A stretch of 64,000 nucleotides of DNA from a virus (Duplodnaviria; Caudoviricetes). The DNA lies in the IMG/VR virus record IMGVR_UViG_3300011434_000008, positions 5,770 through 69,769 of that record, one strand, 5' to 3'. The notes under the pieces are model-generated. The model ran no database searches, was not told the DNA's origin, and saw only the letters and a program-made list of their open reading frames with translations. Of this stretch, positions 1 to 64,000 are shown piece after piece (the stretch's first letter is position 1; every line of letters starts with the position of its first letter). The translations under genes were made by a program, and so were the position numbers.

Positions 1-2
1 GC

Positions 3-92
3 GGAGCTTCCGAGCGGTCCCCGAAGAAGACCCAAGACCGTGAGCCGGGCGGCGACGACCTCGGAATAACCGACGACGACATCCCGTTCTAG
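3..92 (+). CDS. C-terminal fragment of a probable single-stranded DNA-binding protein (gene starts before the window)
   Basis: Frame 3 reads GASERSPKKTQDREPGGDDLGITDDDIPF then TAG at 90-92. DDDIPF is the classic acidic SSB C-terminal tip. Confidence 0.65.
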   Translation, partial: GASERSPKKTQDREPGGDDLGITDDDIPF

Positions 93-101
93 GAGACGCC
101 G

Positions 102-305
102 ATGATCAACACAGAGGACCCAAAGTGGGAGCCAAGCAACAGCACTATGGGTAACATCGAGAACTCAGCAATCCTCACAGTTGCGAAACTATCCCTGGGC
201 GACCGGCGCTCCGCGCTCAGGGAAGTCAACTCCCTATTCCAACGACTCAGGCGGGGTGTTACCAAGGAAGAGGAAACACCTGTACTTCCGCAGGACTTTT
301 TCTAG
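102..305 (+). CDS. hypothetical protein
   Basis: 67-aa ORF with AGGAG upstream, tightly packed after the SSB tail. Confidence 0.55.
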   Translation: MINTEDPKWEPSNSTMGNIENSAILTVAKLSLGDRRSALREVNSLFQRLRRGVTKEEETPVLPQDFF

Positions 306-317
306 CGAGGTTCTTAT

Positions 318-542
318 ATGGCTTGCTCAGGACAGATCGAATCCCACGTTGCCCTTGTGATGGATGCACGCAACCGGATGAAGGAAGCTGAAGACACCAG
401 CCTGTCACGAGTTCGCAGACTTCAGTTGTTGTGTGATGCTTCCAACCTGATCCACGGTGCCATGAATTTAGTGGGAAGGTTGCCCAATCTGAGAAAAATG
501 CTGACCGACTGCTCCAACCAGTTTCTAGGGGTGAAACCATGA
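318..542 (+). CDS. hypothetical protein
   Basis: 74-aa ORF with GAGG upstream; ATGA overlap with the next gene. Confidence 0.6.
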   Translation: MACSGQIESHVALVMDARNRMKEAEDTSLSRVRRLQLLCDASNLIHGAMNLVGRLPNLRKMLTDCSNQFLGVKP

Positions 543-817
543 AGGACTTGTTCAGAGGAATGGAAGCCGACTTTCTCCAGTTCGATAAGGTCCAGAACAA
601 GAAGTCACTACGCCCGGATCTGCACGCCTTTATGCTGCTGGATATACTCATGCCGGGCACGTCTGACATGGTGTCCAACGCCGGAAGCGATGAGATTTTT
701 CTGGAGGTGGAGCCCGAAGCGTTGGCCCAGGTAGCCACAGAAGATCAGCTACAGGAGCTGCACCGCTGCGGAGTACGTCACGACATCGGACAGGACGCCT
801 TGGTAATGTTTGTCTGA
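539..817 (+). CDS. phage hypothetical protein
   Basis: 92-aa ORF coupled to the previous gene; RPDLHAFMLLD...LHRCGV pattern recalled from small phage proteins. Confidence 0.65.
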   Translation: MKDLFRGMEADFLQFDKVQNKKSLRPDLHAFMLLDILMPGTSDMVSNAGSDEIFLEVEPEALAQVATEDQLQELHRCGVRHDIGQDALVMFV

Positions 818-826
818 GGAGGAGAA

Positions 827-1012
827 ATGGAATCACCTCATTGGTTGCTGGAGAAAGTGATCACAAAGCGGCCTCACTGGATTGGAATCGAGGGGGGTAT
901 GTTCCGATGGACGCCTGTTAAAGAACGAGCCCTACAGCTTGCTCGACGCGAGGACGCCGACAAACTGGCTGAGATCATCGACGATGCCGAATCTATAGTG
1001 GGGTGGCCATGA
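827..1012 (+). CDS. hypothetical protein
   Basis: 61-aa ORF with strong GAGGAG RBS. Confidence 0.6.
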   Translation: MESPHWLLEKVITKRPHWIGIEGGMFRWTPVKERALQLARREDADKLAEIIDDAESIVGWP

Positions 1013-1245
1013 CCAACGAAGGGTATGAGTGGTTCCAAAAAACCTGTCTATACGCCCGCTACGTTCCGGACGGCGCGCAGCGTAGCGAGGTAGCAGAGTT
1101 CTGGATCACAGTCTTTCGCAGCACAGTTGTAAAGCGGGCCAAAGACCGTTGCCGCCATGCCGTCAACCGTCCCTGCTTTGGTTGTCTGGGGATAGCCTTC
1201 ACGGAGCACAGCAATGACACGAGAGAAATGCCTAGAAATACTTGA
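1009..1245 (+). CDS. hypothetical protein with Cys cluster
   Basis: ATGA overlap with the previous stop; CRH...CFGC near the C-terminus; overlaps the next gene by 32 nt. Confidence 0.45.
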   Translation: MTNEGYEWFQKTCLYARYVPDGAQRSEVAEFWITVFRSTVVKRAKDRCRHAVNRPCFGCLGIAFTEHSNDTREMPRNT

Positions 1246-1468
1246 CCGATACGAACGGTTCCTGGCCCCATTAGGTCCTAAGAAAAAGGACCGGGAGATG
1301 GTGAACCACATTCTCTTTAAGATGATTCCCAAGATGGACGCCATGCTAGTGCTTCCAAGCCAAGAGGACATAGAGAAGTTCATGCGCTGGCTGGGCTTCA
1401 TTCAAGGTGTACTGTGGCAGCGAGGTTGGTTCACTTTGGAAGAACTGAAGGAACATAACCATGAATAG
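1214..1468 (+). CDS. hypothetical protein
   Basis: 84-aa ORF with GGAG upstream; KFMRWLGFIQGVLW segment typical of small phage proteins. Confidence 0.65.
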   Translation: MTREKCLEILDRYERFLAPLGPKKKDREMVNHILFKMIPKMDAMLVLPSQEDIEKFMRWLGFIQGVLWQRGWFTLEELKEHNHE

Positions 1469-2132
1469 CAAAGGACACGACAGCAGCTGTTGCTGCGGAT
1501 GTTACGAGATCTCAGATTCATCCTTGTTCGAAAGATATCGGGATCTAGTCCGTCACCAACGCGCCCCTCTCCATGAGGCCGGTCTGATCTCTGACGACGA
1601 GTACGCCTCATTCATGGGTGACGGCGGCGCATCGGTCGAGCGACTTCAAAGCTACGACAAGTTGAAAGAGGAGCGCGAAAACATTCTCTCCGCTCTTGGA
1701 GAGCACCCCGATTCCCCCGTAGATATCCCGCAACGAATTTCAGATGTCCGAGACGAAGGTCGGGCACACTTCCACAAACTAACCGAGACGGGCAACCGAC
1801 TGAACGATGAACGAAGGCGAGTGTCCGAGCTGTCGGCTGAAGTTTGCCGACTGAACGCTCTACTCAGCAGCGAGATCTTCAAGGTGGACGAGCTGAAGCG
1901 GCGTAACAAGAAGTTCGAGGATGAGTACGTTCACGAGAAGCTGTTGCTGGATTGTCAGGACAAACTTGCGGCAGCCAACAAAGCCCTGCAGCTTAGGCAA
2001 CAAGAGTGGGAGCAACTGGCTGATGGGCTAAGCCCGAGACGACAACCGATGGCCCTGAACTGTACGAAGTGCGGATCTACGATTCACACCGACTCGTTCC
2101 ATTCAGAACGTTGCCCAAACGGGTATCGCTGA
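1461..2132 (+). CDS. coiled-coil protein with terminal Cys motifs
   Basis: 223-aa ORF; heptad-rich middle, CCCGC at the N-terminus and CTKC at the C-terminus. Confidence 0.6.
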   Translation: MNSKGHDSSCCCGCYEISDSSLFERYRDLVRHQRAPLHEAGLISDDEYASFMGDGGASVERLQSYDKLKEERENILSALGEHPDSPVDIPQRISDVRDEGRAHFHKLTETGNRLNDERRRVSELSAEVCRLNALLSSEIFKVDELKRRNKKFEDEYVHEKLLLDCQDKLAAANKALQLRQQEWEQLADGLSPRRQPMALNCTKCGSTIHTDSFHSERCPNGYR

Positions 2133-2145
2133 ACACCGATACTTG

Positions 2146-2154
2146 TGTTAAACT
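2146..2154 (+). promoter_or_regulatory. possible extended -10 promoter (TG-n-TAAACT)
   Basis: TGTTAAACT in the 2133-2181 intergenic gap, upstream of AGGAGG and the ATG at 2182. Confidence 0.35.
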
Positions 2155-2181
2155 GTAGGTGATTCTATCCAGGAGGGTGCC

Positions 2182-2361
2182 ATGAAAGATGGTAAAGCCG
2201 GAGCACTGCAAGTCCTGGGGATGTTCCGAGCCATCACAGGGCTGACTGTTGACGACCTGCTCGAAGCCAAGAGCGAAGAGGAGCTGACCATAAAGGTAAG
2301 CGAGAACATTCGAAAGGAACGGGAGACAGATCATGATCCAGATCGAGGGCCGAGTCTTTAA
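2182..2361 (+). CDS. small hypothetical protein (59 aa, absent from the ORF track)
   Basis: AGGAGG then ATG at 2182; MKDGKAGALQVLGMFRAITG...; TAA at 2359-2361. Confidence 0.5.
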   Translation: MKDGKAGALQVLGMFRAITGLTVDDLLEAKSEEELTIKVSENIRKERETDHDPDRGPSL

Positions 2362-3337
2362 CGAAGAACAGCAAGCAGCAATCGACGCCGACAGCGGCAC
2401 ATGGCAGATACTCGCGGGACCCGGCAGCGGCAAGACTGCGGTCCTTGTCGAACGATACAAACGATTGGCGCGGTTTGCTCCCCTGGGCTTGACGTTCACG
2501 GTGAAAGCAGCGAACGAAATGAAGAGTCGGGCCGGGGGTGGAAACTTCCGAACCATCCAGAGCGCGGCCTACCAGATACTGAAGGGCTTTTCCGGCAGCG
2601 CGGGGTTCATAGCACCGCCTGTTGACCAGCTCGTGAAGAACGCCATTGACGTTCTCAATCCGGATCGACCTCGCTTCAAGTACATTATGGTTGACGAGGC
2701 CCAGGACTGTTCAGAGGACGACTGGGAATTTATCCGCCGCCTGTCTCCCAACATCTTCGCCGTGGGGGACGCCATGCAGTGCATCTACGGATTCCGTGGA
2801 TCACAACCCGACCTCTTCCTCAACATGGCTCAGAGGTTCCCCGGCACCGACACTCTGTACTTGGGCCGGAACTACCGTTCGACACAGCAGATCGTTGACT
2901 TCTGCAAGAAGATTGCGCCGGTCCGTGGAGCACTGCTAGAGAGACTCTGTTCAGAGAATGAACCCGGCGACCCCGTCGAGATTCTAAGCTTCGCTCACAA
3001 CGTTGAGGAAGCCGAGTTCGTGATCAGCTGCGCACAGAATCTACGACGTGACGGAAACGGCAGCAGTGTTGTTCTTGCCCGAACCAACCGTCAACTTGAA
3101 GTCTTCTCGAAACTTGAAGCTCCTGTGGACTTGGCACATTTGGAGCGGTCCACGATCCATGCGGCCAAGGGTAAAGAGTGGGACAATGTTTTCGTGATCG
3201 GTACACAGCAGGGCCTGCTGCCCTTCAGAGATGGCGACGTTGACGAGGAGAGCCGGATCATGTTCGTCGCCGCCAGTCGTGCGAAGAAGCGCTTGTTCTT
3301 GACTCGGTACGGTACGCCGTCTATACTGATCGGATAG
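2333..3337 (+). CDS. minimal UvrD/Rep-family SF1 helicase
   Basis: SF1 motifs in order: AGPGSGKT, LTFTVKAANEM, VDEAQD, VGDAMQCIYGFRG, RNYRS, STIHAAKGKEW, EESRIMFVAASRA. Only 334 aa. Confidence 0.9.
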   Translation: MIQIEGRVFNEEQQAAIDADSGTWQILAGPGSGKTAVLVERYKRLARFAPLGLTFTVKAANEMKSRAGGGNFRTIQSAAYQILKGFSGSAGFIAPPVDQLVKNAIDVLNPDRPRFKYIMVDEAQDCSEDDWEFIRRLSPNIFAVGDAMQCIYGFRGSQPDLFLNMAQRFPGTDTLYLGRNYRSTQQIVDFCKKIAPVRGALLERLCSENEPGDPVEILSFAHNVEEAEFVISCAQNLRRDGNGSSVVLARTNRQLEVFSKLEAPVDLAHLERSTIHAAKGKEWDNVFVIGTQQGLLPFRDGDVDEESRIMFVAASRAKKRLFLTRYGTPSILIG

Positions 3338-3350
3338 GACGGAGGTTCTC

Positions 3351-3569
3351 ATGGATGTACAGGCTACGTTTCACCACCGGTGCAAGAGGGGCCTTCACCC
3401 TTTCGAGGTAATCTACAGCTTGAGTCATTCCGATCAAGAGAGCACCGTTGTCAATTGGTGCTCGATCTGTGGAACCATCAGCGTGGATCTCGACATCGAT
3501 GGTCGGATCAAACCAGGAGCTGTTCAAAAAGCGACGCGACCTAAAATTCTGGAACAGTTGGGAAAATGA
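3351..3569 (+). CDS. hypothetical Cys/His protein
   Basis: 72-aa ORF with GGAGG RBS; HHRC...WCSICG. Confidence 0.6.
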   Translation: MDVQATFHHRCKRGLHPFEVIYSLSHSDQESTVVNWCSICGTISVDLDIDGRIKPGAVQKATRPKILEQLGK

Positions 3570-3570
3570 A

Positions 3571-3747
3571 ATGAATATCACCAAGACCAGCAAAGCAGGG
3601 GAGCGCGTCGCCCTACTGATCATCGCGCTGTTGGGAATTTTTGACGGTCTGGTTACCCTTTGCACTCTAACCTTGGTGGACTCGGACTACAGAGCCCACT
3701 TCCTGTTCTCGGACTTCTGCAACCGGCTTACAGGAGTTGACCATTGA
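3571..3747 (+). CDS. small membrane protein
   Basis: ATG at 3571; hydrophobic run VALLIIALLGIFDGLVTLCTLTLV. Confidence 0.5.
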   Translation: MNITKTSKAGERVALLIIALLGIFDGLVTLCTLTLVDSDYRAHFLFSDFCNRLTGVDH

Positions 3748-4031
3748 ACTGCGGCTTTTGCTTCAGGAGCTTCGAACCCGAGCAACAATCTCCGGTATGT
3801 CCGCATCTCAACCTGGACCCACCGAAGCCCCGGCCTGGAGGCCCACGACTGCGGCCCGAAGTCCAACGTGAAATCGAAGACGCCTTCAACCTGCGCAACA
3901 TCCCAGCGCTGAACGCCTGGATTGACTCCCAAAATTACGCGGCGCGGTTCTACGCCCGGATGATGCTGAACAGAATCGAAGAGCTTGACAAGAGCGAGAA
4001 ATTACGATCTAATCTACAGCAAGAGGAGTAG
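3744..4031 (+). CDS. hypothetical protein
   Basis: TTG start overlapping the previous stop; N-terminal CGFC...CPH. Confidence 0.5.
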   Translation: MNCGFCFRSFEPEQQSPVCPHLNLDPPKPRPGGPRLRPEVQREIEDAFNLRNIPALNAWIDSQNYAARFYARMMLNRIEELDKSEKLRSNLQQEE

Positions 4032-4034
4032 ACA

Positions 4035-4568
4035 ATGGCCCGAGTAACCACTGTTGAAAAGGCACGGAAAGACCAAGGGAACTGCAGCGGGTGCGGAGAC
4101 CCGATCAAAGTTGGTGACAGCTATCGCTGGTGGAAGTTCCTACGCGGCCCGCGCTACGTGCGCTGTTCGAAACCTGACTGCAGACCAAAGCCCTCCGATC
4201 TTACCCGGAGCGAATTCTACTCCGGACTGTATGATCTGCAAGATCGGCTCCAGTCCGCGCTCGATACCTTCCGCCTGGATGGGGACGGCGGCTCACTGGC
4301 AGGCGAACTGAACGATGTTGCCAGCGAGTTGCGCACCCTCGGCGAAGAATGCCGAGAGAAGTACGACAACATGCCAGAGGGGCTACGGCAGGGCGACACC
4401 GGACAGCTCCTGGAAACTCGCGCCGATGAGTGCGAATCCCGAGCCGATGAACTGGAGAGCGCCGCCAGCGACGCGGAGGGCTACGAAGATCCCGAGGTGG
4501 AGGATGAACAGGATGGCGCACGCGATGACGCGGCGTCGGATGCCGACATCGACCTGAGCATTGACTAG
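4035..4568 (+). CDS. Zn-finger plus acidic helical protein
   Basis: GGAG RBS; CSGC...C..PDC at the N-terminus; very D/E-rich helical C-terminal half. Confidence 0.7.
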   Translation: MARVTTVEKARKDQGNCSGCGDPIKVGDSYRWWKFLRGPRYVRCSKPDCRPKPSDLTRSEFYSGLYDLQDRLQSALDTFRLDGDGGSLAGELNDVASELRTLGEECREKYDNMPEGLRQGDTGQLLETRADECESRADELESAASDAEGYEDPEVEDEQDGARDDAASDADIDLSID

Positions 4569-4577
4569 GAGACGACA

Positions 4578-5705
4578 ATGTCAACATGCCTGTACGTGAA
4601 CTACAAAGGGAAGCCGGTAACGAAGCACTCCTACAGTGGAGGCTCGACCTTCCGTTTCTGTCGTCGCCGCTATCAACTGGAGAAATCCAAGGGCTGGCGA
4701 GAGAAGGACAACAAGGCCAGCCTGCGCTTCGGGCGGTGCGTCGAGGATGCCCTACAGTTCCACGTCGTGAACAACCTGACGGGTGGCGAGGACCACTTCG
4801 TCAGCAGCTGGGCAAAGATCAAAGAAATTCCAGACCTAGTGTACACCGAGAAAGAAGGTGACTGGTCTTCCTTGGATCGCATGGGGCGCACCATGTTGAA
4901 GCTGTTCCAACAGTGGTGGCCGAAGTCGGGACTCGCAACTCCCAAGTGGCAGCTTGAGTACAAGAAGGAAGTGTTCCCCGGCGACCCCAAGTACGCGGGC
5001 CTGGAGTTCACCTCGTTCGTCGATCTTCGCGCCGACTATCGAGACAAGCCGTTGATCGTTGACATCAAGACCGCAGCTCACGGTATGTCCGAGAATCAGG
5101 CAATGCTTCAACTCGACCCGCAGCTGGGGGACTATAGCTGGGTGACTGGTATCCCAACGGTTGGATTTCTGAACCTCATCAAGGGGGGCAACACCTTCAA
5201 GAAAGGCGACAGCTGCACCGTCATCAGCACCGGCGACCAGAAAAAGGTCTGCACGTTCAGTGATGACACCAAAATCGCCCTGCTCCTGTCGTACCCGGAC
5301 TACGTTGAATATGAGCGGGAAGCCAAAGGCGTTCGAGGCAATGCGCTCAAGGAACTGAAGTCAAAATGGGAAGAGGGTGCATCTGCTGTCAAGCTGCACA
5401 TCAGCGAAATTACGAAGTGCCGAATTCAGTTCTTGACTTGCGAAATCCCAGAGGCTACGATCAGAGAGTCAGGGGAGACCGTAGCCCAGGACATTGTCAA
5501 CATCGTGGACGCCAACGAGCGCAACTACTGGCCCCAGGATGGCCGAGGAATCCGGTTCCCGAATAATAACTGCACGGTGTGCCCGATGATTGGGCTTTGT
5601 ATTGGTGACGACAAGCTTCGAGACGAGAAACTGATCAACATCAGCGCGTCCAAAGCGACGGTTCCGGCGAACGAAGACTGGCTCGACAAACTTCGAAACG
5701 AATAG
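4578..5705 (+). CDS. PD-(D/E)XK nuclease, Cas4/RecB-like exonuclease
   Basis: HSYS...C (N-terminal Cys), FG..VEDAL, FVDL, IVDIKT, QLGDY and C-terminal CTVCPMIGLC. This is the Fe-S staple pattern of Cas4-like phage exonucleases. Confidence 0.8.
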   Translation: MSTCLYVNYKGKPVTKHSYSGGSTFRFCRRRYQLEKSKGWREKDNKASLRFGRCVEDALQFHVVNNLTGGEDHFVSSWAKIKEIPDLVYTEKEGDWSSLDRMGRTMLKLFQQWWPKSGLATPKWQLEYKKEVFPGDPKYAGLEFTSFVDLRADYRDKPLIVDIKTAAHGMSENQAMLQLDPQLGDYSWVTGIPTVGFLNLIKGGNTFKKGDSCTVISTGDQKKVCTFSDDTKIALLLSYPDYVEYEREAKGVRGNALKELKSKWEEGASAVKLHISEITKCRIQFLTCEIPEATIRESGETVAQDIVNIVDANERNYWPQDGRGIRFPNNNCTVCPMIGLCIGDDKLRDEKLINISASKATVPANEDWLDKLRNE

Positions 5706-5764
5706 TATCTGACGACGCCAGATAATGGCTGAAAAGTGCCACTAGCTGGGAACGGAAAATACAA

Positions 5765-6373
5765 ATGAGCCTCAAGAAGCAAATTCAAATTGCTGGACTC
5801 CAGATCCTGGGTGTAAACATCGGTCCTCAAGACAGTCAGTGGGGGCAGATCTCCATCTTTGCGGAAAGTTTCACCCCGGATCTTGTACTGAAGGCTTTCG
5901 AAGCCTGGGCAAAAGACCAGGGTGATCGAGTCATACCGTACCCGCTGAGTGAGTTTGTTCGCGTGGCTCCGCGTATGGTCGCTCGTGCTACCAGGGAGGA
6001 CGAAACCCCTGTCGATCAAGCCGCGCTCGACGAGCTATGCTCCGAGCTGTACCTTATCGGAGGCCCGGCATTCTCCGGAAAAGAGCGAGCCGTTCTTGCA
6101 GAACTGACTCAGACTTACAGCCACGACGAAATCAAATCTGCTTACGCAGAACTTCTAGCCGGGTTCGATGATTTCCAAACGAGACGGGCGTCAAAGACCT
6201 TCGCGGAAGGCGGAGGAAAAGCCGTTCTCATGGCCGCACGAAAGCGGGCCGAACAGCTGAAGCGTCAACAGGAACTCATCGACCGCACCCGAAAAGCCCT
6301 GCTAGAAACCGGCTCCGTGGCCCCGCCTGTTGTTGAGGATGAGCCCACCACAGTTGAGCTTCCCGAGGTCTAA
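5765..6373 (+). CDS. hypothetical protein next to the primase-helicase
   Basis: 202-aa ORF filling the gap between the nuclease and the primase-helicase. Confidence 0.6.
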   Translation: MSLKKQIQIAGLQILGVNIGPQDSQWGQISIFAESFTPDLVLKAFEAWAKDQGDRVIPYPLSEFVRVAPRMVARATREDETPVDQAALDELCSELYLIGGPAFSGKERAVLAELTQTYSHDEIKSAYAELLAGFDDFQTRRASKTFAEGGGKAVLMAARKRAEQLKRQQELIDRTRKALLETGSVAPPVVEDEPTTVELPEV

Positions 6374-6381
6374 GCTACCAC

Positions 6382-8286
6382 ATGAAAGAAGATTTAGATC
6401 GGCTCAAAAAAGATCCGTCCGTCATCCGGCTTTACGCCCAGCGCGTCAAGTTGGAGAGACAGGGGAATCGCTACCGTGGATCATGCCCTTTCCACGCGGA
6501 CAGTACGCCCAGCCTCGACGTGTATCCAGACAAGGAAGACGGGACTCCGTTGTACAAGTGCCTTGGCTGTGAGGCCCGAGGGAACATATTCCAGTTCGTC
6601 AGCAAGTTCGATCACATCTCGATGAACGAAGCTATCAAACTGGTGAAGGTCTACGTGACCGGCACCCCGGAGAACGAAGCGCGGGTAGTTGACAGTGTCT
6701 TCAAACCCGTGGGACAAGCAAAACCCAAAACGGTTCTGTCGCTGGCTGACATCGCGAAGTACGAGCGAGCCTTGGAGCAGAACCCGGACGCCATCGCGTG
6801 GCTCCAGCGGGAGCGCGGCGTATCCTACGAGACTGCAAAGCGTCTGCATACGGGCTATTGTCAGGACATCGGCAAACTTATCGGAGCAACCGACCAAGAC
6901 GTTCGCGACAAGGGCTGGATAGTGCTACCGTGCGTCGAAGGCGATAAGGTTCACGCCATCAAGTTCCGGTCGATTGCTCGCAAAGTTTTCCGTCGCATGA
7001 TGGGGATGGCCTCGGAAGTTTTGTACAACGCGGACACCGTTGACCTACTGGAGCCCGTGTTCCTGACTGAAGGCGAGTTTGATACTATGGTACTAGAGCA
7101 GGCCGGGTTCCGTGCGACCTCGCTACCGAACGCAGCCTGCAAAACTACGCCGGAGATGAAGGACAAACTCTTGAGAGCAGAACTTGTGGTGCTGGCGGGC
7201 GACAACGACGGAGCCGCAGGCACAGAAAAGATGAAGAAGCTGTGGGCCGAACTCGGAGATCGCTCTGCGTTCTTGGAGTGGCCCGCAGGGTGGAAGGACG
7301 CCAACGCCACGTTTCTCAAAGAATGTAAGGGAAACGTGGATGAGTTCAAGTACACGGTCAGTGGTCTGCTGAGCGCCGCAAAGGCGGTTGTCATGCCCGG
7401 CATCTACTCTCTGCAAGAGAGCATGAGATCACATCACCAGACAGACTTGGCAAACCATCCCGAAAGGTTCCGGTTCCCCTGGAAGAACGTTGATGCAATG
7501 GCGATCATTCTTCCGGGCGACGTGGTCGCAGTCCTTGCTACAAACACCAAGATGGGTAAGACCTGCTGGCTGATGAACGCCACTATAGATGCGGCTCTTA
7601 TTCATGGTGAAGTTGTCCTCAACTATCAGTGCGAGTTGGAACCGGATCGATTCAACACCACTGTAGCAGCCCATGTTCTGAGGAAGGATCGAAACCATCT
7701 CACCAGGGAAGATATCGAAGATGCTGCCCGACGCCTGGGTAGTGCCAGATATTACGTGGGCTCGAACCCCGCGTTGAATACCGTTGGACCCGTACTCGAT
7801 CTGATCGAAGCTGCTATCAAGCGGCTCGGGGCTACCGTCGTGGTGCTCGATCACATTCACTTCATCTGCCGCAACGCCAGCGACGAAATCAAAGCGCAGG
7901 CCGATGCCTCGCAGCGCATTGCTAACATGTCGAAGCGATACCGCTGCAAGTTCTTCATGGTGGAGCAGCCAAGAAAGTCAAACCAGAATAGCCGAGGCAA
8001 GCGGCTCCACATTTCGGACGGCAAGGGTAGCGAGGCTCTGCACAGTGACGCCGCTGCAATCTTCGCCATTCATAGAGACATGGCGACGATCACAGACCCG
8101 CCGCCGCCTGATCCGTACAGCCCTATCACCAGCGTTCACCTGTTGGGCGGGGCTCGGTCCAAAGGCGACGGAGCTTCCGAATCCCGATTGATATTCGTAG
8201 GAAACCTCGCAACTTTCAGTGAGATGGTCAGCGCTCCCTCAGATGGTCCGGGAGACGGCGGACTTTTTGATGGACACCCGGTGTGA
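6382..8286 (+). CDS. DNA primase-helicase (CHC2 Zn finger, TOPRIM, DnaB-like SF4 helicase)
   Basis: CPFH...CLGC; TEGEFD and GDNDG TOPRIM motifs; KMGKT Walker A; VVVLDH Walker B; EQPRK. Confidence 0.9.
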   Translation: MKEDLDRLKKDPSVIRLYAQRVKLERQGNRYRGSCPFHADSTPSLDVYPDKEDGTPLYKCLGCEARGNIFQFVSKFDHISMNEAIKLVKVYVTGTPENEARVVDSVFKPVGQAKPKTVLSLADIAKYERALEQNPDAIAWLQRERGVSYETAKRLHTGYCQDIGKLIGATDQDVRDKGWIVLPCVEGDKVHAIKFRSIARKVFRRMMGMASEVLYNADTVDLLEPVFLTEGEFDTMVLEQAGFRATSLPNAACKTTPEMKDKLLRAELVVLAGDNDGAAGTEKMKKLWAELGDRSAFLEWPAGWKDANATFLKECKGNVDEFKYTVSGLLSAAKAVVMPGIYSLQESMRSHHQTDLANHPERFRFPWKNVDAMAIILPGDVVAVLATNTKMGKTCWLMNATIDAALIHGEVVLNYQCELEPDRFNTTVAAHVLRKDRNHLTREDIEDAARRLGSARYYVGSNPALNTVGPVLDLIEAAIKRLGATVVVLDHIHFICRNASDEIKAQADASQRIANMSKRYRCKFFMVEQPRKSNQNSRGKRLHISDGKGSEALHSDAAAIFAIHRDMATITDPPPPDPYSPITSVHLLGGARSKGDGASESRLIFVGNLATFSEMVSAPSDGPGDGGLFDGHPV

Positions 8287-8300
8287 AAGGGACTACAACA

Positions 8301-8633
8301 ATGGCATTCGACTTAGTGGAGCATTTGGATCGACAGAAGAAATGGTCTTTCGAAAACTTCGGACCCGGCACCAACTTAGAGGGTTTACTGGAACACATTC
8401 GAAAGGAACTCAAAGAGATCGAAGCCAAACCCTTCGACCTCGAAGAGTGGATCGACGTTGTAATCCTGGCTTTTGATGGAGCGTCTCGGCAAGGTTACTC
8501 TTCAGGAGATATTGCCCGCGCTCTGTTTGCCAAACAGTACAAGAATGAATTGCGCAAGTGGCCGGATTGGAGAACGGTGCCAGCAGGGCAAGCTATCGAA
8601 CATATCAAAGAAGAGCACGAGGAGTGGCCGTGA
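8301..8633 (+). CDS. DUF550-like dATP/dGTP pyrophosphohydrolase
   Basis: FGPG...HIRKELKEIE..P.DLEEWIDVVILAFDGA.R.G...K...N..RKWPDWR pattern. Confidence 0.8.
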   Translation: MAFDLVEHLDRQKKWSFENFGPGTNLEGLLEHIRKELKEIEAKPFDLEEWIDVVILAFDGASRQGYSSGDIARALFAKQYKNELRKWPDWRTVPAGQAIEHIKEEHEEWP

Positions 8634-8831
8634 ACCTTTCTGGCGATGGGAAAAACAAAACCGAAGTGGTGATGCCCGCCGATGGAGTCAGTTATTGACT
8701 CGACCGCTTGTGGCGAGCGGTAGCAACCTGTTCTTAGTGACCCACCCGTATGGGTCGGTTCATTCGTTGACAGGCAATCTACATTGCCGTGCAGAACTCA
8801 TCGCCAGATACAAAATCGAAAGGTGGTAACC

Positions 8832-9533
8832 GTGGACGTAATAGACGATCTTCTGGGAACATCGAAAGACCTCTTCCAACAGAATGCCAAGAGCGTTGCC
8901 ACGAAGATCGAAGATCTTCTCGGTGCCATCAAGGCCGGAGAACTCAACCTCGCGACCAACTATGTTCAGCTCGGCAATCAGCTGCTGAATGTCCGCTCGA
9001 ACAAGTATTGGGTGCCCCTGGGATTCGCGAACTTCGGTAAGTACATCGAGTCGGTCAAGGATCGTATTCAGATTGGCCGCACGCAGCTGTACCTCTACAT
9101 CTCCACGGTGGAAAAACTTCTGCCATCCGTCAGCGAGACTCAACTGAACCAAATGGGGATCTCGAAGGCGGTCGAGCTACAACGAGTGGTAAGCCAGACC
9201 GGCGCGCAGCCCACTCAAGAACTCATTGACTTTGCGCTTGACCCGAGCCATACTCGTGAGAGTGTTAAGGGTGAAGTCTACAAGCACCTGAACATTCAAA
9301 CGCCCACGGAGACCGGCATCTACTTCGAGCTTGGCTGCTACGTTACGCAGGAGGAGCGAGAAGAGATTCAACGCGGGCTTGACGTGGCAACCAAGATAGA
9401 CCCGGTGATACCAACCGACTGGCCGGAGAACAACCGCAACAAAGAGATTTTACTGAGGCTCATTCGAGAGTTCCTCGGCACCTATGAAAGTGAAGTCACC
9501 CCCTCGGAGGTTACCCATGAGTCAGAAAGTTAA
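8832..9533 (+). CDS. hypothetical helical protein (possibly DNA-binding)
   Basis: GTG at 8832 after AGGTGG; YW..LGFANFGKYI...IGRTQLY.YI pattern. Confidence 0.6.
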   Translation: MDVIDDLLGTSKDLFQQNAKSVATKIEDLLGAIKAGELNLATNYVQLGNQLLNVRSNKYWVPLGFANFGKYIESVKDRIQIGRTQLYLYISTVEKLLPSVSETQLNQMGISKAVELQRVVSQTGAQPTQELIDFALDPSHTRESVKGEVYKHLNIQTPTETGIYFELGCYVTQEEREEIQRGLDVATKIDPVIPTDWPENNRNKEILLRLIREFLGTYESEVTPSEVTHESES

Positions 9534-9867
9534 GCTCGTCTTCGTGGAGCTGAACGAAAAGGGACGGGTCTCTCGGATCTTTCGAAAGTACCCCTTCAAG
9601 CTGCGGATTCCCACTCCCACGGAAGCCGCCCACAAGCAGATCACGCAGATGAGCCGCACGAAGGCTGTCTCCGAGGTTCGCCAGCAGCTCGTTCATCGTG
9701 CAAACGGAGCCTGTGAATACTGCTCCGCAGCTGTTACCGACCAGACCGGGCACATGCACGAGAAAGTTTTCAGAAGCCACGGGGGCGAGATATCCCTGGC
9801 AAACAGCGTCTTCATTTGCTATCCCTGCCACAGAGGGGAACACGGTCTTGGAAGGGGTGTCGCATGA
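9517..9867 (+). CDS. HNH endonuclease
   Basis: CEYC, HMHEKVFRSHGG, ANSVFICYPCH..EH. Confidence 0.75.
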   Translation: MSQKVKLVFVELNEKGRVSRIFRKYPFKLRIPTPTEAAHKQITQMSRTKAVSEVRQQLVHRANGACEYCSAAVTDQTGHMHEKVFRSHGGEISLANSVFICYPCHRGEHGLGRGVA

Positions 9868-10358
9868 ACACAAACGGTGTAGTGGAAAAGTGGTCGCCAG
9901 TGGTTGATCGATTCATCAGCGGCCACGCCAAAGCGTTACCGCAGGACGAGAGGGAAGATCTTCGCCAAGACATATTCCTGGCGCTGATTGAAAGCTACGG
10001 ACCTACTCTCGAAAGATGTACTGAGATGTGGGCTGAACTCCTGGCCCTCCGGGTTCTGGAATGTTTTCGAGAGGAGCGTCGCTCCCGTAGTTTACCGCCG
10101 AACTGGACTTCCTTCGACACCGAGAACTTGGTGCCGGACTCGTCAGCCCCGAACCTTGACCTTGAACTCGACCTGGGGAAAGCCTTGTCCCAGCTACCAG
10201 ACGGCTTACGCAATGTCGCCGTGGACCTGTTCTATCACGACCTCAGTCAGCAGGAAGTGGCGACCAAGTACAACAGGACGCAGCCTTGGGTTGCCGTCGC
10301 AAAGAAGCAGATCGTGAATCGACTATACTCATTCTTAAAGGAGAAAACATGCCGGTAA
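9864..10358 (+). CDS. sigma-70 family (ECF-like) RNA polymerase sigma factor
   Basis: Region-2-like REDLRQDIFLAL and region-4 HTH LSQLPDGLRNV...DLSQQEVA; 164 aa. Confidence 0.72.
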   Translation: MNTNGVVEKWSPVVDRFISGHAKALPQDEREDLRQDIFLALIESYGPTLERCTEMWAELLALRVLECFREERRSRSLPPNWTSFDTENLVPDSSAPNLDLELDLGKALSQLPDGLRNVAVDLFYHDLSQQEVATKYNRTQPWVAVAKKQIVNRLYSFLKEKTCR

Positions 10359-10981
10359 CCATCAACAGAACACTTTCCATCAAGGACAAGGACGGGAACA
10401 TCTCGATCTTGACCGAGACCGATCAGATCGCGGAGAGCACAGACATCTCCGCAAAGTGCGATAGCTCGCGATGCGCCAGTCGTCACGCTGGCAAGCCGGT
10501 GGAGATCGCCTGGAACATCGAAGAGGTGAAGGAAAAGCCGGACGCTTTACCAGACTCGTTCTTCCGGTTGCTATCGCTCGTCATCAACCCGAGGAGCCAA
10601 GAGCAGAAAGTTTTCTGCAGCGCCGGGTGCGTTCGTGATTTCCTCCAGTACGACTACGTTGCGCCGCTGTCGCCGCGTGAGGAAGCCGTTCTGCAGGCCA
10701 CCAACCAGCAGGCCGAGCTTGCGAAGCACCGGCCAAAGACCAACGTCATCCAGTTCCCGACCAAGCCTGCGGTTGAGGTTGTGGCCCCCCCGGTTTCAGC
10801 AGATACGCTGACCGACATCATCGACCAACCGGTTGTTCCGGGTCCCGAAGGCGTGGAAGAGCCCATAGCTGAACCCGTCAGTATCACAGACGAACCCGAA
10901 AAGCAGGGGCTTGAACATCCGTACCGACTGGAACACGACCCGAATCTCGGTCCATTCTTTGAATCGAGGGAGGGCGCATGA
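10349..10981 (+). CDS. hypothetical protein with Cys motifs
   Basis: ATG at 10349 after AAGGAG; CDSSRC and FCSAGC; Pro/Glu-rich tail. Confidence 0.6.
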   Translation: MPVTINRTLSIKDKDGNISILTETDQIAESTDISAKCDSSRCASRHAGKPVEIAWNIEEVKEKPDALPDSFFRLLSLVINPRSQEQKVFCSAGCVRDFLQYDYVAPLSPREEAVLQATNQQAELAKHRPKTNVIQFPTKPAVEVVAPPVSADTLTDIIDQPVVPGPEGVEEPIAEPVSITDEPEKQGLEHPYRLEHDPNLGPFFESREGA

Positions 10982-11397
10982 CTGGACTCGAATTCGAAAA
11001 GTCCGTCGTAGCCCTAGCAGCGTGGCGTGAGATGCGAGGTGAAGGCATCAACGCCATGCTGGCGGTTGTGTTCGTTCTGCGCAACCGGGCGAAGGCGGGG
11101 TGGAACGGGGGCAGCATCTACCAGAACACCATCAAGCTGAATCAGGTGTCTTCGATGTCCGTGCTTGGTGACAAGAACACCATCAAGTACCCAGACGTTC
11201 GAGATCCGGATTTCCAGACTCTGCTTCACAAGATTGACGCCATCTACGAGGATGTACCGGACATGATCACCAGCGGCGCGAAGTATTACGCTGTTCTGAC
11301 GGATGCCACGTCGGGGTGGTTTTTCGAGAACATCGTGAACAAACCTCTGGAGCACCAGAGGGTGGCGCAAATCGGGAAGACAACTTTCTTCGCGTAG
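10978..11397 (+). CDS. SleB/Hydrolase_2-family cell wall hydrolase (endolysin)
   Basis: AWREMRGE (catalytic Glu position), AVVFVLRNR, NQVS, TSGAKYY, IGKTTFF. Confidence 0.8.
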   Translation: MTGLEFEKSVVALAAWREMRGEGINAMLAVVFVLRNRAKAGWNGGSIYQNTIKLNQVSSMSVLGDKNTIKYPDVRDPDFQTLLHKIDAIYEDVPDMITSGAKYYAVLTDATSGWFFENIVNKPLEHQRVAQIGKTTFFA

Positions 11398-11409
11398 TAC
11401 GGAGGCAAC

Positions 11410-11625
11410 ATGAATAGGGTGTATGAGTGGTTCGGAGGTAGAAGCTCTGCCTTCGCTCTGTGGTTCTTCGTGGTTGGTGTCGTCCTCGTTTTCCAAGGTA
11501 AGCTCGACACCAACTTCATCGCCCTGGGCGGAGCACTGCAAGCCATCATCGTGACTCGATCCATCGCAGGGGACTACCACGAGCGCAGCAAGAACGGCAA
11601 TGGAGGTGGCCATGCCAATCTTTGA
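11410..11625 (+). CDS. putative class II holin
   Basis: 71 aa with two hydrophobic segments and a charged tail, directly after the endolysin. Confidence 0.55.
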   Translation: MNRVYEWFGGRSSAFALWFFVVGVVLVFQGKLDTNFIALGGALQAIIVTRSIAGDYHERSKNGNGGGHANL

Positions 11626-11785
11626 GTACCGATGTCCGCAGTGCCACACCGTAACAGAAACGATTCGTAAGATAGCGGACAAAGACAAACCTATCTGGTG
11701 TCCTCGGTGCGACGTTAAGTCGAACCCGGTCCCGATCTCTAAGCCCGCTCCGTTTCGATGGGGGAAAGGCGGAGGGTGGAACTAA
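11612..11785 (+). CDS. FmdB-family zinc ribbon protein
   Basis: MPIFEYRCPQC...CPRC...F.GGGW hallmark pattern. Confidence 0.75.
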   Translation: MPIFEYRCPQCHTVTETIRKIADKDKPIWCPRCDVKSNPVPISKPAPFRWGKGGGWN

Positions 11786-12246
11786 TGGCGAAGCAACGCC
11801 GCCCGAAAACCGAGGAAGAGAAGAGGCGCGACCGCAACCAGCGCCTCAAGCGGCTCTACGGGATCACAATCAAAGAGTATGAGGAGAGGCTCGCTCAGCA
11901 AAACGGGTGCTGCGCCATCTGCTTGAAACCTCCGACGACTCTGGCTCTGTCGGTAGACCACGATCACAAGTGGAAGTATCTCAAGATCACCGTCTCCGAT
12001 TGCATAGTCGGTTGGCTGGCGAAAGTCAAGGACGACACCGTGAATCCACCATCTCCATACTACCTGCTCGGTGGTGTTGGAGACACCAAGATGGCCGCTC
12101 GAATTATGTTGAAGCACCGTCTGAAGCGGGCAAGCGTGAGAGGTTTGCTGTGCTTCTCCTGCAACGGCGGGCTCCGGAAGTATCGGGACACCCCGGACAT
12201 TCTGAGGCGCGCCGCCGAGTACCTGAGCAACCATCAAGGGAGTTAA
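11785..12246 (+). CDS. endonuclease VII-like nuclease with an internal insertion
   Basis: YGIT..EY...L..QNGCCAIC, VDHDH, VRGLLC.SCN.GL...D....L.RA.EYL. Confidence 0.8.
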   Translation: MAKQRRPKTEEEKRRDRNQRLKRLYGITIKEYEERLAQQNGCCAICLKPPTTLALSVDHDHKWKYLKITVSDCIVGWLAKVKDDTVNPPSPYYLLGGVGDTKMAARIMLKHRLKRASVRGLLCFSCNGGLRKYRDTPDILRRAAEYLSNHQGS

Positions 12247-12247
12247 C

Positions 12248-12946
12248 ATGTTTGAAAAAATCTTGAGTCGCGAAAGACTACTGATCGTGCTGGCCGTGTT
12301 GGTTGCCCTCGTGTACCTGGGTGGAAAGTACCTCGACAGCTCGAAGGATTCCGCCGTCGCGAAGAATGCCGTGGCCCAACAGGTCTTGCAGGAACAGGTG
12401 ACGCAGAACGCCACCATCGCAAAGCAGCTGGCGGTCCAGGTCCAACAGTACCAGGAGATGATCACATCCTTGACCGCACAGAATTCGTCTCTGGCCCGAG
12501 CTATGGGGCAACGCCAGACCGAGGTTTTGCATCAACAGAAGATCGACCAAACTCTACCCCTACCTGATCTCGCCGTCCGCTGGCAGAAACTCGCCGGACT
12601 TAACCCCAGCGACTTCGAGAACACTACCAGGGGACTTCACGTTTCGGAGTCCGGATCTCGAACGACCGTTCAGATTCTGGAGACCGTACCCGCCCTACGT
12701 GCGGACCTAGTTGACACCCACAAGATCATCGAAAACAAAGACACCCAGATCAAGGGAGCCGATGGTATAATCGCAGGACTAAATACCCAGGTGACCGGCC
12801 TGAAGTCCGAACTGACGGCTAAGGATAAGGCTTGTGACACGCAGCTGAGCTTGGAGAAGGCGAAGGCCCGCAAGGGTAAAGTCAGATCGTTCCTAACCGG
12901 CCTTGGGATTGGGGCTGGTGTCGTCGCCAAACTTGTGTTATTCTGA
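12248..12946 (+). CDS. spanin-like membrane-anchored coiled-coil protein
   Basis: N-terminal TM segment, long coiled coil and C-terminal Gly-rich hydrophobic segment; lies in the lysis neighbourhood. Confidence 0.5.
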   Translation: MFEKILSRERLLIVLAVLVALVYLGGKYLDSSKDSAVAKNAVAQQVLQEQVTQNATIAKQLAVQVQQYQEMITSLTAQNSSLARAMGQRQTEVLHQQKIDQTLPLPDLAVRWQKLAGLNPSDFENTTRGLHVSESGSRTTVQILETVPALRADLVDTHKIIENKDTQIKGADGIIAGLNTQVTGLKSELTAKDKACDTQLSLEKAKARKGKVRSFLTGLGIGAGVVAKLVLF

Positions 12947-12957
12947 ACGGAGGTAAG

Positions 12958-13152
12958 ATGAACGGACGAAGAGCAAAGCAACTGAGGAAGCAGGCCCTGG
13001 CGCTGCATCCGGAAGGGTCATCACTCGCATTCCAAGTCACGAAAGTTGATCCGGAAGGAAACCCTGTAAGAGGGAACTGGCAGTATACCAGCGGATTCAA
13101 ACGTGCCTACAAAGATCTGAAGAGGAGCCTCAAACATGGCGAACACATCTAA
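12958..13152 (+). CDS. small basic hypothetical protein
   Basis: 64-aa ORF with GGAGG RBS. Confidence 0.6.
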   Translation: MNGRRAKQLRKQALALHPEGSSLAFQVTKVDPEGNPVRGNWQYTSGFKRAYKDLKRSLKHGEHI

Positions 13153-14392
13153 GAGACGATGCCCCGCATGCAGAAAGACAAAGGTCTTCCGGCTGGATCA
13201 GAAGACCTGCGGCTGCGGAGGCGTTCATCCGTTTGCGGGACAGCACGGCGCTCCAAAGCTGGACAAGTCTGAAGTCAGCGAGGTTGTCGGAGACAAGTGG
13301 ACCATCTCGCTGCCGAAGACGCCGATCCACACTCTGGATCAGCTGATCGCGCACTGCAAGGTAGACCTCGAAATCTGGGAAGTCGAACGGTTCGTCTGCA
13401 ACAAATGGGAAGTCGGCATGGGCGTCAAGGCGTCCGGCGTTGGCAAACCAATCGTCCTACCTCTTTTCCAGGTGAAGGCATTTCTGAAAAAGAAAACGAA
13501 CATCGTCGATGCTAAGGCCGAGATCGAGGCTCTCAAGAAGCTCGCTCTAATCAACCCGAAGCGACCCTCGCTGATTCGAAGTACCTTCCTGCCCTCTGGA
13601 AACATGCTGGAGATCAACATGCCTGACCAGCATTTCGGTAAGCTGGCCTGGGGTGTTGAAACCGGAGGCCCGCACTACGACGTGAAGATCGCCACGGCCC
13701 TACACCACAAGGCTCTGAACAATCTTCTGGAGCGCGTGAAGGGGTTTACCTTTGATGAAATCGTCTTTGTCGTCGGCAACGATCTGCTGAACTCCGACGA
13801 TCTTGAAAGCAAGACAACCAAGGGTACGATTGTCTCCACGGATGGTCGCTACCAGAAGACTTTCACCACTGTCCGGGATGTGATGATCCAGAGCATCGAG
13901 AAACTGCGCAAGCTGGCACCGAAGGTCAAGGTGATCATGGTGTCCGGCAACCACGACAAGCTGTCGGTGTGGCACCTCGGAGATTCCCTGGAGTGCTGGT
14001 TCCGGACATACAGCGACGTTGAGATCGACAACTCCCCGAAGTATCGAAAGTATCACCAGTTTGGAAAGGTTATGTTGCTCTTGACCCACGGCGACAAAGG
14101 ATCGAGAGCCGACTTCCCGCTACTCATGGCGACGGAGCAATCGAAGATGTTCGGTGAGACCCTGTTTCGCGAGGCCCACACCGGCCACTCTCACCAGACC
14201 AAGGTTGAAGAGAAGCACGGCGTGCGGGTCCGCGTTCTCCCGGCGCTTTGCCCACCCGACGACTGGATGGCGGAGAATACCTTCTCAGTCAAGAACCAAC
14301 GCAGCGCGGAGGCTTATGTATGGAATGCCGTGGAGGGCCTGATCACCATCGCGGTCTACACCGATCCCGATGAGATCGAACCGCCGAAATAA
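13136..14392 (+). CDS. calcineurin-like metallophosphoesterase with N-terminal Zn ribbon
   Basis: DQHFG, GNDLLNSD, GNHD, THGD, GHSH motifs; CPAC...CGC at the N-terminus. Confidence 0.8.
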   Translation: MANTSKRRCPACRKTKVFRLDQKTCGCGGVHPFAGQHGAPKLDKSEVSEVVGDKWTISLPKTPIHTLDQLIAHCKVDLEIWEVERFVCNKWEVGMGVKASGVGKPIVLPLFQVKAFLKKKTNIVDAKAEIEALKKLALINPKRPSLIRSTFLPSGNMLEINMPDQHFGKLAWGVETGGPHYDVKIATALHHKALNNLLERVKGFTFDEIVFVVGNDLLNSDDLESKTTKGTIVSTDGRYQKTFTTVRDVMIQSIEKLRKLAPKVKVIMVSGNHDKLSVWHLGDSLECWFRTYSDVEIDNSPKYRKYHQFGKVMLLLTHGDKGSRADFPLLMATEQSKMFGETLFREAHTGHSHQTKVEEKHGVRVRVLPALCPPDDWMAENTFSVKNQRSAEAYVWNAVEGLITIAVYTDPDEIEPPK

Positions 14393-14416
14393 CAACTTCA
14401 ACTCAGGAGGTTTTGC

Positions 14417-14869
14417 ATGAGCAAGCCCGTGGTTTACCTAGCAGGATTGATTTCCACCGAGGTCCCCGAGTCACTGTACTGGCGACTCAAGGTAGAGCCC
14501 AGACTTACGGAAGCGGGTTTCGAAGTGCTAAGTCCCATGCGAGGAAAGAATCCGAAAGCCCTCGTGCAAGGTGGACTTGTTGATCCCAACGTCACGTCAA
14601 AAGATATCTTGATGCGGGACTTCCACGACGTGAAACGAGCTGACGTAATTCTCGCGCATTTGGAGATCTTCGGCGGCAACCGGTCTCTGTTGGGTACAAT
14701 CGCAGAGCTTGCCTGGGCGTGGCAACTCACTACGCCCGTGGTCGGGATAGCAGACCTCCAGAACTCTCTCATGCGAAACCACCCGTTTGTTCGCGAGTTC
14801 ATCAGTCACTACCATTGCAACATCTATGATGCGGCGGAGTTTATTATCAACTACTACGGGAGGAAGTGA
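14417..14869 (+). CDS. nucleoside 2-deoxyribosyltransferase-like protein
   Basis: VYLAG, VLSP, RD..DV.RADVILA, GT.AEL.WA...TPVV. Confidence 0.8.
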   Translation: MSKPVVYLAGLISTEVPESLYWRLKVEPRLTEAGFEVLSPMRGKNPKALVQGGLVDPNVTSKDILMRDFHDVKRADVILAHLEIFGGNRSLLGTIAELAWAWQLTTPVVGIADLQNSLMRNHPFVREFISHYHCNIYDAAEFIINYYGRK

Positions 14870-14875
14870 ACCATT

Positions 14876-15691
14876 ATGCCTTATGATCCTGGTTTCTACC
14901 TCAGCTCAGAGGAGCTGAATCAAACACCGTCTCCAGCAGGCGACCCAATTGAGTCGGTCAAATCTGATCGGAACCGTCAAGAGCGAACCATTGGCGGGCC
15001 GCTGACGGAAACCCAATTGAAGGAAATCGGAGTAGAACTCGCCGAACGCGATCAGTCGAGGAAAGCATCCGTGGATACAAAACCCGGATACGGATCGGAG
15101 GATGGCATCAAGGATTCGGGGACCCGTGAGGAGTTCTCAACGGGTTCCGTTCGCGACAAGCAAGCCGGGAAGGGTGCCTTTCACTTGGTGCCTACCTGGG
15201 TGGTGTGGTTGGTGTCGCGTGTCTATGAAGGCGGAGCCATCAAGTATCAACCCCGGAACTGGGAGAAGGGACAGCCTCTCAGCCAGTACATCAAGTCAGC
15301 TGAGAATCATCTGGCAAAGCTGAAGATGGGTATGAGGGACGAGCCCCATGCGTCCCAGGTGATCTGGAACATGTTCGGCTACATCTACACGTCGGTCTTG
15401 ATCAAGCTTGGCCGTCGTCCCGCAAGCCTCAGCGACATGCCGGATCAGCTCCACTGTGTTCCCGGAGTCATCGCCGAGCCTCTCTCCAACATGGAGTACG
15501 AGAGCATGAACACGTTCTTCCAGGGAGCTGAGAAGATCTTCATCCCCGAGGAAGGTCGTCACCTGTCCATTGAAGAGGACCAGGGAAAACAGAACCCGCT
15601 GGCGGTTCCACCCGATGTCAGCCCTATTAACCTCGGGGGAGCCGAGGGACCAAAAGGACTTGTCGGACCATCCTTCAAATTACGCGGATGA
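14876..15691 (+). CDS. DUF5664-like dATP/dGTP diphosphohydrolase
   Basis: KDSG.R.EFSTGSVRD...GKG.F.LVP, GA.KY.PRNWEKG.P, S..NH, DEPH....WN. Confidence 0.8.
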   Translation: MPYDPGFYLSSEELNQTPSPAGDPIESVKSDRNRQERTIGGPLTETQLKEIGVELAERDQSRKASVDTKPGYGSEDGIKDSGTREEFSTGSVRDKQAGKGAFHLVPTWVVWLVSRVYEGGAIKYQPRNWEKGQPLSQYIKSAENHLAKLKMGMRDEPHASQVIWNMFGYIYTSVLIKLGRRPASLSDMPDQLHCVPGVIAEPLSNMEYESMNTFFQGAEKIFIPEEGRHLSIEEDQGKQNPLAVPPDVSPINLGGAEGPKGLVGPSFKLRG

Positions 15692-16182
15692 AAAAACTGA
15701 CGGCGAGCGATGTTGAAATTCGAGTGGCCCGGCTATTCAACTACCGGGCCAACTTGATTGTGCCGAACGTGTCCTGGGGTCTCCACCTCCGGCACGAGTG
15801 CGATCTACTGATCGTGTCACCGGCGCGCTACGCCACCGAGATCGAGATCAAAGTCACCGCTTCTGACATACGCGCCGACCTGAAGAAGCGCCACGACCAC
15901 CAGAGCAACAAAATCCGCCGACTCTACTTCGCCGTTCCCGACTACCTCGTCAGCTGTCCAGACCTACCTACCGAAGCAGGTTTAATCAGCGTTGACAGTC
16001 ACAACCACCCGTGGCATACTAAGATCGTGAGGCGACCCAGGTTCAACAAGCTGGCGCGGCCTCTATCTGAAGCGGAATACCTCAAGCTCGCGGAGCTAGG
16101 CTGCATGCGGATCTGGTCCCTGAAGGAACACATCGCGCTTCTAAAACGAGAGAGGAATCATGCAACTAAGGTGGTTGATTGA
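15688..16182 (+). CDS. MmcB-like PD-(D/E)XK nuclease-fold protein
   Basis: ECDLL, EIEIKVT.SD..AD..K, LYFAVP. Confidence 0.62.
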
Positions 16183-16381
16183 GCGCTACGAGTACACGAC
16201 CCACAACAAGAGATGGAGTGCTGAACCCACGACACAGTCGGCGGATCAGACTCCAAAGCTGCAGTACCGATATGACAACGGCGGACCTTGGTTCGACGTG
16301 CCAACTGAAATCGTGGTCTCAACTGAAGAAGAACGGAGAGCTAAACATGAGCGACAAGAAATCGTCGAATGCCGCGCTTGA
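16160..16381 (+). CDS. small hypothetical protein
   Basis: 73 aa; MQLRW...LQYR...WFDVP pattern of small phage proteins; overlaps the RecA start. Confidence 0.5.
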
Positions 16382-17363
16382 TGCAACCGTGGCTGCGATG
16401 GACAAGCAATTTGGTGCGGGCTCCGTCATGCGTCTGGGGAGTAGCGACATCGCTCCGGTACGGGACGGCGTCATTCCCACGGGCTCTATTGCACTCGACG
16501 CCGCCCTGGGAGTCGGAGGTCTACCACGAGGCAGGGTTATTGAGATCTTCGGACCCGAGTCCTGCGGAAAAACTACCCTGGCTCTGCACGTCATCGCCAA
16601 TGCGCAGAAGGCCGGAGGCACCGCTGTCTTTATTGACGCCGAGCACGCCCTCGATCCGGTGTACGCCAAGGCTCTGGGTGTTAACACCGATGATCTCTTG
16701 GTCTCCCAGCCTGACAACGGTGAGCAGGCCCTCGACATCGCCGATTCCTTGATTAAAGGCGGGACCCTGGCGATCTGTGTCGTGGACTCCGTGGCTGCCC
16801 TTGTCCCCAAGGCCGAGCTTGACGGCGACATGGGTGACTCCCACATGGGACTACAGGCCCGGCTGATGAGTCAAGCCCTGCGTAAGATCACCGGCAACGT
16901 TTCACGAACCAAGACCTGTATGATTTTCATCAACCAGATCCGAGAGAAAATTGGTGTGATGTTTGGGAACCCTGAGACCACGACCGGAGGCCGGGCGCTG
17001 AAGTTCTACGCTTCCATCCGGCTCGATGTCCGGCGCGTCGCCTCGATCAAGACCGGCGAGGAAGTCACCGGAGTTCGGACAAAGGTGAAGGTTGTGAAGA
17101 ACAAGGTGGCTCCGCCGTTCCGGGAGGCTCAGTTTGACATTGTCTATGGTGTGGGGATATCGAAGATGGGGGACCTGCTGGACATCGCATCTGAGGCGGG
17201 TATCGTTGAGAAGAGCGGAGCTTGGTTCTCCTACAAAGGGGAACGTCTGGGGCAGGGGCGCGAGAAAGCTATCGAGCTGCTGAACTCCACACCGCACATT
17301 GCAAGTGCGATTGAAATAGAAGTTCGGAAGAGCATCGAATCTAAAAGAGGAGCGACGAAATGA
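16347..17363 (+). CDS. recA: RecA recombinase (cellular type, 338 aa)
   Basis: [82 protein letters not shown] at 16347 after GGAG. Confidence 0.97.
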
Positions 17364-17803
17364 AATCGTACCATATCGACCCGGAAACGGACCAACGAAT
17401 TGAAAACATCTTCCAACATCATCCGCCATGCGGCAATCAGCTCGCCCGGTATAAGCAGCTCCGAGACGAAGCCAAGGCGTTCGCATACCTGATCGTCTCC
17501 AGCAGTCCAAAGAGTCGTGAGCAGGCGCTGGCCCTGACCCATCTCGAACAGGCGGTCTTCTTTGCTAACGCCGCCATCGCTCGGCACGAGAAGTTCGATC
17601 TGGAAATACAACAGCCCACTCTTCCAGTAGTCCAAAGAGTCGCGAGCAGTCGCTGTCGGCACGAGACGCCGGAGCCCGAAAAGCTCAACCGGTTCGCGGG
17701 GTGCTACGGCGGACACGATCCGAACGAGCTGCCGGATAGCGAAGAGGTCGGTGGAGATCCAACACTGCGCCGAGCGCGAGAACGAAACGTGATACCAGCG
17801 TAA
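17360..17803 (+). CDS. Acb2/Tad1-hairpin-like protein with C-terminal extension
   Basis: F.HH.P...Q..RY..LR..AK..A.LI....[21 protein letters not shown] pattern in aa 12-77. Confidence 0.55.
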
Positions 17804-17813
17804 GGGAGGCTTC

Positions 17814-18008
17814 ATGCCCGGACTGAAAGTAATAATCTCGGTGGTGGACGACAAGGGCGACATGCTCTTTCATCATGAGGATGACGCCCTTAAACCCACC
17901 TCCAAGAAGCTGGACCCCGAGAAGCCAATCGAGTTCGGGGAGTACAAGTTTTTCGGCTGCATATATCAACCGATTGTCATGTTGAAGAGCAAAGCAGGGG
18001 GGTTCTAA
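17814..18008 (+). CDS. hypothetical protein
   Basis: 64-aa ORF with GGGAGG RBS. Confidence 0.55.
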   Translation: MPGLKVIISVVDDKGDMLFHHEDDALKPTSKKLDPEKPIEFGEYKFFGCIYQPIVMLKSKAGGF

Positions 18009-18013
18009 GTTAC

Positions 18014-18334
18014 ATGATCCGCGTTGTCCACTGCAAGAAGGAACCCTACGACATCTACATCGGTCGCCCGTCAAAGTGGGGGAATCCGTTCTCTCACCTG
18101 TCGGGCTCCGATAACCTAGCACTGTTTCGCGTGTCTACCAGAGAAGAGGCCGTCAAGAGCTATGAGCACTGGATACTCAGCCAACCCTTGCTAGTAGCCG
18201 ATCTCCACGAACTGGTGGACAAGACTCTCGGTTGTTGGTGTGCTCCCAAAGCTTGCCACGGAGACATTCTCAAGCGATTGGCGGAGTCCTTGAAATACGC
18301 GCCAACACTGTTGTTCAAAAATAACGAACAGTGA
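18014..18334 (+). CDS. DUF4326-family protein
   Basis: VVHCKKEPYDIYIGRPSKWGNPF and LGCWCAPKACHGD.L. Confidence 0.85.
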   Translation: MIRVVHCKKEPYDIYIGRPSKWGNPFSHLSGSDNLALFRVSTREEAVKSYEHWILSQPLLVADLHELVDKTLGCWCAPKACHGDILKRLAESLKYAPTLLFKNNEQ

Positions 18335-18346
18335 GGAATTCTGAAC

Positions 18347-18589
18347 ATGGCCCTCTCGAAAAAACCCCTCAACCCTACCTACGAACAGCGAGTGAAGCGC
18401 CAAATGAAGCGCTATACCACGCTCCGAGCCAAAGGCTTCTCTCTGGCGCTAGAACTTACCACACTCAAGTCCTACAAACAGGGCCTGCTACTACAGATCG
18501 GGGACATCAACGTTTCCATTGATGCCCTCGACCGCATGATCCGTCGCGCTAGAACGGCGGCTGCTCAGGGAAAAGCTTCCGCAGCTTGA
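18347..18589 (+). CDS. small helical protein, last gene of the + arm
   Basis: 80-aa ORF; its 3' end overlaps the convergent giant gene. Confidence 0.6.
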   Translation: MALSKKPLNPTYEQRVKRQMKRYTTLRAKGFSLALELTTLKSYKQGLLLQIGDINVSIDALDRMIRRARTAAAQGKASAA

Positions 18590-21500
18590 GGTATGTTGCA
18601 TCCGTCTGCCTCTCCGCCGCCGAATACTCCGTAAACGCCTTCTTAAAGTACGATGTCTTCTTCTTCAGCATGAGCGGCGTCAGTGCTGCTTTCTCCGCGT
18701 TGTTCGCCTCTTCCCACACCAACAGAAAATCCGACATCGGCAAACGAGAGGACCGCAGGAACAGCTTCGCTATGCTGACCTCCAGGCCCTTCGTCTTGTT
18801 GATATTCCCCATGATGGTCTTGGCTTCCCTCGGACTGATAAGGTCCTGGTCAACCATGTCCCACAATTCCTGGGGTTGAATCGATCCCGAACGCAGACGA
18901 TCCTCGATTTCCAACTTGACCGTATGCTCTTTGAGTTTGTCTCGATCAACGGGACCGCTTTCGATACGATCCGCTGACAGCTCCATCGCCTTCTGCTGCG
19001 CTGCGGTCTTAGCTTGTAGGATCTGAGCACCGGCTGTCTGTAGACCAAGTTCTCCCCAGCTTCTGGTCGGTGCAAAGCCGCTCAGCTTTTGGGTGACGTT
19101 CTGCAGTGGCATCGGGATCACGGTGTTCGCAAGAAGATCCCACACCAAGTCTCTAGCAGGCAATCTACGCCCTTGGCTGTCCCGTCCCGTGTAGACGGTG
19201 GTGACGGTTCTCTCCAATGGAGAGGCCCGGTAACGCATGAACTTCAAGGGATCAGTGACCGAGTGAAGCATGTCGGTCGGAAGAGTACGCAGAGAAATGA
19301 GCTTGTCCCTACCTTCCTCGTCCTTATAGGCTACCCCGAAAGGGGCCTCGTAGTGCGGGTTGCCGGTGTTAAGCTGGTTCAGGACCCGTGCGGCAAGCCA
19401 CATCGCAATCGTTACTTTCGCGAGATCTTGCCGCACTACCTTGCCGTCCCCACCCATCGCCCGACTGATCGACCGCAATTCCGACTCCATCCAATCTGGT
19501 GCCAACGCTACTAATCTGAAGACATCTTGAGTGAGCAGAGATCTCCCCTCTCGTCTCAGGTTCAATCCGCCGAACCGGTTGTTGGTATCTGTAGCAGCCA
19601 ACTGTGCAACTTTGCTGTCACTGTACTCCGGATAGGTTTTCTTATATCGATTGTACAGGTGTTCCGCCGCCCGAGCCTTCAAGCTGGGGATGTACTTGTC
19701 GAACAGGAAACCCTCAAACCAATGAGAGATCTTCCCGGCAACTGGGATCATTCCCAACAACTTGCTGTGCTGATATCCAGACAGCATGCCTTCTTGGAAG
19801 GTGTCGCGAGGGCCGTAGTTCTTCATAGACAGCCCATGCTCCACGAGTTTTCCAAGAGTCGGATTAGTCCTAAGATCCCACCGCTCTACGCCGAAGGGAC
19901 TGACGCCGGTCATCAACGCTCGAAGACTTTCCTGAACCAAGTGGAAGGTATCGAACGACAGCAGGGTAGCTTTGGCTTCGGAGCCCGCCGTAAAGACAGG
20001 CTTGAACGCCTTGGCAAGAGGAGATGTAGTTTCAAGCTGACGCTTCACGTACTGGTATGCCTCGGGATGTACCTTCAGGTCCCCGCGTACCAGCACCGGG
20101 TTGCCGTTGGTATCCTGGGAGGCGAACTGCCAGCCCTCGAAGGAGGGGTGCTCGACTGAACGGTAGTCGTGCGTTGCCCAGGCGTAGTGCTCCGAACCTT
20201 TGGAGTTGGAACCCGAGGGTTTAACCTCACCATACTTCACGATCCGACCTTCCTTCACGAGCTTGTCAAGATCGCCGGTCCGACGCAGGCCGTCAACCAC
20301 CTTTTCCGCAATGCGGATAGATCGAACCTTATCAGCCTGTACGATAACCGCCTCGTTCTCACCGTCCGGTCCCTGAACGAGCTTGCCGGTGCCGGATAGC
20401 GCCACCATAGGCCGACCGTCAGAGGCCCTCGTTCCCTTGTCCTGGAGGCGCTCCAGGGTCTTCCGGGCTGCCAGTACGCGGTCAAAGGTGTTGCCGTTAC
20501 GTGCCGCCAAAGCGATGGGATCTGTGATGGCGAGCTTCCGCCCTAACAGCTGGCCCTCGATAGCGTGGTTGAACGTTCGGTGCCGAGCCATTGAGGTATT
20601 GACTGCAAAGGTTCCTGCACGAGCGTCCGCGAGCAGACGGTTCGCCGCTGGATTATCGGCGTCCTTCTCCCACAGATGGGTGACGTAGTTTTCCAGACCT
20701 TCCTCCAGGGCTCCCCCTGCGGAGGCGCGCTCGAAGTTTCCGTTGAAGTGCTTCTTGACATCACCGGCTAAAGCACGATGCTGATCTGTCAGGCTCTTCG
20801 GGTTGTAGGAGCGCAGCAAAGCATCGATTTCTTGGTCGTTGTAGTTTGCTTTGATGTGCTGCTGAGCCGCGAGTTCATGAAGGCGAGCTTCGCTTGTGTC
20901 GCGTGGCGCTTCTCCAAGCTCGCGCTGAATCTGAGGCGCGGGGCCGTCCACGTTGACGGAGTTCCGACGTGCGAGAGCGAGGCGTTCGTCCAGGGGGAAC
21001 GACTCGAAGGAAATAGTTTTGCCGGTGCCGCCGAGATTGAGAGCCTCACCCTTTGCGAAGTCCCAGGCAGCCTCTTGATCCAGACGCTTGCCAAATTCCT
21101 TTGCGGCCTCAGCGGTCTTCAACACGGTAGAGATGTTCAACTCTTTACCGTAGCCGCCAACAAACAGTTCTGGGTGCGCTTCTAGCAGAACTTTGTTTTG
21201 TTCTGCGAATGCTTCGATGTCTTTGATTGTGATATCGCGCTTGAATGTCTTGCGGCGCTCTGGAATAGCCTCGACAGCGAAGCCCTCGGACCTCGGAACA
21301 AACCCGGTGGCTGGATTCACCGTGAATCCTTCGGTGATCTTTACGTTCTGCAAAGCTCCCGCGAGCTTCGAATGCGGGGCCTCCAGCGGCACCTGCTTGG
21401 TGACGTAAACCAAACCTGCGCTGACTAGCTGGTCGAGCTGGGCTTGAGTGGGTTGTACGCCTTCATCTCCTGGGCGAACCCCTCCTCGTCGTGGTTCTTG

Positions 21501-24500
21501 AGACACTTCAGCAACACCAGGGCGTGCTTGACTTCCGCCCGGCGTTCCTTCGGCAAGCTGTTCAGGAACTGCTCTTCCTTCTGCGGCGCGTTCTGGATAG
21601 ATGTAGGCATCGAATTTCCCCCTCACATCGGGATGGATATTTCCAAGAATCTTTTCATACGCATGCTGCTCTTCGAGAGCATTCAGAGCTTCCCAAGTCA
21701 ACTTGACAAGGTGCTCTTCCTTAATCCCTTTCCCACGGAGTTGACCAGCCAACAACCTGGGCAACATCTCATTGACGATCTGAGCTTCACTTGAATAACT
21801 CCGCCCTTCGATACCGGCGATTCCCGAGATCTCGGTCAAAGCTTCATCGTAACCCGGCAGCTGAGACATAGCCTCGTGCGCGGCTTTCACCTCGACTTCC
21901 GACAGAGCGCCGTGAACATGCTCATGCAACAGTGTAGCAAAAGGATCGGGACCCGTCAACATCAAGAAGGTAAGGGGCTCGCCTTTCACGGGTTGTAGCG
22001 CAGCCGCCAGATCCTTGATATACTGGTTCGGGTGCCGTTCCATGAAGTTCACCATGCTCTCCGCAGCCTCTGCTCGCGCAGACGCCCCGTTGAGATTGGT
22101 GAGGGCACCTTTCAGCACTTTGTTCAGGGCCTCGAAGCCCCGGCCTGCCAGAACAAGGGTGTTCTCCCCGCGCTCGTTCTTGTAAAGTCCCACGACCTGC
22201 TGTCCAGTGTCTGGATCTTTGATTTGACCCACTTCGTTTCCAAGCCGATTGAGCTTGTCTGCCATGAACGGAGACAGGTTTTCCAGAGCCGTAGTATCGA
22301 TTCCAGCGAACTGCGCCAAAGGATGACCCTCGGCATCAATAGCGAAACCCCGAGGCTCGACGGAGCCCCACCCGCGAGGAATGGAGGCCGACTCACGCTG
22401 CATGTTCAGCCAATCTCTAAACTCCTGGGGATCTTCGAAATGATGTTGCTTCAGGCTACCCTTTTGGAAGGTGTCCAACTTGACCGGCTTGTCCCCTGGA
22501 GACAGGCGCTCGATGTGATCCACATCTTTAGCCCAAGTGGGGTTCAGCTTAGATGCTTCGATGAGCAGCCCGTCCTTCTCATTGCGGACGCGGACGTAGC
22601 CCTCCTCAAGCGCCCGGTCGAAGTCGGCCCGGCGTTGATCGACTCCCGCCTTCGGATCAGAGAAGTTTCGCTCGATCCATTGGCGGTGTGTTTCGTCAGT
22701 CGCAAGCTTGTGCAAGGCCCCCTTCGGGTCCATCATGTAGTTGCTGCCGGGTTCCAAAGGCTGCGCAGGCGCGTACTCTTTGCTGATGTTCTGACCGGCA
22801 CCCAAGATTTCCGACTTCATTTCTGGGGTGACGCCCACGGCGTGAACCTGGGCGGTCTGGATTTTGTCAGGCTTCAGCGCAGCGGGAATCTCCGTCTTAC
22901 CGACGCGGGCTCCCCACTTCTTTCCGTAGCCTCGATAGAACTCTCCGATCATCCCGAGTTCGCCGGTCTTCTGGCTGCCGTAGAAGCCCAGCATTCCTTT
23001 GCCGCCGATCTCGATGTCTTTACCTGATAGCTCGCGGAAATCAGGGTCCCACTTGGCGGGCTCGGCCTTCAGCAGCTTCTGAGAAAGATCCTTTCCAACG
23101 TAGTCTGGAAGCTTCTCCGGAGTCGTCCCTGCTTCGTGGAAGGACCATTTTCCATCCAGGGTGCGGGCCTGAAGAATGTTTTTCTTCGAATTATAGGCAA
23201 TCGTATCCACGACCTTCCGCAGATCCCAGCGGGTGTTCTGGTGCTCTCCCGAAGTCCAGGCAACTTGGTCGTATCCGTTTTCTGCGGCGTAGTGCAACGC
23301 CCGCTTCAGAAGGACGTGGAACCAATTCGCGGCGTAAGGAACCTTCGGGGCTTTGGCTGCTTCGTCCTCAAGCAAGCGCAGATATCCACGAGCCGCCCCC
23401 ACCTCATTTTTAGCGGCCTCTATCGCTGCGTAGTCTTGCCCACCCTTCGAGCTGCTCCAGCGTTGCCTCTCAAGCTCGACGGTTGGTAGGGGGTCGCGCC
23501 GCCCGACAGCCTCTCGAAACTCCGTCCAGAGTTTTCTCAAGGCCGCTTCAGGATCGGTGATCCCAGGTGTCTTCTCTTCCAAAAGAGCTTTCAGCTTATC
23601 CTCAGCTTTCTTTATAGCGGCGGGAGCCTCTTTGATAGCCTTCTCTCGAACTTCCGGAGAAGACTTCTTGAGCTGCTTGACTGCGTCGCCCTCTTGGACT
23701 TCCTGGAGAAACATCGTGCGCTTGCCATCGGGGGTAACGCGCTCATCGAAGCGCAGCCATCCCAGAACGTTGCCTTCCTTCGGATAATGTGTGCCCTTGT
23801 ACTCGGTCTCCAATTTGGCGGGCACACTTCGAACTACAAGCTCGCGGTACGAGTTCGGAACCGCACCGGCCTCGAAGGGCCGCAGATGAGTTTCGTATTG
23901 CGTCGGTGGTGCCTCTAACTTGGCTTTGATGGCCGCGTAGCGCTGGGTTTCCTCCGGCGTAAACTTCGGTGCGAAGTGACCTCGTTTGCGCTCCATCTTC
24001 TGGAACTGCGCCAGCCACATTTGGTCTTCCGGCGTCAGGACTTGCGCACCAGCACCCAGGAGTTTCTCAGAAACCGTTGCGGCGGTCTCTGAAATAAACT
24101 GCCTGATCTCGGATTTCGAAACGGTGCGCTTCGCGCCCGCTAGGAACTCAGGCAGACCCGATTCCTCCAGCTCCAGCTTGGTGACGCCGCGATTCGTGAG
24201 CCACTTCTCGACGCTCTTCGAACCGATGCGATCAGGCAACGTGACAACGGCTCTCTTCAGCGGCGAGAAGAAGCCCGACACACGAATTTCTGCGCGCAGA
24301 TCTGGATTCGCGGGATCGAACGTCCCTACATTTCCAGTTGCCGACTTCACTTGGGTTGGCTTGAAAGCAATGGCGTGGAAGGTTTCGGGACCCATCCCCT
24401 CCATACTGTGAAATTTCTCCGCCACCGTGTGATCGATGATTCCGTCGTACCCCATGTACTCGATGGCTCGGCGCACCAATTCTTTGCCGACGCCTTTGTT

Positions 24501-27500
24501 GCGCGAACTGGTTGCGGACCAGAGTTCCGCCGTCTTCTCCACAGCCTCGATTACATTGCTGGCGGGCCGACCTTCGAGGTCGTAGATATCTAACTTTCGC
24601 AGGGCGTCCACGTCGAAATCGTAGGTCTTGATCTGTGTCGAAGCTCGTCTGACGCCTGAAATAAGTTTGCGGACTTCGGCAAGGTCCCAGCGTGGTTCAG
24701 ATGCACCACCGATGTTCAAAGGATTTTTCAACGCGAGGTACGTCGGCAGCACCGCGCCGCCGTGCGGCATCATTTCTCGCTTGGCTTGCTCCAAGGCGGC
24801 AGCTTTGAGTACGCGATACGAGTCTGTCCCGTAGGAAACCGATTCATCCGGGTCCTCTCGGAGGGCTCTTTGAGATAAGATCTGATCGGCGCGGTCCTCC
24901 ATCTTGTTTTTCAAATCTGGGCCTAGCCCGGCGTAGTTGATGTTGACATCCTCGGGAGTATTGGTAAAGTAGTGACCTTGCCCCCAGTCACCCTCTACAT
25001 TTCCCTTGCGCTTAGAGAACTCGGTGAAATCCCGAACAGTCCCGTGGTACATCACGACAGGCTTACCCTCGGAATCGACGAGCTTCGACCCTGAAAACCA
25101 CCGCTTGAATTCTGGGGTTTCGGTTTTGGGCCGCGCAGCGGTTATCTCAGCGTCAATATCATCCGGCCCCCACAGGTCTTTGTAGGCCGCCTCGTAGGCT
25201 TGAGCATCAGCCCGCTCCGCTGCATCCCACAGCTTCTCAAACTGAGCGAGAGTCCTTGGTGTTCCATGCTTCTCGGACAAGGTGAACTCGTGGTATGGAG
25301 AATGGAAGCTCCCCGACTGCATGATATCCACACTAATCTTGTCGGTTCCGAGACCCTTCTGGACCCTTTTGAAATTGGCGATGGCGTCTTCTTTACCGTG
25401 GATTCCGTGATCGGTTCGACCAAGGGCGTGATAGTCCCCGATCTTCTTTCTCAGGTCGGCGTACTCTAAGATCTCGCTCCAAGAATATTTTTTCTGTGCT
25501 TCCTTCCCCAGACGAGCCTCCGCCCCGATCTCGCCTTCGAGCTGAGTTTTACTGAGTAGTTCTCTCCAACGCTTCGACTCCTCTACATTGAGGCCCCGAA
25601 CCGCGCCTTCCGGTGTCTCCGCTACCTCGCGCTCGAAGTCAAATCGCTCTCCGGGGAAATACTCGGAATACTCTCGGAAGCCCTCAAGCTTTTGTTGGGC
25701 CTCTCCAATTCGTTCTGCAGCCCGTCTAAGAACCTCAGAAGTAGCCGCTTCGTTTGCGCCTTCGACGGGTGCTGGTTTTGGGATAGCTTGGAGTCTTTTA
25801 TCGAGTTCATTGACGTTCACCCCCATTGCATGCAGTTTTGCCCTGACCTCCGGATCTTGGTGCATGAGGTCCGCGAAGTCTTTGGAGTATTTAGAATAGT
25901 CGTCCGGAACCATGAAGTCAAGAACTTCAGCGGGACGGTACTTCTCATGCTCGCCGGACCCCTTCCAACCGCTGGACTCGGACAAGGTTTTTGTGAAGCT
26001 CCAGATCGCCGCCTGTGCTTGCTTCGGACTCCAGCCCAGCTCCCGCGCCGCCAGCCGAGTCTGAACAGCCATCGCGTGATAGAACGAGGCTGTTGGCACC
26101 TTGCGCTCGTCAAATCCGAAGAACACACCCATCCAGGAGTCGAAGGTGCCGGACGGATCTTTGAAAATGTCCTGCAGGTTCCGAGCAAAATTCCCGACCT
26201 TGTAGTACATGTCCTTGTCGGCGGGTAGCATTGTCTCCCGGTTGATGGCCTTCACCGCGTTCGGTAGTTTGGCCCCCTGATTGACGAAAGGCGTGATCTT
26301 CTTTTTCTTCTGGAGCCGGATGATTTCTTCCGCCGTTGTTGGCGACCCGTTGTCCTTCCATTCCTTCCAGAAGGTCAGAGCTTCGCGCAGGTTCATGACT
26401 ACGGACTGCTGAGGCGAGGTCGCAGCCAGAATACCAGCCCACACATCCACATCCTCTGGCTTGAAGTATCCCGGAGCCAGCTCCCGCATAGCGTCGAAAG
26501 CCTTGATGGATCGGTCATACCAGTCACGTCCTTTACTACCGGCCTTAGCGGCAGCCACCAGCTCTTTGACTTCCGGAGCCTGTTGCAGGACGTTGAGAAA
26601 CACCTCGGCGCGCTTACCAACGGAGAGTTGCTTTATCTCCGTGGGCGTCAGTTCACTCAACGGACGCAGCGGCTGCAGAACATCGGGGACCTGATCGAGC
26701 TTCTGCTGTAGCATGCCGTAGAGATCACCGGCAAACTTTTTGACGACGTTCGGATCTGTGTGCCAGGACTTCTCCAGAATGTTTTCGTTGAAGTCGCCGT
26801 CCGCCGCCGTGGTCATCTTCTTCCCAAGCTCGACATCCTTATAGAGCGCGAGGTTGTAGACGTTGGCGTGACTGATGATGTCCCGGTTCTGCACCAAGAA
26901 GTCCATCGTGTGCTTATACGTCGCGGCGGTCTCACCTGGATAGCCGACGATGATGTTGGGGATCAGCGCAATTCCATTTCGACGCAGCTTGTCCGTACCT
27001 TGGTTGATGAGACGTTCGTTCGCAGGCTTGCGCATTTCCTTCAAGATGGGATCGTTGAAACTCTCGATGCCCAGCTCGACGTACTTTATGCCTGATGTCT
27101 TCAGCCACTCCTCGGGAATCTTGTTCAACTGCGCAGCGGTAGTCTGCACAGCGAACCCGTGAAACGCAGGATTTTCTTTCTTGATTTTCTCGTAGATGGC
27201 CGCGAGATCCTGATAGTTCTTGGCTTGACCAAAGGTCTTGTCGTTGACGTAGACCAGCTTGGCTCCTAGCTTCGCGATCTCGCCGACCTGCTGATTGACG
27301 ACTTCCTCGGGAGTCAGCTTCAGCTCGGTGTTCGCAATGACGCAGAAAGCACACTTATGCAGGCAACCCTGAGACAAGGTCAGACGAGGAATCGTGTCGG
27401 AGCCCTGGAAATGACGGTAATCGACGCCGGGCTTGAACTCCGCACCCATTGCCGACGCCATCGTCTCAAGACTGTCGTGCCAGTTCACATTCGGCTGATC

Positions 27501-34264: not shown

Positions 34265-36037
34265 TTAATTACTCCATATCCACCGAACGTTGAATTGACC
34301 GTAAGAGACTTGGGGAACCATGCGCGGTCGGCCTGATTTGATGCCGAGGATCGGTTGCAACTGAGGAACGATCACGGCGCGAACGCTGATAGTAAACGTT
34401 CCGTTTGTTTTGAAGTACGCCCGAACGTCCAAGTTCTCGTTCATGTGCTCGTCAACGGTGTGATCCGCTGTCGCGGTGCCACCATCCAGCCACGCTCGAA
34501 CCATAGACGTGGAGATGAATCCAGTTTGCCCTGACACGTCTACGATTGCTTCCGGCAATCCTGGGAACGCGCCGAAAGCGACGACCGCCACACCCGTAGT
34601 AAGACTGCCGGGGCTCCCCGATCCCGCAGGCCCTGTTGGTCCCGGAGGTCCAGGCGGACCCTCTTCCCCCTCTTCGCCATCGAAGCCGGGAGGTATTGCC
34701 GGGCTGCTGCTCCCAACCGTGACCTCTACTTCGTCGTCCACGGCGTCATCAACCGTCGTGATTCTAATATCCCGACCATTTACAAAATTGATTCGCTTCC
34801 TTTTATAGGTGAGAAAACTGCTGTTATCTCGAACCCACGGAACACCAACATCGAACCAAGCGCCGGTCGTAAAATTGTAGACAAACACTCGGTTTTGGCC
34901 AACCGCGCCGTTCACCACCATCGGAACGGTTGCACCCTGAGCAACGGGAACTCCGGAAGGAATTCCGGTGGCATACCCGAGGTAGAAAAAACCGTCTGTA
35001 TCTGTCGGACTTAGCGCAGAGCCGTGCGATAATACTACGCTACCCGCCCCGGTGATTTTAAGCCGATCAACAACCCCAAGACCGCCGTTCAACGATAGGG
35101 TAAAGCTTGTCGGAAAATTTCCTCCGGAAGCCGCCCCATCGGTCTTGATTGCTACCGCCCCTTGCTGTCCGTAGCCACCACTGTAGGCGTAGAATTTGGT
35201 CTCGGCAATCGTATCTGCGCTTCCGCAGTCTGTCGGAGCAGCGCTGGTTCCACGACTTCGAGACATACTTTGGAGCGCACTGGCGAAATCATCGTCGTGA
35301 TGATTTGAAATCGTACCGCCCCGTGCCCCGGTGTTCAACAAACTAGAAACATGAAGTTGTGAATCGTTAGTGCCCGAACCAATACCAAGCCGTTTGGTCG
35401 TGTGCTGCCAGCTAAGATCGGGCTCACCACCAAACACGCCTCCCTTGTTATACTGAACGTTGGTGTTCGCTCCTCCTGGGGCGGTAGGAGGACTAAACGA
35501 GTCCTCTGACTCTCCGTCTTCGCCATCAGCTCCTGGAGGACCCTGAGCGCCTGCGACTCCAGCGGTTCCGGTGGCTCCGACATTCCCTTGCGGACCTGGA
35601 GTTCCCTGGTCTCCTTCCTCGCCATCTTCACCAACTCCGGGCGGTCCCTGGAGACCAATTGAGCCCGTGTTACCTTGGGGTCCCTGATTTCCGGGAGGCC
35701 CTATGTCTCCTTGCTCGCCCTCTTCACCATCCGAACCCGGAGGTCCGGGCTGTCCCGCAGCGCCAGCGGCTCCCGCAGCCCCCGACTCGCCTGCGGCTCC
35801 AGGAGGCCCCTGTTCTCCCTCTTCCCCTCTCTCGCCTTCAGGTCCCGGTAGCGGTCCGCCCAGCGGATTGGCGCTGCCGATGATATCCCACCCGGTATCC
35901 GTCAGATTACGAACCTTGAGCGGATACGGTTGGGGGAAGGACGTGTCAACCCAGAAGACCCCCGCGCCGACTGCACCAGGATCGGTGGACTGAACATAGG
36001 CCGGTCGGATGTCTTGATGATTTGGGTATGCAGGCAT
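34265..36037 (-). CDS. collagen-like tail or head fibre protein
   Basis: Long Gly-X-Y tract (about aa 60-185), RLGIG/LHV fibre motif and a second short Gly-X-Y tract. Confidence 0.8.
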   Translation of the reverse strand: MPAYPNHQDIRPAYVQSTDPGAVGAGVFWVDTSFPQPYPLKVRNLTDTGWDIIGSANPLGGPLPGPEGERGEEGEQGPPGAAGESGAAGAAGAAGQPGPPGSDGEEGEQGDIGPPGNQGPQGNTGSIGLQGPPGVGEDGEEGDQGTPGPQGNVGATGTAGVAGAQGPPGADGEDGESEDSFSPPTAPGGANTNVQYNKGGVFGGEPDLSWQHTTKRLGIGSGTNDSQLHVSSLLNTGARGGTISNHHDDDFASALQSMSRSRGTSAAPTDCGSADTIAETKFYAYSGGYGQQGAVAIKTDGAASGGNFPTSFTLSLNGGLGVVDRLKITGAGSVVLSHGSALSPTDTDGFFYLGYATGIPSGVPVAQGATVPMVVNGAVGQNRVFVYNFTTGAWFDVGVPWVRDNSSFLTYKRKRINFVNGRDIRITTVDDAVDDEVEVTVGSSSPAIPPGFDGEEGEEGPPGPPGPTGPAGSGSPGSLTTGVAVVAFGAFPGLPEAIVDVSGQTGFISTSMVRAWLDGGTATADHTVDEHMNENLDVRAYFKTNGTFTISVRAVIVPQLQPILGIKSGRPRMVPQVSYGQFNVRWIWSN

Positions 36038-36043
36038 TTTGTT

Positions 36044-37066
36044 TTACAGGTACGCACAGATAGCGCGGATAATAGTTCGCCCGAAATCTCCCCGAAAATT
36101 CAGACTTGCGGGATCAGACGTGCCCCTCGCATTGAGGAAGTAGGAGGTCTTTGACGCAAGGATCAAGGAACTCTCTTTCCCAACCGTCGTAAACAGCTGC
36201 AAAGCCCCCGATGCGCCGCCAATTCCGACATCCGCCGTTAAAATCGGGTCACTCTCCGTTGTGCTGCCGGTCGAAAGAGTTGCCGACATAAGAATGAAAG
36301 TGTCTGAGGCTACGTCCACATTACAAGTGGCCTGCCAGAATACCCGCCACGCGCCAATATGAATCGCCAGAGTCAACGACCCAAGGTTGTACCACGTACC
36401 GTTCACCGGGCTTGCCTGCGTTTGGTTAGCCGTGTCCGTCAGACTCAGTGTCCACTTGAGGGGATCGAGCGGAAACTCTGCGGGTGCCTTGGCACGCGAG
36501 AAGAACGGCAAAGTGATCGCCGCGTTCGCTAGGTCGTAGTCCGTTCCACCGTAGATCGTAACCGTTGTATCGCCAGCCGCGAAAGCCGCAGCCGTGACAA
36601 TGAAATACTTTACGCCGGTCTGGGTCAGCTTGATCCGAGTTCCGGGCGTGTACTTCGTTGTCAAGTCGATCCCGGCAATCGTAAAGGTGAAAGTGGGGTC
36701 GTCGGCGCTGGCATACACCCATGTTTCTCCGGCTGCAACCCAACCATCCTCGGGCGCGCTAGCTCCCGGAGTCCCCGGCGATCCGGGCTGTCCCGGAGGT
36801 CCAGACTCACCATCTTCACCTGCTTCACCCCCGAACCCCGGAGGACCAATGGGTCCTGTCGCAACGCCACCACCACCCACTTCTTCCCAAAGCGTGTTCA
36901 GCGAGTTTCGAGCCTTCAGAACAAACGGTGGCACCCCCCCGGTCGTATCGATCCACAGCTTGTGGGCCGTGACGTTGTTATCCGGGTCCAAAGCAGGATC
37001 AGTCACCCCCACGAAAGCAGCGGGGTGGATCGCATTCGGTTCGGTTAGTTCAAAATGTTTTGCCAT
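36044..37066 (-). CDS. collagen-like fibre protein
   Basis: N-terminal domain shared with 34265-36037; short Gly-X-Y tract; beta-rich C-terminal domain. Confidence 0.75.
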   Translation of the reverse strand: MAKHFELTEPNAIHPAAFVGVTDPALDPDNNVTAHKLWIDTTGGVPPFVLKARNSLNTLWEEVGGGGVATGPIGPPGFGGEAGEDGESGPPGQPGSPGTPGASAPEDGWVAAGETWVYASADDPTFTFTIAGIDLTTKYTPGTRIKLTQTGVKYFIVTAAAFAAGDTTVTIYGGTDYDLANAAITLPFFSRAKAPAEFPLDPLKWTLSLTDTANQTQASPVNGTWYNLGSLTLAIHIGAWRVFWQATCNVDVASDTFILMSATLSTGSTTESDPILTADVGIGGASGALQLFTTVGKESSLILASKTSYFLNARGTSDPASLNFRGDFGRTIIRAICAYL

Positions 37067-37076
37067 TTCATCCCCG

Positions 37077-37802
37077 TTAAACCATCGCTGTCATCACTAC
37101 GTCGCCGTCCGAGAATACGATCTCCGGAAAGAAGGGATCACCGTTGGTTACGGGCTCAAAGTCAACATCAGGAGGAAGCGCCGCGAAGACCGCGTCCTCT
37201 CGAAGAAAACGAGTATCACCGGCCACAGCACCAGGGTCGGGTACAACCCCGCGTTTATGACCTGGACCGCTGGCACCGAAAGTATCTACCGAGATGATGG
37301 CTGGTCCGCCGATCACCTTACGAACAGAACTCACGTTGATCGGATCAGACGCCGTCAAGTTTCCAGTATCACTCGGCGGCACCGGAATTCCACCGGCTGG
37401 CGTCCCCGGAGTTCCTGGGGTTCCCGGCGCACCCGGCGCACCCGGCACGCCCGGCAAGTTTGTTACAGTAGAGGAACCACCAGAACTGACGACGATCATC
37501 CCGCCGCCCGCGACTCTGGTCACCAGTTCCCGCACTACCTCGATGTTAGTAGATGGCGCTTGACTCGGAGGAAACGTCCGATACTGGGGCACCATGTCTT
37601 TCCGGTCACCCTGTCGAATGGAATCATTAAACGACTGGGCTCCCGGCATCGGGAAACGCTGGATCGTGTCCATGACGTGAGCCGACAAATCCGAAACGGG
37701 CGGACCAATCTCTCCGGAACCTGACTTAGGTTCCGCAGGCGCGTAAGCCTCGTGCGCTAAGATCGAACTCGCTTGGCTGACAGCATCATCTATAGAAGGC
37801 AT
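37077..37802 (-). CDS. virion protein with short collagen-like repeat
   Basis: PGVPGAPGAPGTPGTPGTP; VPDPGA.AGDTRFLRED fibre-type motif. Confidence 0.65.
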   Translation of the reverse strand: MPSIDDAVSQASSILAHEAYAPAEPKSGSGEIGPPVSDLSAHVMDTIQRFPMPGAQSFNDSIRQGDRKDMVPQYRTFPPSQAPSTNIEVVRELVTRVAGGGMIVVSSGGSSTVTNLPGVPGAPGAPGTPGTPGTPAGGIPVPPSDTGNLTASDPINVSSVRKVIGGPAIISVDTFGASGPGHKRGVVPDPGAVAGDTRFLREDAVFAALPPDVDFEPVTNGDPFFPEIVFSDGDVVMTAMV

Positions 37803-39425
37803 CTACCGCTCCTCCACGTTCGCGCCAATCACGCTCCAGGTGAGCAGCTCATTGGCGGCAATCTCTGTAGGCCACGTAACCTTGACCTGCATGTGTCGGC
37901 ACACAGCGGGCAATTGAGTTCGAGAGATGTAGAATCGGTCGCTGAACAACGTTTGAGACGCGACCAACACCGGAGTATCTGGAACGAACGCGCCCAGCGA
38001 GGTGAAGGGCACCGCAAGCGTACCCGCGATTTCATCCAAAAGCACGCTAACGTCTGGGTGAGAACCGATAGCCAAGGCTTCTGTAGTAAGGAACAGCACC
38101 ATCGCGAGTTCGCTCGGGTGTGTCAACACCACAGATCCGATTGTCACGAACGCCGGATAGGCGACCCCATTGTCCGTTGGTCCCAGTCCAGCATCCGAAG
38201 ACCTCGTGAGATCTCTCTGTAGGAGGGCTCCCGGAGAAACTCCCGATGGACGGCCTTGTCCTCGGGGCGTCACAGTTACCGTAGCTTGAGCCTGAGCCGT
38301 GCCTTGGTCGTTGGTAGCTGTGATCGTATACGTCGTGGTGACAGTCGGAAAAACGATAGTGGACCCGTTGGGCACCACAACCGATCCGATGCCATTGTCC
38401 AGCACCAGGGTATCAGCGAATTCACTCGTCCAAGTCAACGTTGACGGGTAGCCCGCCGAAATCGCATCGGGGTTGGCCGTCAAAGTAACTACCGGGAAAT
38501 TGGTGGTCGGGGGGATAACGTCGGCTCCGTAGCCGCCACCCGGACGAGACAGGTACATCTGGAGCGGGTTCCGCATGAGGGCGAAAGCCGCCTCCGGACC
38601 CATAGCGTAATTCCAGATGTTAATCGCCCATACGTGTCCTTCGAAAGGCGGCTGACCACTGACGTTGAAAAGCGGCCAATACTGATTGTTGTCTGGAGGA
38701 GTTATGTCTCCGAACCCAGCGAAACTGAAATCATAGCCGTCCGAAGAATACCAGTGAACGTCTCCCGTAGAACTGTTTGCGGGAACTGAAATTACATGCT
38801 CAAAAGGCAACGAGTCGATCTTGACGCGGCTACCGTCGAACGGAGCTTCCCACACCTCGTCACTATTCGTGCGGTTTATGCTGCTCGACCCATCAGAATA
38901 TACCGTGATGTTTCGACGCCACCAGTCCGTCGGACCGGAAGCGAATCGAGTCAGGTGGATCATGAAAACGACGCGAGTCGCTTCATTCACCGGCCCAAGA
39001 TTTAAGAGGTTGTACGAGGATACGACACCAACCTGAGACTCGGTCGGTCGCATCCAGAGGTGCGCTGTAAAGCCCTTTGAAAAGTCGATAGCCGGGAGAA
39101 GATTAGCACCGGTTCCGTTTGGATTCGTCGTACCGGTGTTGCCTTGAGCCTGATCCAGAGGATTGGTCTGATCGATATCTAGCTGAAGACCCGGAACCGT
39201 GAAGAAGGTCCCCCATTGTGGGGAATCCGCAACGTTCGGCACACGGAACTTCAGGTCATACTGCCCCTGGGGCCACGCATAGTTCTTACACGTCTCTCCT
39301 TCACCCTCGTTGAAAGGGTACGAATGTACGAGCCCGCGAGCATACGGACTTCTCCAATCTATTCCCAGGCCGGTTTCTGGCTTGGACAGCGGCGCTCGCG
39401 GAACTCGGATGATCAGGTTAGTCAT
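37803..39425 (-). CDS. tail protein with LamG/ConA-like and Ig/PKD-like domains
   Basis: FTAHLWMRP, FEG.VWAINIWNYAM; TLTA.P..I..G..STLTW...TTTYTITA. Confidence 0.7.
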   Translation of the reverse strand: MTNLIIRVPRAPLSKPETGLGIDWRSPYARGLVHSYPFNEGEGETCKNYAWPQGQYDLKFRVPNVADSPQWGTFFTVPGLQLDIDQTNPLDQAQGNTGTTNPNGTGANLLPAIDFSKGFTAHLWMRPTESQVGVVSSYNLLNLGPVNEATRVVFMIHLTRFASGPTDWWRRNITVYSDGSSSINRTNSDEVWEAPFDGSRVKIDSLPFEHVISVPANSSTGDVHWYSSDGYDFSFAGFGDITPPDNNQYWPLFNVSGQPPFEGHVWAINIWNYAMGPEAAFALMRNPLQMYLSRPGGGYGADVIPPTTNFPVVTLTANPDAISAGYPSTLTWTSEFADTLVLDNGIGSVVVPNGSTIVFPTVTTTYTITATNDQGTAQAQATVTVTPRGQGRPSGVSPGALLQRDLTRSSDAGLGPTDNGVAYPAFVTIGSVVLTHPSELAMVLFLTTEALAIGSHPDVSVLLDEIAGTLAVPFTSLGAFVPDTPVLVASQTLFSDRFYISRTQLPAVCRHMQVKVTWPTEIAANELLTWSVIGANVEER

Positions 39426-39431
39426 GGGACC

Positions 39432-40058
39432 TTACGCAGTGATAGAGTTCAAGGACAGCACACGAATTCTGCTTGCAACATCGCGAGTGTTACCCACGCG
39501 ATTGTTTCCGATCATGAACTTGATCTTGCCGATGTTCGAAAGGTCCAGATCGAACCGCAGCTTCTGCGCAGCAGATCTCAGGGTTCCGGCTGCATAGCTG
39601 TTCTTGAGAGTCCCTCGAATGGTGACGGTCAAGCCTGAAACCAGGATCGGCACAACCCATTCGCTACCGGCTTCATTGACGGTCGGACCTTCGATGAAGT
39701 GCGGTTGGTACACCACAGGAGTTCCTCCGGCGATTGTGAACGTGCTGGCTCCAGCGGTTCCCACCACCGAAGCAAACTCTGTGGGAACGGCGGTAGGAGA
39801 CAGCCAATCTTGAACAACGGTCCACGCATCGTCGGGTGAATCCACGGTGCCGCTGGCCAACGTCTCATCCTTCAAAACCTGTAGCAACGTCGCCACGGGA
39901 GTCGCTTGCGTCTCCAAGGGCGCAAAGTCCCAGCAGACCGCGCAAGCAAATTTGGTAGACACGTCGAGAACAGAACTGTAGACGGCGGGGGTCGGACCGA
40001 CCAGCTCTTGAAGAACAATAGGATCGGGAGTGATAACTCCCTTACTGGGTGTTGACAT
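39432..40058 (-). CDS. virion structural protein
   Basis: 208-aa ORF with AAGGAG RBS in the tail operon. Confidence 0.6.
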   Translation of the reverse strand: MSTPSKGVITPDPIVLQELVGPTPAVYSSVLDVSTKFACAVCWDFAPLETQATPVATLLQVLKDETLASGTVDSPDDAWTVVQDWLSPTAVPTEFASVVGTAGASTFTIAGGTPVVYQPHFIEGPTVNEAGSEWVVPILVSGLTVTIRGTLKNSYAAGTLRSAAQKLRFDLDLSNIGKIKFMIGNNRVGNTRDVASRIRVLSLNSITA

Positions 40059-40070
40059 GACGAACTCCTT

Positions 40071-43000
40071 TTAAGATCCGATTAGCAACCGGAACACGCC
40101 GGGCGATACTTCGATTGATTGAACGGCTGAGATCCCGCCGATGATTTCTGCAAACGGGCTCCACATCAACCCACTCTCCGGAGCCGCTGTGGGCGACAAC
40201 CGGTGCCAGCCTGTAGATCCGTCCGACAAATAAAGAGCTTTGTCTTGAGATCCGGCAACGTGCCAACTGACAAAAGCTGTACGAGAATCGAAACTCGCGT
40301 TGATCAGATTCCCAATGGGGAACCCAACTTCCGTGACGCCCGAACTCGGGTCCAACGTGATCAGTTGCCCATCTGCTGTAAACATGCAGATGATGGAACC
40401 CATGACAGACAGCGCGCTGTAGTTCAGAAGTCCAACGCCCTTCAAGAATGGAGCTGGGCTGAAGGTGGCTGTCGTTGTTCCGGTGATGATAAAAATGTCT
40501 GAAGCCGTAAAGACCAAAAGTCCGGAGGTTCCAATCGGCCACAACCGATGCACCTTGCTCGAAAACGTGAAGAAGTTCGACGGAGGAAACTGGGTGTAAC
40601 TCGAACCAATGCTGAACCCCGGAGGATTGCTGAACACCACAAGGTTACCAACGGAGCCCCACAGACGATTCAAATGGAAAGCCCAGTTTGTCGTGCCCCG
40701 AGGTGCTGGAGTGTTCTCCAGGTTTACCGCTGCGGTGATCAGCAGGTTCATCGTTGCGCCCGAAGCCGGTGGATCTGGACTGACATCCAGATAGTTCCAA
40801 CGACCTCCGACAACCGCCAGAGCACTGATCTCGGCAATCCAAAAGAACGTCGAGCCACCTTGCAGCGTTCGGTAGATCACGATGGTATCGTATTGCGGAT
40901 CGTCCGAATCAACGCCTGAAACTGAAACCGCCGCTCCCGGCACCGGAACCACGGGAGCACTGAAGGGAGACATATTGCTGACTTCGTTCGTAAAAGAATT
41001 TTTGAAGGCATACCCGTAGTACCACTTTCCGGGCACAGTGTCGGGTGTGACGCTGGTGCCGCCGCCACTGGGACCCGCGTTGATCCAGACGACGCTGCCA
41101 TCTGTGGTGGTTACACCTTGATCTGTCGCCCAGGTGGGCTCTGTTGCACCCGTGACTCCGGAAGTCACGACATTCTGGGTGTTACCGTTGGAGTCTACAA
41201 TAGACCCGTCGCCTGAGTGCGTCAGATCCGCAAGAGCGCCGGGCCACAACTTCAGGGTTCCGGTATTCTGCCAAGTCACGGTTCCATCTGTGACAAACTG
41301 ACCCGGAGAGTTTGACCACTGCACCGAATCAGACGGCGCATCAAGCGTGGTTCCTGCGGTGACTACGGTGAAGTAGCTCGAAAACGGCCCGATAGTCGTG
41401 AAGATCGGGGAGCCCGGCGTAATTCCACCTGGGCTGTATCCATCTCCGTAGCGAGTGTCACCAGGATAGCCAGGGTATCCGCTACCCGGACCGGCGTACC
41501 CTTCGTATCCAGTGATGACCTGAACATAGTAAGTGACCGCAACACGGTCTCCCAGCTGGTAAGCCTGATTCTGGACACGACCGACAAGCCCTTTGTTTGT
41601 CCAGATCACGCTTCCGTCCGCCGTGGTGCCACCGGGCGTGGTGTTCCACGCGGGCTGCACAGCGCCCGTGATGCCGACTTGCGTGACCTCTTGAATGTAG
41701 GGACCAGCGGTATTATCAACAACGGTGATCGGACCCGCGCCCGCCTGCGCAAAGTAAGCGTTCGCTACCCACACGGTGACCGGAGGAGGCAGCGCCGCTG
41801 GGGGCAGAAGCGCAACTTCCGGAGCCTGCTCAGGACCGGCTAGACCCATGTTCTGGAGATTCGATCCACGGTTCGCCCACTCCATACCTTCTTCGAAGAT
41901 CGAGGCTCCCGCCAAGTTGATGAACGGAGGAGTAACCAACCCCGTGGTTCCGATTCCCGCAGATCCCGGTACAGTGCTGATCTTCCCACCAACGTCTGTC
42001 ATGGTGGTATAGAACAGAAAGGCATTGCCCTGCGTAGGCGTTCCAGCGTCCGCAGCATGCACGAAGTCAATAGTGAAGTTCTGACTTGTGGTGGTGAGGA
42101 TCTTCGCGAACGTCGGAAACCCTGGATAGTTAGTCTGCAACGTCACGTACTGCCCGGCAGTGTACTGGTTCTTTGCCGAGACCGTAGCGATGTTGGCGGC
42201 GATTGAAATCTGTGTGATCGTCGCGGTGCCGTCTGGATAGTTGCCTCTGATGTGGCGTCGATCCCAGGTATTGTCAATCGTGAAGGACTTGCCGTTCAAG
42301 AAAGCAGAGATCGTGAACCCCGATAATACAACCGTCTGATTCGGAGAAAACGGATTGCTGTTCTGGTACAACGTGATCTTTCCGTTCTCGATCACCAGGA
42401 ATCCATACCCCTCTTGAGCCGTAGCTGCGCCTTCCGCCGTCACGCCTCGATCCGCAAAGGGAACATGGCAGTGGAACGACGAGCCGTTCGAGAAGGACAC
42501 CGGAAACTGCAGACCATTCAGCTCGGTCGCGGTAACCATCCCCGCGAACTTCACGACATCGCCGACATGAAAGTCATTGGTAGCTAAAACATCGAGAAGC
42601 CCGCTGCTGATTGTCAGCGAAGTGATCGACGTAGGAGCTTTGGCTGTATCAACGGCGTCGATAGCACCCGTTGCAGAAACGGTGGTGGGGAAATTCGTCC
42701 ACTCGAACACCACGAGCAAAGTAGTTGGATTGCAAGAAAACACGAAGCCACTTTTTCCGTTCAAAAAGGCCGTGGCTCCCGTGAATCCCGAGAATGTGAC
42801 TTTGGTGTGCGGCAGAAGAACCGCACCGAATGAAGTATTCGAGACAGCCGTCAGCACATTGCTGGCAATCGTTATCGAATCGATGTTGGTCAAAGAGCTG
42901 CCCGAGCTACCGACACACGCGAAGCCGGAATCCTGCGCATCAACCCAAACGCCGCCTGCATAGGTAATCGTGAGTTCTCGATCTCCGTAGTAGGAAACGA

Positions 43001-44051
43001 TGTTCTGAATCGATGCTTGAGCCGGGATCAATCCGTAGTCAGGATGACGGTAGGTCACCGTGAACGTGCAGGTGAGCAAGCCCACATCAAACGCGGACGT
43101 GAGAATAACCCCGCCGCCACCAAACGAAGAATCTTTAGTCCCCGTGAAAGAGACGCTCGAACCTACGGGGAACAAAAAATCCGGCTGGACTGGAAAGCTT
43201 CCCACGAACTGGACTACGACGGTCAAGACATTATCTGTGACTGTCTGGGTGCCGACCACGGTAGGATCATAGACCCGTTGGTACGGCGTCACTGCGATGT
43301 CCTGCACGAGCGGGCCTACGACACCCTGTCCGTTCAGCTCGGTGTGGTTAACCAAGTCGCTGAGTGACATCACGGAACCGGGAATGCCAATCGCGTTTCC
43401 GCCTCGACCCGCGCTGTAGTAGCGGACCTTGAGCGCACTGCCGGTTGAAGCCGTAGAGGCAACCGTGAAGAAAGAAGTTTCCCGGAACGTCACGAGATCT
43501 GCGAAGACTTGGATGTTCTGGTTCGGGTCGATGAAAAAGTCGTTGATGTTGAATGAAGATTGCGGAGCCCACGCATTCAACGACTGAATCCACTTCTTCT
43601 GAACGTCGCCGTCACCAAAATACAAAACGTTCCCAACACTCTGGAACCGCGCAGGATTGGGAAACGCTTTCGTGTAGATAATCTGCTTGGTGTCTGGACC
43701 CGTGGCGTCGTAGATGATCGAGATGGTATCCGCGATCACCTTGATCGATTCATCGGTCGTGCTGAACAACCGGAACGAATAGAAACTAAAGACCGGAGGA
43801 AAGTCTTGGTTGTTGTAGACACTTGTCCCTGGGCGTCTGATCAGCGTGAGCCGGTTGCTGACCTCCGTGTTAAGGCCGTCGATCAAGCAATCGTTGTTGG
43901 CCCCGTAGTATTTCTCGGTCTGCCAGCCAAGAGCGCCTGAGCGCAGGGGATTACGCTGAGTCCACAGTCCCTGGAAAAAGCGAGACGTGTAGATGGGAAC
44001 AAACTTGAGCGGCTTCCCCGGCGATCCCGCCATCGCGAGTTGATTTGGCAT
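40071..44051 (-). CDS. large tail nozzle/stabilisation protein with repeated inserted modules
   Basis: 1326 aa. Ends resemble P22 gp10/T7 gp12-type beta-propeller proteins (N.EVSNRLTLIRRPG; FHLNRLWGS). Middle carries repeated LNG-motif and TxxDGxVxW modules. Confidence 0.65.
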   Translation of the reverse strand: MPNQLAMAGSPGKPLKFVPIYTSRFFQGLWTQRNPLRSGALGWQTEKYYGANNDCLIDGLNTEVSNRLTLIRRPGTSVYNNQDFPPVFSFYSFRLFSTTDESIKVIADTISIIYDATGPDTKQIIYTKAFPNPARFQSVGNVLYFGDGDVQKKWIQSLNAWAPQSSFNINDFFIDPNQNIQVFADLVTFRETSFFTVASTASTGSALKVRYYSAGRGGNAIGIPGSVMSLSDLVNHTELNGQGVVGPLVQDIAVTPYQRVYDPTVVGTQTVTDNVLTVVVQFVGSFPVQPDFLFPVGSSVSFTGTKDSSFGGGGVILTSAFDVGLLTCTFTVTYRHPDYGLIPAQASIQNIVSYYGDRELTITYAGGVWVDAQDSGFACVGSSGSSLTNIDSITIASNVLTAVSNTSFGAVLLPHTKVTFSGFTGATAFLNGKSGFVFSCNPTTLLVVFEWTNFPTTVSATGAIDAVDTAKAPTSITSLTISSGLLDVLATNDFHVGDVVKFAGMVTATELNGLQFPVSFSNGSSFHCHVPFADRGVTAEGAATAQEGYGFLVIENGKITLYQNSNPFSPNQTVVLSGFTISAFLNGKSFTIDNTWDRRHIRGNYPDGTATITQISIAANIATVSAKNQYTAGQYVTLQTNYPGFPTFAKILTTTSQNFTIDFVHAADAGTPTQGNAFLFYTTMTDVGGKISTVPGSAGIGTTGLVTPPFINLAGASIFEEGMEWANRGSNLQNMGLAGPEQAPEVALLPPAALPPPVTVWVANAYFAQAGAGPITVVDNTAGPYIQEVTQVGITGAVQPAWNTTPGGTTADGSVIWTNKGLVGRVQNQAYQLGDRVAVTYYVQVITGYEGYAGPGSGYPGYPGDTRYGDGYSPGGITPGSPIFTTIGPFSSYFTVVTAGTTLDAPSDSVQWSNSPGQFVTDGTVTWQNTGTLKLWPGALADLTHSGDGSIVDSNGNTQNVVTSGVTGATEPTWATDQGVTTTDGSVVWINAGPSGGGTSVTPDTVPGKWYYGYAFKNSFTNEVSNMSPFSAPVVPVPGAAVSVSGVDSDDPQYDTIVIYRTLQGGSTFFWIAEISALAVVGGRWNYLDVSPDPPASGATMNLLITAAVNLENTPAPRGTTNWAFHLNRLWGSVGNLVVFSNPPGFSIGSSYTQFPPSNFFTFSSKVHRLWPIGTSGLLVFTASDIFIITGTTTATFSPAPFLKGVGLLNYSALSVMGSIICMFTADGQLITLDPSSGVTEVGFPIGNLINASFDSRTAFVSWHVAGSQDKALYLSDGSTGWHRLSPTAAPESGLMWSPFAEIIGGISAVQSIEVSPGVFRLLIGS

Positions 44052-44062
44052 CCAACATTCCT

Positions 44063-44434
44063 CTACTCGTCAGTACGCACAACCTGGAGATCGTGATCCC
44101 CGGATTCAAAAATCTTTTGCCGAACAGCTCTCGGCAATATAATGCAACCCTGACTGGCCGTCCCCGGATTCGCGATGCTGTCGCCGTGGATCAGGAAACC
44201 TGATCTACCGTGCATGACATTCTTCGGATCGGGCGTCAGTCGCAGGGTGTACGGACTGTGACTCGAATTGTAGGGTCGCCCGATAGTGTACTTGCCCCTG
44301 GGAAGCGGTCCCGTGTTGGGCACATGATCCATGTCGGGATTGTTCTTACCGGCTCCCGCGCCCGCGTACCCGCGAGCGATGATGCCAATTGTGGAACCCC
44401 GAAGGCTCCCCGTCAGCTGTCCGTAGGTCCACAT
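44063..44434 (-). CDS. Tlde1/DUF2778-family L,D-transpeptidase-fold protein
   Basis: GYAG, GPLPRGKY.I, RSGFLIHGD, SQGCII (HxxxSxGC-type catalytic signature). Confidence 0.85.
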   Translation of the reverse strand: MWTYGQLTGSLRGSTIGIIARGYAGAGAGKNNPDMDHVPNTGPLPRGKYTIGRPYNSSHSPYTLRLTPDPKNVMHGRSGFLIHGDSIANPGTASQGCIILPRAVRQKIFESGDHDLQVVRTDE

Positions 44435-44436
44435 GG

Positions 44437-44610
44437 CTAGCCCTTTTTTCCGAGAGCGGCATCCAAAATCTTTGTGAAGGCTTGCTCAAAAGTCTCGTGA
44501 TGAGACAAGTGATTGTTCAGCAGCGTTTCGATCTTCGTAATACGTCTCTCGTGCCACAGGGCCGCTACTAGAACTGTGAAGAGGATCGATGCGAGTTCAG
44601 CGTATGACAT
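44437..44610 (-). CDS. small single-TM holin-like protein (57 aa, absent from the ORF track)
   Basis: AAGGAA RBS; MSYAELASILFTVLVAALWHERRITKIETLLNNHL...; TAG two nt before the Tlde1 ATG. Confidence 0.55.
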   Translation of the reverse strand: MSYAELASILFTVLVAALWHERRITKIETLLNNHLSHHETFEQAFTKILDAALGKKG

Positions 44611-44640
44611 GAGCGTTTCCTTGATACGAGATCAGAGACC

Positions 44641-45681
44641 CTAGTAGGCCCCGCCCTGCCAGTCATAGGGCCATGCAGGACCGACCGGCATGCCATACTT
44701 GTACGGACTTCCTCCCGTCAAACCCTGCGACGGGTAAAAACAAGCGTCTTCTCTCTCTCGATCTGCTGCGCGCAACGCCGTAACGATTGTCTCTTCCCAC
44801 TCCAGGTAGGTCTGGTTGGCGTTTCGGGTTCCTGCGTGTTGGTACGCCTTGGCAAGACACCCCTGTCGGAACAGATAAGCGTAGTCGTCGGGAATCGGAT
44901 CAATCAGTCCCGTGAGCGCTATCAGCTTCGGCGCTCGAACTTGGTAAACAGGCATGATCAACCAGCACAGGCCCGACTGCGCAGGCAAGGGAACTATGCG
45001 AACCGCGATACCGTTCGGGTCGGCTACTGTCCAGGTCACGGTGCCATCCACAACCGTTGTTCCCGCCGCCGTAGCCGCTGGGAGAACAGGCTGAACCGCG
45101 CCGCTCGTGCCGTAGGGGCTACCGGGTGCCACGAATCCTGTTTGTCCGATACCCGGCGAGTTGATCGACAAGGTAAGACTGGCACTGTTGATGTACAGGA
45201 TGTTGTTGTTGGCGTCCCTGAACTGCTGAATCGGTGAAGTAATCGTGGGTGATCCATACCCGCAAGGGTACACGGTATTCGCTTGCCACGTTCCCATGAT
45301 CGCTAGGGAGTTCGGAACCCAGGACAGATTGAAGGGGTTTCCTTGATAAGAGGTTTGAGCCAGATCTCGGACGGCTTCCATTCCGTTGACCGGCTTCGGA
45401 ACCGTCGAATTGTTGATATCCACTCTCCAGCCCTGCTCCATCCAACCCAGATTGGTGACGCTCGTCACATAGTCCTGCTGCAACGGGACCGTGAGAAACG
45501 ACGCAATGTTCGCCCGGTTGAACTTCCAATTCATGTTCTGGGCGAGGAACCGCTGCATGATGTCGTTCGCCATCGTCAGGAAAGGTTCCTGCGTGAATCC
45601 TGCCGCCGACGTGACCGGTTCCAACTCCGAAAATGACCGGAGATAGTTCACCACACTCTGTAAGGTGATTGTGGATGCCAT
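44641..45681 (-). CDS. head-tail adaptor-like protein, copy 2
   Basis: TL..VV.Y, AND..Q..L...WKFNR, QQDY, IPDDY..LF..G.LAKAY. Confidence 0.65.
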   Translation of the reverse strand: MASTITLQSVVNYLRSFSELEPVTSAAGFTQEPFLTMANDIMQRFLAQNMNWKFNRANIASFLTVPLQQDYVTSVTNLGWMEQGWRVDINNSTVPKPVNGMEAVRDLAQTSYQGNPFNLSWVPNSLAIMGTWQANTVYPCGYGSPTITSPIQQFRDANNNILYINSASLTLSINSPGIGQTGFVAPGSPYGTSGAVQPVLPAATAAGTTVVDGTVTWTVADPNGIAVRIVPLPAQSGLCWLIMPVYQVRAPKLIALTGLIDPIPDDYAYLFRQGCLAKAYQHAGTRNANQTYLEWEETIVTALRAADREREDACFYPSQGLTGGSPYKYGMPVGPAWPYDWQGGAY

Positions 45682-46676
45682 TATTGTAGACCTCTCGACG
45701 ACACACGCTGTTGCGTCTTCAGCGCTGAGTCCTGGTTACTCGACTGGAAGATCAGGCGCTCGCTCAAAAAGATGTTGACTTGGCTTTCCGATAAGCCACC
45801 GTGGAAGCTGACGAGCTGCTTCAAGAACATGTTCATCGTGAACGGCCACCGAGAATCCCCGAGGTACTCGTAGGCTTTCGCCAAAACTCCGGTACTGTAG
45901 AGATGGAACATGTAGTCCGGGAACGGACTCCAAGTGTCACTGGTAGCTGTGAACGACGGAGCAGCCTGCTGCCAAGTGAGCTTCAAGGAGTAAATCTTGT
46001 CGGGAGCCGGTAGTAATCGGAAGGTGACCGTACCGACCCCATCGTCCAACTGAGCTGCAATCTTGACGGGCAAATTTGTTTGTAAGTCTTCTCCTAAAGC
46101 CAGCGCGATTTCCAGTTCTTTCGATTCTCCGCCGTTTGCGAGGGTGGCCTTCTCAATCCAACCGAAGTTGGGGGCCGCAAAGACGCTGGCCGTTGCAACT
46201 CCGCCGACCTCGACGATGGGTCCTACGTTGGCGTTGTTGTAGGCCACTACCAAGACCGTCGCGGAACTTGCGATGACGGTGCCGGACGTTCCATTCAAAA
46301 ACAGAAGAGATGCGTGGGTGAATCCCGCGAAGTTTACGGTGGCTCCGAACACAGTTGTACCCCCGAAGCCCGCACTCGATAGAGTAAGGACGTTGGAGGT
46401 AATCTGAACTGTCGTCGGATTGGGGGCTGTCATGGTGACAGCGGAGGCGGTCGAGACCACGTAGTCCTGAGTTCCTACGACCGTGGTGATTGTAGTGGTC
46501 CCTCGGTTCCAGCGCCACGCGAAGGGAGGTGAGAGAAGAGTCTGACGGACCCAGTCGCCGATAGACAAAGCTGGGTCGCCAGTTCGTCCGCCAGCCGGGC
46601 CGGACGCGAAAGTAAGCGGTGCCAACCGAATGTACTGCGAAGCATATTGGAAGACTTCCGCAAGGGTGTGAGACAT
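45681..46676 (-). CDS. head-tail adaptor-like protein, copy 1
   Basis: TLAEV..Y, W.WNR, TQDY, PDK.Y.L, FPDY...LY..GVLAKAY. Confidence 0.65.
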   Translation of the reverse strand: MSHTLAEVFQYASQYIRLAPLTFASGPAGGRTGDPALSIGDWVRQTLLSPPFAWRWNRGTTTITTVVGTQDYVVSTASAVTMTAPNPTTVQITSNVLTLSSAGFGGTTVFGATVNFAGFTHASLLFLNGTSGTVIASSATVLVVAYNNANVGPIVEVGGVATASVFAAPNFGWIEKATLANGGESKELEIALALGEDLQTNLPVKIAAQLDDGVGTVTFRLLPAPDKIYSLKLTWQQAAPSFTATSDTWSPFPDYMFHLYSTGVLAKAYEYLGDSRWPFTMNMFLKQLVSFHGGLSESQVNIFLSERLIFQSSNQDSALKTQQRVSSRGLQ

Positions 46677-46702
46677 CGCTTATTCCTTTTTGAAAACGCA
46701 CA

Positions 46703-46834
46703 GGCCGGGCTTGATTCCGGCTCGGGTATCAGCGCGGCATAGCCTGGGGTCTTATGACGGCTGTCCGCTTCGTATTCCCACTCCCGGCCCCGACCCCCGT
46801 CAGGACCAGTGGTGTCCGTCCACCACGCCATGCC
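46703..46834 (-). ncRNA. candidate structured RNA (unassigned)
   Basis: Four nested helices plus a 7-bp pseudoknot-type pairing in a 160-nt intergenic gap. Confidence 0.4.
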
Positions 46835-46839
46835 TAAAC

Positions 46840-47427
46840 CTACGACGCCAGACGGCCCGCGCTCATCGCAGCCTTGGGGTCGTGAAACGTTCGGATACCA
46901 GCCGACGACATCCGATTTCCCGACTTCTGCCGGAAAATCTTTTGGATATTTACGTCGGGGTCGTCTGAGAAAATCTGAAGCTGACAGTTCGTGCAGATCC
47001 CAACCACAACGCCGGAATCCAACCGGTGCATCACAATCGAAGACAGTTGGCCGGTAAAATCGCTGTTTTCGCTGGAACCCTGCAGATGCGGACAGGTCGC
47101 CTGACTGGAAAGGATCTGAGCTTTCATGCGCTCGTTGACTACGCGCATCGACTCCCGCATTGCCTTCTCATTCTCAACATTGCGGGGATCAACGTAGGGT
47201 TTGCGGGCCTCGATGATGGCTTTCGCAAGTTCGGACATCCCCTCAGAAACAATCTTCTCGGATCGCTCGGTTGATGCGCCCACCGCAGCCGCTACAGCGG
47301 AACTGATCAGCTGTTGAAGATCCGCTCGACTGATCGAGAGGTTACCGGCACCATCGACCTTCGGTGAAGATTGGGGCTGGGAAGCTTTTGCCCCCAAGGG
47401 GTTCTGATTCTCGTTCGGTTCTGGCAT
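46840..47427 (-). CDS. hypothetical protein with C-terminal CPH/CxxC
   Basis: 195 aa, AAGGAG RBS. Confidence 0.65.
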   Translation of the reverse strand: MPEPNENQNPLGAKASQPQSSPKVDGAGNLSISRADLQQLISSAVAAAVGASTERSEKIVSEGMSELAKAIIEARKPYVDPRNVENEKAMRESMRVVNERMKAQILSSQATCPHLQGSSENSDFTGQLSSIVMHRLDSGVVVGICTNCQLQIFSDDPDVNIQKIFRQKSGNRMSSAGIRTFHDPKAAMSAGRLAS

Positions 47428-47475
47428 GTGATTCTCCTTGAACTGTGCCCAATCCGGGCAACCAGTCGATTGAAT

Positions 47476-48150
47476 TTACTTTCGGTTTCGGAATGCGTAC
47501 AACTGACGATACCAAACGATGCTGGCTTCTCCTCGGGCGGACCCGAACTCACGGTCGCATCGCTCTTCAGACATCAGGCCCAATTTGATCAGACGGAGCA
47601 AAACCGTCCGCCATCCGCGCTTGCTCTCGCGAATAGGAACGTCGCGTTCATCGAACTCGTACTGGGAAAACTCCGGCATCAGACCCGTGGGGATGTAGAA
47701 CAGGTACTTGAAATCTCGCCCGTCGAGATCCGGCTGAGGACACGGGAAGGTTTGAAAAACGGCGAGATCTCCGATGATCCGGCCATCCATGATATACAGA
47801 CTGCGGACCAGCTTACGAAGCTTTCGCAGCAAATCTGAATGATGGAGCGGCGTCCCGATCCGCGCCACGTCATTTTCATAGTCTTCTTGGTTTGCCCAAC
47901 GCTGTCTCTTCGTAGCGTGAGAACTGTAGTTCAACTCTTTGAGCCGGGCGGTGTGTTCAGAAGTCGAGAGTCGCGGGGACGACGCACATTCCGTGCATTG
48001 GTCCTTTCGTCCGTCTCGATACGAGGAATCCTTCTGAAAGAATTTGTACCCAAGAATCCTCACGCAGCAGCAACATTCTTTACCGAGGAGATCCGAACTT
48101 TCAACAACCTCTCGGTCAATGGAATTCGAAGCTTGATTTAGGTCGTGCAT
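47476..48150 (-). CDS. hypothetical protein with N-terminal Zn-finger-like Cys cluster
   Basis: KECCCC...F.KD...DG...CTEC; GAGGA RBS. Confidence 0.6.
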   Translation of the reverse strand: MHDLNQASNSIDREVVESSDLLGKECCCCVRILGYKFFQKDSSYRDGRKDQCTECASSPRLSTSEHTARLKELNYSSHATKRQRWANQEDYENDVARIGTPLHHSDLLRKLRKLVRSLYIMDGRIIGDLAVFQTFPCPQPDLDGRDFKYLFYIPTGLMPEFSQYEFDERDVPIRESKRGWRTVLLRLIKLGLMSEERCDREFGSARGEASIVWYRQLYAFRNRK

Positions 48151-48183
48151 GTCTGTTCCTCTTTCGCAGGAAATAATTTCAAA

Positions 48184-48258
48184 TGGCTGTGGGAGAAGGA
48201 TTCGAACCTTCGATGGCTTGATTAACAGTCAAGTGCCTTACCACTTGGCTACCCCACA
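48184..48258 (-). tRNA. tRNA-Asn(GTT)
   Basis: Cloverleaf: TGTGGGG/TCCCACA acceptor, CTTGA-CTGTTAA-TCAAG anticodon arm, TTCGAAT T-loop, G73, encoded CCA; 75 nt. Confidence 0.92.
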
Positions 48259-48641
48259 TCGGGTTTTCTACGTCTAGCGGCCCGAGCCTCTTTCCTTCCG
48301 GGAACCGCCATGTACCGTTGCTTCTCAACTCTCCACTTGTCTCTTGCCGAAGCGTGAATCTTATTTGTCTTAGTTGCGGCTCCGCTGTTGCACGACAAGT
48401 GGCTGTAGGCGATGTTCTCTACTGAGAAAAACACCGCAACAGGATCAGGAGCCGACTGCCAAGGCGTTTTGTGCTCCAACGACAGATACTGTTCAGTCTC
48501 GATCAATCGGTTACAGCGAAAGCAAACATTGAGATTGAACTTCTGGAGCAAAGAAAACAGAACCATCTTTCTAAGTCGATTAGACGCCGTACCGTGAGGC
48601 ATACCTAATAGACGATCCTTCACTTCGTTGCTTTTTGACAT
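48249..48641 (-). CDS. HNH endonuclease
   Basis: ATG at 48641 after GGAGG; CFRC, SLEHK, ENIAYSHLSCN. Stop codon lies inside tRNA-Asn. Confidence 0.75.
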   Translation of the reverse strand: MSKSNEVKDRLLGMPHGTASNRLRKMVLFSLLQKFNLNVCFRCNRLIETEQYLSLEHKTPWQSAPDPVAVFFSVENIAYSHLSCNSGAATKTNKIHASARDKWRVEKQRYMAVPGRKEARAARRRKPDVG

Positions 48642-48657
48642 TGGACCTCCGTCCTTA

Positions 48658-48692
48658 TCAAAGCAGAGAGGAGAGGTGTTTAACCCCTCCCC
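48658..48692 (-). terminator. terminator-like hairpin
   Basis: GGGGAGGGGT-TAAAC-ACCTCTCCTC 10-bp stem followed by a weak TCTGCTTTG tail. Confidence 0.4.
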
Positions 48693-48706
48693 CATGTGGA
48701 TCAAGC

Positions 48707-49405
48707 TTAGATCAGTTCGAGCGAGAATTCCGTGAACTGAGCGGTACTGGCAGCCGCGTTTCCGAAGGTGATGAACGGAACGAAACTCAGAGCTGCTACC
48801 GTCAAAGCAGGAGCGGCAACGGTGCTCTGAATTACGTCGCTGACAACCTGGATGGTAGGAGTCGGCAGGAACGTGATCGTGGCGCTGTGACGGCTGGCCA
48901 GATTCCCGTTCGCACCGCTACCGAGGGTCCACAGGCACTCGGCCACGACAGTCCAGGCGAAAGCACCTCCAGCCACAGCCGCGAGGGCTGCTCCCGAGGT
49001 CGCAATCAGGACGTTGGACCCGATGACCGAAGAAGTTCCGAGGGTCAGAGAAGCCAAAACGGACTGAGCAGCGTTGGCTCCGGCGACACCCGTACCGGAA
49101 ATCCGGACTCGGAACGGCACCCCGTCAAACGAAGTGCTGCTGAAGTACGGAGTCTGTCCGCCGCGAGGCGTACCAAACAACCGTCCGTAAGCGGGACCGA
49201 GGATCGCACTGTTTTCGTTTGGCGACAGGGGGTTGAAAGCTCCCAAGATCGCCGACTGCAGCGGAACACTGAGAACGGCAGTGGCACCAACACCGTTATC
49301 GGTATTGACCGTAGCCGCTCTTGCTGTAGTCGAAGCCACAGCTTGGGCTGCCAACTGATTTCGACCGGTGCCCGACCGGAATGCTAGGATTGTGTTTGCG
49401 TTCAT
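48707..49405 (-). CDS. Ala/Gly/Thr-rich putative virion protein
   Basis: 232 aa, GGAG RBS, beta-rich composition. Confidence 0.6.
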   Translation of the reverse strand: MNANTILAFRSGTGRNQLAAQAVASTTARAATVNTDNGVGATAVLSVPLQSAILGAFNPLSPNENSAILGPAYGRLFGTPRGGQTPYFSSTSFDGVPFRVRISGTGVAGANAAQSVLASLTLGTSSVIGSNVLIATSGAALAAVAGGAFAWTVVAECLWTLGSGANGNLASRHSATITFLPTPTIQVVSDVIQSTVAAPALTVAALSFVPFITFGNAAASTAQFTEFSLELI

Positions 49406-49479
49406 GACGTATCTCCATATACTACGTTGTGGTGTTTGAGCGTGAACTTCGTAGACCCTTGCGCGGGCACTGGGGGAAC

Positions 49480-50079
49480 TTATTCGGGTTTGAAGATCGG
49501 CTCTGCTTTCAGCTCACCGTCTTCGATGTAGACCGCAGCGACGCCACCGGGAAGAACCTTCGTTGAGGATTTATCCTTATTGAACAGGTCCCCGGCCTCG
49601 CGTATGACGCTGGAGTGAGCAACCAAGAGCGTCGGCGTCCCGCTCCTCAAGGCCCACCTCACCGCGTCTACAAGCATCGGTCTAACTCGTCCTCGAAACT
49701 CGTTGAACGACTCTCCACCAGGGAAAGGTTCGTCCGGATTTTCTGCGTGACAGCTGACTATCTGTTTATTCTCGGGAGTCTTCTTTTGCCCGCCGAGATC
49801 TCCGACATCCAAGTCCTGGAGGTTCCCGTTACCGTGGTACGGAAGACCTACCTTGGCCTTGTTAATTATCATGGCCGTGTGACGACTGCGCTTCTTCGGT
49901 GAAAAGAATATGGAGCCTAGCTCGATGGGCTCAAAATAAAACGACAGCGCGTGAGCATCCCGCCAGCCACTCCCATTCAGATCCGGATCGAGATGACCTT
50001 TGAAACAGTTGCTCTCGTTGAGATCCGTCATCCCGTGCCGGGCGAGGTACACTAAAATCTCATTAGGCTTTTGCACCAT
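49480..50079 (-). CDS. histidine phosphatase family protein
   Basis: VYLARHG, SP..R...TA, GGES...F..RV, LLVAHS. Start placed at the ATG at 50079 by RBS spacing. Confidence 0.88.
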   Translation of the reverse strand: MVQKPNEILVYLARHGMTDLNESNCFKGHLDPDLNGSGWRDAHALSFYFEPIELGSIFFSPKKRSRHTAMIINKAKVGLPYHGNGNLQDLDVGDLGGQKKTPENKQIVSCHAENPDEPFPGGESFNEFRGRVRPMLVDAVRWALRSGTPTLLVAHSSVIREAGDLFNKDKSSTKVLPGGVAAVYIEDGELKAEPIFKPE

Positions 50080-50344
50080 GATCATCTCCGTCCAGATCAC
50101 CCTCAATGGCTGACTCCACGACGGCGATGACTTCTTGCTCGGCCTGCTCTTCTTTCTCGATCTCTCGGACAAACAAAATCAGCTCGGGGTGCTCGGCCTG
50201 TTTGTAGCCCTTCTTTCGCATGAGACGGATGGCGGCTTTTCGCCACTCATACGAAGCTGATTCGTTTCGAGCCACGTCGAGCAGAATGCTTGCTGGCAGG
50301 GGATCGAGTGTTTCGTTGATGTCTGGTTTGGTGTTGAGTATCAT
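50063..50344 (-). CDS. hypothetical protein
   Basis: ATG at 50344 shortly after tRNA-Trp; 93 aa. Confidence 0.55.
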   Translation of the reverse strand: MILNTKPDINETLDPLPASILLDVARNESASYEWRKAAIRLMRKKGYKQAEHPELILFVREIEKEEQAEQEVIAVVESAIEGDLDGDDHGAKA

Positions 50345-50368
50345 CCTATCCTCGGAGTAAAACAAAAT

Positions 50369-50445
50369 TGGCAGACCGACTCGGATTCGAACCGAGAACT
50401 CCTGATTTGGAGGCAGGCGTTTTATCCGGTTGCTACTACCAGTCT
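50369..50445 (-). tRNA. tRNA-Trp(CCA), atypical D arm
   Basis: AGACTGG/TCGGTCT acceptor, CTCCAAA loop, canonical T arm, G73, CCA. C31-T39 mismatch and weak D stem. Confidence 0.75.
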
Positions 50446-50446
50446 G

Positions 50447-50522
50447 TGGTGGACGAAGAGAGAATCGAACTCTCGGCCTCCGCATTGCAGGTGCGGCGCT
50501 CTCCCGGCTGAGCTACTCGCCC
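50447..50522 (-). tRNA. tRNA-Ala(TGC)
   Basis: Full cloverleaf with the G3-U70 identity pair, A73 and CCA; loop CCTGCAA. Confidence 0.92.
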
Positions 50523-50815
50523 TTTTCCCGTTGATTGATGATAGCCGTGACATCGGAAACTTTCTTGATCGCGCCTGCCGCGATGCCCAGGCACTGACCA
50601 TCTTTCGAGATAAAGCACTCGCCCGCTTCGTTGAACTCGACCTTGTGTCCGTTGAACTCAGCGGACGTAAAGTTGGGCTCCACAACGGACTCGTCCGGAT
50701 CAACAAAAGGGTCGAAGAGTTCCGGCTCCGGGTGCGTTTCAAGAATCGTTTCGACTTCCGCAGCAACTTCCGTCTCGGCCTCAACTTTCACTTCTGAATT
50801 CGTTTCGTCTGACAT
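50513..50815 (-). CDS. acidic hypothetical protein
   Basis: GGAGG RBS; 100 aa with a Glu-rich N-terminus. Stop codon lies inside tRNA-Ala. Confidence 0.65.
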   Translation of the reverse strand: MSDETNSEVKVEAETEVAAEVETILETHPEPELFDPFVDPDESVVEPNFTSAEFNGHKVEFNEAGECFISKDGQCLGIAAGAIKKVSDVTAIINQREKGE

Positions 50816-50837
50816 GATATCCTCCGTGTGAATTAGT

Positions 50838-50914
50838 TGGAGCCGCCCGAGGGACTCGAACCCCCAACCATCGGTTTACAAAACCGCTGCTCTACCCTTT
50901 GGAGCTACGGCGGC
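50838..50914 (-). tRNA. tRNA-Thr(TGT)
   Basis: GCCGCCG acceptor strand, GCTC/GAGC D stem, TTTGTAA loop, T arm, CCA. G7-G66 and G27-A43 mismatches. Confidence 0.88.
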
Positions 50915-51259
50915 GGAATTCTTCTTGCGACCGATCATGATCGTCTTGCGTCCGTGATATCCGAACAAGTAGTTGACGGTGTCCTGGGCGCTCTGATGGA
51001 CGTGCAGCAACCAGGGAAGATCGTACCTGAGCGGCATACTAAGCGCCGCGTTGCCGAAAGAATCGAGCATAGAAAGAATAACGGCAACCCGCTTGTCGTT
51101 GACAGCGGTAGGCAGAGGATCTGGATCTGGACGATGCCGCGCTTCATTGTTTCTACCACATCTCTGACATTCGAACATCGTGATGTGCTGGCCTTCGTCC
51201 GCAAATCCCGCAACCTCTCCGCAATATCGGCACTGAGCTTTTGAGCATTCGACATTCAT
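50876..51259 (-). CDS. possible Zn-finger protein between two tRNAs
   Basis: ATG 3 nt after the tRNA-Tyr CCA; CRYC...CQRC; ends inside tRNA-Thr; no RBS. Confidence 0.4.
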   Translation of the reverse strand: MNVECSKAQCRYCGEVAGFADEGQHITMFECQRCGRNNEARHRPDPDPLPTAVNDKRVAVILSMLDSFGNAALSMPLRYDLPWLLHVHQSAQDTVNYLFGYHGRKTIMIGRKKNSAAVAPKGRAAVL

Positions 51260-51262
51260 AAA

Positions 51263-51352
51263 TGGTGTAGGGGGCAGGATTCGAACCTGCGTAATCCACC
51301 AAGGGATGTCGGTTTTACAGACCGGTGCGTTTAGCCGCTCTGCCACCCCTAC
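51263..51352 (-). tRNA. tRNA-Tyr(GTA)
   Basis: GTAGGGG/CCCCTAC acceptor, CTGTAAA loop, long variable arm, A73, CCA; 90 nt. Confidence 0.92.
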
Positions 51353-51414
51353 GAGTTTACTTCCCAGACGAGTTCACAAGTCAGACTTGTCAACTTTTCT
51401 GGCGAATAAACTCG

Positions 51415-51448
51415 ACAAAAATCCAGGAGGGGTTTGACCCCCTCCCGG
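51415..51448 (-). terminator. intrinsic terminator
   Basis: CCGGGAGGGG-GTCAAA-CCCCTCCTGG followed by ATTTTTGT, downstream of the FN3-like gene. Confidence 0.75.
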
Positions 51449-51480
51449 AAGAATCACGAAACGAGACGGAGGTTGACTCT

Positions 51481-51786
51481 TTACGACACCGACAGATTTG
51501 TGGGAGCGGGCGGCGTATTGTCAATCACCACCTGAACCACTTCTGTCGAAGGCGTAGAGGCCCCGCCGTTTTTCACTGCGCTCACTCGATAGAATTCGGA
51601 CACCGCGCCCGCTGAAAACGTCTTTGATCGGGCGTTCGCAAACACTGACTGAAAGGAATTCCACGGACCCGCCGCTGAAGGACCCGATTCGACTAAGAAA
51701 CTGTCGATCAAAACCTCGTCGGCTGCCGGGTAGTCCCAGGTCAGCAATACACTTTGTCCCGTTCGTTTCGTTATGGAAGTCGCCAT
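51481..51786 (-). CDS. fibronectin type III/Ig-like protein, possible capsid decoration
   Basis: VLLTWD.P, FYRVSAV, PPAPTNL; AGGAG RBS; directly downstream of the capsid gene. Confidence 0.7.
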   Translation of the reverse strand: MATSITKRTGQSVLLTWDYPAADEVLIDSFLVESGPSAAGPWNSFQSVFANARSKTFSAGAVSEFYRVSAVKNGGASTPSTEVVQVVIDNTPPAPTNLSVS

Positions 51787-51820
51787 TTTGTTTTTCTCCT
51801 GGAGGTTAAGAGTGCAATTG

Positions 51821-52046
51821 AAAAAAAATTCAGGGGACGCCCGTTCCTCTAAGCCGTATGTGTGGTCGCGAGCCACCAGCGCCGGTTCATCTAGTCCCCC
51901 GAAGGGTTGTAAATTCTGAGCGTCCCACCAATCCGGCAGGACGCCCTGGGAGAGTTTGCGATTAGAAAGATCCGATGTACCAGGACAGCCGCTAGGCTTC
52001 AGCCGACGTTGGGAGATCCAATCCGAATCTCCCTCGGTCCGCCGAG
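51821..52046 (-). ncRNA. candidate structured 3' UTR/attenuator downstream of the capsid gene
   Basis: Three GGA-loop hairpins, a UUCG hairpin, and a GGGGAC/GTCCCC stem ahead of a U8 tract. Confidence 0.45.
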
Positions 52047-52050
52047 AAGC

Positions 52051-53037
52051 TTAGCTAGAGCTGGTCTCGCTCTGCAGCCGACGAAGAACCATCGTGCTGC
52101 CGGGACGCAACGTGTTTGTGTATTTCACGTTGTAGGAGACCCAACCCCCGATCTGACGAGCAGGATCGGCGACGCTGCCCTGTGCGGGAGCTTCCTGGAT
52201 CAGCAAGCGGTAGTTCTTCTCGCCGGATTCAGGATTCTTCCCGAGGAACACGGAGAACAACGCATCATCCGCGAAGATGTATGTGTTGTAGTACGTGTTG
52301 CCACCAATGAGGGAGCTTGGTGCAGTGGTGGTCTGCTTGAACCGCGTACCGGCGAACTGGATGACTTCCTCGTTCGCAAGAGGAGCCATCAGTTTGTCAA
52401 CTGTAGACTCGTTGCGCTTCAGAATGTCAGTCAAGCCGTTTGCGCTGGTGTCATTCAGCACATCATGCACGACGAACGGATGGATGATCCCACCCCAATA
52501 CCCGTCCTTCGTCAGCGGACGAGCGTTGACACCCGCGAGTTGCTGGGTAGCAGTGCGGATGTTGTTGGCAGTCAGGTAGGACCCGTTGGCCAACAGGATG
52601 TTGACGCTGGAATCCACCGCAACAGCGGCGTCAGCGGTCAACTGAACGAGAGAGTTGAGGGTCAGCGCCAACCGGTAGTTCAATTCGGTTGACAGGTTCT
52701 GCAACAGTGACGGATCGTCGATTGCAACGTCCATCGCCAGATCGGAGCTGTTGATGAAATCGGCGTACTGACCGATTGTCGCCACGATCTTGGTCGAAGA
52801 CTCACTGATGGGAGAACCGACCGTACCTTCCGCAGCTTGGTTGGTGTTGGCAGCCAAGAGAGCGTAGGTGAAGAATTGGATCTGGTTACCAGACCGGAGC
52901 GGCAGAGGTTTCTGCTTTGTCATGCTCAGGAATGGGGTCTGCGCCTTCAGGTTGGGAATTGCTCCGCGCTCGTAGTAGATGGCCACGAGGTTGGGCAAGG
53001 CACCTGAAGTCTGGATGCTTGCTGGTGAAAAAGCCAT
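52051..53037 (-). CDS. major capsid protein (N4-gp56-like family, HK97 fold)
   Basis: LP..SG..IQF, EGT, QYADF...SD, IIHP.V.HD, G.RF..TT, DP..Q.G..SY; follows portal and scaffold. Confidence 0.88.
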   Translation of the reverse strand: MAFSPASIQTSGALPNLVAIYYERGAIPNLKAQTPFLSMTKQKPLPLRSGNQIQFFTYALLAANTNQAAEGTVGSPISESSTKIVATIGQYADFINSSDLAMDVAIDDPSLLQNLSTELNYRLALTLNSLVQLTADAAVAVDSSVNILLANGSYLTANNIRTATQQLAGVNARPLTKDGYWGGIIHPFVVHDVLNDTSANGLTDILKRNESTVDKLMAPLANEEVIQFAGTRFKQTTTAPSSLIGGNTYYNTYIFADDALFSVFLGKNPESGEKNYRLLIQEAPAQGSVADPARQIGGWVSYNVKYTNTLRPGSTMVLRRLQSETSSS

Positions 53038-53064
53038 GAGAGTTACCTCGAAAGGTTGTTACTT

Positions 53065-54198
53065 CTAGCGCCGAGTCCCCAACCGGAGCTGACGAACGCC
53101 GTGGAGTAATTTCTCCACATCGCCGTCAGACAGGCTGTCTAACTCTTCGACTGAGGGCGGCGTTGCAGCCTCGGTGTTTCGAGCCACCGTTTCCGATGTA
53201 CGAATACCAAGGTTTGCGTTGCCCGCTCTCGGACGCCTTTCACGAACAATCCGGTCGTTAGAGGTCGTCGGGGTGGCAGCAGCCGGAGTGACCGGCGCTG
53301 CTGGCGCTGCGGGTGCAGCGGGAACTACAACTGTGTCAGCTTCCTCTTCTTCGACTCGGAGATCCAACAATCCGTCGTTCACCAAGTCTTGGTAAGCTTC
53401 GTCCAAAGTCTCAGCCGTCCACTGTCCGGCGTTGTACAGGACCTCGATCATCGCGTTCGGATCGCGCCCTTGCAGTGGCTGATTCAACTTGTACTTGCAC
53501 AACCAAGCAATCAGAGCTTCAAAATTCTTTTCATACGGAACGTACTCCTCGTGAGTCCTCAAAAATTCCTTGGAGATCGCTTCCGCCGACAGCTCGTCTG
53601 AGGCTGCCTTTCCGGTCTTTGCCACCTTCACGAATTCCTCAAGAGACAATCCAGTCTTCTTTTGGAACCATTGCCCGATGGCGGCATCCGGATCATCTTG
53701 CAACTTGGTCTTCAACTCGAAGATCTCATCCGCCGTCAAGTTGCGATACGCGGCGCTGGCTGGAACAGAAGCGGGAGCCACGGGTGTATCCGTAGAATCG
53801 ATGCCGAGCTTCGTTTTCTTGCTCAGCTCTCGAATCTTCTGCGTCGCGTTGATCTTTCCAGCAGACAAGTTGACGAGCAACTCATCCTTGGTAGATCCGT
53901 AGAAAACCTCGACGGGAGCCCCGGTGTTTGAATCCAGGGTAGCTTTCCAGCCTCGGTTCCCGTGCTCGATGGTTACCTGCGAACCATCTTCATAGGCATA
54001 GACCTGGGGCTCGTCGGCAGCCTTCGGGGTTGCCGGAGCCGGGTCAACAACGGGAGCGGGGACCTCCGTCGAGATCCCTTGCTCGTCCGCTATCTTTTGA
54101 ATCTCATCCTCAAAGCTTCCTTCCGGATCGTTCGGCGCGAGAGGCGCAAACAAATCGTCGGCAAACGGATCGGGAACTACAGAGGCTACGTTTGGCAT
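53065..54198 (-). CDS. putative scaffolding protein
   Basis: Acidic and helical with Pro/Ala linkers; ATG at 54198 after AAGGAG; immediately upstream of the capsid gene. Confidence 0.65.
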   Translation of the reverse strand: MPNVASVVPDPFADDLFAPLAPNDPEGSFEDEIQKIADEQGISTEVPAPVVDPAPATPKAADEPQVYAYEDGSQVTIEHGNRGWKATLDSNTGAPVEVFYGSTKDELLVNLSAGKINATQKIRELSKKTKLGIDSTDTPVAPASVPASAAYRNLTADEIFELKTKLQDDPDAAIGQWFQKKTGLSLEEFVKVAKTGKAASDELSAEAISKEFLRTHEEYVPYEKNFEALIAWLCKYKLNQPLQGRDPNAMIEVLYNAGQWTAETLDEAYQDLVNDGLLDLRVEEEEADTVVVPAAPAAPAAPVTPAAATPTTSNDRIVRERRPRAGNANLGIRTSETVARNTEAATPPSVEELDSLSDGDVEKLLHGVRQLRLGTRR

Positions 54199-54262
54199 GT
54201 GAATCTCCTTGGACCTCTGGCAATCCGCCAGAACGGTCAATTGTTTTTGTCAGAAAAAGCGA

Positions 54263-54466
54263 TCAGTTTTTCTGACCGCGCCTCTGACCGACCAGGGCTT
54301 TATGTCCGCTGGCCTCATGCGCTTTGCGAAAAGCGAGAGTGCGGAAGGTTACTCGACAAACACCGCAGGTCGAGCGGAACAGATATAGCTCGTATTTCCG
54401 TTTCCGAATCGGGTTGTAAGTCCGCTTCGGCAGACCTTTGGCTACTTTCTTCTTTGTGATTGGCAT
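54263..54466 (-). CDS. small basic C2H2-type Zn-finger protein
   Basis: CGVC...F......HEASGH; Lys/Arg-rich. Confidence 0.55.
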   Translation of the reverse strand: MPITKKKVAKGLPKRTYNPIRKRKYELYLFRSTCGVCRVTFRTLAFRKAHEASGHKALVGQRRGQKN

Positions 54467-54552
54467 GGCATGTTACCTCCTATGTCATGACAACCTCCTT
54501 TCTAAAGCGTAGGATTTTTTGAAACGAAAACCACACAAGACTTGTTTCGAAA

Positions 54553-54915
54553 CTACAAGCTTTCGGGAGGAACCGGGCTCATCATCCGAGCCGCGTTCTT
54601 CAGAAACACTGGAGTCGGCGTGTTCACAGCTCGATTCACGTCTTCCGGAAACTTAACCGCTAGATCGTTGAGGGCGTAGGCAGCGGCATGGGCTTCCTTC
54701 ACATGTTCGCTACCCGGAGAGAGTTTCAACAGATCGTAGGTAGCTCGATCCGCGTAGCTCTTGAGCGTATCGATCAGAATCGTGTACGCCTCCGTGTGGA
54801 TGACCTGAGCCAACGTTCGACCCTTATCCCACAACTCAACTTCGAACCTCTCTTCGTCAGTGAGCGTCCTACCCAGACTCGCCTCGACCCTGTCAACCAT
54901 CAAGCTCTCAGCCAT
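54553..54915 (-). CDS. hypothetical protein
   Basis: 120 aa, directly after the portal gene. Confidence 0.65.
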   Translation of the reverse strand: MAESLMVDRVEASLGRTLTDEERFEVELWDKGRTLAQVIHTEAYTILIDTLKSYADRATYDLLKLSPGSEHVKEAHAAAYALNDLAVKFPEDVNRAVNTPTPVFLKNAARMMSPVPPESL

Positions 54916-54918
54916 AAA

Positions 54919-57012
54919 TTAAACTCCAAGCCCCGCTGCGGGGGCGGCTTCGAGACCGGCAGCCGGAGCCGCTTCTTCGGCACCGATAGACTCTTGATCG
55001 AGTCCGTGCTTCAAAACGTCCCTGCCAGCTCTCGCGATGTTTTCCTGTTCAGCTAGGTCTGACTTGTTATCGTGCTGCTGGGCTAGGGCTGCTTGAGATG
55101 CTTGCGCCTTCGCCGCTGCTATTGCTGCGGGAGAATTAGCTTGTGCCTGTTGCTTCTCTTCGTCCGTCATATTCACAACGACATCGTCATAAGTCTTCCA
55201 ATCGGACACCGCGAAGAACATCTTGACGACTTCCTCGATCTTAACCTTCTTGCCCTGCGCCGCCAGCTGTTTGGTTGTCTCCGGACTGGTCAAGAACTGA
55301 ACGATCATCGGCAGAGATTGTGCCATCGCCCTGCGAGCTTGCAGTTTCGCGGCAGCCAGGATAGCGAACTTCACTCGGGCGTTCAGGATCTCAAGGACAT
55401 CGCCCTTGGTCGTGATGAACTCGTGCTGCAACTCTTCTCCGAGAATGTACTTGATAGCCGATACGGGTAGCATTGCCCGGTTCAGCTCGTGAGCGTGATA
55501 CAAAAACGGAACGATCACATTGTTGGACAACTTCTCTACGAAGTCCGCCACGCGGGAGCCCGCGCCAGCAGCCAGAAGATTGGCTCCGGACGCCGTGCGC
55601 GCCAAACTGGAATGTCCGCTTTGACCGGCAACCCCTTGCATACCAGGATCGCTAACGCCGGAAACACGCTCAGAGCGGGATTCAGAGAACGCCAGCATCC
55701 GCTCGGCCTCGGGGACTGGGTTGAGTCGCTCCAGGGGTCTGAAGTCGTCCTTGTTGTCTACATCGACGATCTTACCAGGGGAGATCCGGATACTCTGAGT
55801 CGGAACGCTCTTGCCTCGAACACGGATGTAGACCCCATTCAAATTCAACGCCGCATTATCGAGATAGAGGTTCGTGAGCCCTTGCTGCAACCGTTGCTCG
55901 GCCCCGATAACCTTCGCGAGACCCATCGACCAGAAGGCTTCGGGAACATCCCACCAGCCAACCGACAGAAACGGGATCTCGCCGTAGGGGTTCTGGTCAT
56001 TGCAAATCACGACCTTCTTATTCAGAATCGCGATACACTTTCCGTTGTCCCAGCGCTCCAAAACTTCAAGCGGCTGTTCGAAAGGATCTTCGGTGGTGGC
56101 TTCGTAGCGAGCTTCCGCTCGGGCATCCCACAACGGATTTCGATTCGTTATTTCTGACGGCGCGGCCTCGACTGGTTCCTTCGGAGGCAGGAACAATTGG
56201 AGCAGCGCCTCTTTCGATGGGATCGTGAATCCGGGACGCTCTCGGAGCTTGTCGAGATCCGACCAAGTCAAGTACATACGATGAACGACGTACTTGCCCT
56301 TGTTGATGCTTGGGACGTTGAGACCTGGATCGACGAGCACATACCGGAGGTTCGTGATGTTCTCGAAGACAGGGCGGTCAATGACCTCTTCAACGAGCTG
56401 CTCTTCGATGGCGTCATCGTCAGAGACGGCCTCGATAGCGATATTCGGTAGAGTATCCGCGACGTTTGGTATGACCGCTTCTGGAGCCGGTCGCACGTAG
56501 ATCTTCCGTGTTCGGGTGAAGGTCTCCCACCCCCATTTCCAAATGCCGGTGCCGAAGAGAACCGCGTTGAAGCATCCGCGTTTGAGTTCCTCGCGGAATC
56601 CGATGTCTTCCAGCTGGTAGGCCAGCAGCGCACCGATAGCACTCGCGGTGGTCTGCGATGTGCCGGGCCTCTTCTGAATCATGAACGGCGGATCGTCGTA
56701 GAACAAGCCGTTGATGATCTGGGGAACCAGAGAGTTCACCGCTGTAGCAACGGTGAAGAAAGGCACGTTCGCCCTCTCGGACTGCGTGCCTTCCCAGTAT
56801 TGCGCAGTGTACGGCGACTGATACAGCGTAGTTGCCGAGGGCCACTGCATGACCCAGGCTTTCGTCGAGGCGAAGTTCTCCGCTCTTAGAGCGTCTTGAA
56901 CGACAAGCTTCAACGCCGGGTCATTGCCCCAGATATTGTTCGCGATAACTGCTGTTGCTTCCTCGGGAGTTATCGGGGCATGAACGTTTACTGACGGTTG
57001 TTCGAGCAGCAT
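54919..57012 (-). CDS. portal protein (P22/T7-like)
   Basis: 697 aa; A..SLVP......F...P.F, GTGIWK.GW, F.SMG...I...Q...N..LDN, TA.G; lies between TerL and the capsid genes. Confidence 0.88.
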   Translation of the reverse strand: MLLEQPSVNVHAPITPEEATAVIANNIWGNDPALKLVVQDALRAENFASTKAWVMQWPSATTLYQSPYTAQYWEGTQSERANVPFFTVATAVNSLVPQIINGLFYDDPPFMIQKRPGTSQTTASAIGALLAYQLEDIGFREELKRGCFNAVLFGTGIWKWGWETFTRTRKIYVRPAPEAVIPNVADTLPNIAIEAVSDDDAIEEQLVEEVIDRPVFENITNLRYVLVDPGLNVPSINKGKYVVHRMYLTWSDLDKLRERPGFTIPSKEALLQLFLPPKEPVEAAPSEITNRNPLWDARAEARYEATTEDPFEQPLEVLERWDNGKCIAILNKKVVICNDQNPYGEIPFLSVGWWDVPEAFWSMGLAKVIGAEQRLQQGLTNLYLDNAALNLNGVYIRVRGKSVPTQSIRISPGKIVDVDNKDDFRPLERLNPVPEAERMLAFSESRSERVSGVSDPGMQGVAGQSGHSSLARTASGANLLAAGAGSRVADFVEKLSNNVIVPFLYHAHELNRAMLPVSAIKYILGEELQHEFITTKGDVLEILNARVKFAILAAAKLQARRAMAQSLPMIVQFLTSPETTKQLAAQGKKVKIEEVVKMFFAVSDWKTYDDVVVNMTDEEKQQAQANSPAAIAAAKAQASQAALAQQHDNKSDLAEQENIARAGRDVLKHGLDQESIGAEEAAPAAGLEAAPAAGLGV

Positions 57013-57034
57013 GGGTCACTCGGTTCGGAAGAAA

Positions 57035-57415
57035 TTAGCCAATGGAAACTTTGGGATCGATGACTTCTCCGACCTTGGTTTTCTTGTAACCCTTGCAGGT
57101 CTGCGAACCGGACAAAAAATCAACTCCGCATGGATTGTCGAGTGATGTTCCACCCTCGCTGTTAACGCTCGCGTGGAATGCCTTTCCGCCCTTCCCCCAC
57201 TCGGAAGGACCATCAACAGACACAGACTCGTTGGCTCGCGGGGCCTCCTGATGGTCGCTCTGCTTCACGAGCATGTCTTGACCTTCCGCGTCCCCGTGGG
57301 CTCCACCAGATTGACCGTTAGCAGCCTTGACAGACTGAACATGGAACTCGGACGCCTTCGCCTTGTAGGGATCTTTCTGACTTGGGTTCTGATCGACCAG
57401 TTGATTATGTGACAT
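57035..57415 (-). CDS. hypothetical protein
   Basis: 126 aa between TerL and portal; GAGGA RBS. Confidence 0.6.
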   Translation of the reverse strand: MSHNQLVDQNPSQKDPYKAKASEFHVQSVKAANGQSGGAHGDAEGQDMLVKQSDHQEAPRANESVSVDGPSEWGKGGKAFHASVNSEGGTSLDNPCGVDFLSGSQTCKGYKKTKVGEVIDPKVSIG

Positions 57416-57454
57416 TGTTTTTCCTCTGTTACAAAGTTGGGTGCGTATTTATAA

Positions 57455-59431
57455 CTACCCCAGAATTCCGCTCCCAAGAATCGGTTCTAAGCCACCAGGG
57501 GCGGGAGACGACCTCATTCCGGAATCTTCAGGCACTGCGACGATGGGTTGAGATATCGGTGATGTCACCCAGTTGAGTTCGCCAGTCTCTGGGTTGTGCG
57601 TCAAAAGGAATCCACCAAACGGCGATGAAAAATCTTCTTCAAACAAAAGCTTCCATCCGGCTTCGACTTTGCTCCAGGTCTGCGTTTCGTTTTTCGCGAT
57701 TGACTGCGCCATCGCGGGAGCGTGCTTCAGTTGCCGAGATATCACATCAGGGATATCATCGTGGGCACTTGCGCCCATGCACTTCTCGAACTCATCGTAC
57801 AACACACTGAGAAACGGAAGATGGGCCGCAAACTTCATACGACTGTCATCCAACCACGGCTGCAGCGCTGCCATGCGAATCTTCTTTGCGTCTTTGTTGG
57901 TCTCAGCAGCGACCCAGTCGATTCGGCTGAAGAGCCCGATGATGTAAGGATCGCCGGTCTTCAGAGACTCTGACCTGATCGCGGGCTCCAAAAGCTTAGA
58001 CCCCGAGGCGTCTTCAATCGAAACGACGTAGGGTCGGTACTTCAAAGCAAAATCGACAACAGCCTTCGCAAGCTCGGAAGGCGTGAACCGGGCACGAATC
58101 AGATCGTGTACGAAGAATTGACCTTTGTCATTCCAGATCGCCGACGACGCCGTGCAGTAGTCTCGACCTTTCTTCTTGCTAAACGCAAAGTCCCAGGTCT
58201 GACTGACCGGCCCTCGCGACGGAAGCTCCGTGAACGGAACCGTAGCCAAAATCAACTTGTCGCGCTCGAAAATCGAGAAGGTCGAAGAACGTGGATTCTG
58301 GTTGAGCTGACCTTCGAAAGTCTCTTCATTCTCGCCGAACTCTCGCAGCAACCACGGGTACGGCATAATCTTGGGAAGCAGAAGGTCACAACCTTCGATG
58401 CCCGCTTCCTTATAGGTGGCGGGCTTTCCCTCGATCTTCAGCTGCTTCGCTACCTCGGGCTTTATAGTAATGGCGCGCCCGATGAGGATCTTCGTGCAGG
58501 TGCTGTAGTTTTCAGTGTACTCCCAGGCCGGTTGCCGGTTGGTCTTGATGTCGCCGACGTTCTTCTCGATCAAGACTCCGTAGTGATCTTCCTCGGCATA
58601 CCGCGTACCGATCATCTCGAAGTAGTAGTCGCCCGGTCGCAGCAGTTTCTTGGACAGGAAGATCTTCTTCGAGATCGACTGGCATTGCTCCGGGCTCTCA
58701 GAATTCTTATCGCAAACCGCGTCATCAGCTTTGATCAGCTCGAAGTGCAAACCAGACTTCGTTGATCCAATTGAGGACGCCAGGACCGTGGGCTCTTTGC
58801 GATGGACCTTCTTCGCAGCCCACACCGGGCAATTGAATTCGAATTGATTGCCTGCGTCGAGTTCCTTTTCGGTCATGCAGAACTCGGGGAAGAAGAGGTT
58901 CATCAAGCTGACATCGTCTTCCTTCGCAGCGAAATGACCCTTCAACTCCTTTACGAAACCGATGGCGAGATCATCGACACCGGTCAGGAACAGAATCCGG
59001 ATCTCAGGAGAATTGAGAATCCACTGAACCGCGTCACAGACATCAATCGTACTTTTGAATCCGCCACGAGGCCAAAGTAGCAGGCGCTGCTTGAAGCTGT
59101 CTTGCTCTCCGATCTCTTTGTCCGGCGTCTTCTGCACGAAAAAGTCGCAGACGATCTGATACTCTTCTCGGGTGATGCGATTCTCTTTGATGTGCTTGTC
59201 CACGCCAGCCGGGTTGGTGCCCCAGCAAAAGTATTTGACAAGCCAGAAGAGATCCGTTTTTGAACGGCGTCGAACCTCTTTCGAGAGCGGAGCTTTTTCG
59301 AGGCCCGCTGACTGCAGGCTCCGCAAGGTGCCACGAACATCGACACGGGTGATGTACTCGTAGAGAACATCGTCCGGAATCTTCTCCGGGGTCCCGTGCT
59401 TTTCAAGTAAAGTGTCGAAGGTTTCGAGCAT
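57455..59431 (-). CDS. terminase large subunit
   Basis: LWPRGGFKST Walker A, GLHF.LI.ADD Walker B, IGTRY..ED, WDFAFS...DY nuclease motif, HDD.PD. Confidence 0.9.
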   Translation of the reverse strand: MLETFDTLLEKHGTPEKIPDDVLYEYITRVDVRGTLRSLQSAGLEKAPLSKEVRRRSKTDLFWLVKYFCWGTNPAGVDKHIKENRITREEYQIVCDFFVQKTPDKEIGEQDSFKQRLLLWPRGGFKSTIDVCDAVQWILNSPEIRILFLTGVDDLAIGFVKELKGHFAAKEDDVSLMNLFFPEFCMTEKELDAGNQFEFNCPVWAAKKVHRKEPTVLASSIGSTKSGLHFELIKADDAVCDKNSESPEQCQSISKKIFLSKKLLRPGDYYFEMIGTRYAEEDHYGVLIEKNVGDIKTNRQPAWEYTENYSTCTKILIGRAITIKPEVAKQLKIEGKPATYKEAGIEGCDLLLPKIMPYPWLLREFGENEETFEGQLNQNPRSSTFSIFERDKLILATVPFTELPSRGPVSQTWDFAFSKKKGRDYCTASSAIWNDKGQFFVHDLIRARFTPSELAKAVVDFALKYRPYVVSIEDASGSKLLEPAIRSESLKTGDPYIIGLFSRIDWVAAETNKDAKKIRMAALQPWLDDSRMKFAAHLPFLSVLYDEFEKCMGASAHDDIPDVISRQLKHAPAMAQSIAKNETQTWSKVEAGWKLLFEEDFSSPFGGFLLTHNPETGELNWVTSPISQPIVAVPEDSGMRSSPAPGGLEPILGSGILG

Positions 59432-59437
59432 CTGGTT

Positions 59438-60760
59438 TTAGTACCAGATGAACAGTTGGCCGCTGTCAATCTGGGTGACGATGAAGTCGATCCACTTGAT
59501 CCCGCCCTTCTTGAATTTCACGTACTGAGACGCTGCGACAGAATCTGCGGTCGCGTGAAATAGAAGCGTGCCGTCCGAAGCCTCTACCCTCACTTCGTGT
59601 CCCGCAGCAGCCGGGTCATGCCACAAAATCGCCTTGGGGTAGATCGCAAAAGTGTTAGGTGACACACCACTCTCCACGTACCCCTTTTCCATGACCGCAT
59701 CAAACATCACGGGACCGCCGCTCAGCTGAACCGGAGCAGACACGGTGACCGTCAAGTTATCTCCGCCCGACGAACTGATTGTACCGTCCGTAACAGAGAT
59801 GACTGCAGTCTCTACGGAATTAAGAAAGATCTGCGTAGTTGCGACGCCCGCGACAAAAGTAATAACAGTCGGCGAACCAAAAGGCTGGTCTACGTTATCT
59901 TTGTCTTTGGCGGTCGGGGCTCCCAGAGGCCGATTCGTATCGGACACCGAAGCTCCGCTGAAGATCAGGGTCTTGTCTCCAGAATACGCCGGGTTGTCTG
60001 CGGTAATGGTGATGATCTGACTTCGACCCGCGACTTCCGTACCGCTGCCGGTAATCGCGAGCGAGGTAGCTACACCGGTGTCCGCAAACGGGGCTTCGAT
60101 AGTCGTTCCGGTGACATCGGCATCCAAGACGTTTGTAGAACTGTCGGGCTCGGGATCAACACCCTCCATCAAATAATAATAGGTCGCAATGTCTGCGTGC
60201 TGCGTACCCTCCGCAGGAGCCACCTCTTTGATCTCAGCGAGAGTCAGAACCTCGTCATAGAACAGCGCGACCTTTTGAATCTTTCCGGGGAAAGGTTCCG
60301 CAATCGCAGGAGTGCTGGTGTGCCGGGCACCAATAAGCTGAGAACAATTGGCGGGCGAATTCAGGACGCGGCTGCCCGGAACCGTGGTATGCAGAGCAAC
60401 GTTTGCTACCGTGGTTCCGACGTAGAACCGGATTTCATTGGCTACGCTGTCGTTTACAATCGCAAAAAATTTGCCGTTGCCGATCCAACTTCCGGCGACA
60501 GTCGCGTCAGTAGCGCCATGACCGTTTCCGGGGCGGAACCGGATTTTGCAATCCACGACTCCACCTGGAACCAAATACACTTCGAAGCCATTACCGGTGC
60601 CGGAAGCTTCGTGACCGGCAATGCAGATCTGCACCACTCCGGGGTCCGAAGTCAGCATGACCCACGCGCAAAAAGTGAAGTCGTTGCCAGCACCTTTGGA
60701 CGCCGTCAGGCCGGTATCCAGATAGTCACCGATGGTTCCGAATTGTCTCGATACGACCAT
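59438..60760 (-). CDS. LamG/ConA-like virion protein with Ig-like and C-terminal beta domains
   Basis: FTFCAWV, W..F.A.V, RFYV, FPGKI..VA.F...LT.AEI. Confidence 0.7.
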   Translation of the reverse strand: MVVSRQFGTIGDYLDTGLTASKGAGNDFTFCAWVMLTSDPGVVQICIAGHEASGTGNGFEVYLVPGGVVDCKIRFRPGNGHGATDATVAGSWIGNGKFFAIVNDSVANEIRFYVGTTVANVALHTTVPGSRVLNSPANCSQLIGARHTSTPAIAEPFPGKIQKVALFYDEVLTLAEIKEVAPAEGTQHADIATYYYLMEGVDPEPDSSTNVLDADVTGTTIEAPFADTGVATSLAITGSGTEVAGRSQIITITADNPAYSGDKTLIFSGASVSDTNRPLGAPTAKDKDNVDQPFGSPTVITFVAGVATTQIFLNSVETAVISVTDGTISSSGGDNLTVTVSAPVQLSGGPVMFDAVMEKGYVESGVSPNTFAIYPKAILWHDPAAAGHEVRVEASDGTLLFHATADSVAASQYVKFKKGGIKWIDFIVTQIDSGQLFIWY

Positions 60761-60771
60761 TGGCGTGCCTT

Positions 60772-61083
60772 TTAAGTCGTGAAGTAGATGTTAAGAGTTC
60801 CGCTGTCGAGCACAGACACGCGCCATTGAGCGGGCCATCGCACGCCATCCGCTACTTGAAAATATCCGCCTTCACCGGCAACCGCACAGGTGCCTGTAAA
60901 CAGAATCCTGCCGTCCACGTCGTCGATGATCTCGAACGCATCGCCCGGTGCCGTAGGGTTATCCCAATGAATGACCCGAGGGTAAACCAAAAGATTGTTC
61001 GGGACACCGAGAATGGTGTCTTGGTAGCCATCCGGCATCACCGTATCAATGACGAAAGGAAGCGAAGTGAAATCGTTTGCCAT
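60772..61083 (-). CDS. small beta protein paralogous to the C-terminus of 59438-60760
   Basis: YPRVIHW..P..G...DG.ILF.G...LDSGTL.IY aligns with YPKAILW..P..G...DG.LLF.A...IDSGQL.IW. Confidence 0.65.
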   Translation of the reverse strand: MANDFTSLPFVIDTVMPDGYQDTILGVPNNLLVYPRVIHWDNPTAPGDAFEIIDDVDGRILFTGTCAVAGEGGYFQVADGVRWPAQWRVSVLDSGTLNIYFTT

Positions 61084-61088
61084 GTACT

Positions 61089-61544
61089 TTACCTCGGGTT
61101 GCCTCGTTGTCTCCGAACATACTCCAGCACCGCTTCGACAGCGAACCGATCAGCCTGCCCCTCGTTGAGCGGCTTCCCGGCCTGATCTTGCAGCGCATGC
61201 TTGTATTCGTGGGCCAGCAGAAGAAGCGAGATCGGTGCATACTCCGGATAGAACAGGCCGGTCGCCAGATACATCAGCTTGACGCCGTCCGTGTGTTCTC
61301 CGTTGTGATAGATCCCGTAGTAGGGTTCCGCACTATCGTCTTCGTCGTCCGGAACCTTCGTGCTGTCCGACTCGATCTCGGCATCTGGAAAAATCTGGAG
61401 ATGCACGTCCTTCTTCAACGGATACTCTTTGTTCAGGAAAGCAACGAAACTGCGCAGCTCTTTGGAAAAATGTGGAATCCGGCCTTGAAGGATGAGCATG
61501 GGCTTGGCTGAACGTTTCGATCCAAGGATTTCTTTGACGGCCAT
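61089..61544 (-). CDS. HExxH zinc metallopeptidase-like protein
   Basis: LLAHEYKHALQ...E.QAD.FA (ImmA/IrrE-like spacing); ATG at 61544. Confidence 0.65.
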   Translation of the reverse strand: MAVKEILGSKRSAKPMLILQGRIPHFSKELRSFVAFLNKEYPLKKDVHLQIFPDAEIESDSTKVPDDEDDSAEPYYGIYHNGEHTDGVKLMYLATGLFYPEYAPISLLLLAHEYKHALQDQAGKPLNEGQADRFAVEAVLEYVRRQRGNPR

Positions 61545-61545
61545 C

Positions 61546-61911
61546 TTAACCTCTGAAGCCCGGTAGCTCGTGCGGGCATTTGCCGAAGTGGGCGCGAGCG
61601 AAGTTGCAGTTGTAACACAACAACCTGTATTTCGACTTTGGCCAACCCTGGTCTCGAAGCAGCTTGTACATCCGCCATCCACGGGTGCCGGTTTTCTTAC
61701 GGTGCTTGTCGCCGCCGCCCTCGGTGTGATCGAGTGAAAGGAACTGCGGCACTCGAACCTCACAACCTCCGGGGCACTGACATTTGCCACCGTAGGCCCT
61801 TATAAACTCCGACCGTAGATCCTCACGATCTGAGGCTTGTCGGCATCTCGACCCACAAAACTTTGCTTGTAACGGTCGCAGTTGCTTTCCACATTGCGAG
61901 CAGAATCGCAT
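61546..61911 (-). CDS. HNH endonuclease
   Basis: YGGKCQC..C, LSLDH..GGG, LLC.NCN.A. Confidence 0.8.
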   Translation of the reverse strand: MRFCSQCGKQLRPLQAKFCGSRCRQASDREDLRSEFIRAYGGKCQCPGGCEVRVPQFLSLDHTEGGGDKHRKKTGTRGWRMYKLLRDQGWPKSKYRLLCYNCNFARAHFGKCPHELPGFRG

Positions 61912-61978
61912 CGTTTCGTCCTATCGTCTTTCTTCTCGGTATACCTCGGAAAGAAAATCGTTCGGAAGCTTTCCATTC

Positions 61979-62230
61979 TCACCTCTCCAGTTTTTTCTTT
62001 TTTCGATTTGATTTTGTCAGTCGGTCGTTCCTCACTGCAGACAGCATCAGGCGGGCTCCTGGAATCGGAACTCCGTTTCTATCGTTGATGAAAAATTGGA
62101 AATTGTGGATCAGCCCGCAATCACAGCACTCCATCTTGAAATTCTGGAGGTTCGCGACCTCATACAGCGTGTCGTCTCGGCACTGAACCTTTTCTGTTAC
62201 GATTGCCCAGTGGACACGCTTGGTCGGCAT
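61979..62230 (-). CDS. small Cys-containing hypothetical protein
   Basis: CCDCGLIH motif; AAAGGA RBS. Confidence 0.6.
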   Translation of the reverse strand: MPTKRVHWAIVTEKVQCRDDTLYEVANLQNFKMECCDCGLIHNFQFFINDRNGVPIPGARLMLSAVRNDRLTKSNRKKKKLER

Positions 62231-62235
62231 GATGG

Positions 62236-62838
62236 CTATCCTTTCTCGGGGATGTTGGCTCCTGCGGCTCGGGCCTTCGAGAGCATGATCGCGACTCGCT
62301 GCTTGTCCGCCTGCTTTGGTCCTTTCTTTCGCAGAGTAGCTCCCAGAACCTTCGGAGGGTTGTTCTTGAGTTCCTTGCCTGCCGCCCGGACAAGACGTTG
62401 AGTCTTGCTGGGAACCTTCTTCTTTCCAGAACCCAGGGAACTGGCAGCCGCTGAGACCTTGCCGCCGCGCCGGTACTTCTTTGCTTCTTTCACCGGGAGC
62501 ACGGCTTCGCCTTTGTGGAGCTTCGCGAGTCCTGTCTTGGGAACGTTCTTCGTTCCTTTCTTATAGGACTTGGCGCGCTTCTCTTGAAGCTCGTACAGTC
62601 GGACCTCCGCTGGAGTCGAGCTTCCGATGCTCTTGCGGATTCGGTAGTCGCGAAGTCTCTGAGTGGATTTCGTCAACTCTTTTTCTTCCGCAGGGTCGCG
62701 AGCCGAGTCCGGCTCGGCCTTCTTCGTCCGGTCATCCTTCTTGGATTTCTCCTCGGACGCCTCATCGATATCCTTCTTCCGCGTCTGAAGCGCTGCGGCA
62801 GCAGCAGAGTATGGATTCCAACTCTTTGTGTCGGGCAT
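62236..62838 (-). CDS. basic low-complexity phage protein
   Basis: KGT..VPKTG.A.LHKGEAVLP and KQ..AI.LS.AR motifs recalled from phage head-region proteins. Confidence 0.6.
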   Translation of the reverse strand: MPDTKSWNPYSAAAAALQTRKKDIDEASEEKSKKDDRTKKAEPDSARDPAEEKELTKSTQRLRDYRIRKSIGSSTPAEVRLYELQEKRAKSYKKGTKNVPKTGLAKLHKGEAVLPVKEAKKYRRGGKVSAAASSLGSGKKKVPSKTQRLVRAAGKELKNNPPKVLGATLRKKGPKQADKQRVAIMLSKARAAGANIPEKG

Positions 62839-62839
62839 G

Positions 62840-63274
62840 TTAGACTCCTAGTGGTCCGGCTGGCGCTGCCGGTAACGGCATCGGTCCAGCTTCGGGAGAG
62901 ATAGGTCCGGGTCCAGCTGCAGATGGTAACTGCGGAGCAGCGGAGATATCAGGAGGCAACGCGGGCTCTGGCGTCGCAGGTCCGCCGAGTCCCATGTATT
63001 CGCCGACGTGGGAAGACAAAGCATCGGGACCAAGCGCGTGTTGCTCGGACTCGACAGGCGGCGCGCCGGGCTCAGACTTGAACTCGTGATCGACAAGAAA
63101 CTGACCGTTCGCGGTCTTACTGATGTGCATCCGCTGGACGGCCTTCTTCACGGCTTTGTCGATGTACAGCTTCGTAGCCTCGGGTACGCGAGGAGACGCA
63201 TCCTTCTTCGGCTTGGCACTCTTCTTTTTCTTGTCCCCGCTGAGGGCCGATTTTGTGCGACTTTGCTTTGCCAT
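62840..63274 (-). CDS. hypothetical protein, paralog of 63279-63698
   Basis: ATG at 63274; RMHISKTANG...HEF...EQHAL...H; Pro/Ala-rich tail. Confidence 0.6.
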   Translation of the reverse strand: MAKQSRTKSALSGDKKKKSAKPKKDASPRVPEATKLYIDKAVKKAVQRMHISKTANGQFLVDHEFKSEPGAPPVESEQHALGPDALSSHVGEYMGLGGPATPEPALPPDISAAPQLPSAAGPGPISPEAGPMPLPAAPAGPLGV

Positions 63275-63278
63275 TGGT

Positions 63279-63698
63279 CTACCGTCCTTTGATGAGTGCG
63301 TCAGCGCGCCCCAATAACTCGGATGTGGGGGCGGTAGGCTTCGCGGAGGTTGCTCGAACATCAGCCCGTATCTTATCGTAAGTGTCCGGAACTGCCGGTG
63401 CCGCAGGTCGAGCGGTAGCGGGCTTCGTCAAGGAGCCGTGCTCTTTCTCATACGCCTGAACGTTGGCTTGCTTGGCATCAATAGCTTTCTTCTCTTCACT
63501 CAGGTTGAAAGACTGACGCAAATGCTCGAAGAACCCAGTCTTCGGTAGAGCATGGATCTCTTCAGGACCCTCGCTGTACTGGTGCGTAGCCTTGATGTGC
63601 CCGTTGGTGGTGTGCTCCAGGCTCATGCGCCGCAACTCACGAAGCGTCGGCTCGTCTTTCTTTCCGCCAAGAACTTCTTTTGACTTGCTGTCGGCCAT
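63279..63698 (-). CDS. hypothetical protein, paralog of 62840-63274
   Basis: RMSLEHTTNG...HQY...EIHAL...H; GAGGA RBS. Confidence 0.6.
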   Translation of the reverse strand: MADSKSKEVLGGKKDEPTLRELRRMSLEHTTNGHIKATHQYSEGPEEIHALPKTGFFEHLRQSFNLSEEKKAIDAKQANVQAYEKEHGSLTKPATARPAAPAVPDTYDKIRADVRATSAKPTAPTSELLGRADALIKGR

Positions 63699-63708
63699 GT
63701 GCGTATCC

Positions 63709-63993
63709 TCAATTCAGTGACATCATCACCGGAAACATTCCGAATCTAACTTCTTTGATTTCGAACTGAGGCCGCACGCAAGTTGGGAGCACTAGACGGT
63801 GCCTCACACAGTACGCCATTTCAATCTTCGCGAGATGATCAAACAGAGGCTCGGGGTCAAAGGGAATCGGTCCATCACCTTTGATGAACTCCCCGAGATT
63901 GACAACCCATGCCTCTCTACCTCGGCTACTCGGATTCGGTTCCTTCATCTTTGTCCTCGTGGCCGTGCTCTTCGGCTTCCTCTTCGGAGTCAC
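63709..63993 (-). CDS. hypothetical protein (start may lie at or beyond the window edge)
   Basis: 94-aa ORF at the window end. Confidence 0.45.
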   Translation of the reverse strand: MTPKRKPKSTATRTKMKEPNPSSRGREAWVVNLGEFIKGDGPIPFDPEPLFDHLAKIEMAYCVRHRLVLPTCVRPQFEIKEVRFGMFPVMMSLN

Positions 63994-64000
63994 CGGCGAA

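Follow-up and report, generated by a model that had tools for sequence, protein, structure and literature searches.

A giant phage protein in which a conserved internal-protein scaffold appears to carry an enzyme cassette with a radical SAM module

Of the weapons that a phage brings to bear on a cell, polyvalent virion proteins are considered the first to arrive, and to our knowledge almost none of them has been tested. In the short-tailed phages T7 (gp14, gp15 and gp16) and P22 (gp7, gp20 and gp16) the internal proteins are encoded by consecutive genes, and T7 gp16 bears a transglycosylase domain. T4 Alt, a single-domain ADP-ribosyltransferase of the R-S-E clade, is carried in the capsid and injected. 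The giant N4 gp50 (3,500 aa) has an N-terminal region for injection, a central enzyme, an HExxH domain and a helical C-terminal domain for encapsidation, and is packaged unprocessed (PMC5512222); two smaller ejection proteins leave the particle with it, and it has been proposed to travel like beads on a string (PMC13434306). P1 DdrB is processed proteolytically before packaging (PMC5512222). The JC1 proteins gp67, gp68 and gp69 (196, 510 and 4,515 aa) were found in virions by mass spectrometry and have the same layout as the genes described below (PMC9144972). The same layout is seen for phi24B gp47 (2,811 aa), also a virion protein by mass spectrometry, and Bcep22 gp74 and gp75, the latter of 4,602 aa, are counted among these proteins.

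The giant gene and its neighbourhood

The window, a 64,000-nucleotide stretch of an IMG/VR virus record (IMGVR_UViG_3300011434_000008), contains a minus-strand open reading frame that is unbroken from either a TTG at 29714 or an ATG at 29696 to the stop at 18549-18551. The ATG is preceded 5-6 nt upstream by a GGAG Shine-Dalgarno sequence and lies 33 nt past the stop of the previous gene, and we therefore take the gene as 18549..29696 (minus strand), encoding 3,715 aa (P0001). An orthologue of 3,730 aa (P0003) from an independent assembly shares 83% identity across the N-terminal 1,360 aa, 55% and 73% in later blocks, and the same architecture, which argues that the gene is not a misassembly. 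The Pro/Ala-rich N-terminus (aa 1-140; 29277..29696, minus strand) holds 21 Ala and 17 Pro in its first 100 residues, together with three 15-aa repeats ([ND][PA]L[ASD]EI..SLA..) at aa 8, 51 and 97, and Gly accounts for 16-19 of every 100 residues in aa 201-400. A preliminary description had reported one uninterrupted 3715-aa frame with a Pro/Ala-rich start and Gly-rich segments, and both the frame and the composition agree with it. The chain also contains CLHKCAFC at aa 778, YHGT at 1550, GHYFT at 1574, GYDGI at 1749 and HEHVH at 2591, as well as the C-terminal motifs that the description quoted, NNRFGGLN at 3372 and RLVALAPDW at 3394.

The giant gene is the last of a minus-strand virion block that includes the portal (54919-57012), the major head protein (52051-53037) and the tail fibres (34265-37066). 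Directly before it lie four further minus-strand genes. Those for the 138-aa (32511-32927) and 258-aa (31732-32508) proteins are recognized by conserved order and have no family matches. The third (31338..31730), whose position is kept in about 30 loci, encodes about 130 aa and probably starts at the ATG at 31730 rather than the TTG at 31943, its homologues being about 130-175 aa and mostly 130-140 aa long. The fourth is a conserved partner gene for a 535-aa protein (29729..31336; 27% identity to L003:7000-8775, E 2e-33) that is cysteine-free and has a Gly-rich hydrophobic segment and a coiled coil; in about 27 of 34 loci it immediately precedes the giant gene, and it matched nothing in cultured phages. 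At about 30 IMG/VR loci the structural module ends with the order 138-258-130-535-giant, followed mostly by an opposite-strand gene (recA where detected), and variation within the block is confined to the last gene (1,084 to 3,340 aa). The giant gene had been called the last of three ejection-type genes, and its place at the end of a conserved five-gene block in about 30 related contigs is in keeping with this. Neither a terminator nor a promoter was found between the convergent gene ends (17500-19000).

The portal is 33% identical to that of Tunturi_3, a podovirus with a 21-nm tail that infects Tunturiibacter, and all four GTDB matches are Acidobacteriota MAGs. The phage is an uncultured soil phage, probably of the short-tailed type, and its host is likely to belong to the Acidobacteriota. 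This bears on the suggestion that the giant protein is a tape measure or another purely structural tail protein, which its great length, helical ends, Gly-rich segments and position inside a structural block would fit. The gene, however, comes last, after the tail fibres; the nearest cultured phage by portal has the short tail of a podovirus; no sheath, tube or tail-chaperone families were found in the window; length varies 3.5-fold among syntenic relatives; and the chain contains enzyme domains that score over curated cut-offs (see below). We consider a structural role of this kind, which the preliminary description had named as one finding that would count against its own reading, to be hardly credible.

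Scaffold and inserted cassette

The cargo-free homologues of the giant protein are 1,084-1,250 aa long and are found in related phage contigs whose genes are arranged alike. One of these, of 1,219 aa (L003:8780-12436), aligns to aa 194-499 and to aa 2929-3715. Because the cargo-free homologues align only to the two ends, aa ~500-2928 can be taken as an inserted enzyme cassette. Judged from these alignments, the giant protein is a conserved internal-protein scaffold of about 1,200 aa with an enzyme cassette of about 2,400 aa (2,430 aa) spliced into its middle. The preliminary description had portrayed a chain of domains separated by linkers; domains are indeed present, but their insertion as a cassette within a scaffold had been overlooked.

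The N-terminal scaffold part (aa 140-500; 28197..29279, minus strand) is Gly/Ala-rich, is 31% identical to the cargo-free homologue, includes the most hydrophobic stretch of the entire chain (aa 199-235) and is present in 76 of 153 family proteins. The C-terminal core (aa 2929-3715; 18549..20912, minus strand) is 41% identical to the cargo-free homologue (E 1e-177) and belongs to a family of 1,871 clusters in which it is always C-terminal. Its roughly 790 aa are predicted to be mostly helical with a beta-rich subdomain (AF2 pLDDT 70-95), in keeping with the helical C-terminal region noted earlier, whose identity as part of a large scaffold family had been missed.

Among the 76 family proteins with both ends, the cargo between them ranges from about 0 to 2,437 aa. 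The series is graded: L003 has no cargo, P0056 has the zincin only, P0005 has DUF7178 and the zincin, P0004 has a radical SAM module, DUF7178, two ARTs and the zincin, and the giant protein follows. Other members of the family carry ddrB-ParB, an Eco57I-type methylase, an SNF2 helicase or DUF3293, all of them typical polyvalent cargo. We considered whether the giant protein is an antirestriction protein of the P1 DarB or Bcep22 gp75 type and rejected this, as it contains no methyltransferase or SNF2/DExH helicase module; the Eco57I-type methylase and SNF2 occur in some other members of the same scaffold family.

When the model of the C-terminal core was compared with BFVD using Foldseek, 68 matches were obtained at E<=1e-3 (best 5e-13) with TM-scores of only 0.2-0.5, and these were C-terminal pieces of giants annotated as 'large polyvalent protein associated domain' or of LPD38 type. 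Searches for a relative of solved structure found none. The core gave no Pfam match to LPD38 (PF18857) at E<=0.1, and its identification as LPD38 by profile was rejected, hhalign giving a probability of 0.4% with a 4-sequence profile and <7% with 42 sequences. PHROGs has no family for the core, tblastn of the core against INPHARED (50,697 phage genomes) produced no match, and thus none in a cultured phage, and hmmsearch with the core profile detected nothing in Bcep22 gp74, gp75 or gp67 or in Tunturi_3 gp23-25. When both halves of the protein were compared with the 50,697 genomes by tblastn, the matches were confined to the ART domain and to parts of the radical SAM module and of domain X. These results suggest that any link of the scaffold to the virion-proven LPD38 giants lies at the level of predicted fold only.

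Enzyme domains and the cysteine pattern

The cassette contains, in order, a radical SAM module, DUF7178, ART-PolyVal, a domain with a predicted GNAT-type fold and an HExxH domain. The radical SAM module (aa ~600-1010; 26667..27899, minus strand; Pfam 3e-13) consists of an alpha/beta part and a core at aa 774-934, where Pfam Radical_SAM (PF04055) scores 50.7 bits against a cut-off of 29.5. The CxxxCxxC triad lies at aa 778-785 (27342-27365), and the triad and the core motifs are invariant across 42 aligned homologues. The best NCBIfam match is the PhpK family (6e-20; 71 bits against a cut-off of 600) and a PDB profile search matched RimO/TM_1862 (5e-10), both over the core only. The radical SAM call of the preliminary description is therefore well founded. 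Homologues of the module fall into >100 protein clusters that form their own clade in phage contigs, and at least 42 giant ORFs of IMG/VR contain it.

The module resembles the group comprising MiaB/RimO, class B (PhpK, HpnJ) and Elp3 in that the CxxxCxxC, NDKTFGQ, ELGIES and IVGYPGET-type motifs can be aligned with the core of RimO and an alpha/beta domain precedes the core, but it differs from all of them in that its NCBIfam scores are far under the cut-offs. The conserved, alpha/beta-looking region ahead of the core, which raises the question of a cobalamin domain, had no family or solved-chain match by sequence, and no B12-binding family matched in the module. For a second cluster of MiaB/RimO type there are no further cysteines in the chain, no TRAM match was found in Pfam, and NCBIfam gave 54 bits against a cut-off of 251; an auxiliary cluster of the methylthiotransferase type is impossible because the chain has no extra cysteines.

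The only three cysteines in the 3,715-aa chain are the CxxxCxxC ligands of the radical SAM module. Were the chain to use cysteine as often as the other 31 window ORFs do (0.96%), it would have about 36 (binomial P 2e-12), and at the lower frequency of the structural-gene neighbours it would have about 13, an estimate from counts. Most other giants with the module have the same three-Cys-only pattern, and the three cluster cysteines are kept in most of >50 otherwise cysteine-poor giants examined, whereas stand-alone homologues have a median of 8 Cys. Of the complete scaffold-family members in the examined loci, 27 of 33 have no cysteine, and the 4,602 aa of Bcep22 gp75 include none at all. A [4Fe-4S] enzyme, being sensitive to oxygen, fits awkwardly into the virion of an aerobic soil phage and through a tail channel of 3-4 nm. 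As read from the sequences, the pattern argues that the radical SAM enzyme retains its function while some constraint eliminates every other cysteine from the chain. We propose, tentatively and at less than even odds, that the module is a functional iron-sulfur enzyme that travels inside the capsid and enters the cell together with the DNA. On this reading, selection would have stripped the giants of every Cys but the cluster ligands because the passage of the chain may be oxidising or occur unfolded, and the new host would re-load the cluster afterwards. This would make the module the first virion-delivered radical-chemistry effector.

The cysteine pattern also bears on a different view, in which the giant protein is made late, stays in the cytoplasm and exerts its enzyme activities in the producing cell before lysis, for example on phage DNA, virion proteins or host metabolism, with no delivery to the next host, or in which the HExxH domain trims off the cassette and the particle receives just the scaffold ends. 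A radical SAM enzyme needs a reduced cluster, SAM and an electron donor, which are present in the cytoplasm but not in the virion, and the HExxH domain lies directly upstream of the C-terminal core and is the sole cargo in P0056; the processing of P1 DdrB before packaging provides a precedent (PMC5512222). The near absence of Cys across the cassette, set against the median of 8 in stand-alone homologues, argues against this view and suggests that the whole chain may share the constraint of virion giants like Bcep22 gp75. No recurring junction peptide between domains (FSP, [FA]S[VLM][RKN]) was found across the giant chain, its single FSP (aa 1810) being part of the conserved start of domain X; in purified JC1 virions, the peptides assigned to gp69 derived from the giant protein (PMC9144972); and N4 gp50, with a comparable HExxH domain, is packaged without processing (PMC5512222). 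We regard this view as rather unlikely and favour a packaged chain that retains its cassette.

DUF7178 (aa 1040-1245; 25962..26579, minus strand; Pfam 1.8e-8, phrog_3842) scores 34.9 bits against a cut-off of 27 at aa 1048-1233, and is the commonest cargo of the scaffold family (9 of 17 members). A helix-hairpin-helix fold of the HhH-GPD glycosylase kind, as suggested earlier by the label HhH-like, would belong to this region, and a sequence search of it against the PDB gave no match. An obligate pairing with radical SAM was rejected, since DUF7178 occurs in only 12 of 42 radical-SAM giants at the IMG/VR loci, 326-1,651 aa apart; its position relative to radical SAM varies, and in other giants it is upstream or C-terminal. 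A Glu-rich linker is followed by a small conserved segment (aa 1434-1532; 25101..25397, minus strand) common to P0004, P0016 and P0037, and this by the ART-PolyVal ADP-ribosyltransferase domain with an insert (aa 1535-1805; 24282..25094, minus strand; Pfam 3e-16). ART-PolyVal (PF18760) scores 60.9 bits against 31.2 from aa 1541, profile positions 1-45 and 49-140 being covered in two stretches. The active site of this family consists of H in strand 1, Y in strand 2 and D in strand 5 (PMC5512222), and the triad is intact as H1551, Y1576 and D1751. All 18 aligned ART domains keep H1551 and D1751, and at position 1576 10 of them have Y and 5 have F. The score and the triad together confirm the ART assignment made earlier.

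Domain X (aa 1806-2310; 22767..24281, minus strand) is modelled as a GNAT-type fold, at modest Z, with a helical hairpin insert of about 100 aa. The GNAT-like label of the preliminary description is consistent with this predicted fold; on the other side, Pfam gave no GNAT match and no clear acetyl-CoA-binding Q/RxxGxG/A motif was seen in the alignment. The zincin-like candidate (aa 2470-2710; 21567..22289, minus strand) contains HEHVH at aa 2591-2595 (21912-21926) and E2643. LHEHxH is conserved in all five homologues that cover the motif, as is E2643 (+48), and both lie in predicted helices. No profile or PDB sequence match was obtained for the region, and in the fold search the other domain dominated the matches. 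We therefore treat the zincin as a candidate, called on its conserved motif. ESM Atlas returned only unnamed clusters for domain X and the zincin region, and IMG/VR contained no close relatives of aa 1800-2768. Two stretches, aa 2320-2460 and aa 2769-2928, were modelled poorly, with pLDDT below 55 to 60; the latter (20913..21392, minus strand; AF2 pLDDT 30-55) is common to P0003, P0004 and P0055. A SAM lyase of the T3 SAMase type had also been suggested, and no family match to one was found anywhere in the chain in Pfam, PHROGs or NCBIfam.

One could envisage that the cassette consists of decayed passengers, inert bulk that fills the capsid or lengthens a conduit without catalysis. The signature of the domain X family, E[EV]QSDWHQ, reads EVQEGDA in the giant protein while about 30 relatives keep QSDWHQ, cargo size varies freely from 0 to 2.4 kaa, and several stretches of the chain model poorly. 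Decay would not, however, be expected to spare the three cluster cysteines in most of the otherwise Cys-poor giants, the radical SAM core motifs in 42 aligned sequences, the His and Asp of the ART, or HExxH and E2643 in the homologues covering them. We therefore think decay of the cassette very unlikely and retain the reading of an enzyme-bearing insert.

Proposed role and comparison with known systems

Based on these results we propose, with a probability of about 0.72, that the product of the giant gene belongs to a large, unnamed family of internal, ejection-type phage proteins and is one of its cargo-loaded members. In a short-tailed phage that infects Acidobacteriota, the scaffold parts would bring the chain into the capsid. 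At infection the chain may leave by way of the tail in the form of loosely folded beads on a string, a mode of exit already proposed for N4 gp50, and the scaffold and its 535-aa and 130-aa partners might help to form a conduit through the cell envelope. The enzyme beads would refold on the cytoplasmic side and could then modify host targets by ADP-ribosylation and a radical SAM reaction, ahead of phage gene expression. Packaging, ejection and the choice of targets are what we infer, and self-cleavage and anti-defence roles may be conjectured likewise.

If the proposal is correct, the substrate of the radical SAM enzyme, be it host nucleic acid, protein, SAM or a defence signal, would point to a new kind of early host takeover, and the addition of radical SAM to the polyvalent cargo list raises the question of how an iron-sulfur enzyme gets through the virion. 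The natural series of one scaffold at one gene position with 0 to 2.4 kaa of cargo shows where cargo is tolerated, and suggests a general way in which phages load enzymes into the particle, possibly one that can be engineered. The system is also placed in phages of Acidobacteriota, abundant soil bacteria whose phage biology is nearly unstudied.

The giant protein is probably a polyvalent, virion-carried multi-enzyme protein. It combines at least two disparate activities in one chain, with radical SAM, DUF7178 and ART-PolyVal all over Pfam cut-offs, and it adjoins packaging and virion genes, at the end of a portal, head and fibre block in about 30 contigs. The class proposed by the preliminary description is thereby retained, and for two of the domains that it listed, HhH and SAM lyase, the searches by sequence gave no match. 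The protein resembles the polyvalent proteins of Iyer et al. 2017 (J Bacteriol 199:e00245-17) in being a giant chain of unrelated enzymes that includes their hallmark, ART-PolyVal (H-Y-D), and an HExxH domain, in being encoded with portal, terminase and virion genes, and in the swapping of cargo among relatives, including methylase, SNF2, ddrB-ParB and ART (PMC5512222). It differs from them in that no Pfam LPD model matches the constant parts of its scaffold at the N- and C-terminus and in that its cargo is an insert inside this scaffold rather than a free string.

Like Bcep22 gp75, JC1 gp69 and phi24B gp47, which are 'DarB-like' giants from Bcep22-like and 933W-like podoviruses, the giant protein is encoded by the last gene of the virion block, after a small and a ~510-530-aa virion protein, and its three cysteines compare with none in gp75. 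JC1 gp69 and phi24B gp47 bear a C-terminal LPD38 module, of the predicted fold family to which the model of the C-terminal core gave its matches of low TM-score. There is, however, no detectable sequence or profile similarity to these giants, and a phmmer comparison of 27 window ORFs with 21 Bcep22 proteins gave no match. Their hosts are Proteobacteria, whereas that of the present phage is probably an acidobacterium, and their cargo consists of lytic transglycosylase, methylase, helicase, LPD1/3/5 or MuF-C domains, with no radical SAM in any of them.

N4 gp50 differs in that its central enzyme is an RNA polymerase, and the C-terminal domains of the two proteins show no sequence or fold match, 9pnt being reached only at E 0.73 and with another model. 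The consecutive genes for internal proteins recall the ejection proteins of T7 and P22, and the BFVD matches of the core include LT_GEWL proteins; homology to the T7 and P22 proteins was nevertheless not found, and the order relative to the tail fibres is unlike that of T7. T4 Alt is a functional model for the ART bead, although the ART of the giant protein is of the H-Y-D type and Alt of the R-S-E type. Radical SAM as polyvalent cargo was not found in any paper, and has 0 occurrences in the survey of polyvalent proteins (PMC5512222). We conclude that the class of the giant protein is already known and that the radical SAM cargo would be what is new.

The giant gene and its conserved scaffold

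A single open frame on the minus strand extends from 29714 (TTG) or 29696 (ATG) to a stop codon at 18549-18551 in the six-frame ORF listing, and translation from the ATG yields a protein of 3,715 residues. GGAG lies 5-6 nt before the ATG at 29696 and the stop of the previous gene is 33 nt upstream of it, indicating that the preliminary description was right to place the gene at 18549-29696. The length and composition that it gave were also confirmed, and every motif that it quoted was found in the translation (aa 778, 1550, 1574, 1749, 2591, 3372 and 3394). Residues 1-100 include 21 Ala and 17 Pro, Gly accounts for 16-19 per 100 residues at aa 201-400, and the linker at aa 1301-1400 holds 20 Glu. 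An amphipathic motif of 15 residues, [ND][PA]L[ASD]EI..SLA.., occurs three times in the Pro/Ala-rich N-terminus (aa 8, 51 and 97; window 29277-29696, -) and may serve in docking. The window takes up the greater part of a 69.8-kb virus record in IMG/VR (CheckV completeness 66%); an independent assembly encodes a 3,730-aa orthologue (P0003) of the same architecture, with 83% identity over the N-terminal 1,360 aa and 55% and 73% over later blocks.

When the C-terminal 949 aa were scanned against viral contigs, a 94.9-kb contig (L003) was found to encode a 1,219-aa protein that matches aa 2929-3715 of the giant protein (the C-core) at 41% identity (E 1e-177) and aa 194-499 at 31%. Because this homologue aligns to both ends, the 2,430 residues between them constitute an insert, and the alignments thus portray the giant protein as an enzyme cassette inserted within a conserved scaffold. 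The gene upstream of the giant also has a counterpart upstream of the L003 homologue (27% identity, E 2e-33). An exhaustive search with aa 2520-3715 at a threshold of E<=1e-3 returned 1,871 representative clusters, 762 of them at E<=1e-30; among the best 150 of the 1,871, the match nearly always extended to the C-terminus of proteins of 331-3,715 aa.

Both conserved ends were present in 76 of 153 family proteins, the cargo between the ends ranging from ~0 to 2,437 aa. Close relatives form a graded series, from the cargo-free L003 protein (1,219 aa) through one with the candidate zincin only (P0056, 1,505 aa), one with DUF7178 and the candidate zincin (P0005, 2,139 aa) and one with radical SAM, DUF7178, two ARTs and the candidate zincin (P0004, 3,498 aa) to the arrangement of the window's own protein (P0001, 3,715 aa). 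Cargo identified so far in other members comprises DUF7178 (9/17), DUF3293, ART-PolyVal, ddrB-ParB, an Eco57I-type methylase, SNF2 helicase and HATPase. A second cargo site is a surface loop in the C-core model at aa ~3160-3168 (window ~20193-20219), where four proteins (P0078, P0080, P0094 and P0100) run from the N-part through the first ~240 core residues to an insert of ~2 kaa and then the core remainder. At a third site, the scaffold genes of three IMG/VR loci (L007, L015 and L016) continue 50-265 aa beyond the usual C-terminus and have HExxH there.

Enzyme domains of the cassette

Three domains exceeded their Pfam cut-offs: Radical_SAM at aa 774-934 (50.7 bits against 29.5), DUF7178 at aa 1048-1233 (34.9 against 27) and ART-PolyVal from aa 1541 (60.9 against 31.2). 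No other Pfam match was detected over the giant protein at E<=0.1, and PHROGs gave unnamed families only, covering these same three regions. DUF7178 is the region for which an HhH-like fold was proposed; a search of it against solved structures by sequence gave no match.

The radical SAM and ART domains named in the preliminary description are therefore borne out by these scores and by further evidence for each. A profile of 42 radical SAM homologues matched the solved structures of RimO/TM_1862 (5e-10), AprD4 and Elp3 over the core only; no solved chain was matched by sequence at profile positions 1-158, despite invariant residues there. The best NCBIfam matches were PhpK-family, MiaB/RimO and other B12-class models; none came near its cut-off, and the matches were again restricted to the core. 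The active site of the ART-PolyVal family is H-Y-D (PMC5512222, section 9); a last-strand Glu does not belong to it. When 18 such domains were aligned, H1551 and D1751 proved invariant and position 1576 was Tyr or Phe in 15, and by this agreement with the family site the domain looks active.

The GNAT-like domain (aa 1806-2310) was recovered at the level of predicted fold, with a modest Z, but not by Pfam at E<=0.1. As for the zincin, all five homologues covering these positions keep both LHEHxH and E2643, a Glu located 48 residues further on, and the motif lies inside a helix in a model of pLDDT 50-85; neither the profile search nor the fold search confirmed the assignment. No support was found in the giant protein for the SAM-lyase fold. 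The picture of a multi-enzyme polyvalent payload thus stands in part: the polyvalent class holds, as do three of the six domains named, another at the fold level and another at the motif level, while the HhH-like fold is putative and the SAM lyase unsupported.

Cysteine pattern and the radical SAM cargo

The giant protein has only three cysteines, all within CxxxCxxC. Cysteine makes up 0.96% of the remaining 31 window ORFs, a frequency at which ~36 would be expected (binomial P 2e-12); even at the lower frequency of the structural genes the expectation, estimated from the same counts, is ~13. Among 14 other radical SAM giants, 11 have exactly this triad and three have one or two extra cysteines; giants lacking the module (P0005, P0019 and P0023) have none. 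The loci fetched with a C-core alignment (30 from IMG/VR and four from GTDB) gave 33 complete scaffold-family genes, 27 of them without cysteine. Cysteine-free as well are gp74 and gp75 of Bcep22 (L004) and gp24 and gp25 of Tunturi_3 (L006), at the ends of the structural modules of these cultured podoviruses, and ejected proteins may in general avoid cysteine.

The radical SAM clade resides inside ORFs of at least 1,000 aa in 42 of the 65 IMG/VR loci encoding it; 18 of these 42 ORFs have exactly three cysteines and most others four to six. In the 20 complete stand-alone forms, none longer than 549 aa and most of them near 380 aa, the number is 3-12 (median 8). As judged from these sequences, the constraint that strips cysteine from the giants leaves exactly the iron-sulfur ligands untouched, which argues that the radical SAM module is kept functional. 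Stand-alone homologues of ~380 aa (L076-L104) were seen on many phage contigs, including ones of 291-373 kb. In proteins of 1,100-1,950 aa (P0220-P0283), the module frequently shares a chain with NUDIX, GNAT, ParB_N, ART-PolyVal, PF26092 or PF18905; its pairing with GNAT recalls Elp3, itself among the solved-structure matches, and is a lead only.

Radical SAM is never mentioned in the paper that defined the polyvalent class, with ART, zincin, ParB, methylase and helicase cargo (Iyer et al. 2017, PMC5512222). A full-text literature search found no description of radical SAM within any virion protein or polyvalent protein, an absence that applies to the library searched and is not proof, and the matching words in the N4 paper concern HExxH chemistry only. 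Polyvalent ejection-type giants are already known as a class, to which this one, a conserved scaffold with an inserted cassette from a phage lineage probably of Acidobacteriota, belongs; radical SAM as cargo of such a giant appears to be undescribed.

Gene neighbourhood and virion counterparts

Gene order is conserved across the fetched loci (138 aa, 258 aa, ~130 aa, 535 aa, scaffold gene), and the scaffold gene alone varies in length, from 1,084 to 3,340 aa. Seven of the loci have a detected recA, in each case downstream of the scaffold gene and on the opposite strand, as is also so in the window. The 201-aa ORF at 31338-31943 (-) is listed from a TTG; since its homologues are about 130-175 aa, mostly 130-140, its true start is probably the ATG at 31730. 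The product would then be 130 aa long, and there would be a short overlap, of a few bases, between this start and the stop of the 258-aa gene upstream. The giant gene shares its last 41 nt with an 80-aa ORF at 18347-18589 (+), and the gene ends are therefore convergent and overlapping; nothing resembling a terminator was detected between the two convergent blocks. Five tRNA genes (Asn, Trp, Ala, Thr and Tyr; 48184-51352, -) lie in the structural block between the head and tail genes. A 1,326-aa protein (40071-44051, -), with a weak head-decoration/Ig-like match only (phrog_20658), parallels in position Tunturi_3 gp19, a 1,136-aa 'head decoration protein'.

All four GTDB matches were Acidobacteriota MAGs, the closest fragments of the giant protein are also labelled Acidobacteria, and just one cultured phage has a similar portal (33% identity): Tunturi_3, a podovirus of 97.6 kb that infects Tunturiibacter and has a 21-nm tail. 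From these results the phage is probably short-tailed, with a genome of ~95-105 kb and a host among the Acidobacteriota.

The C-core model (aa ~2938-3715, pLDDT 70-95) had no convincing relative among solved structures. Against BFVD it matched 68 predicted viral structures at E<=1e-3 (best E 5e-13, TM-scores 0.2-0.5), and the named ones were nearly all fragments from the C-terminus of proteins annotated "large polyvalent protein associated domain", several labelled LPD38 and others LT_GEWL, helicase, ART-PolyVal or zeta-toxin; no link to LPD38 was found by sequence profile. The polyvalent assignment itself holds, with unrelated enzyme domains in one chain and, in the family, the cargo repertoire described for polyvalent proteins. 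Three cultured phages with LPD38 giants share the layout. In Bcep22, gp75 (4,602 aa) is the last structural gene and comes after gp74 (532 aa); JC1 has gp67 (196 aa), gp68 (510 aa) and gp69 (4,515 aa), all present in purified virions (PMC9144972); and phi24B has the 2,811-aa gp47, which is abundant in virions, unseen in the cryo-EM map and a proposed ejection protein (bioRxiv 10.64898/2026.04.10.717836). Given these parallels of layout and fold, there are good grounds to infer that the giant protein is packaged and ejected, and N4 gp50, which likewise has an HExxH domain followed by a large helical encapsidation domain, offers a parallel for beads-on-a-string travel.
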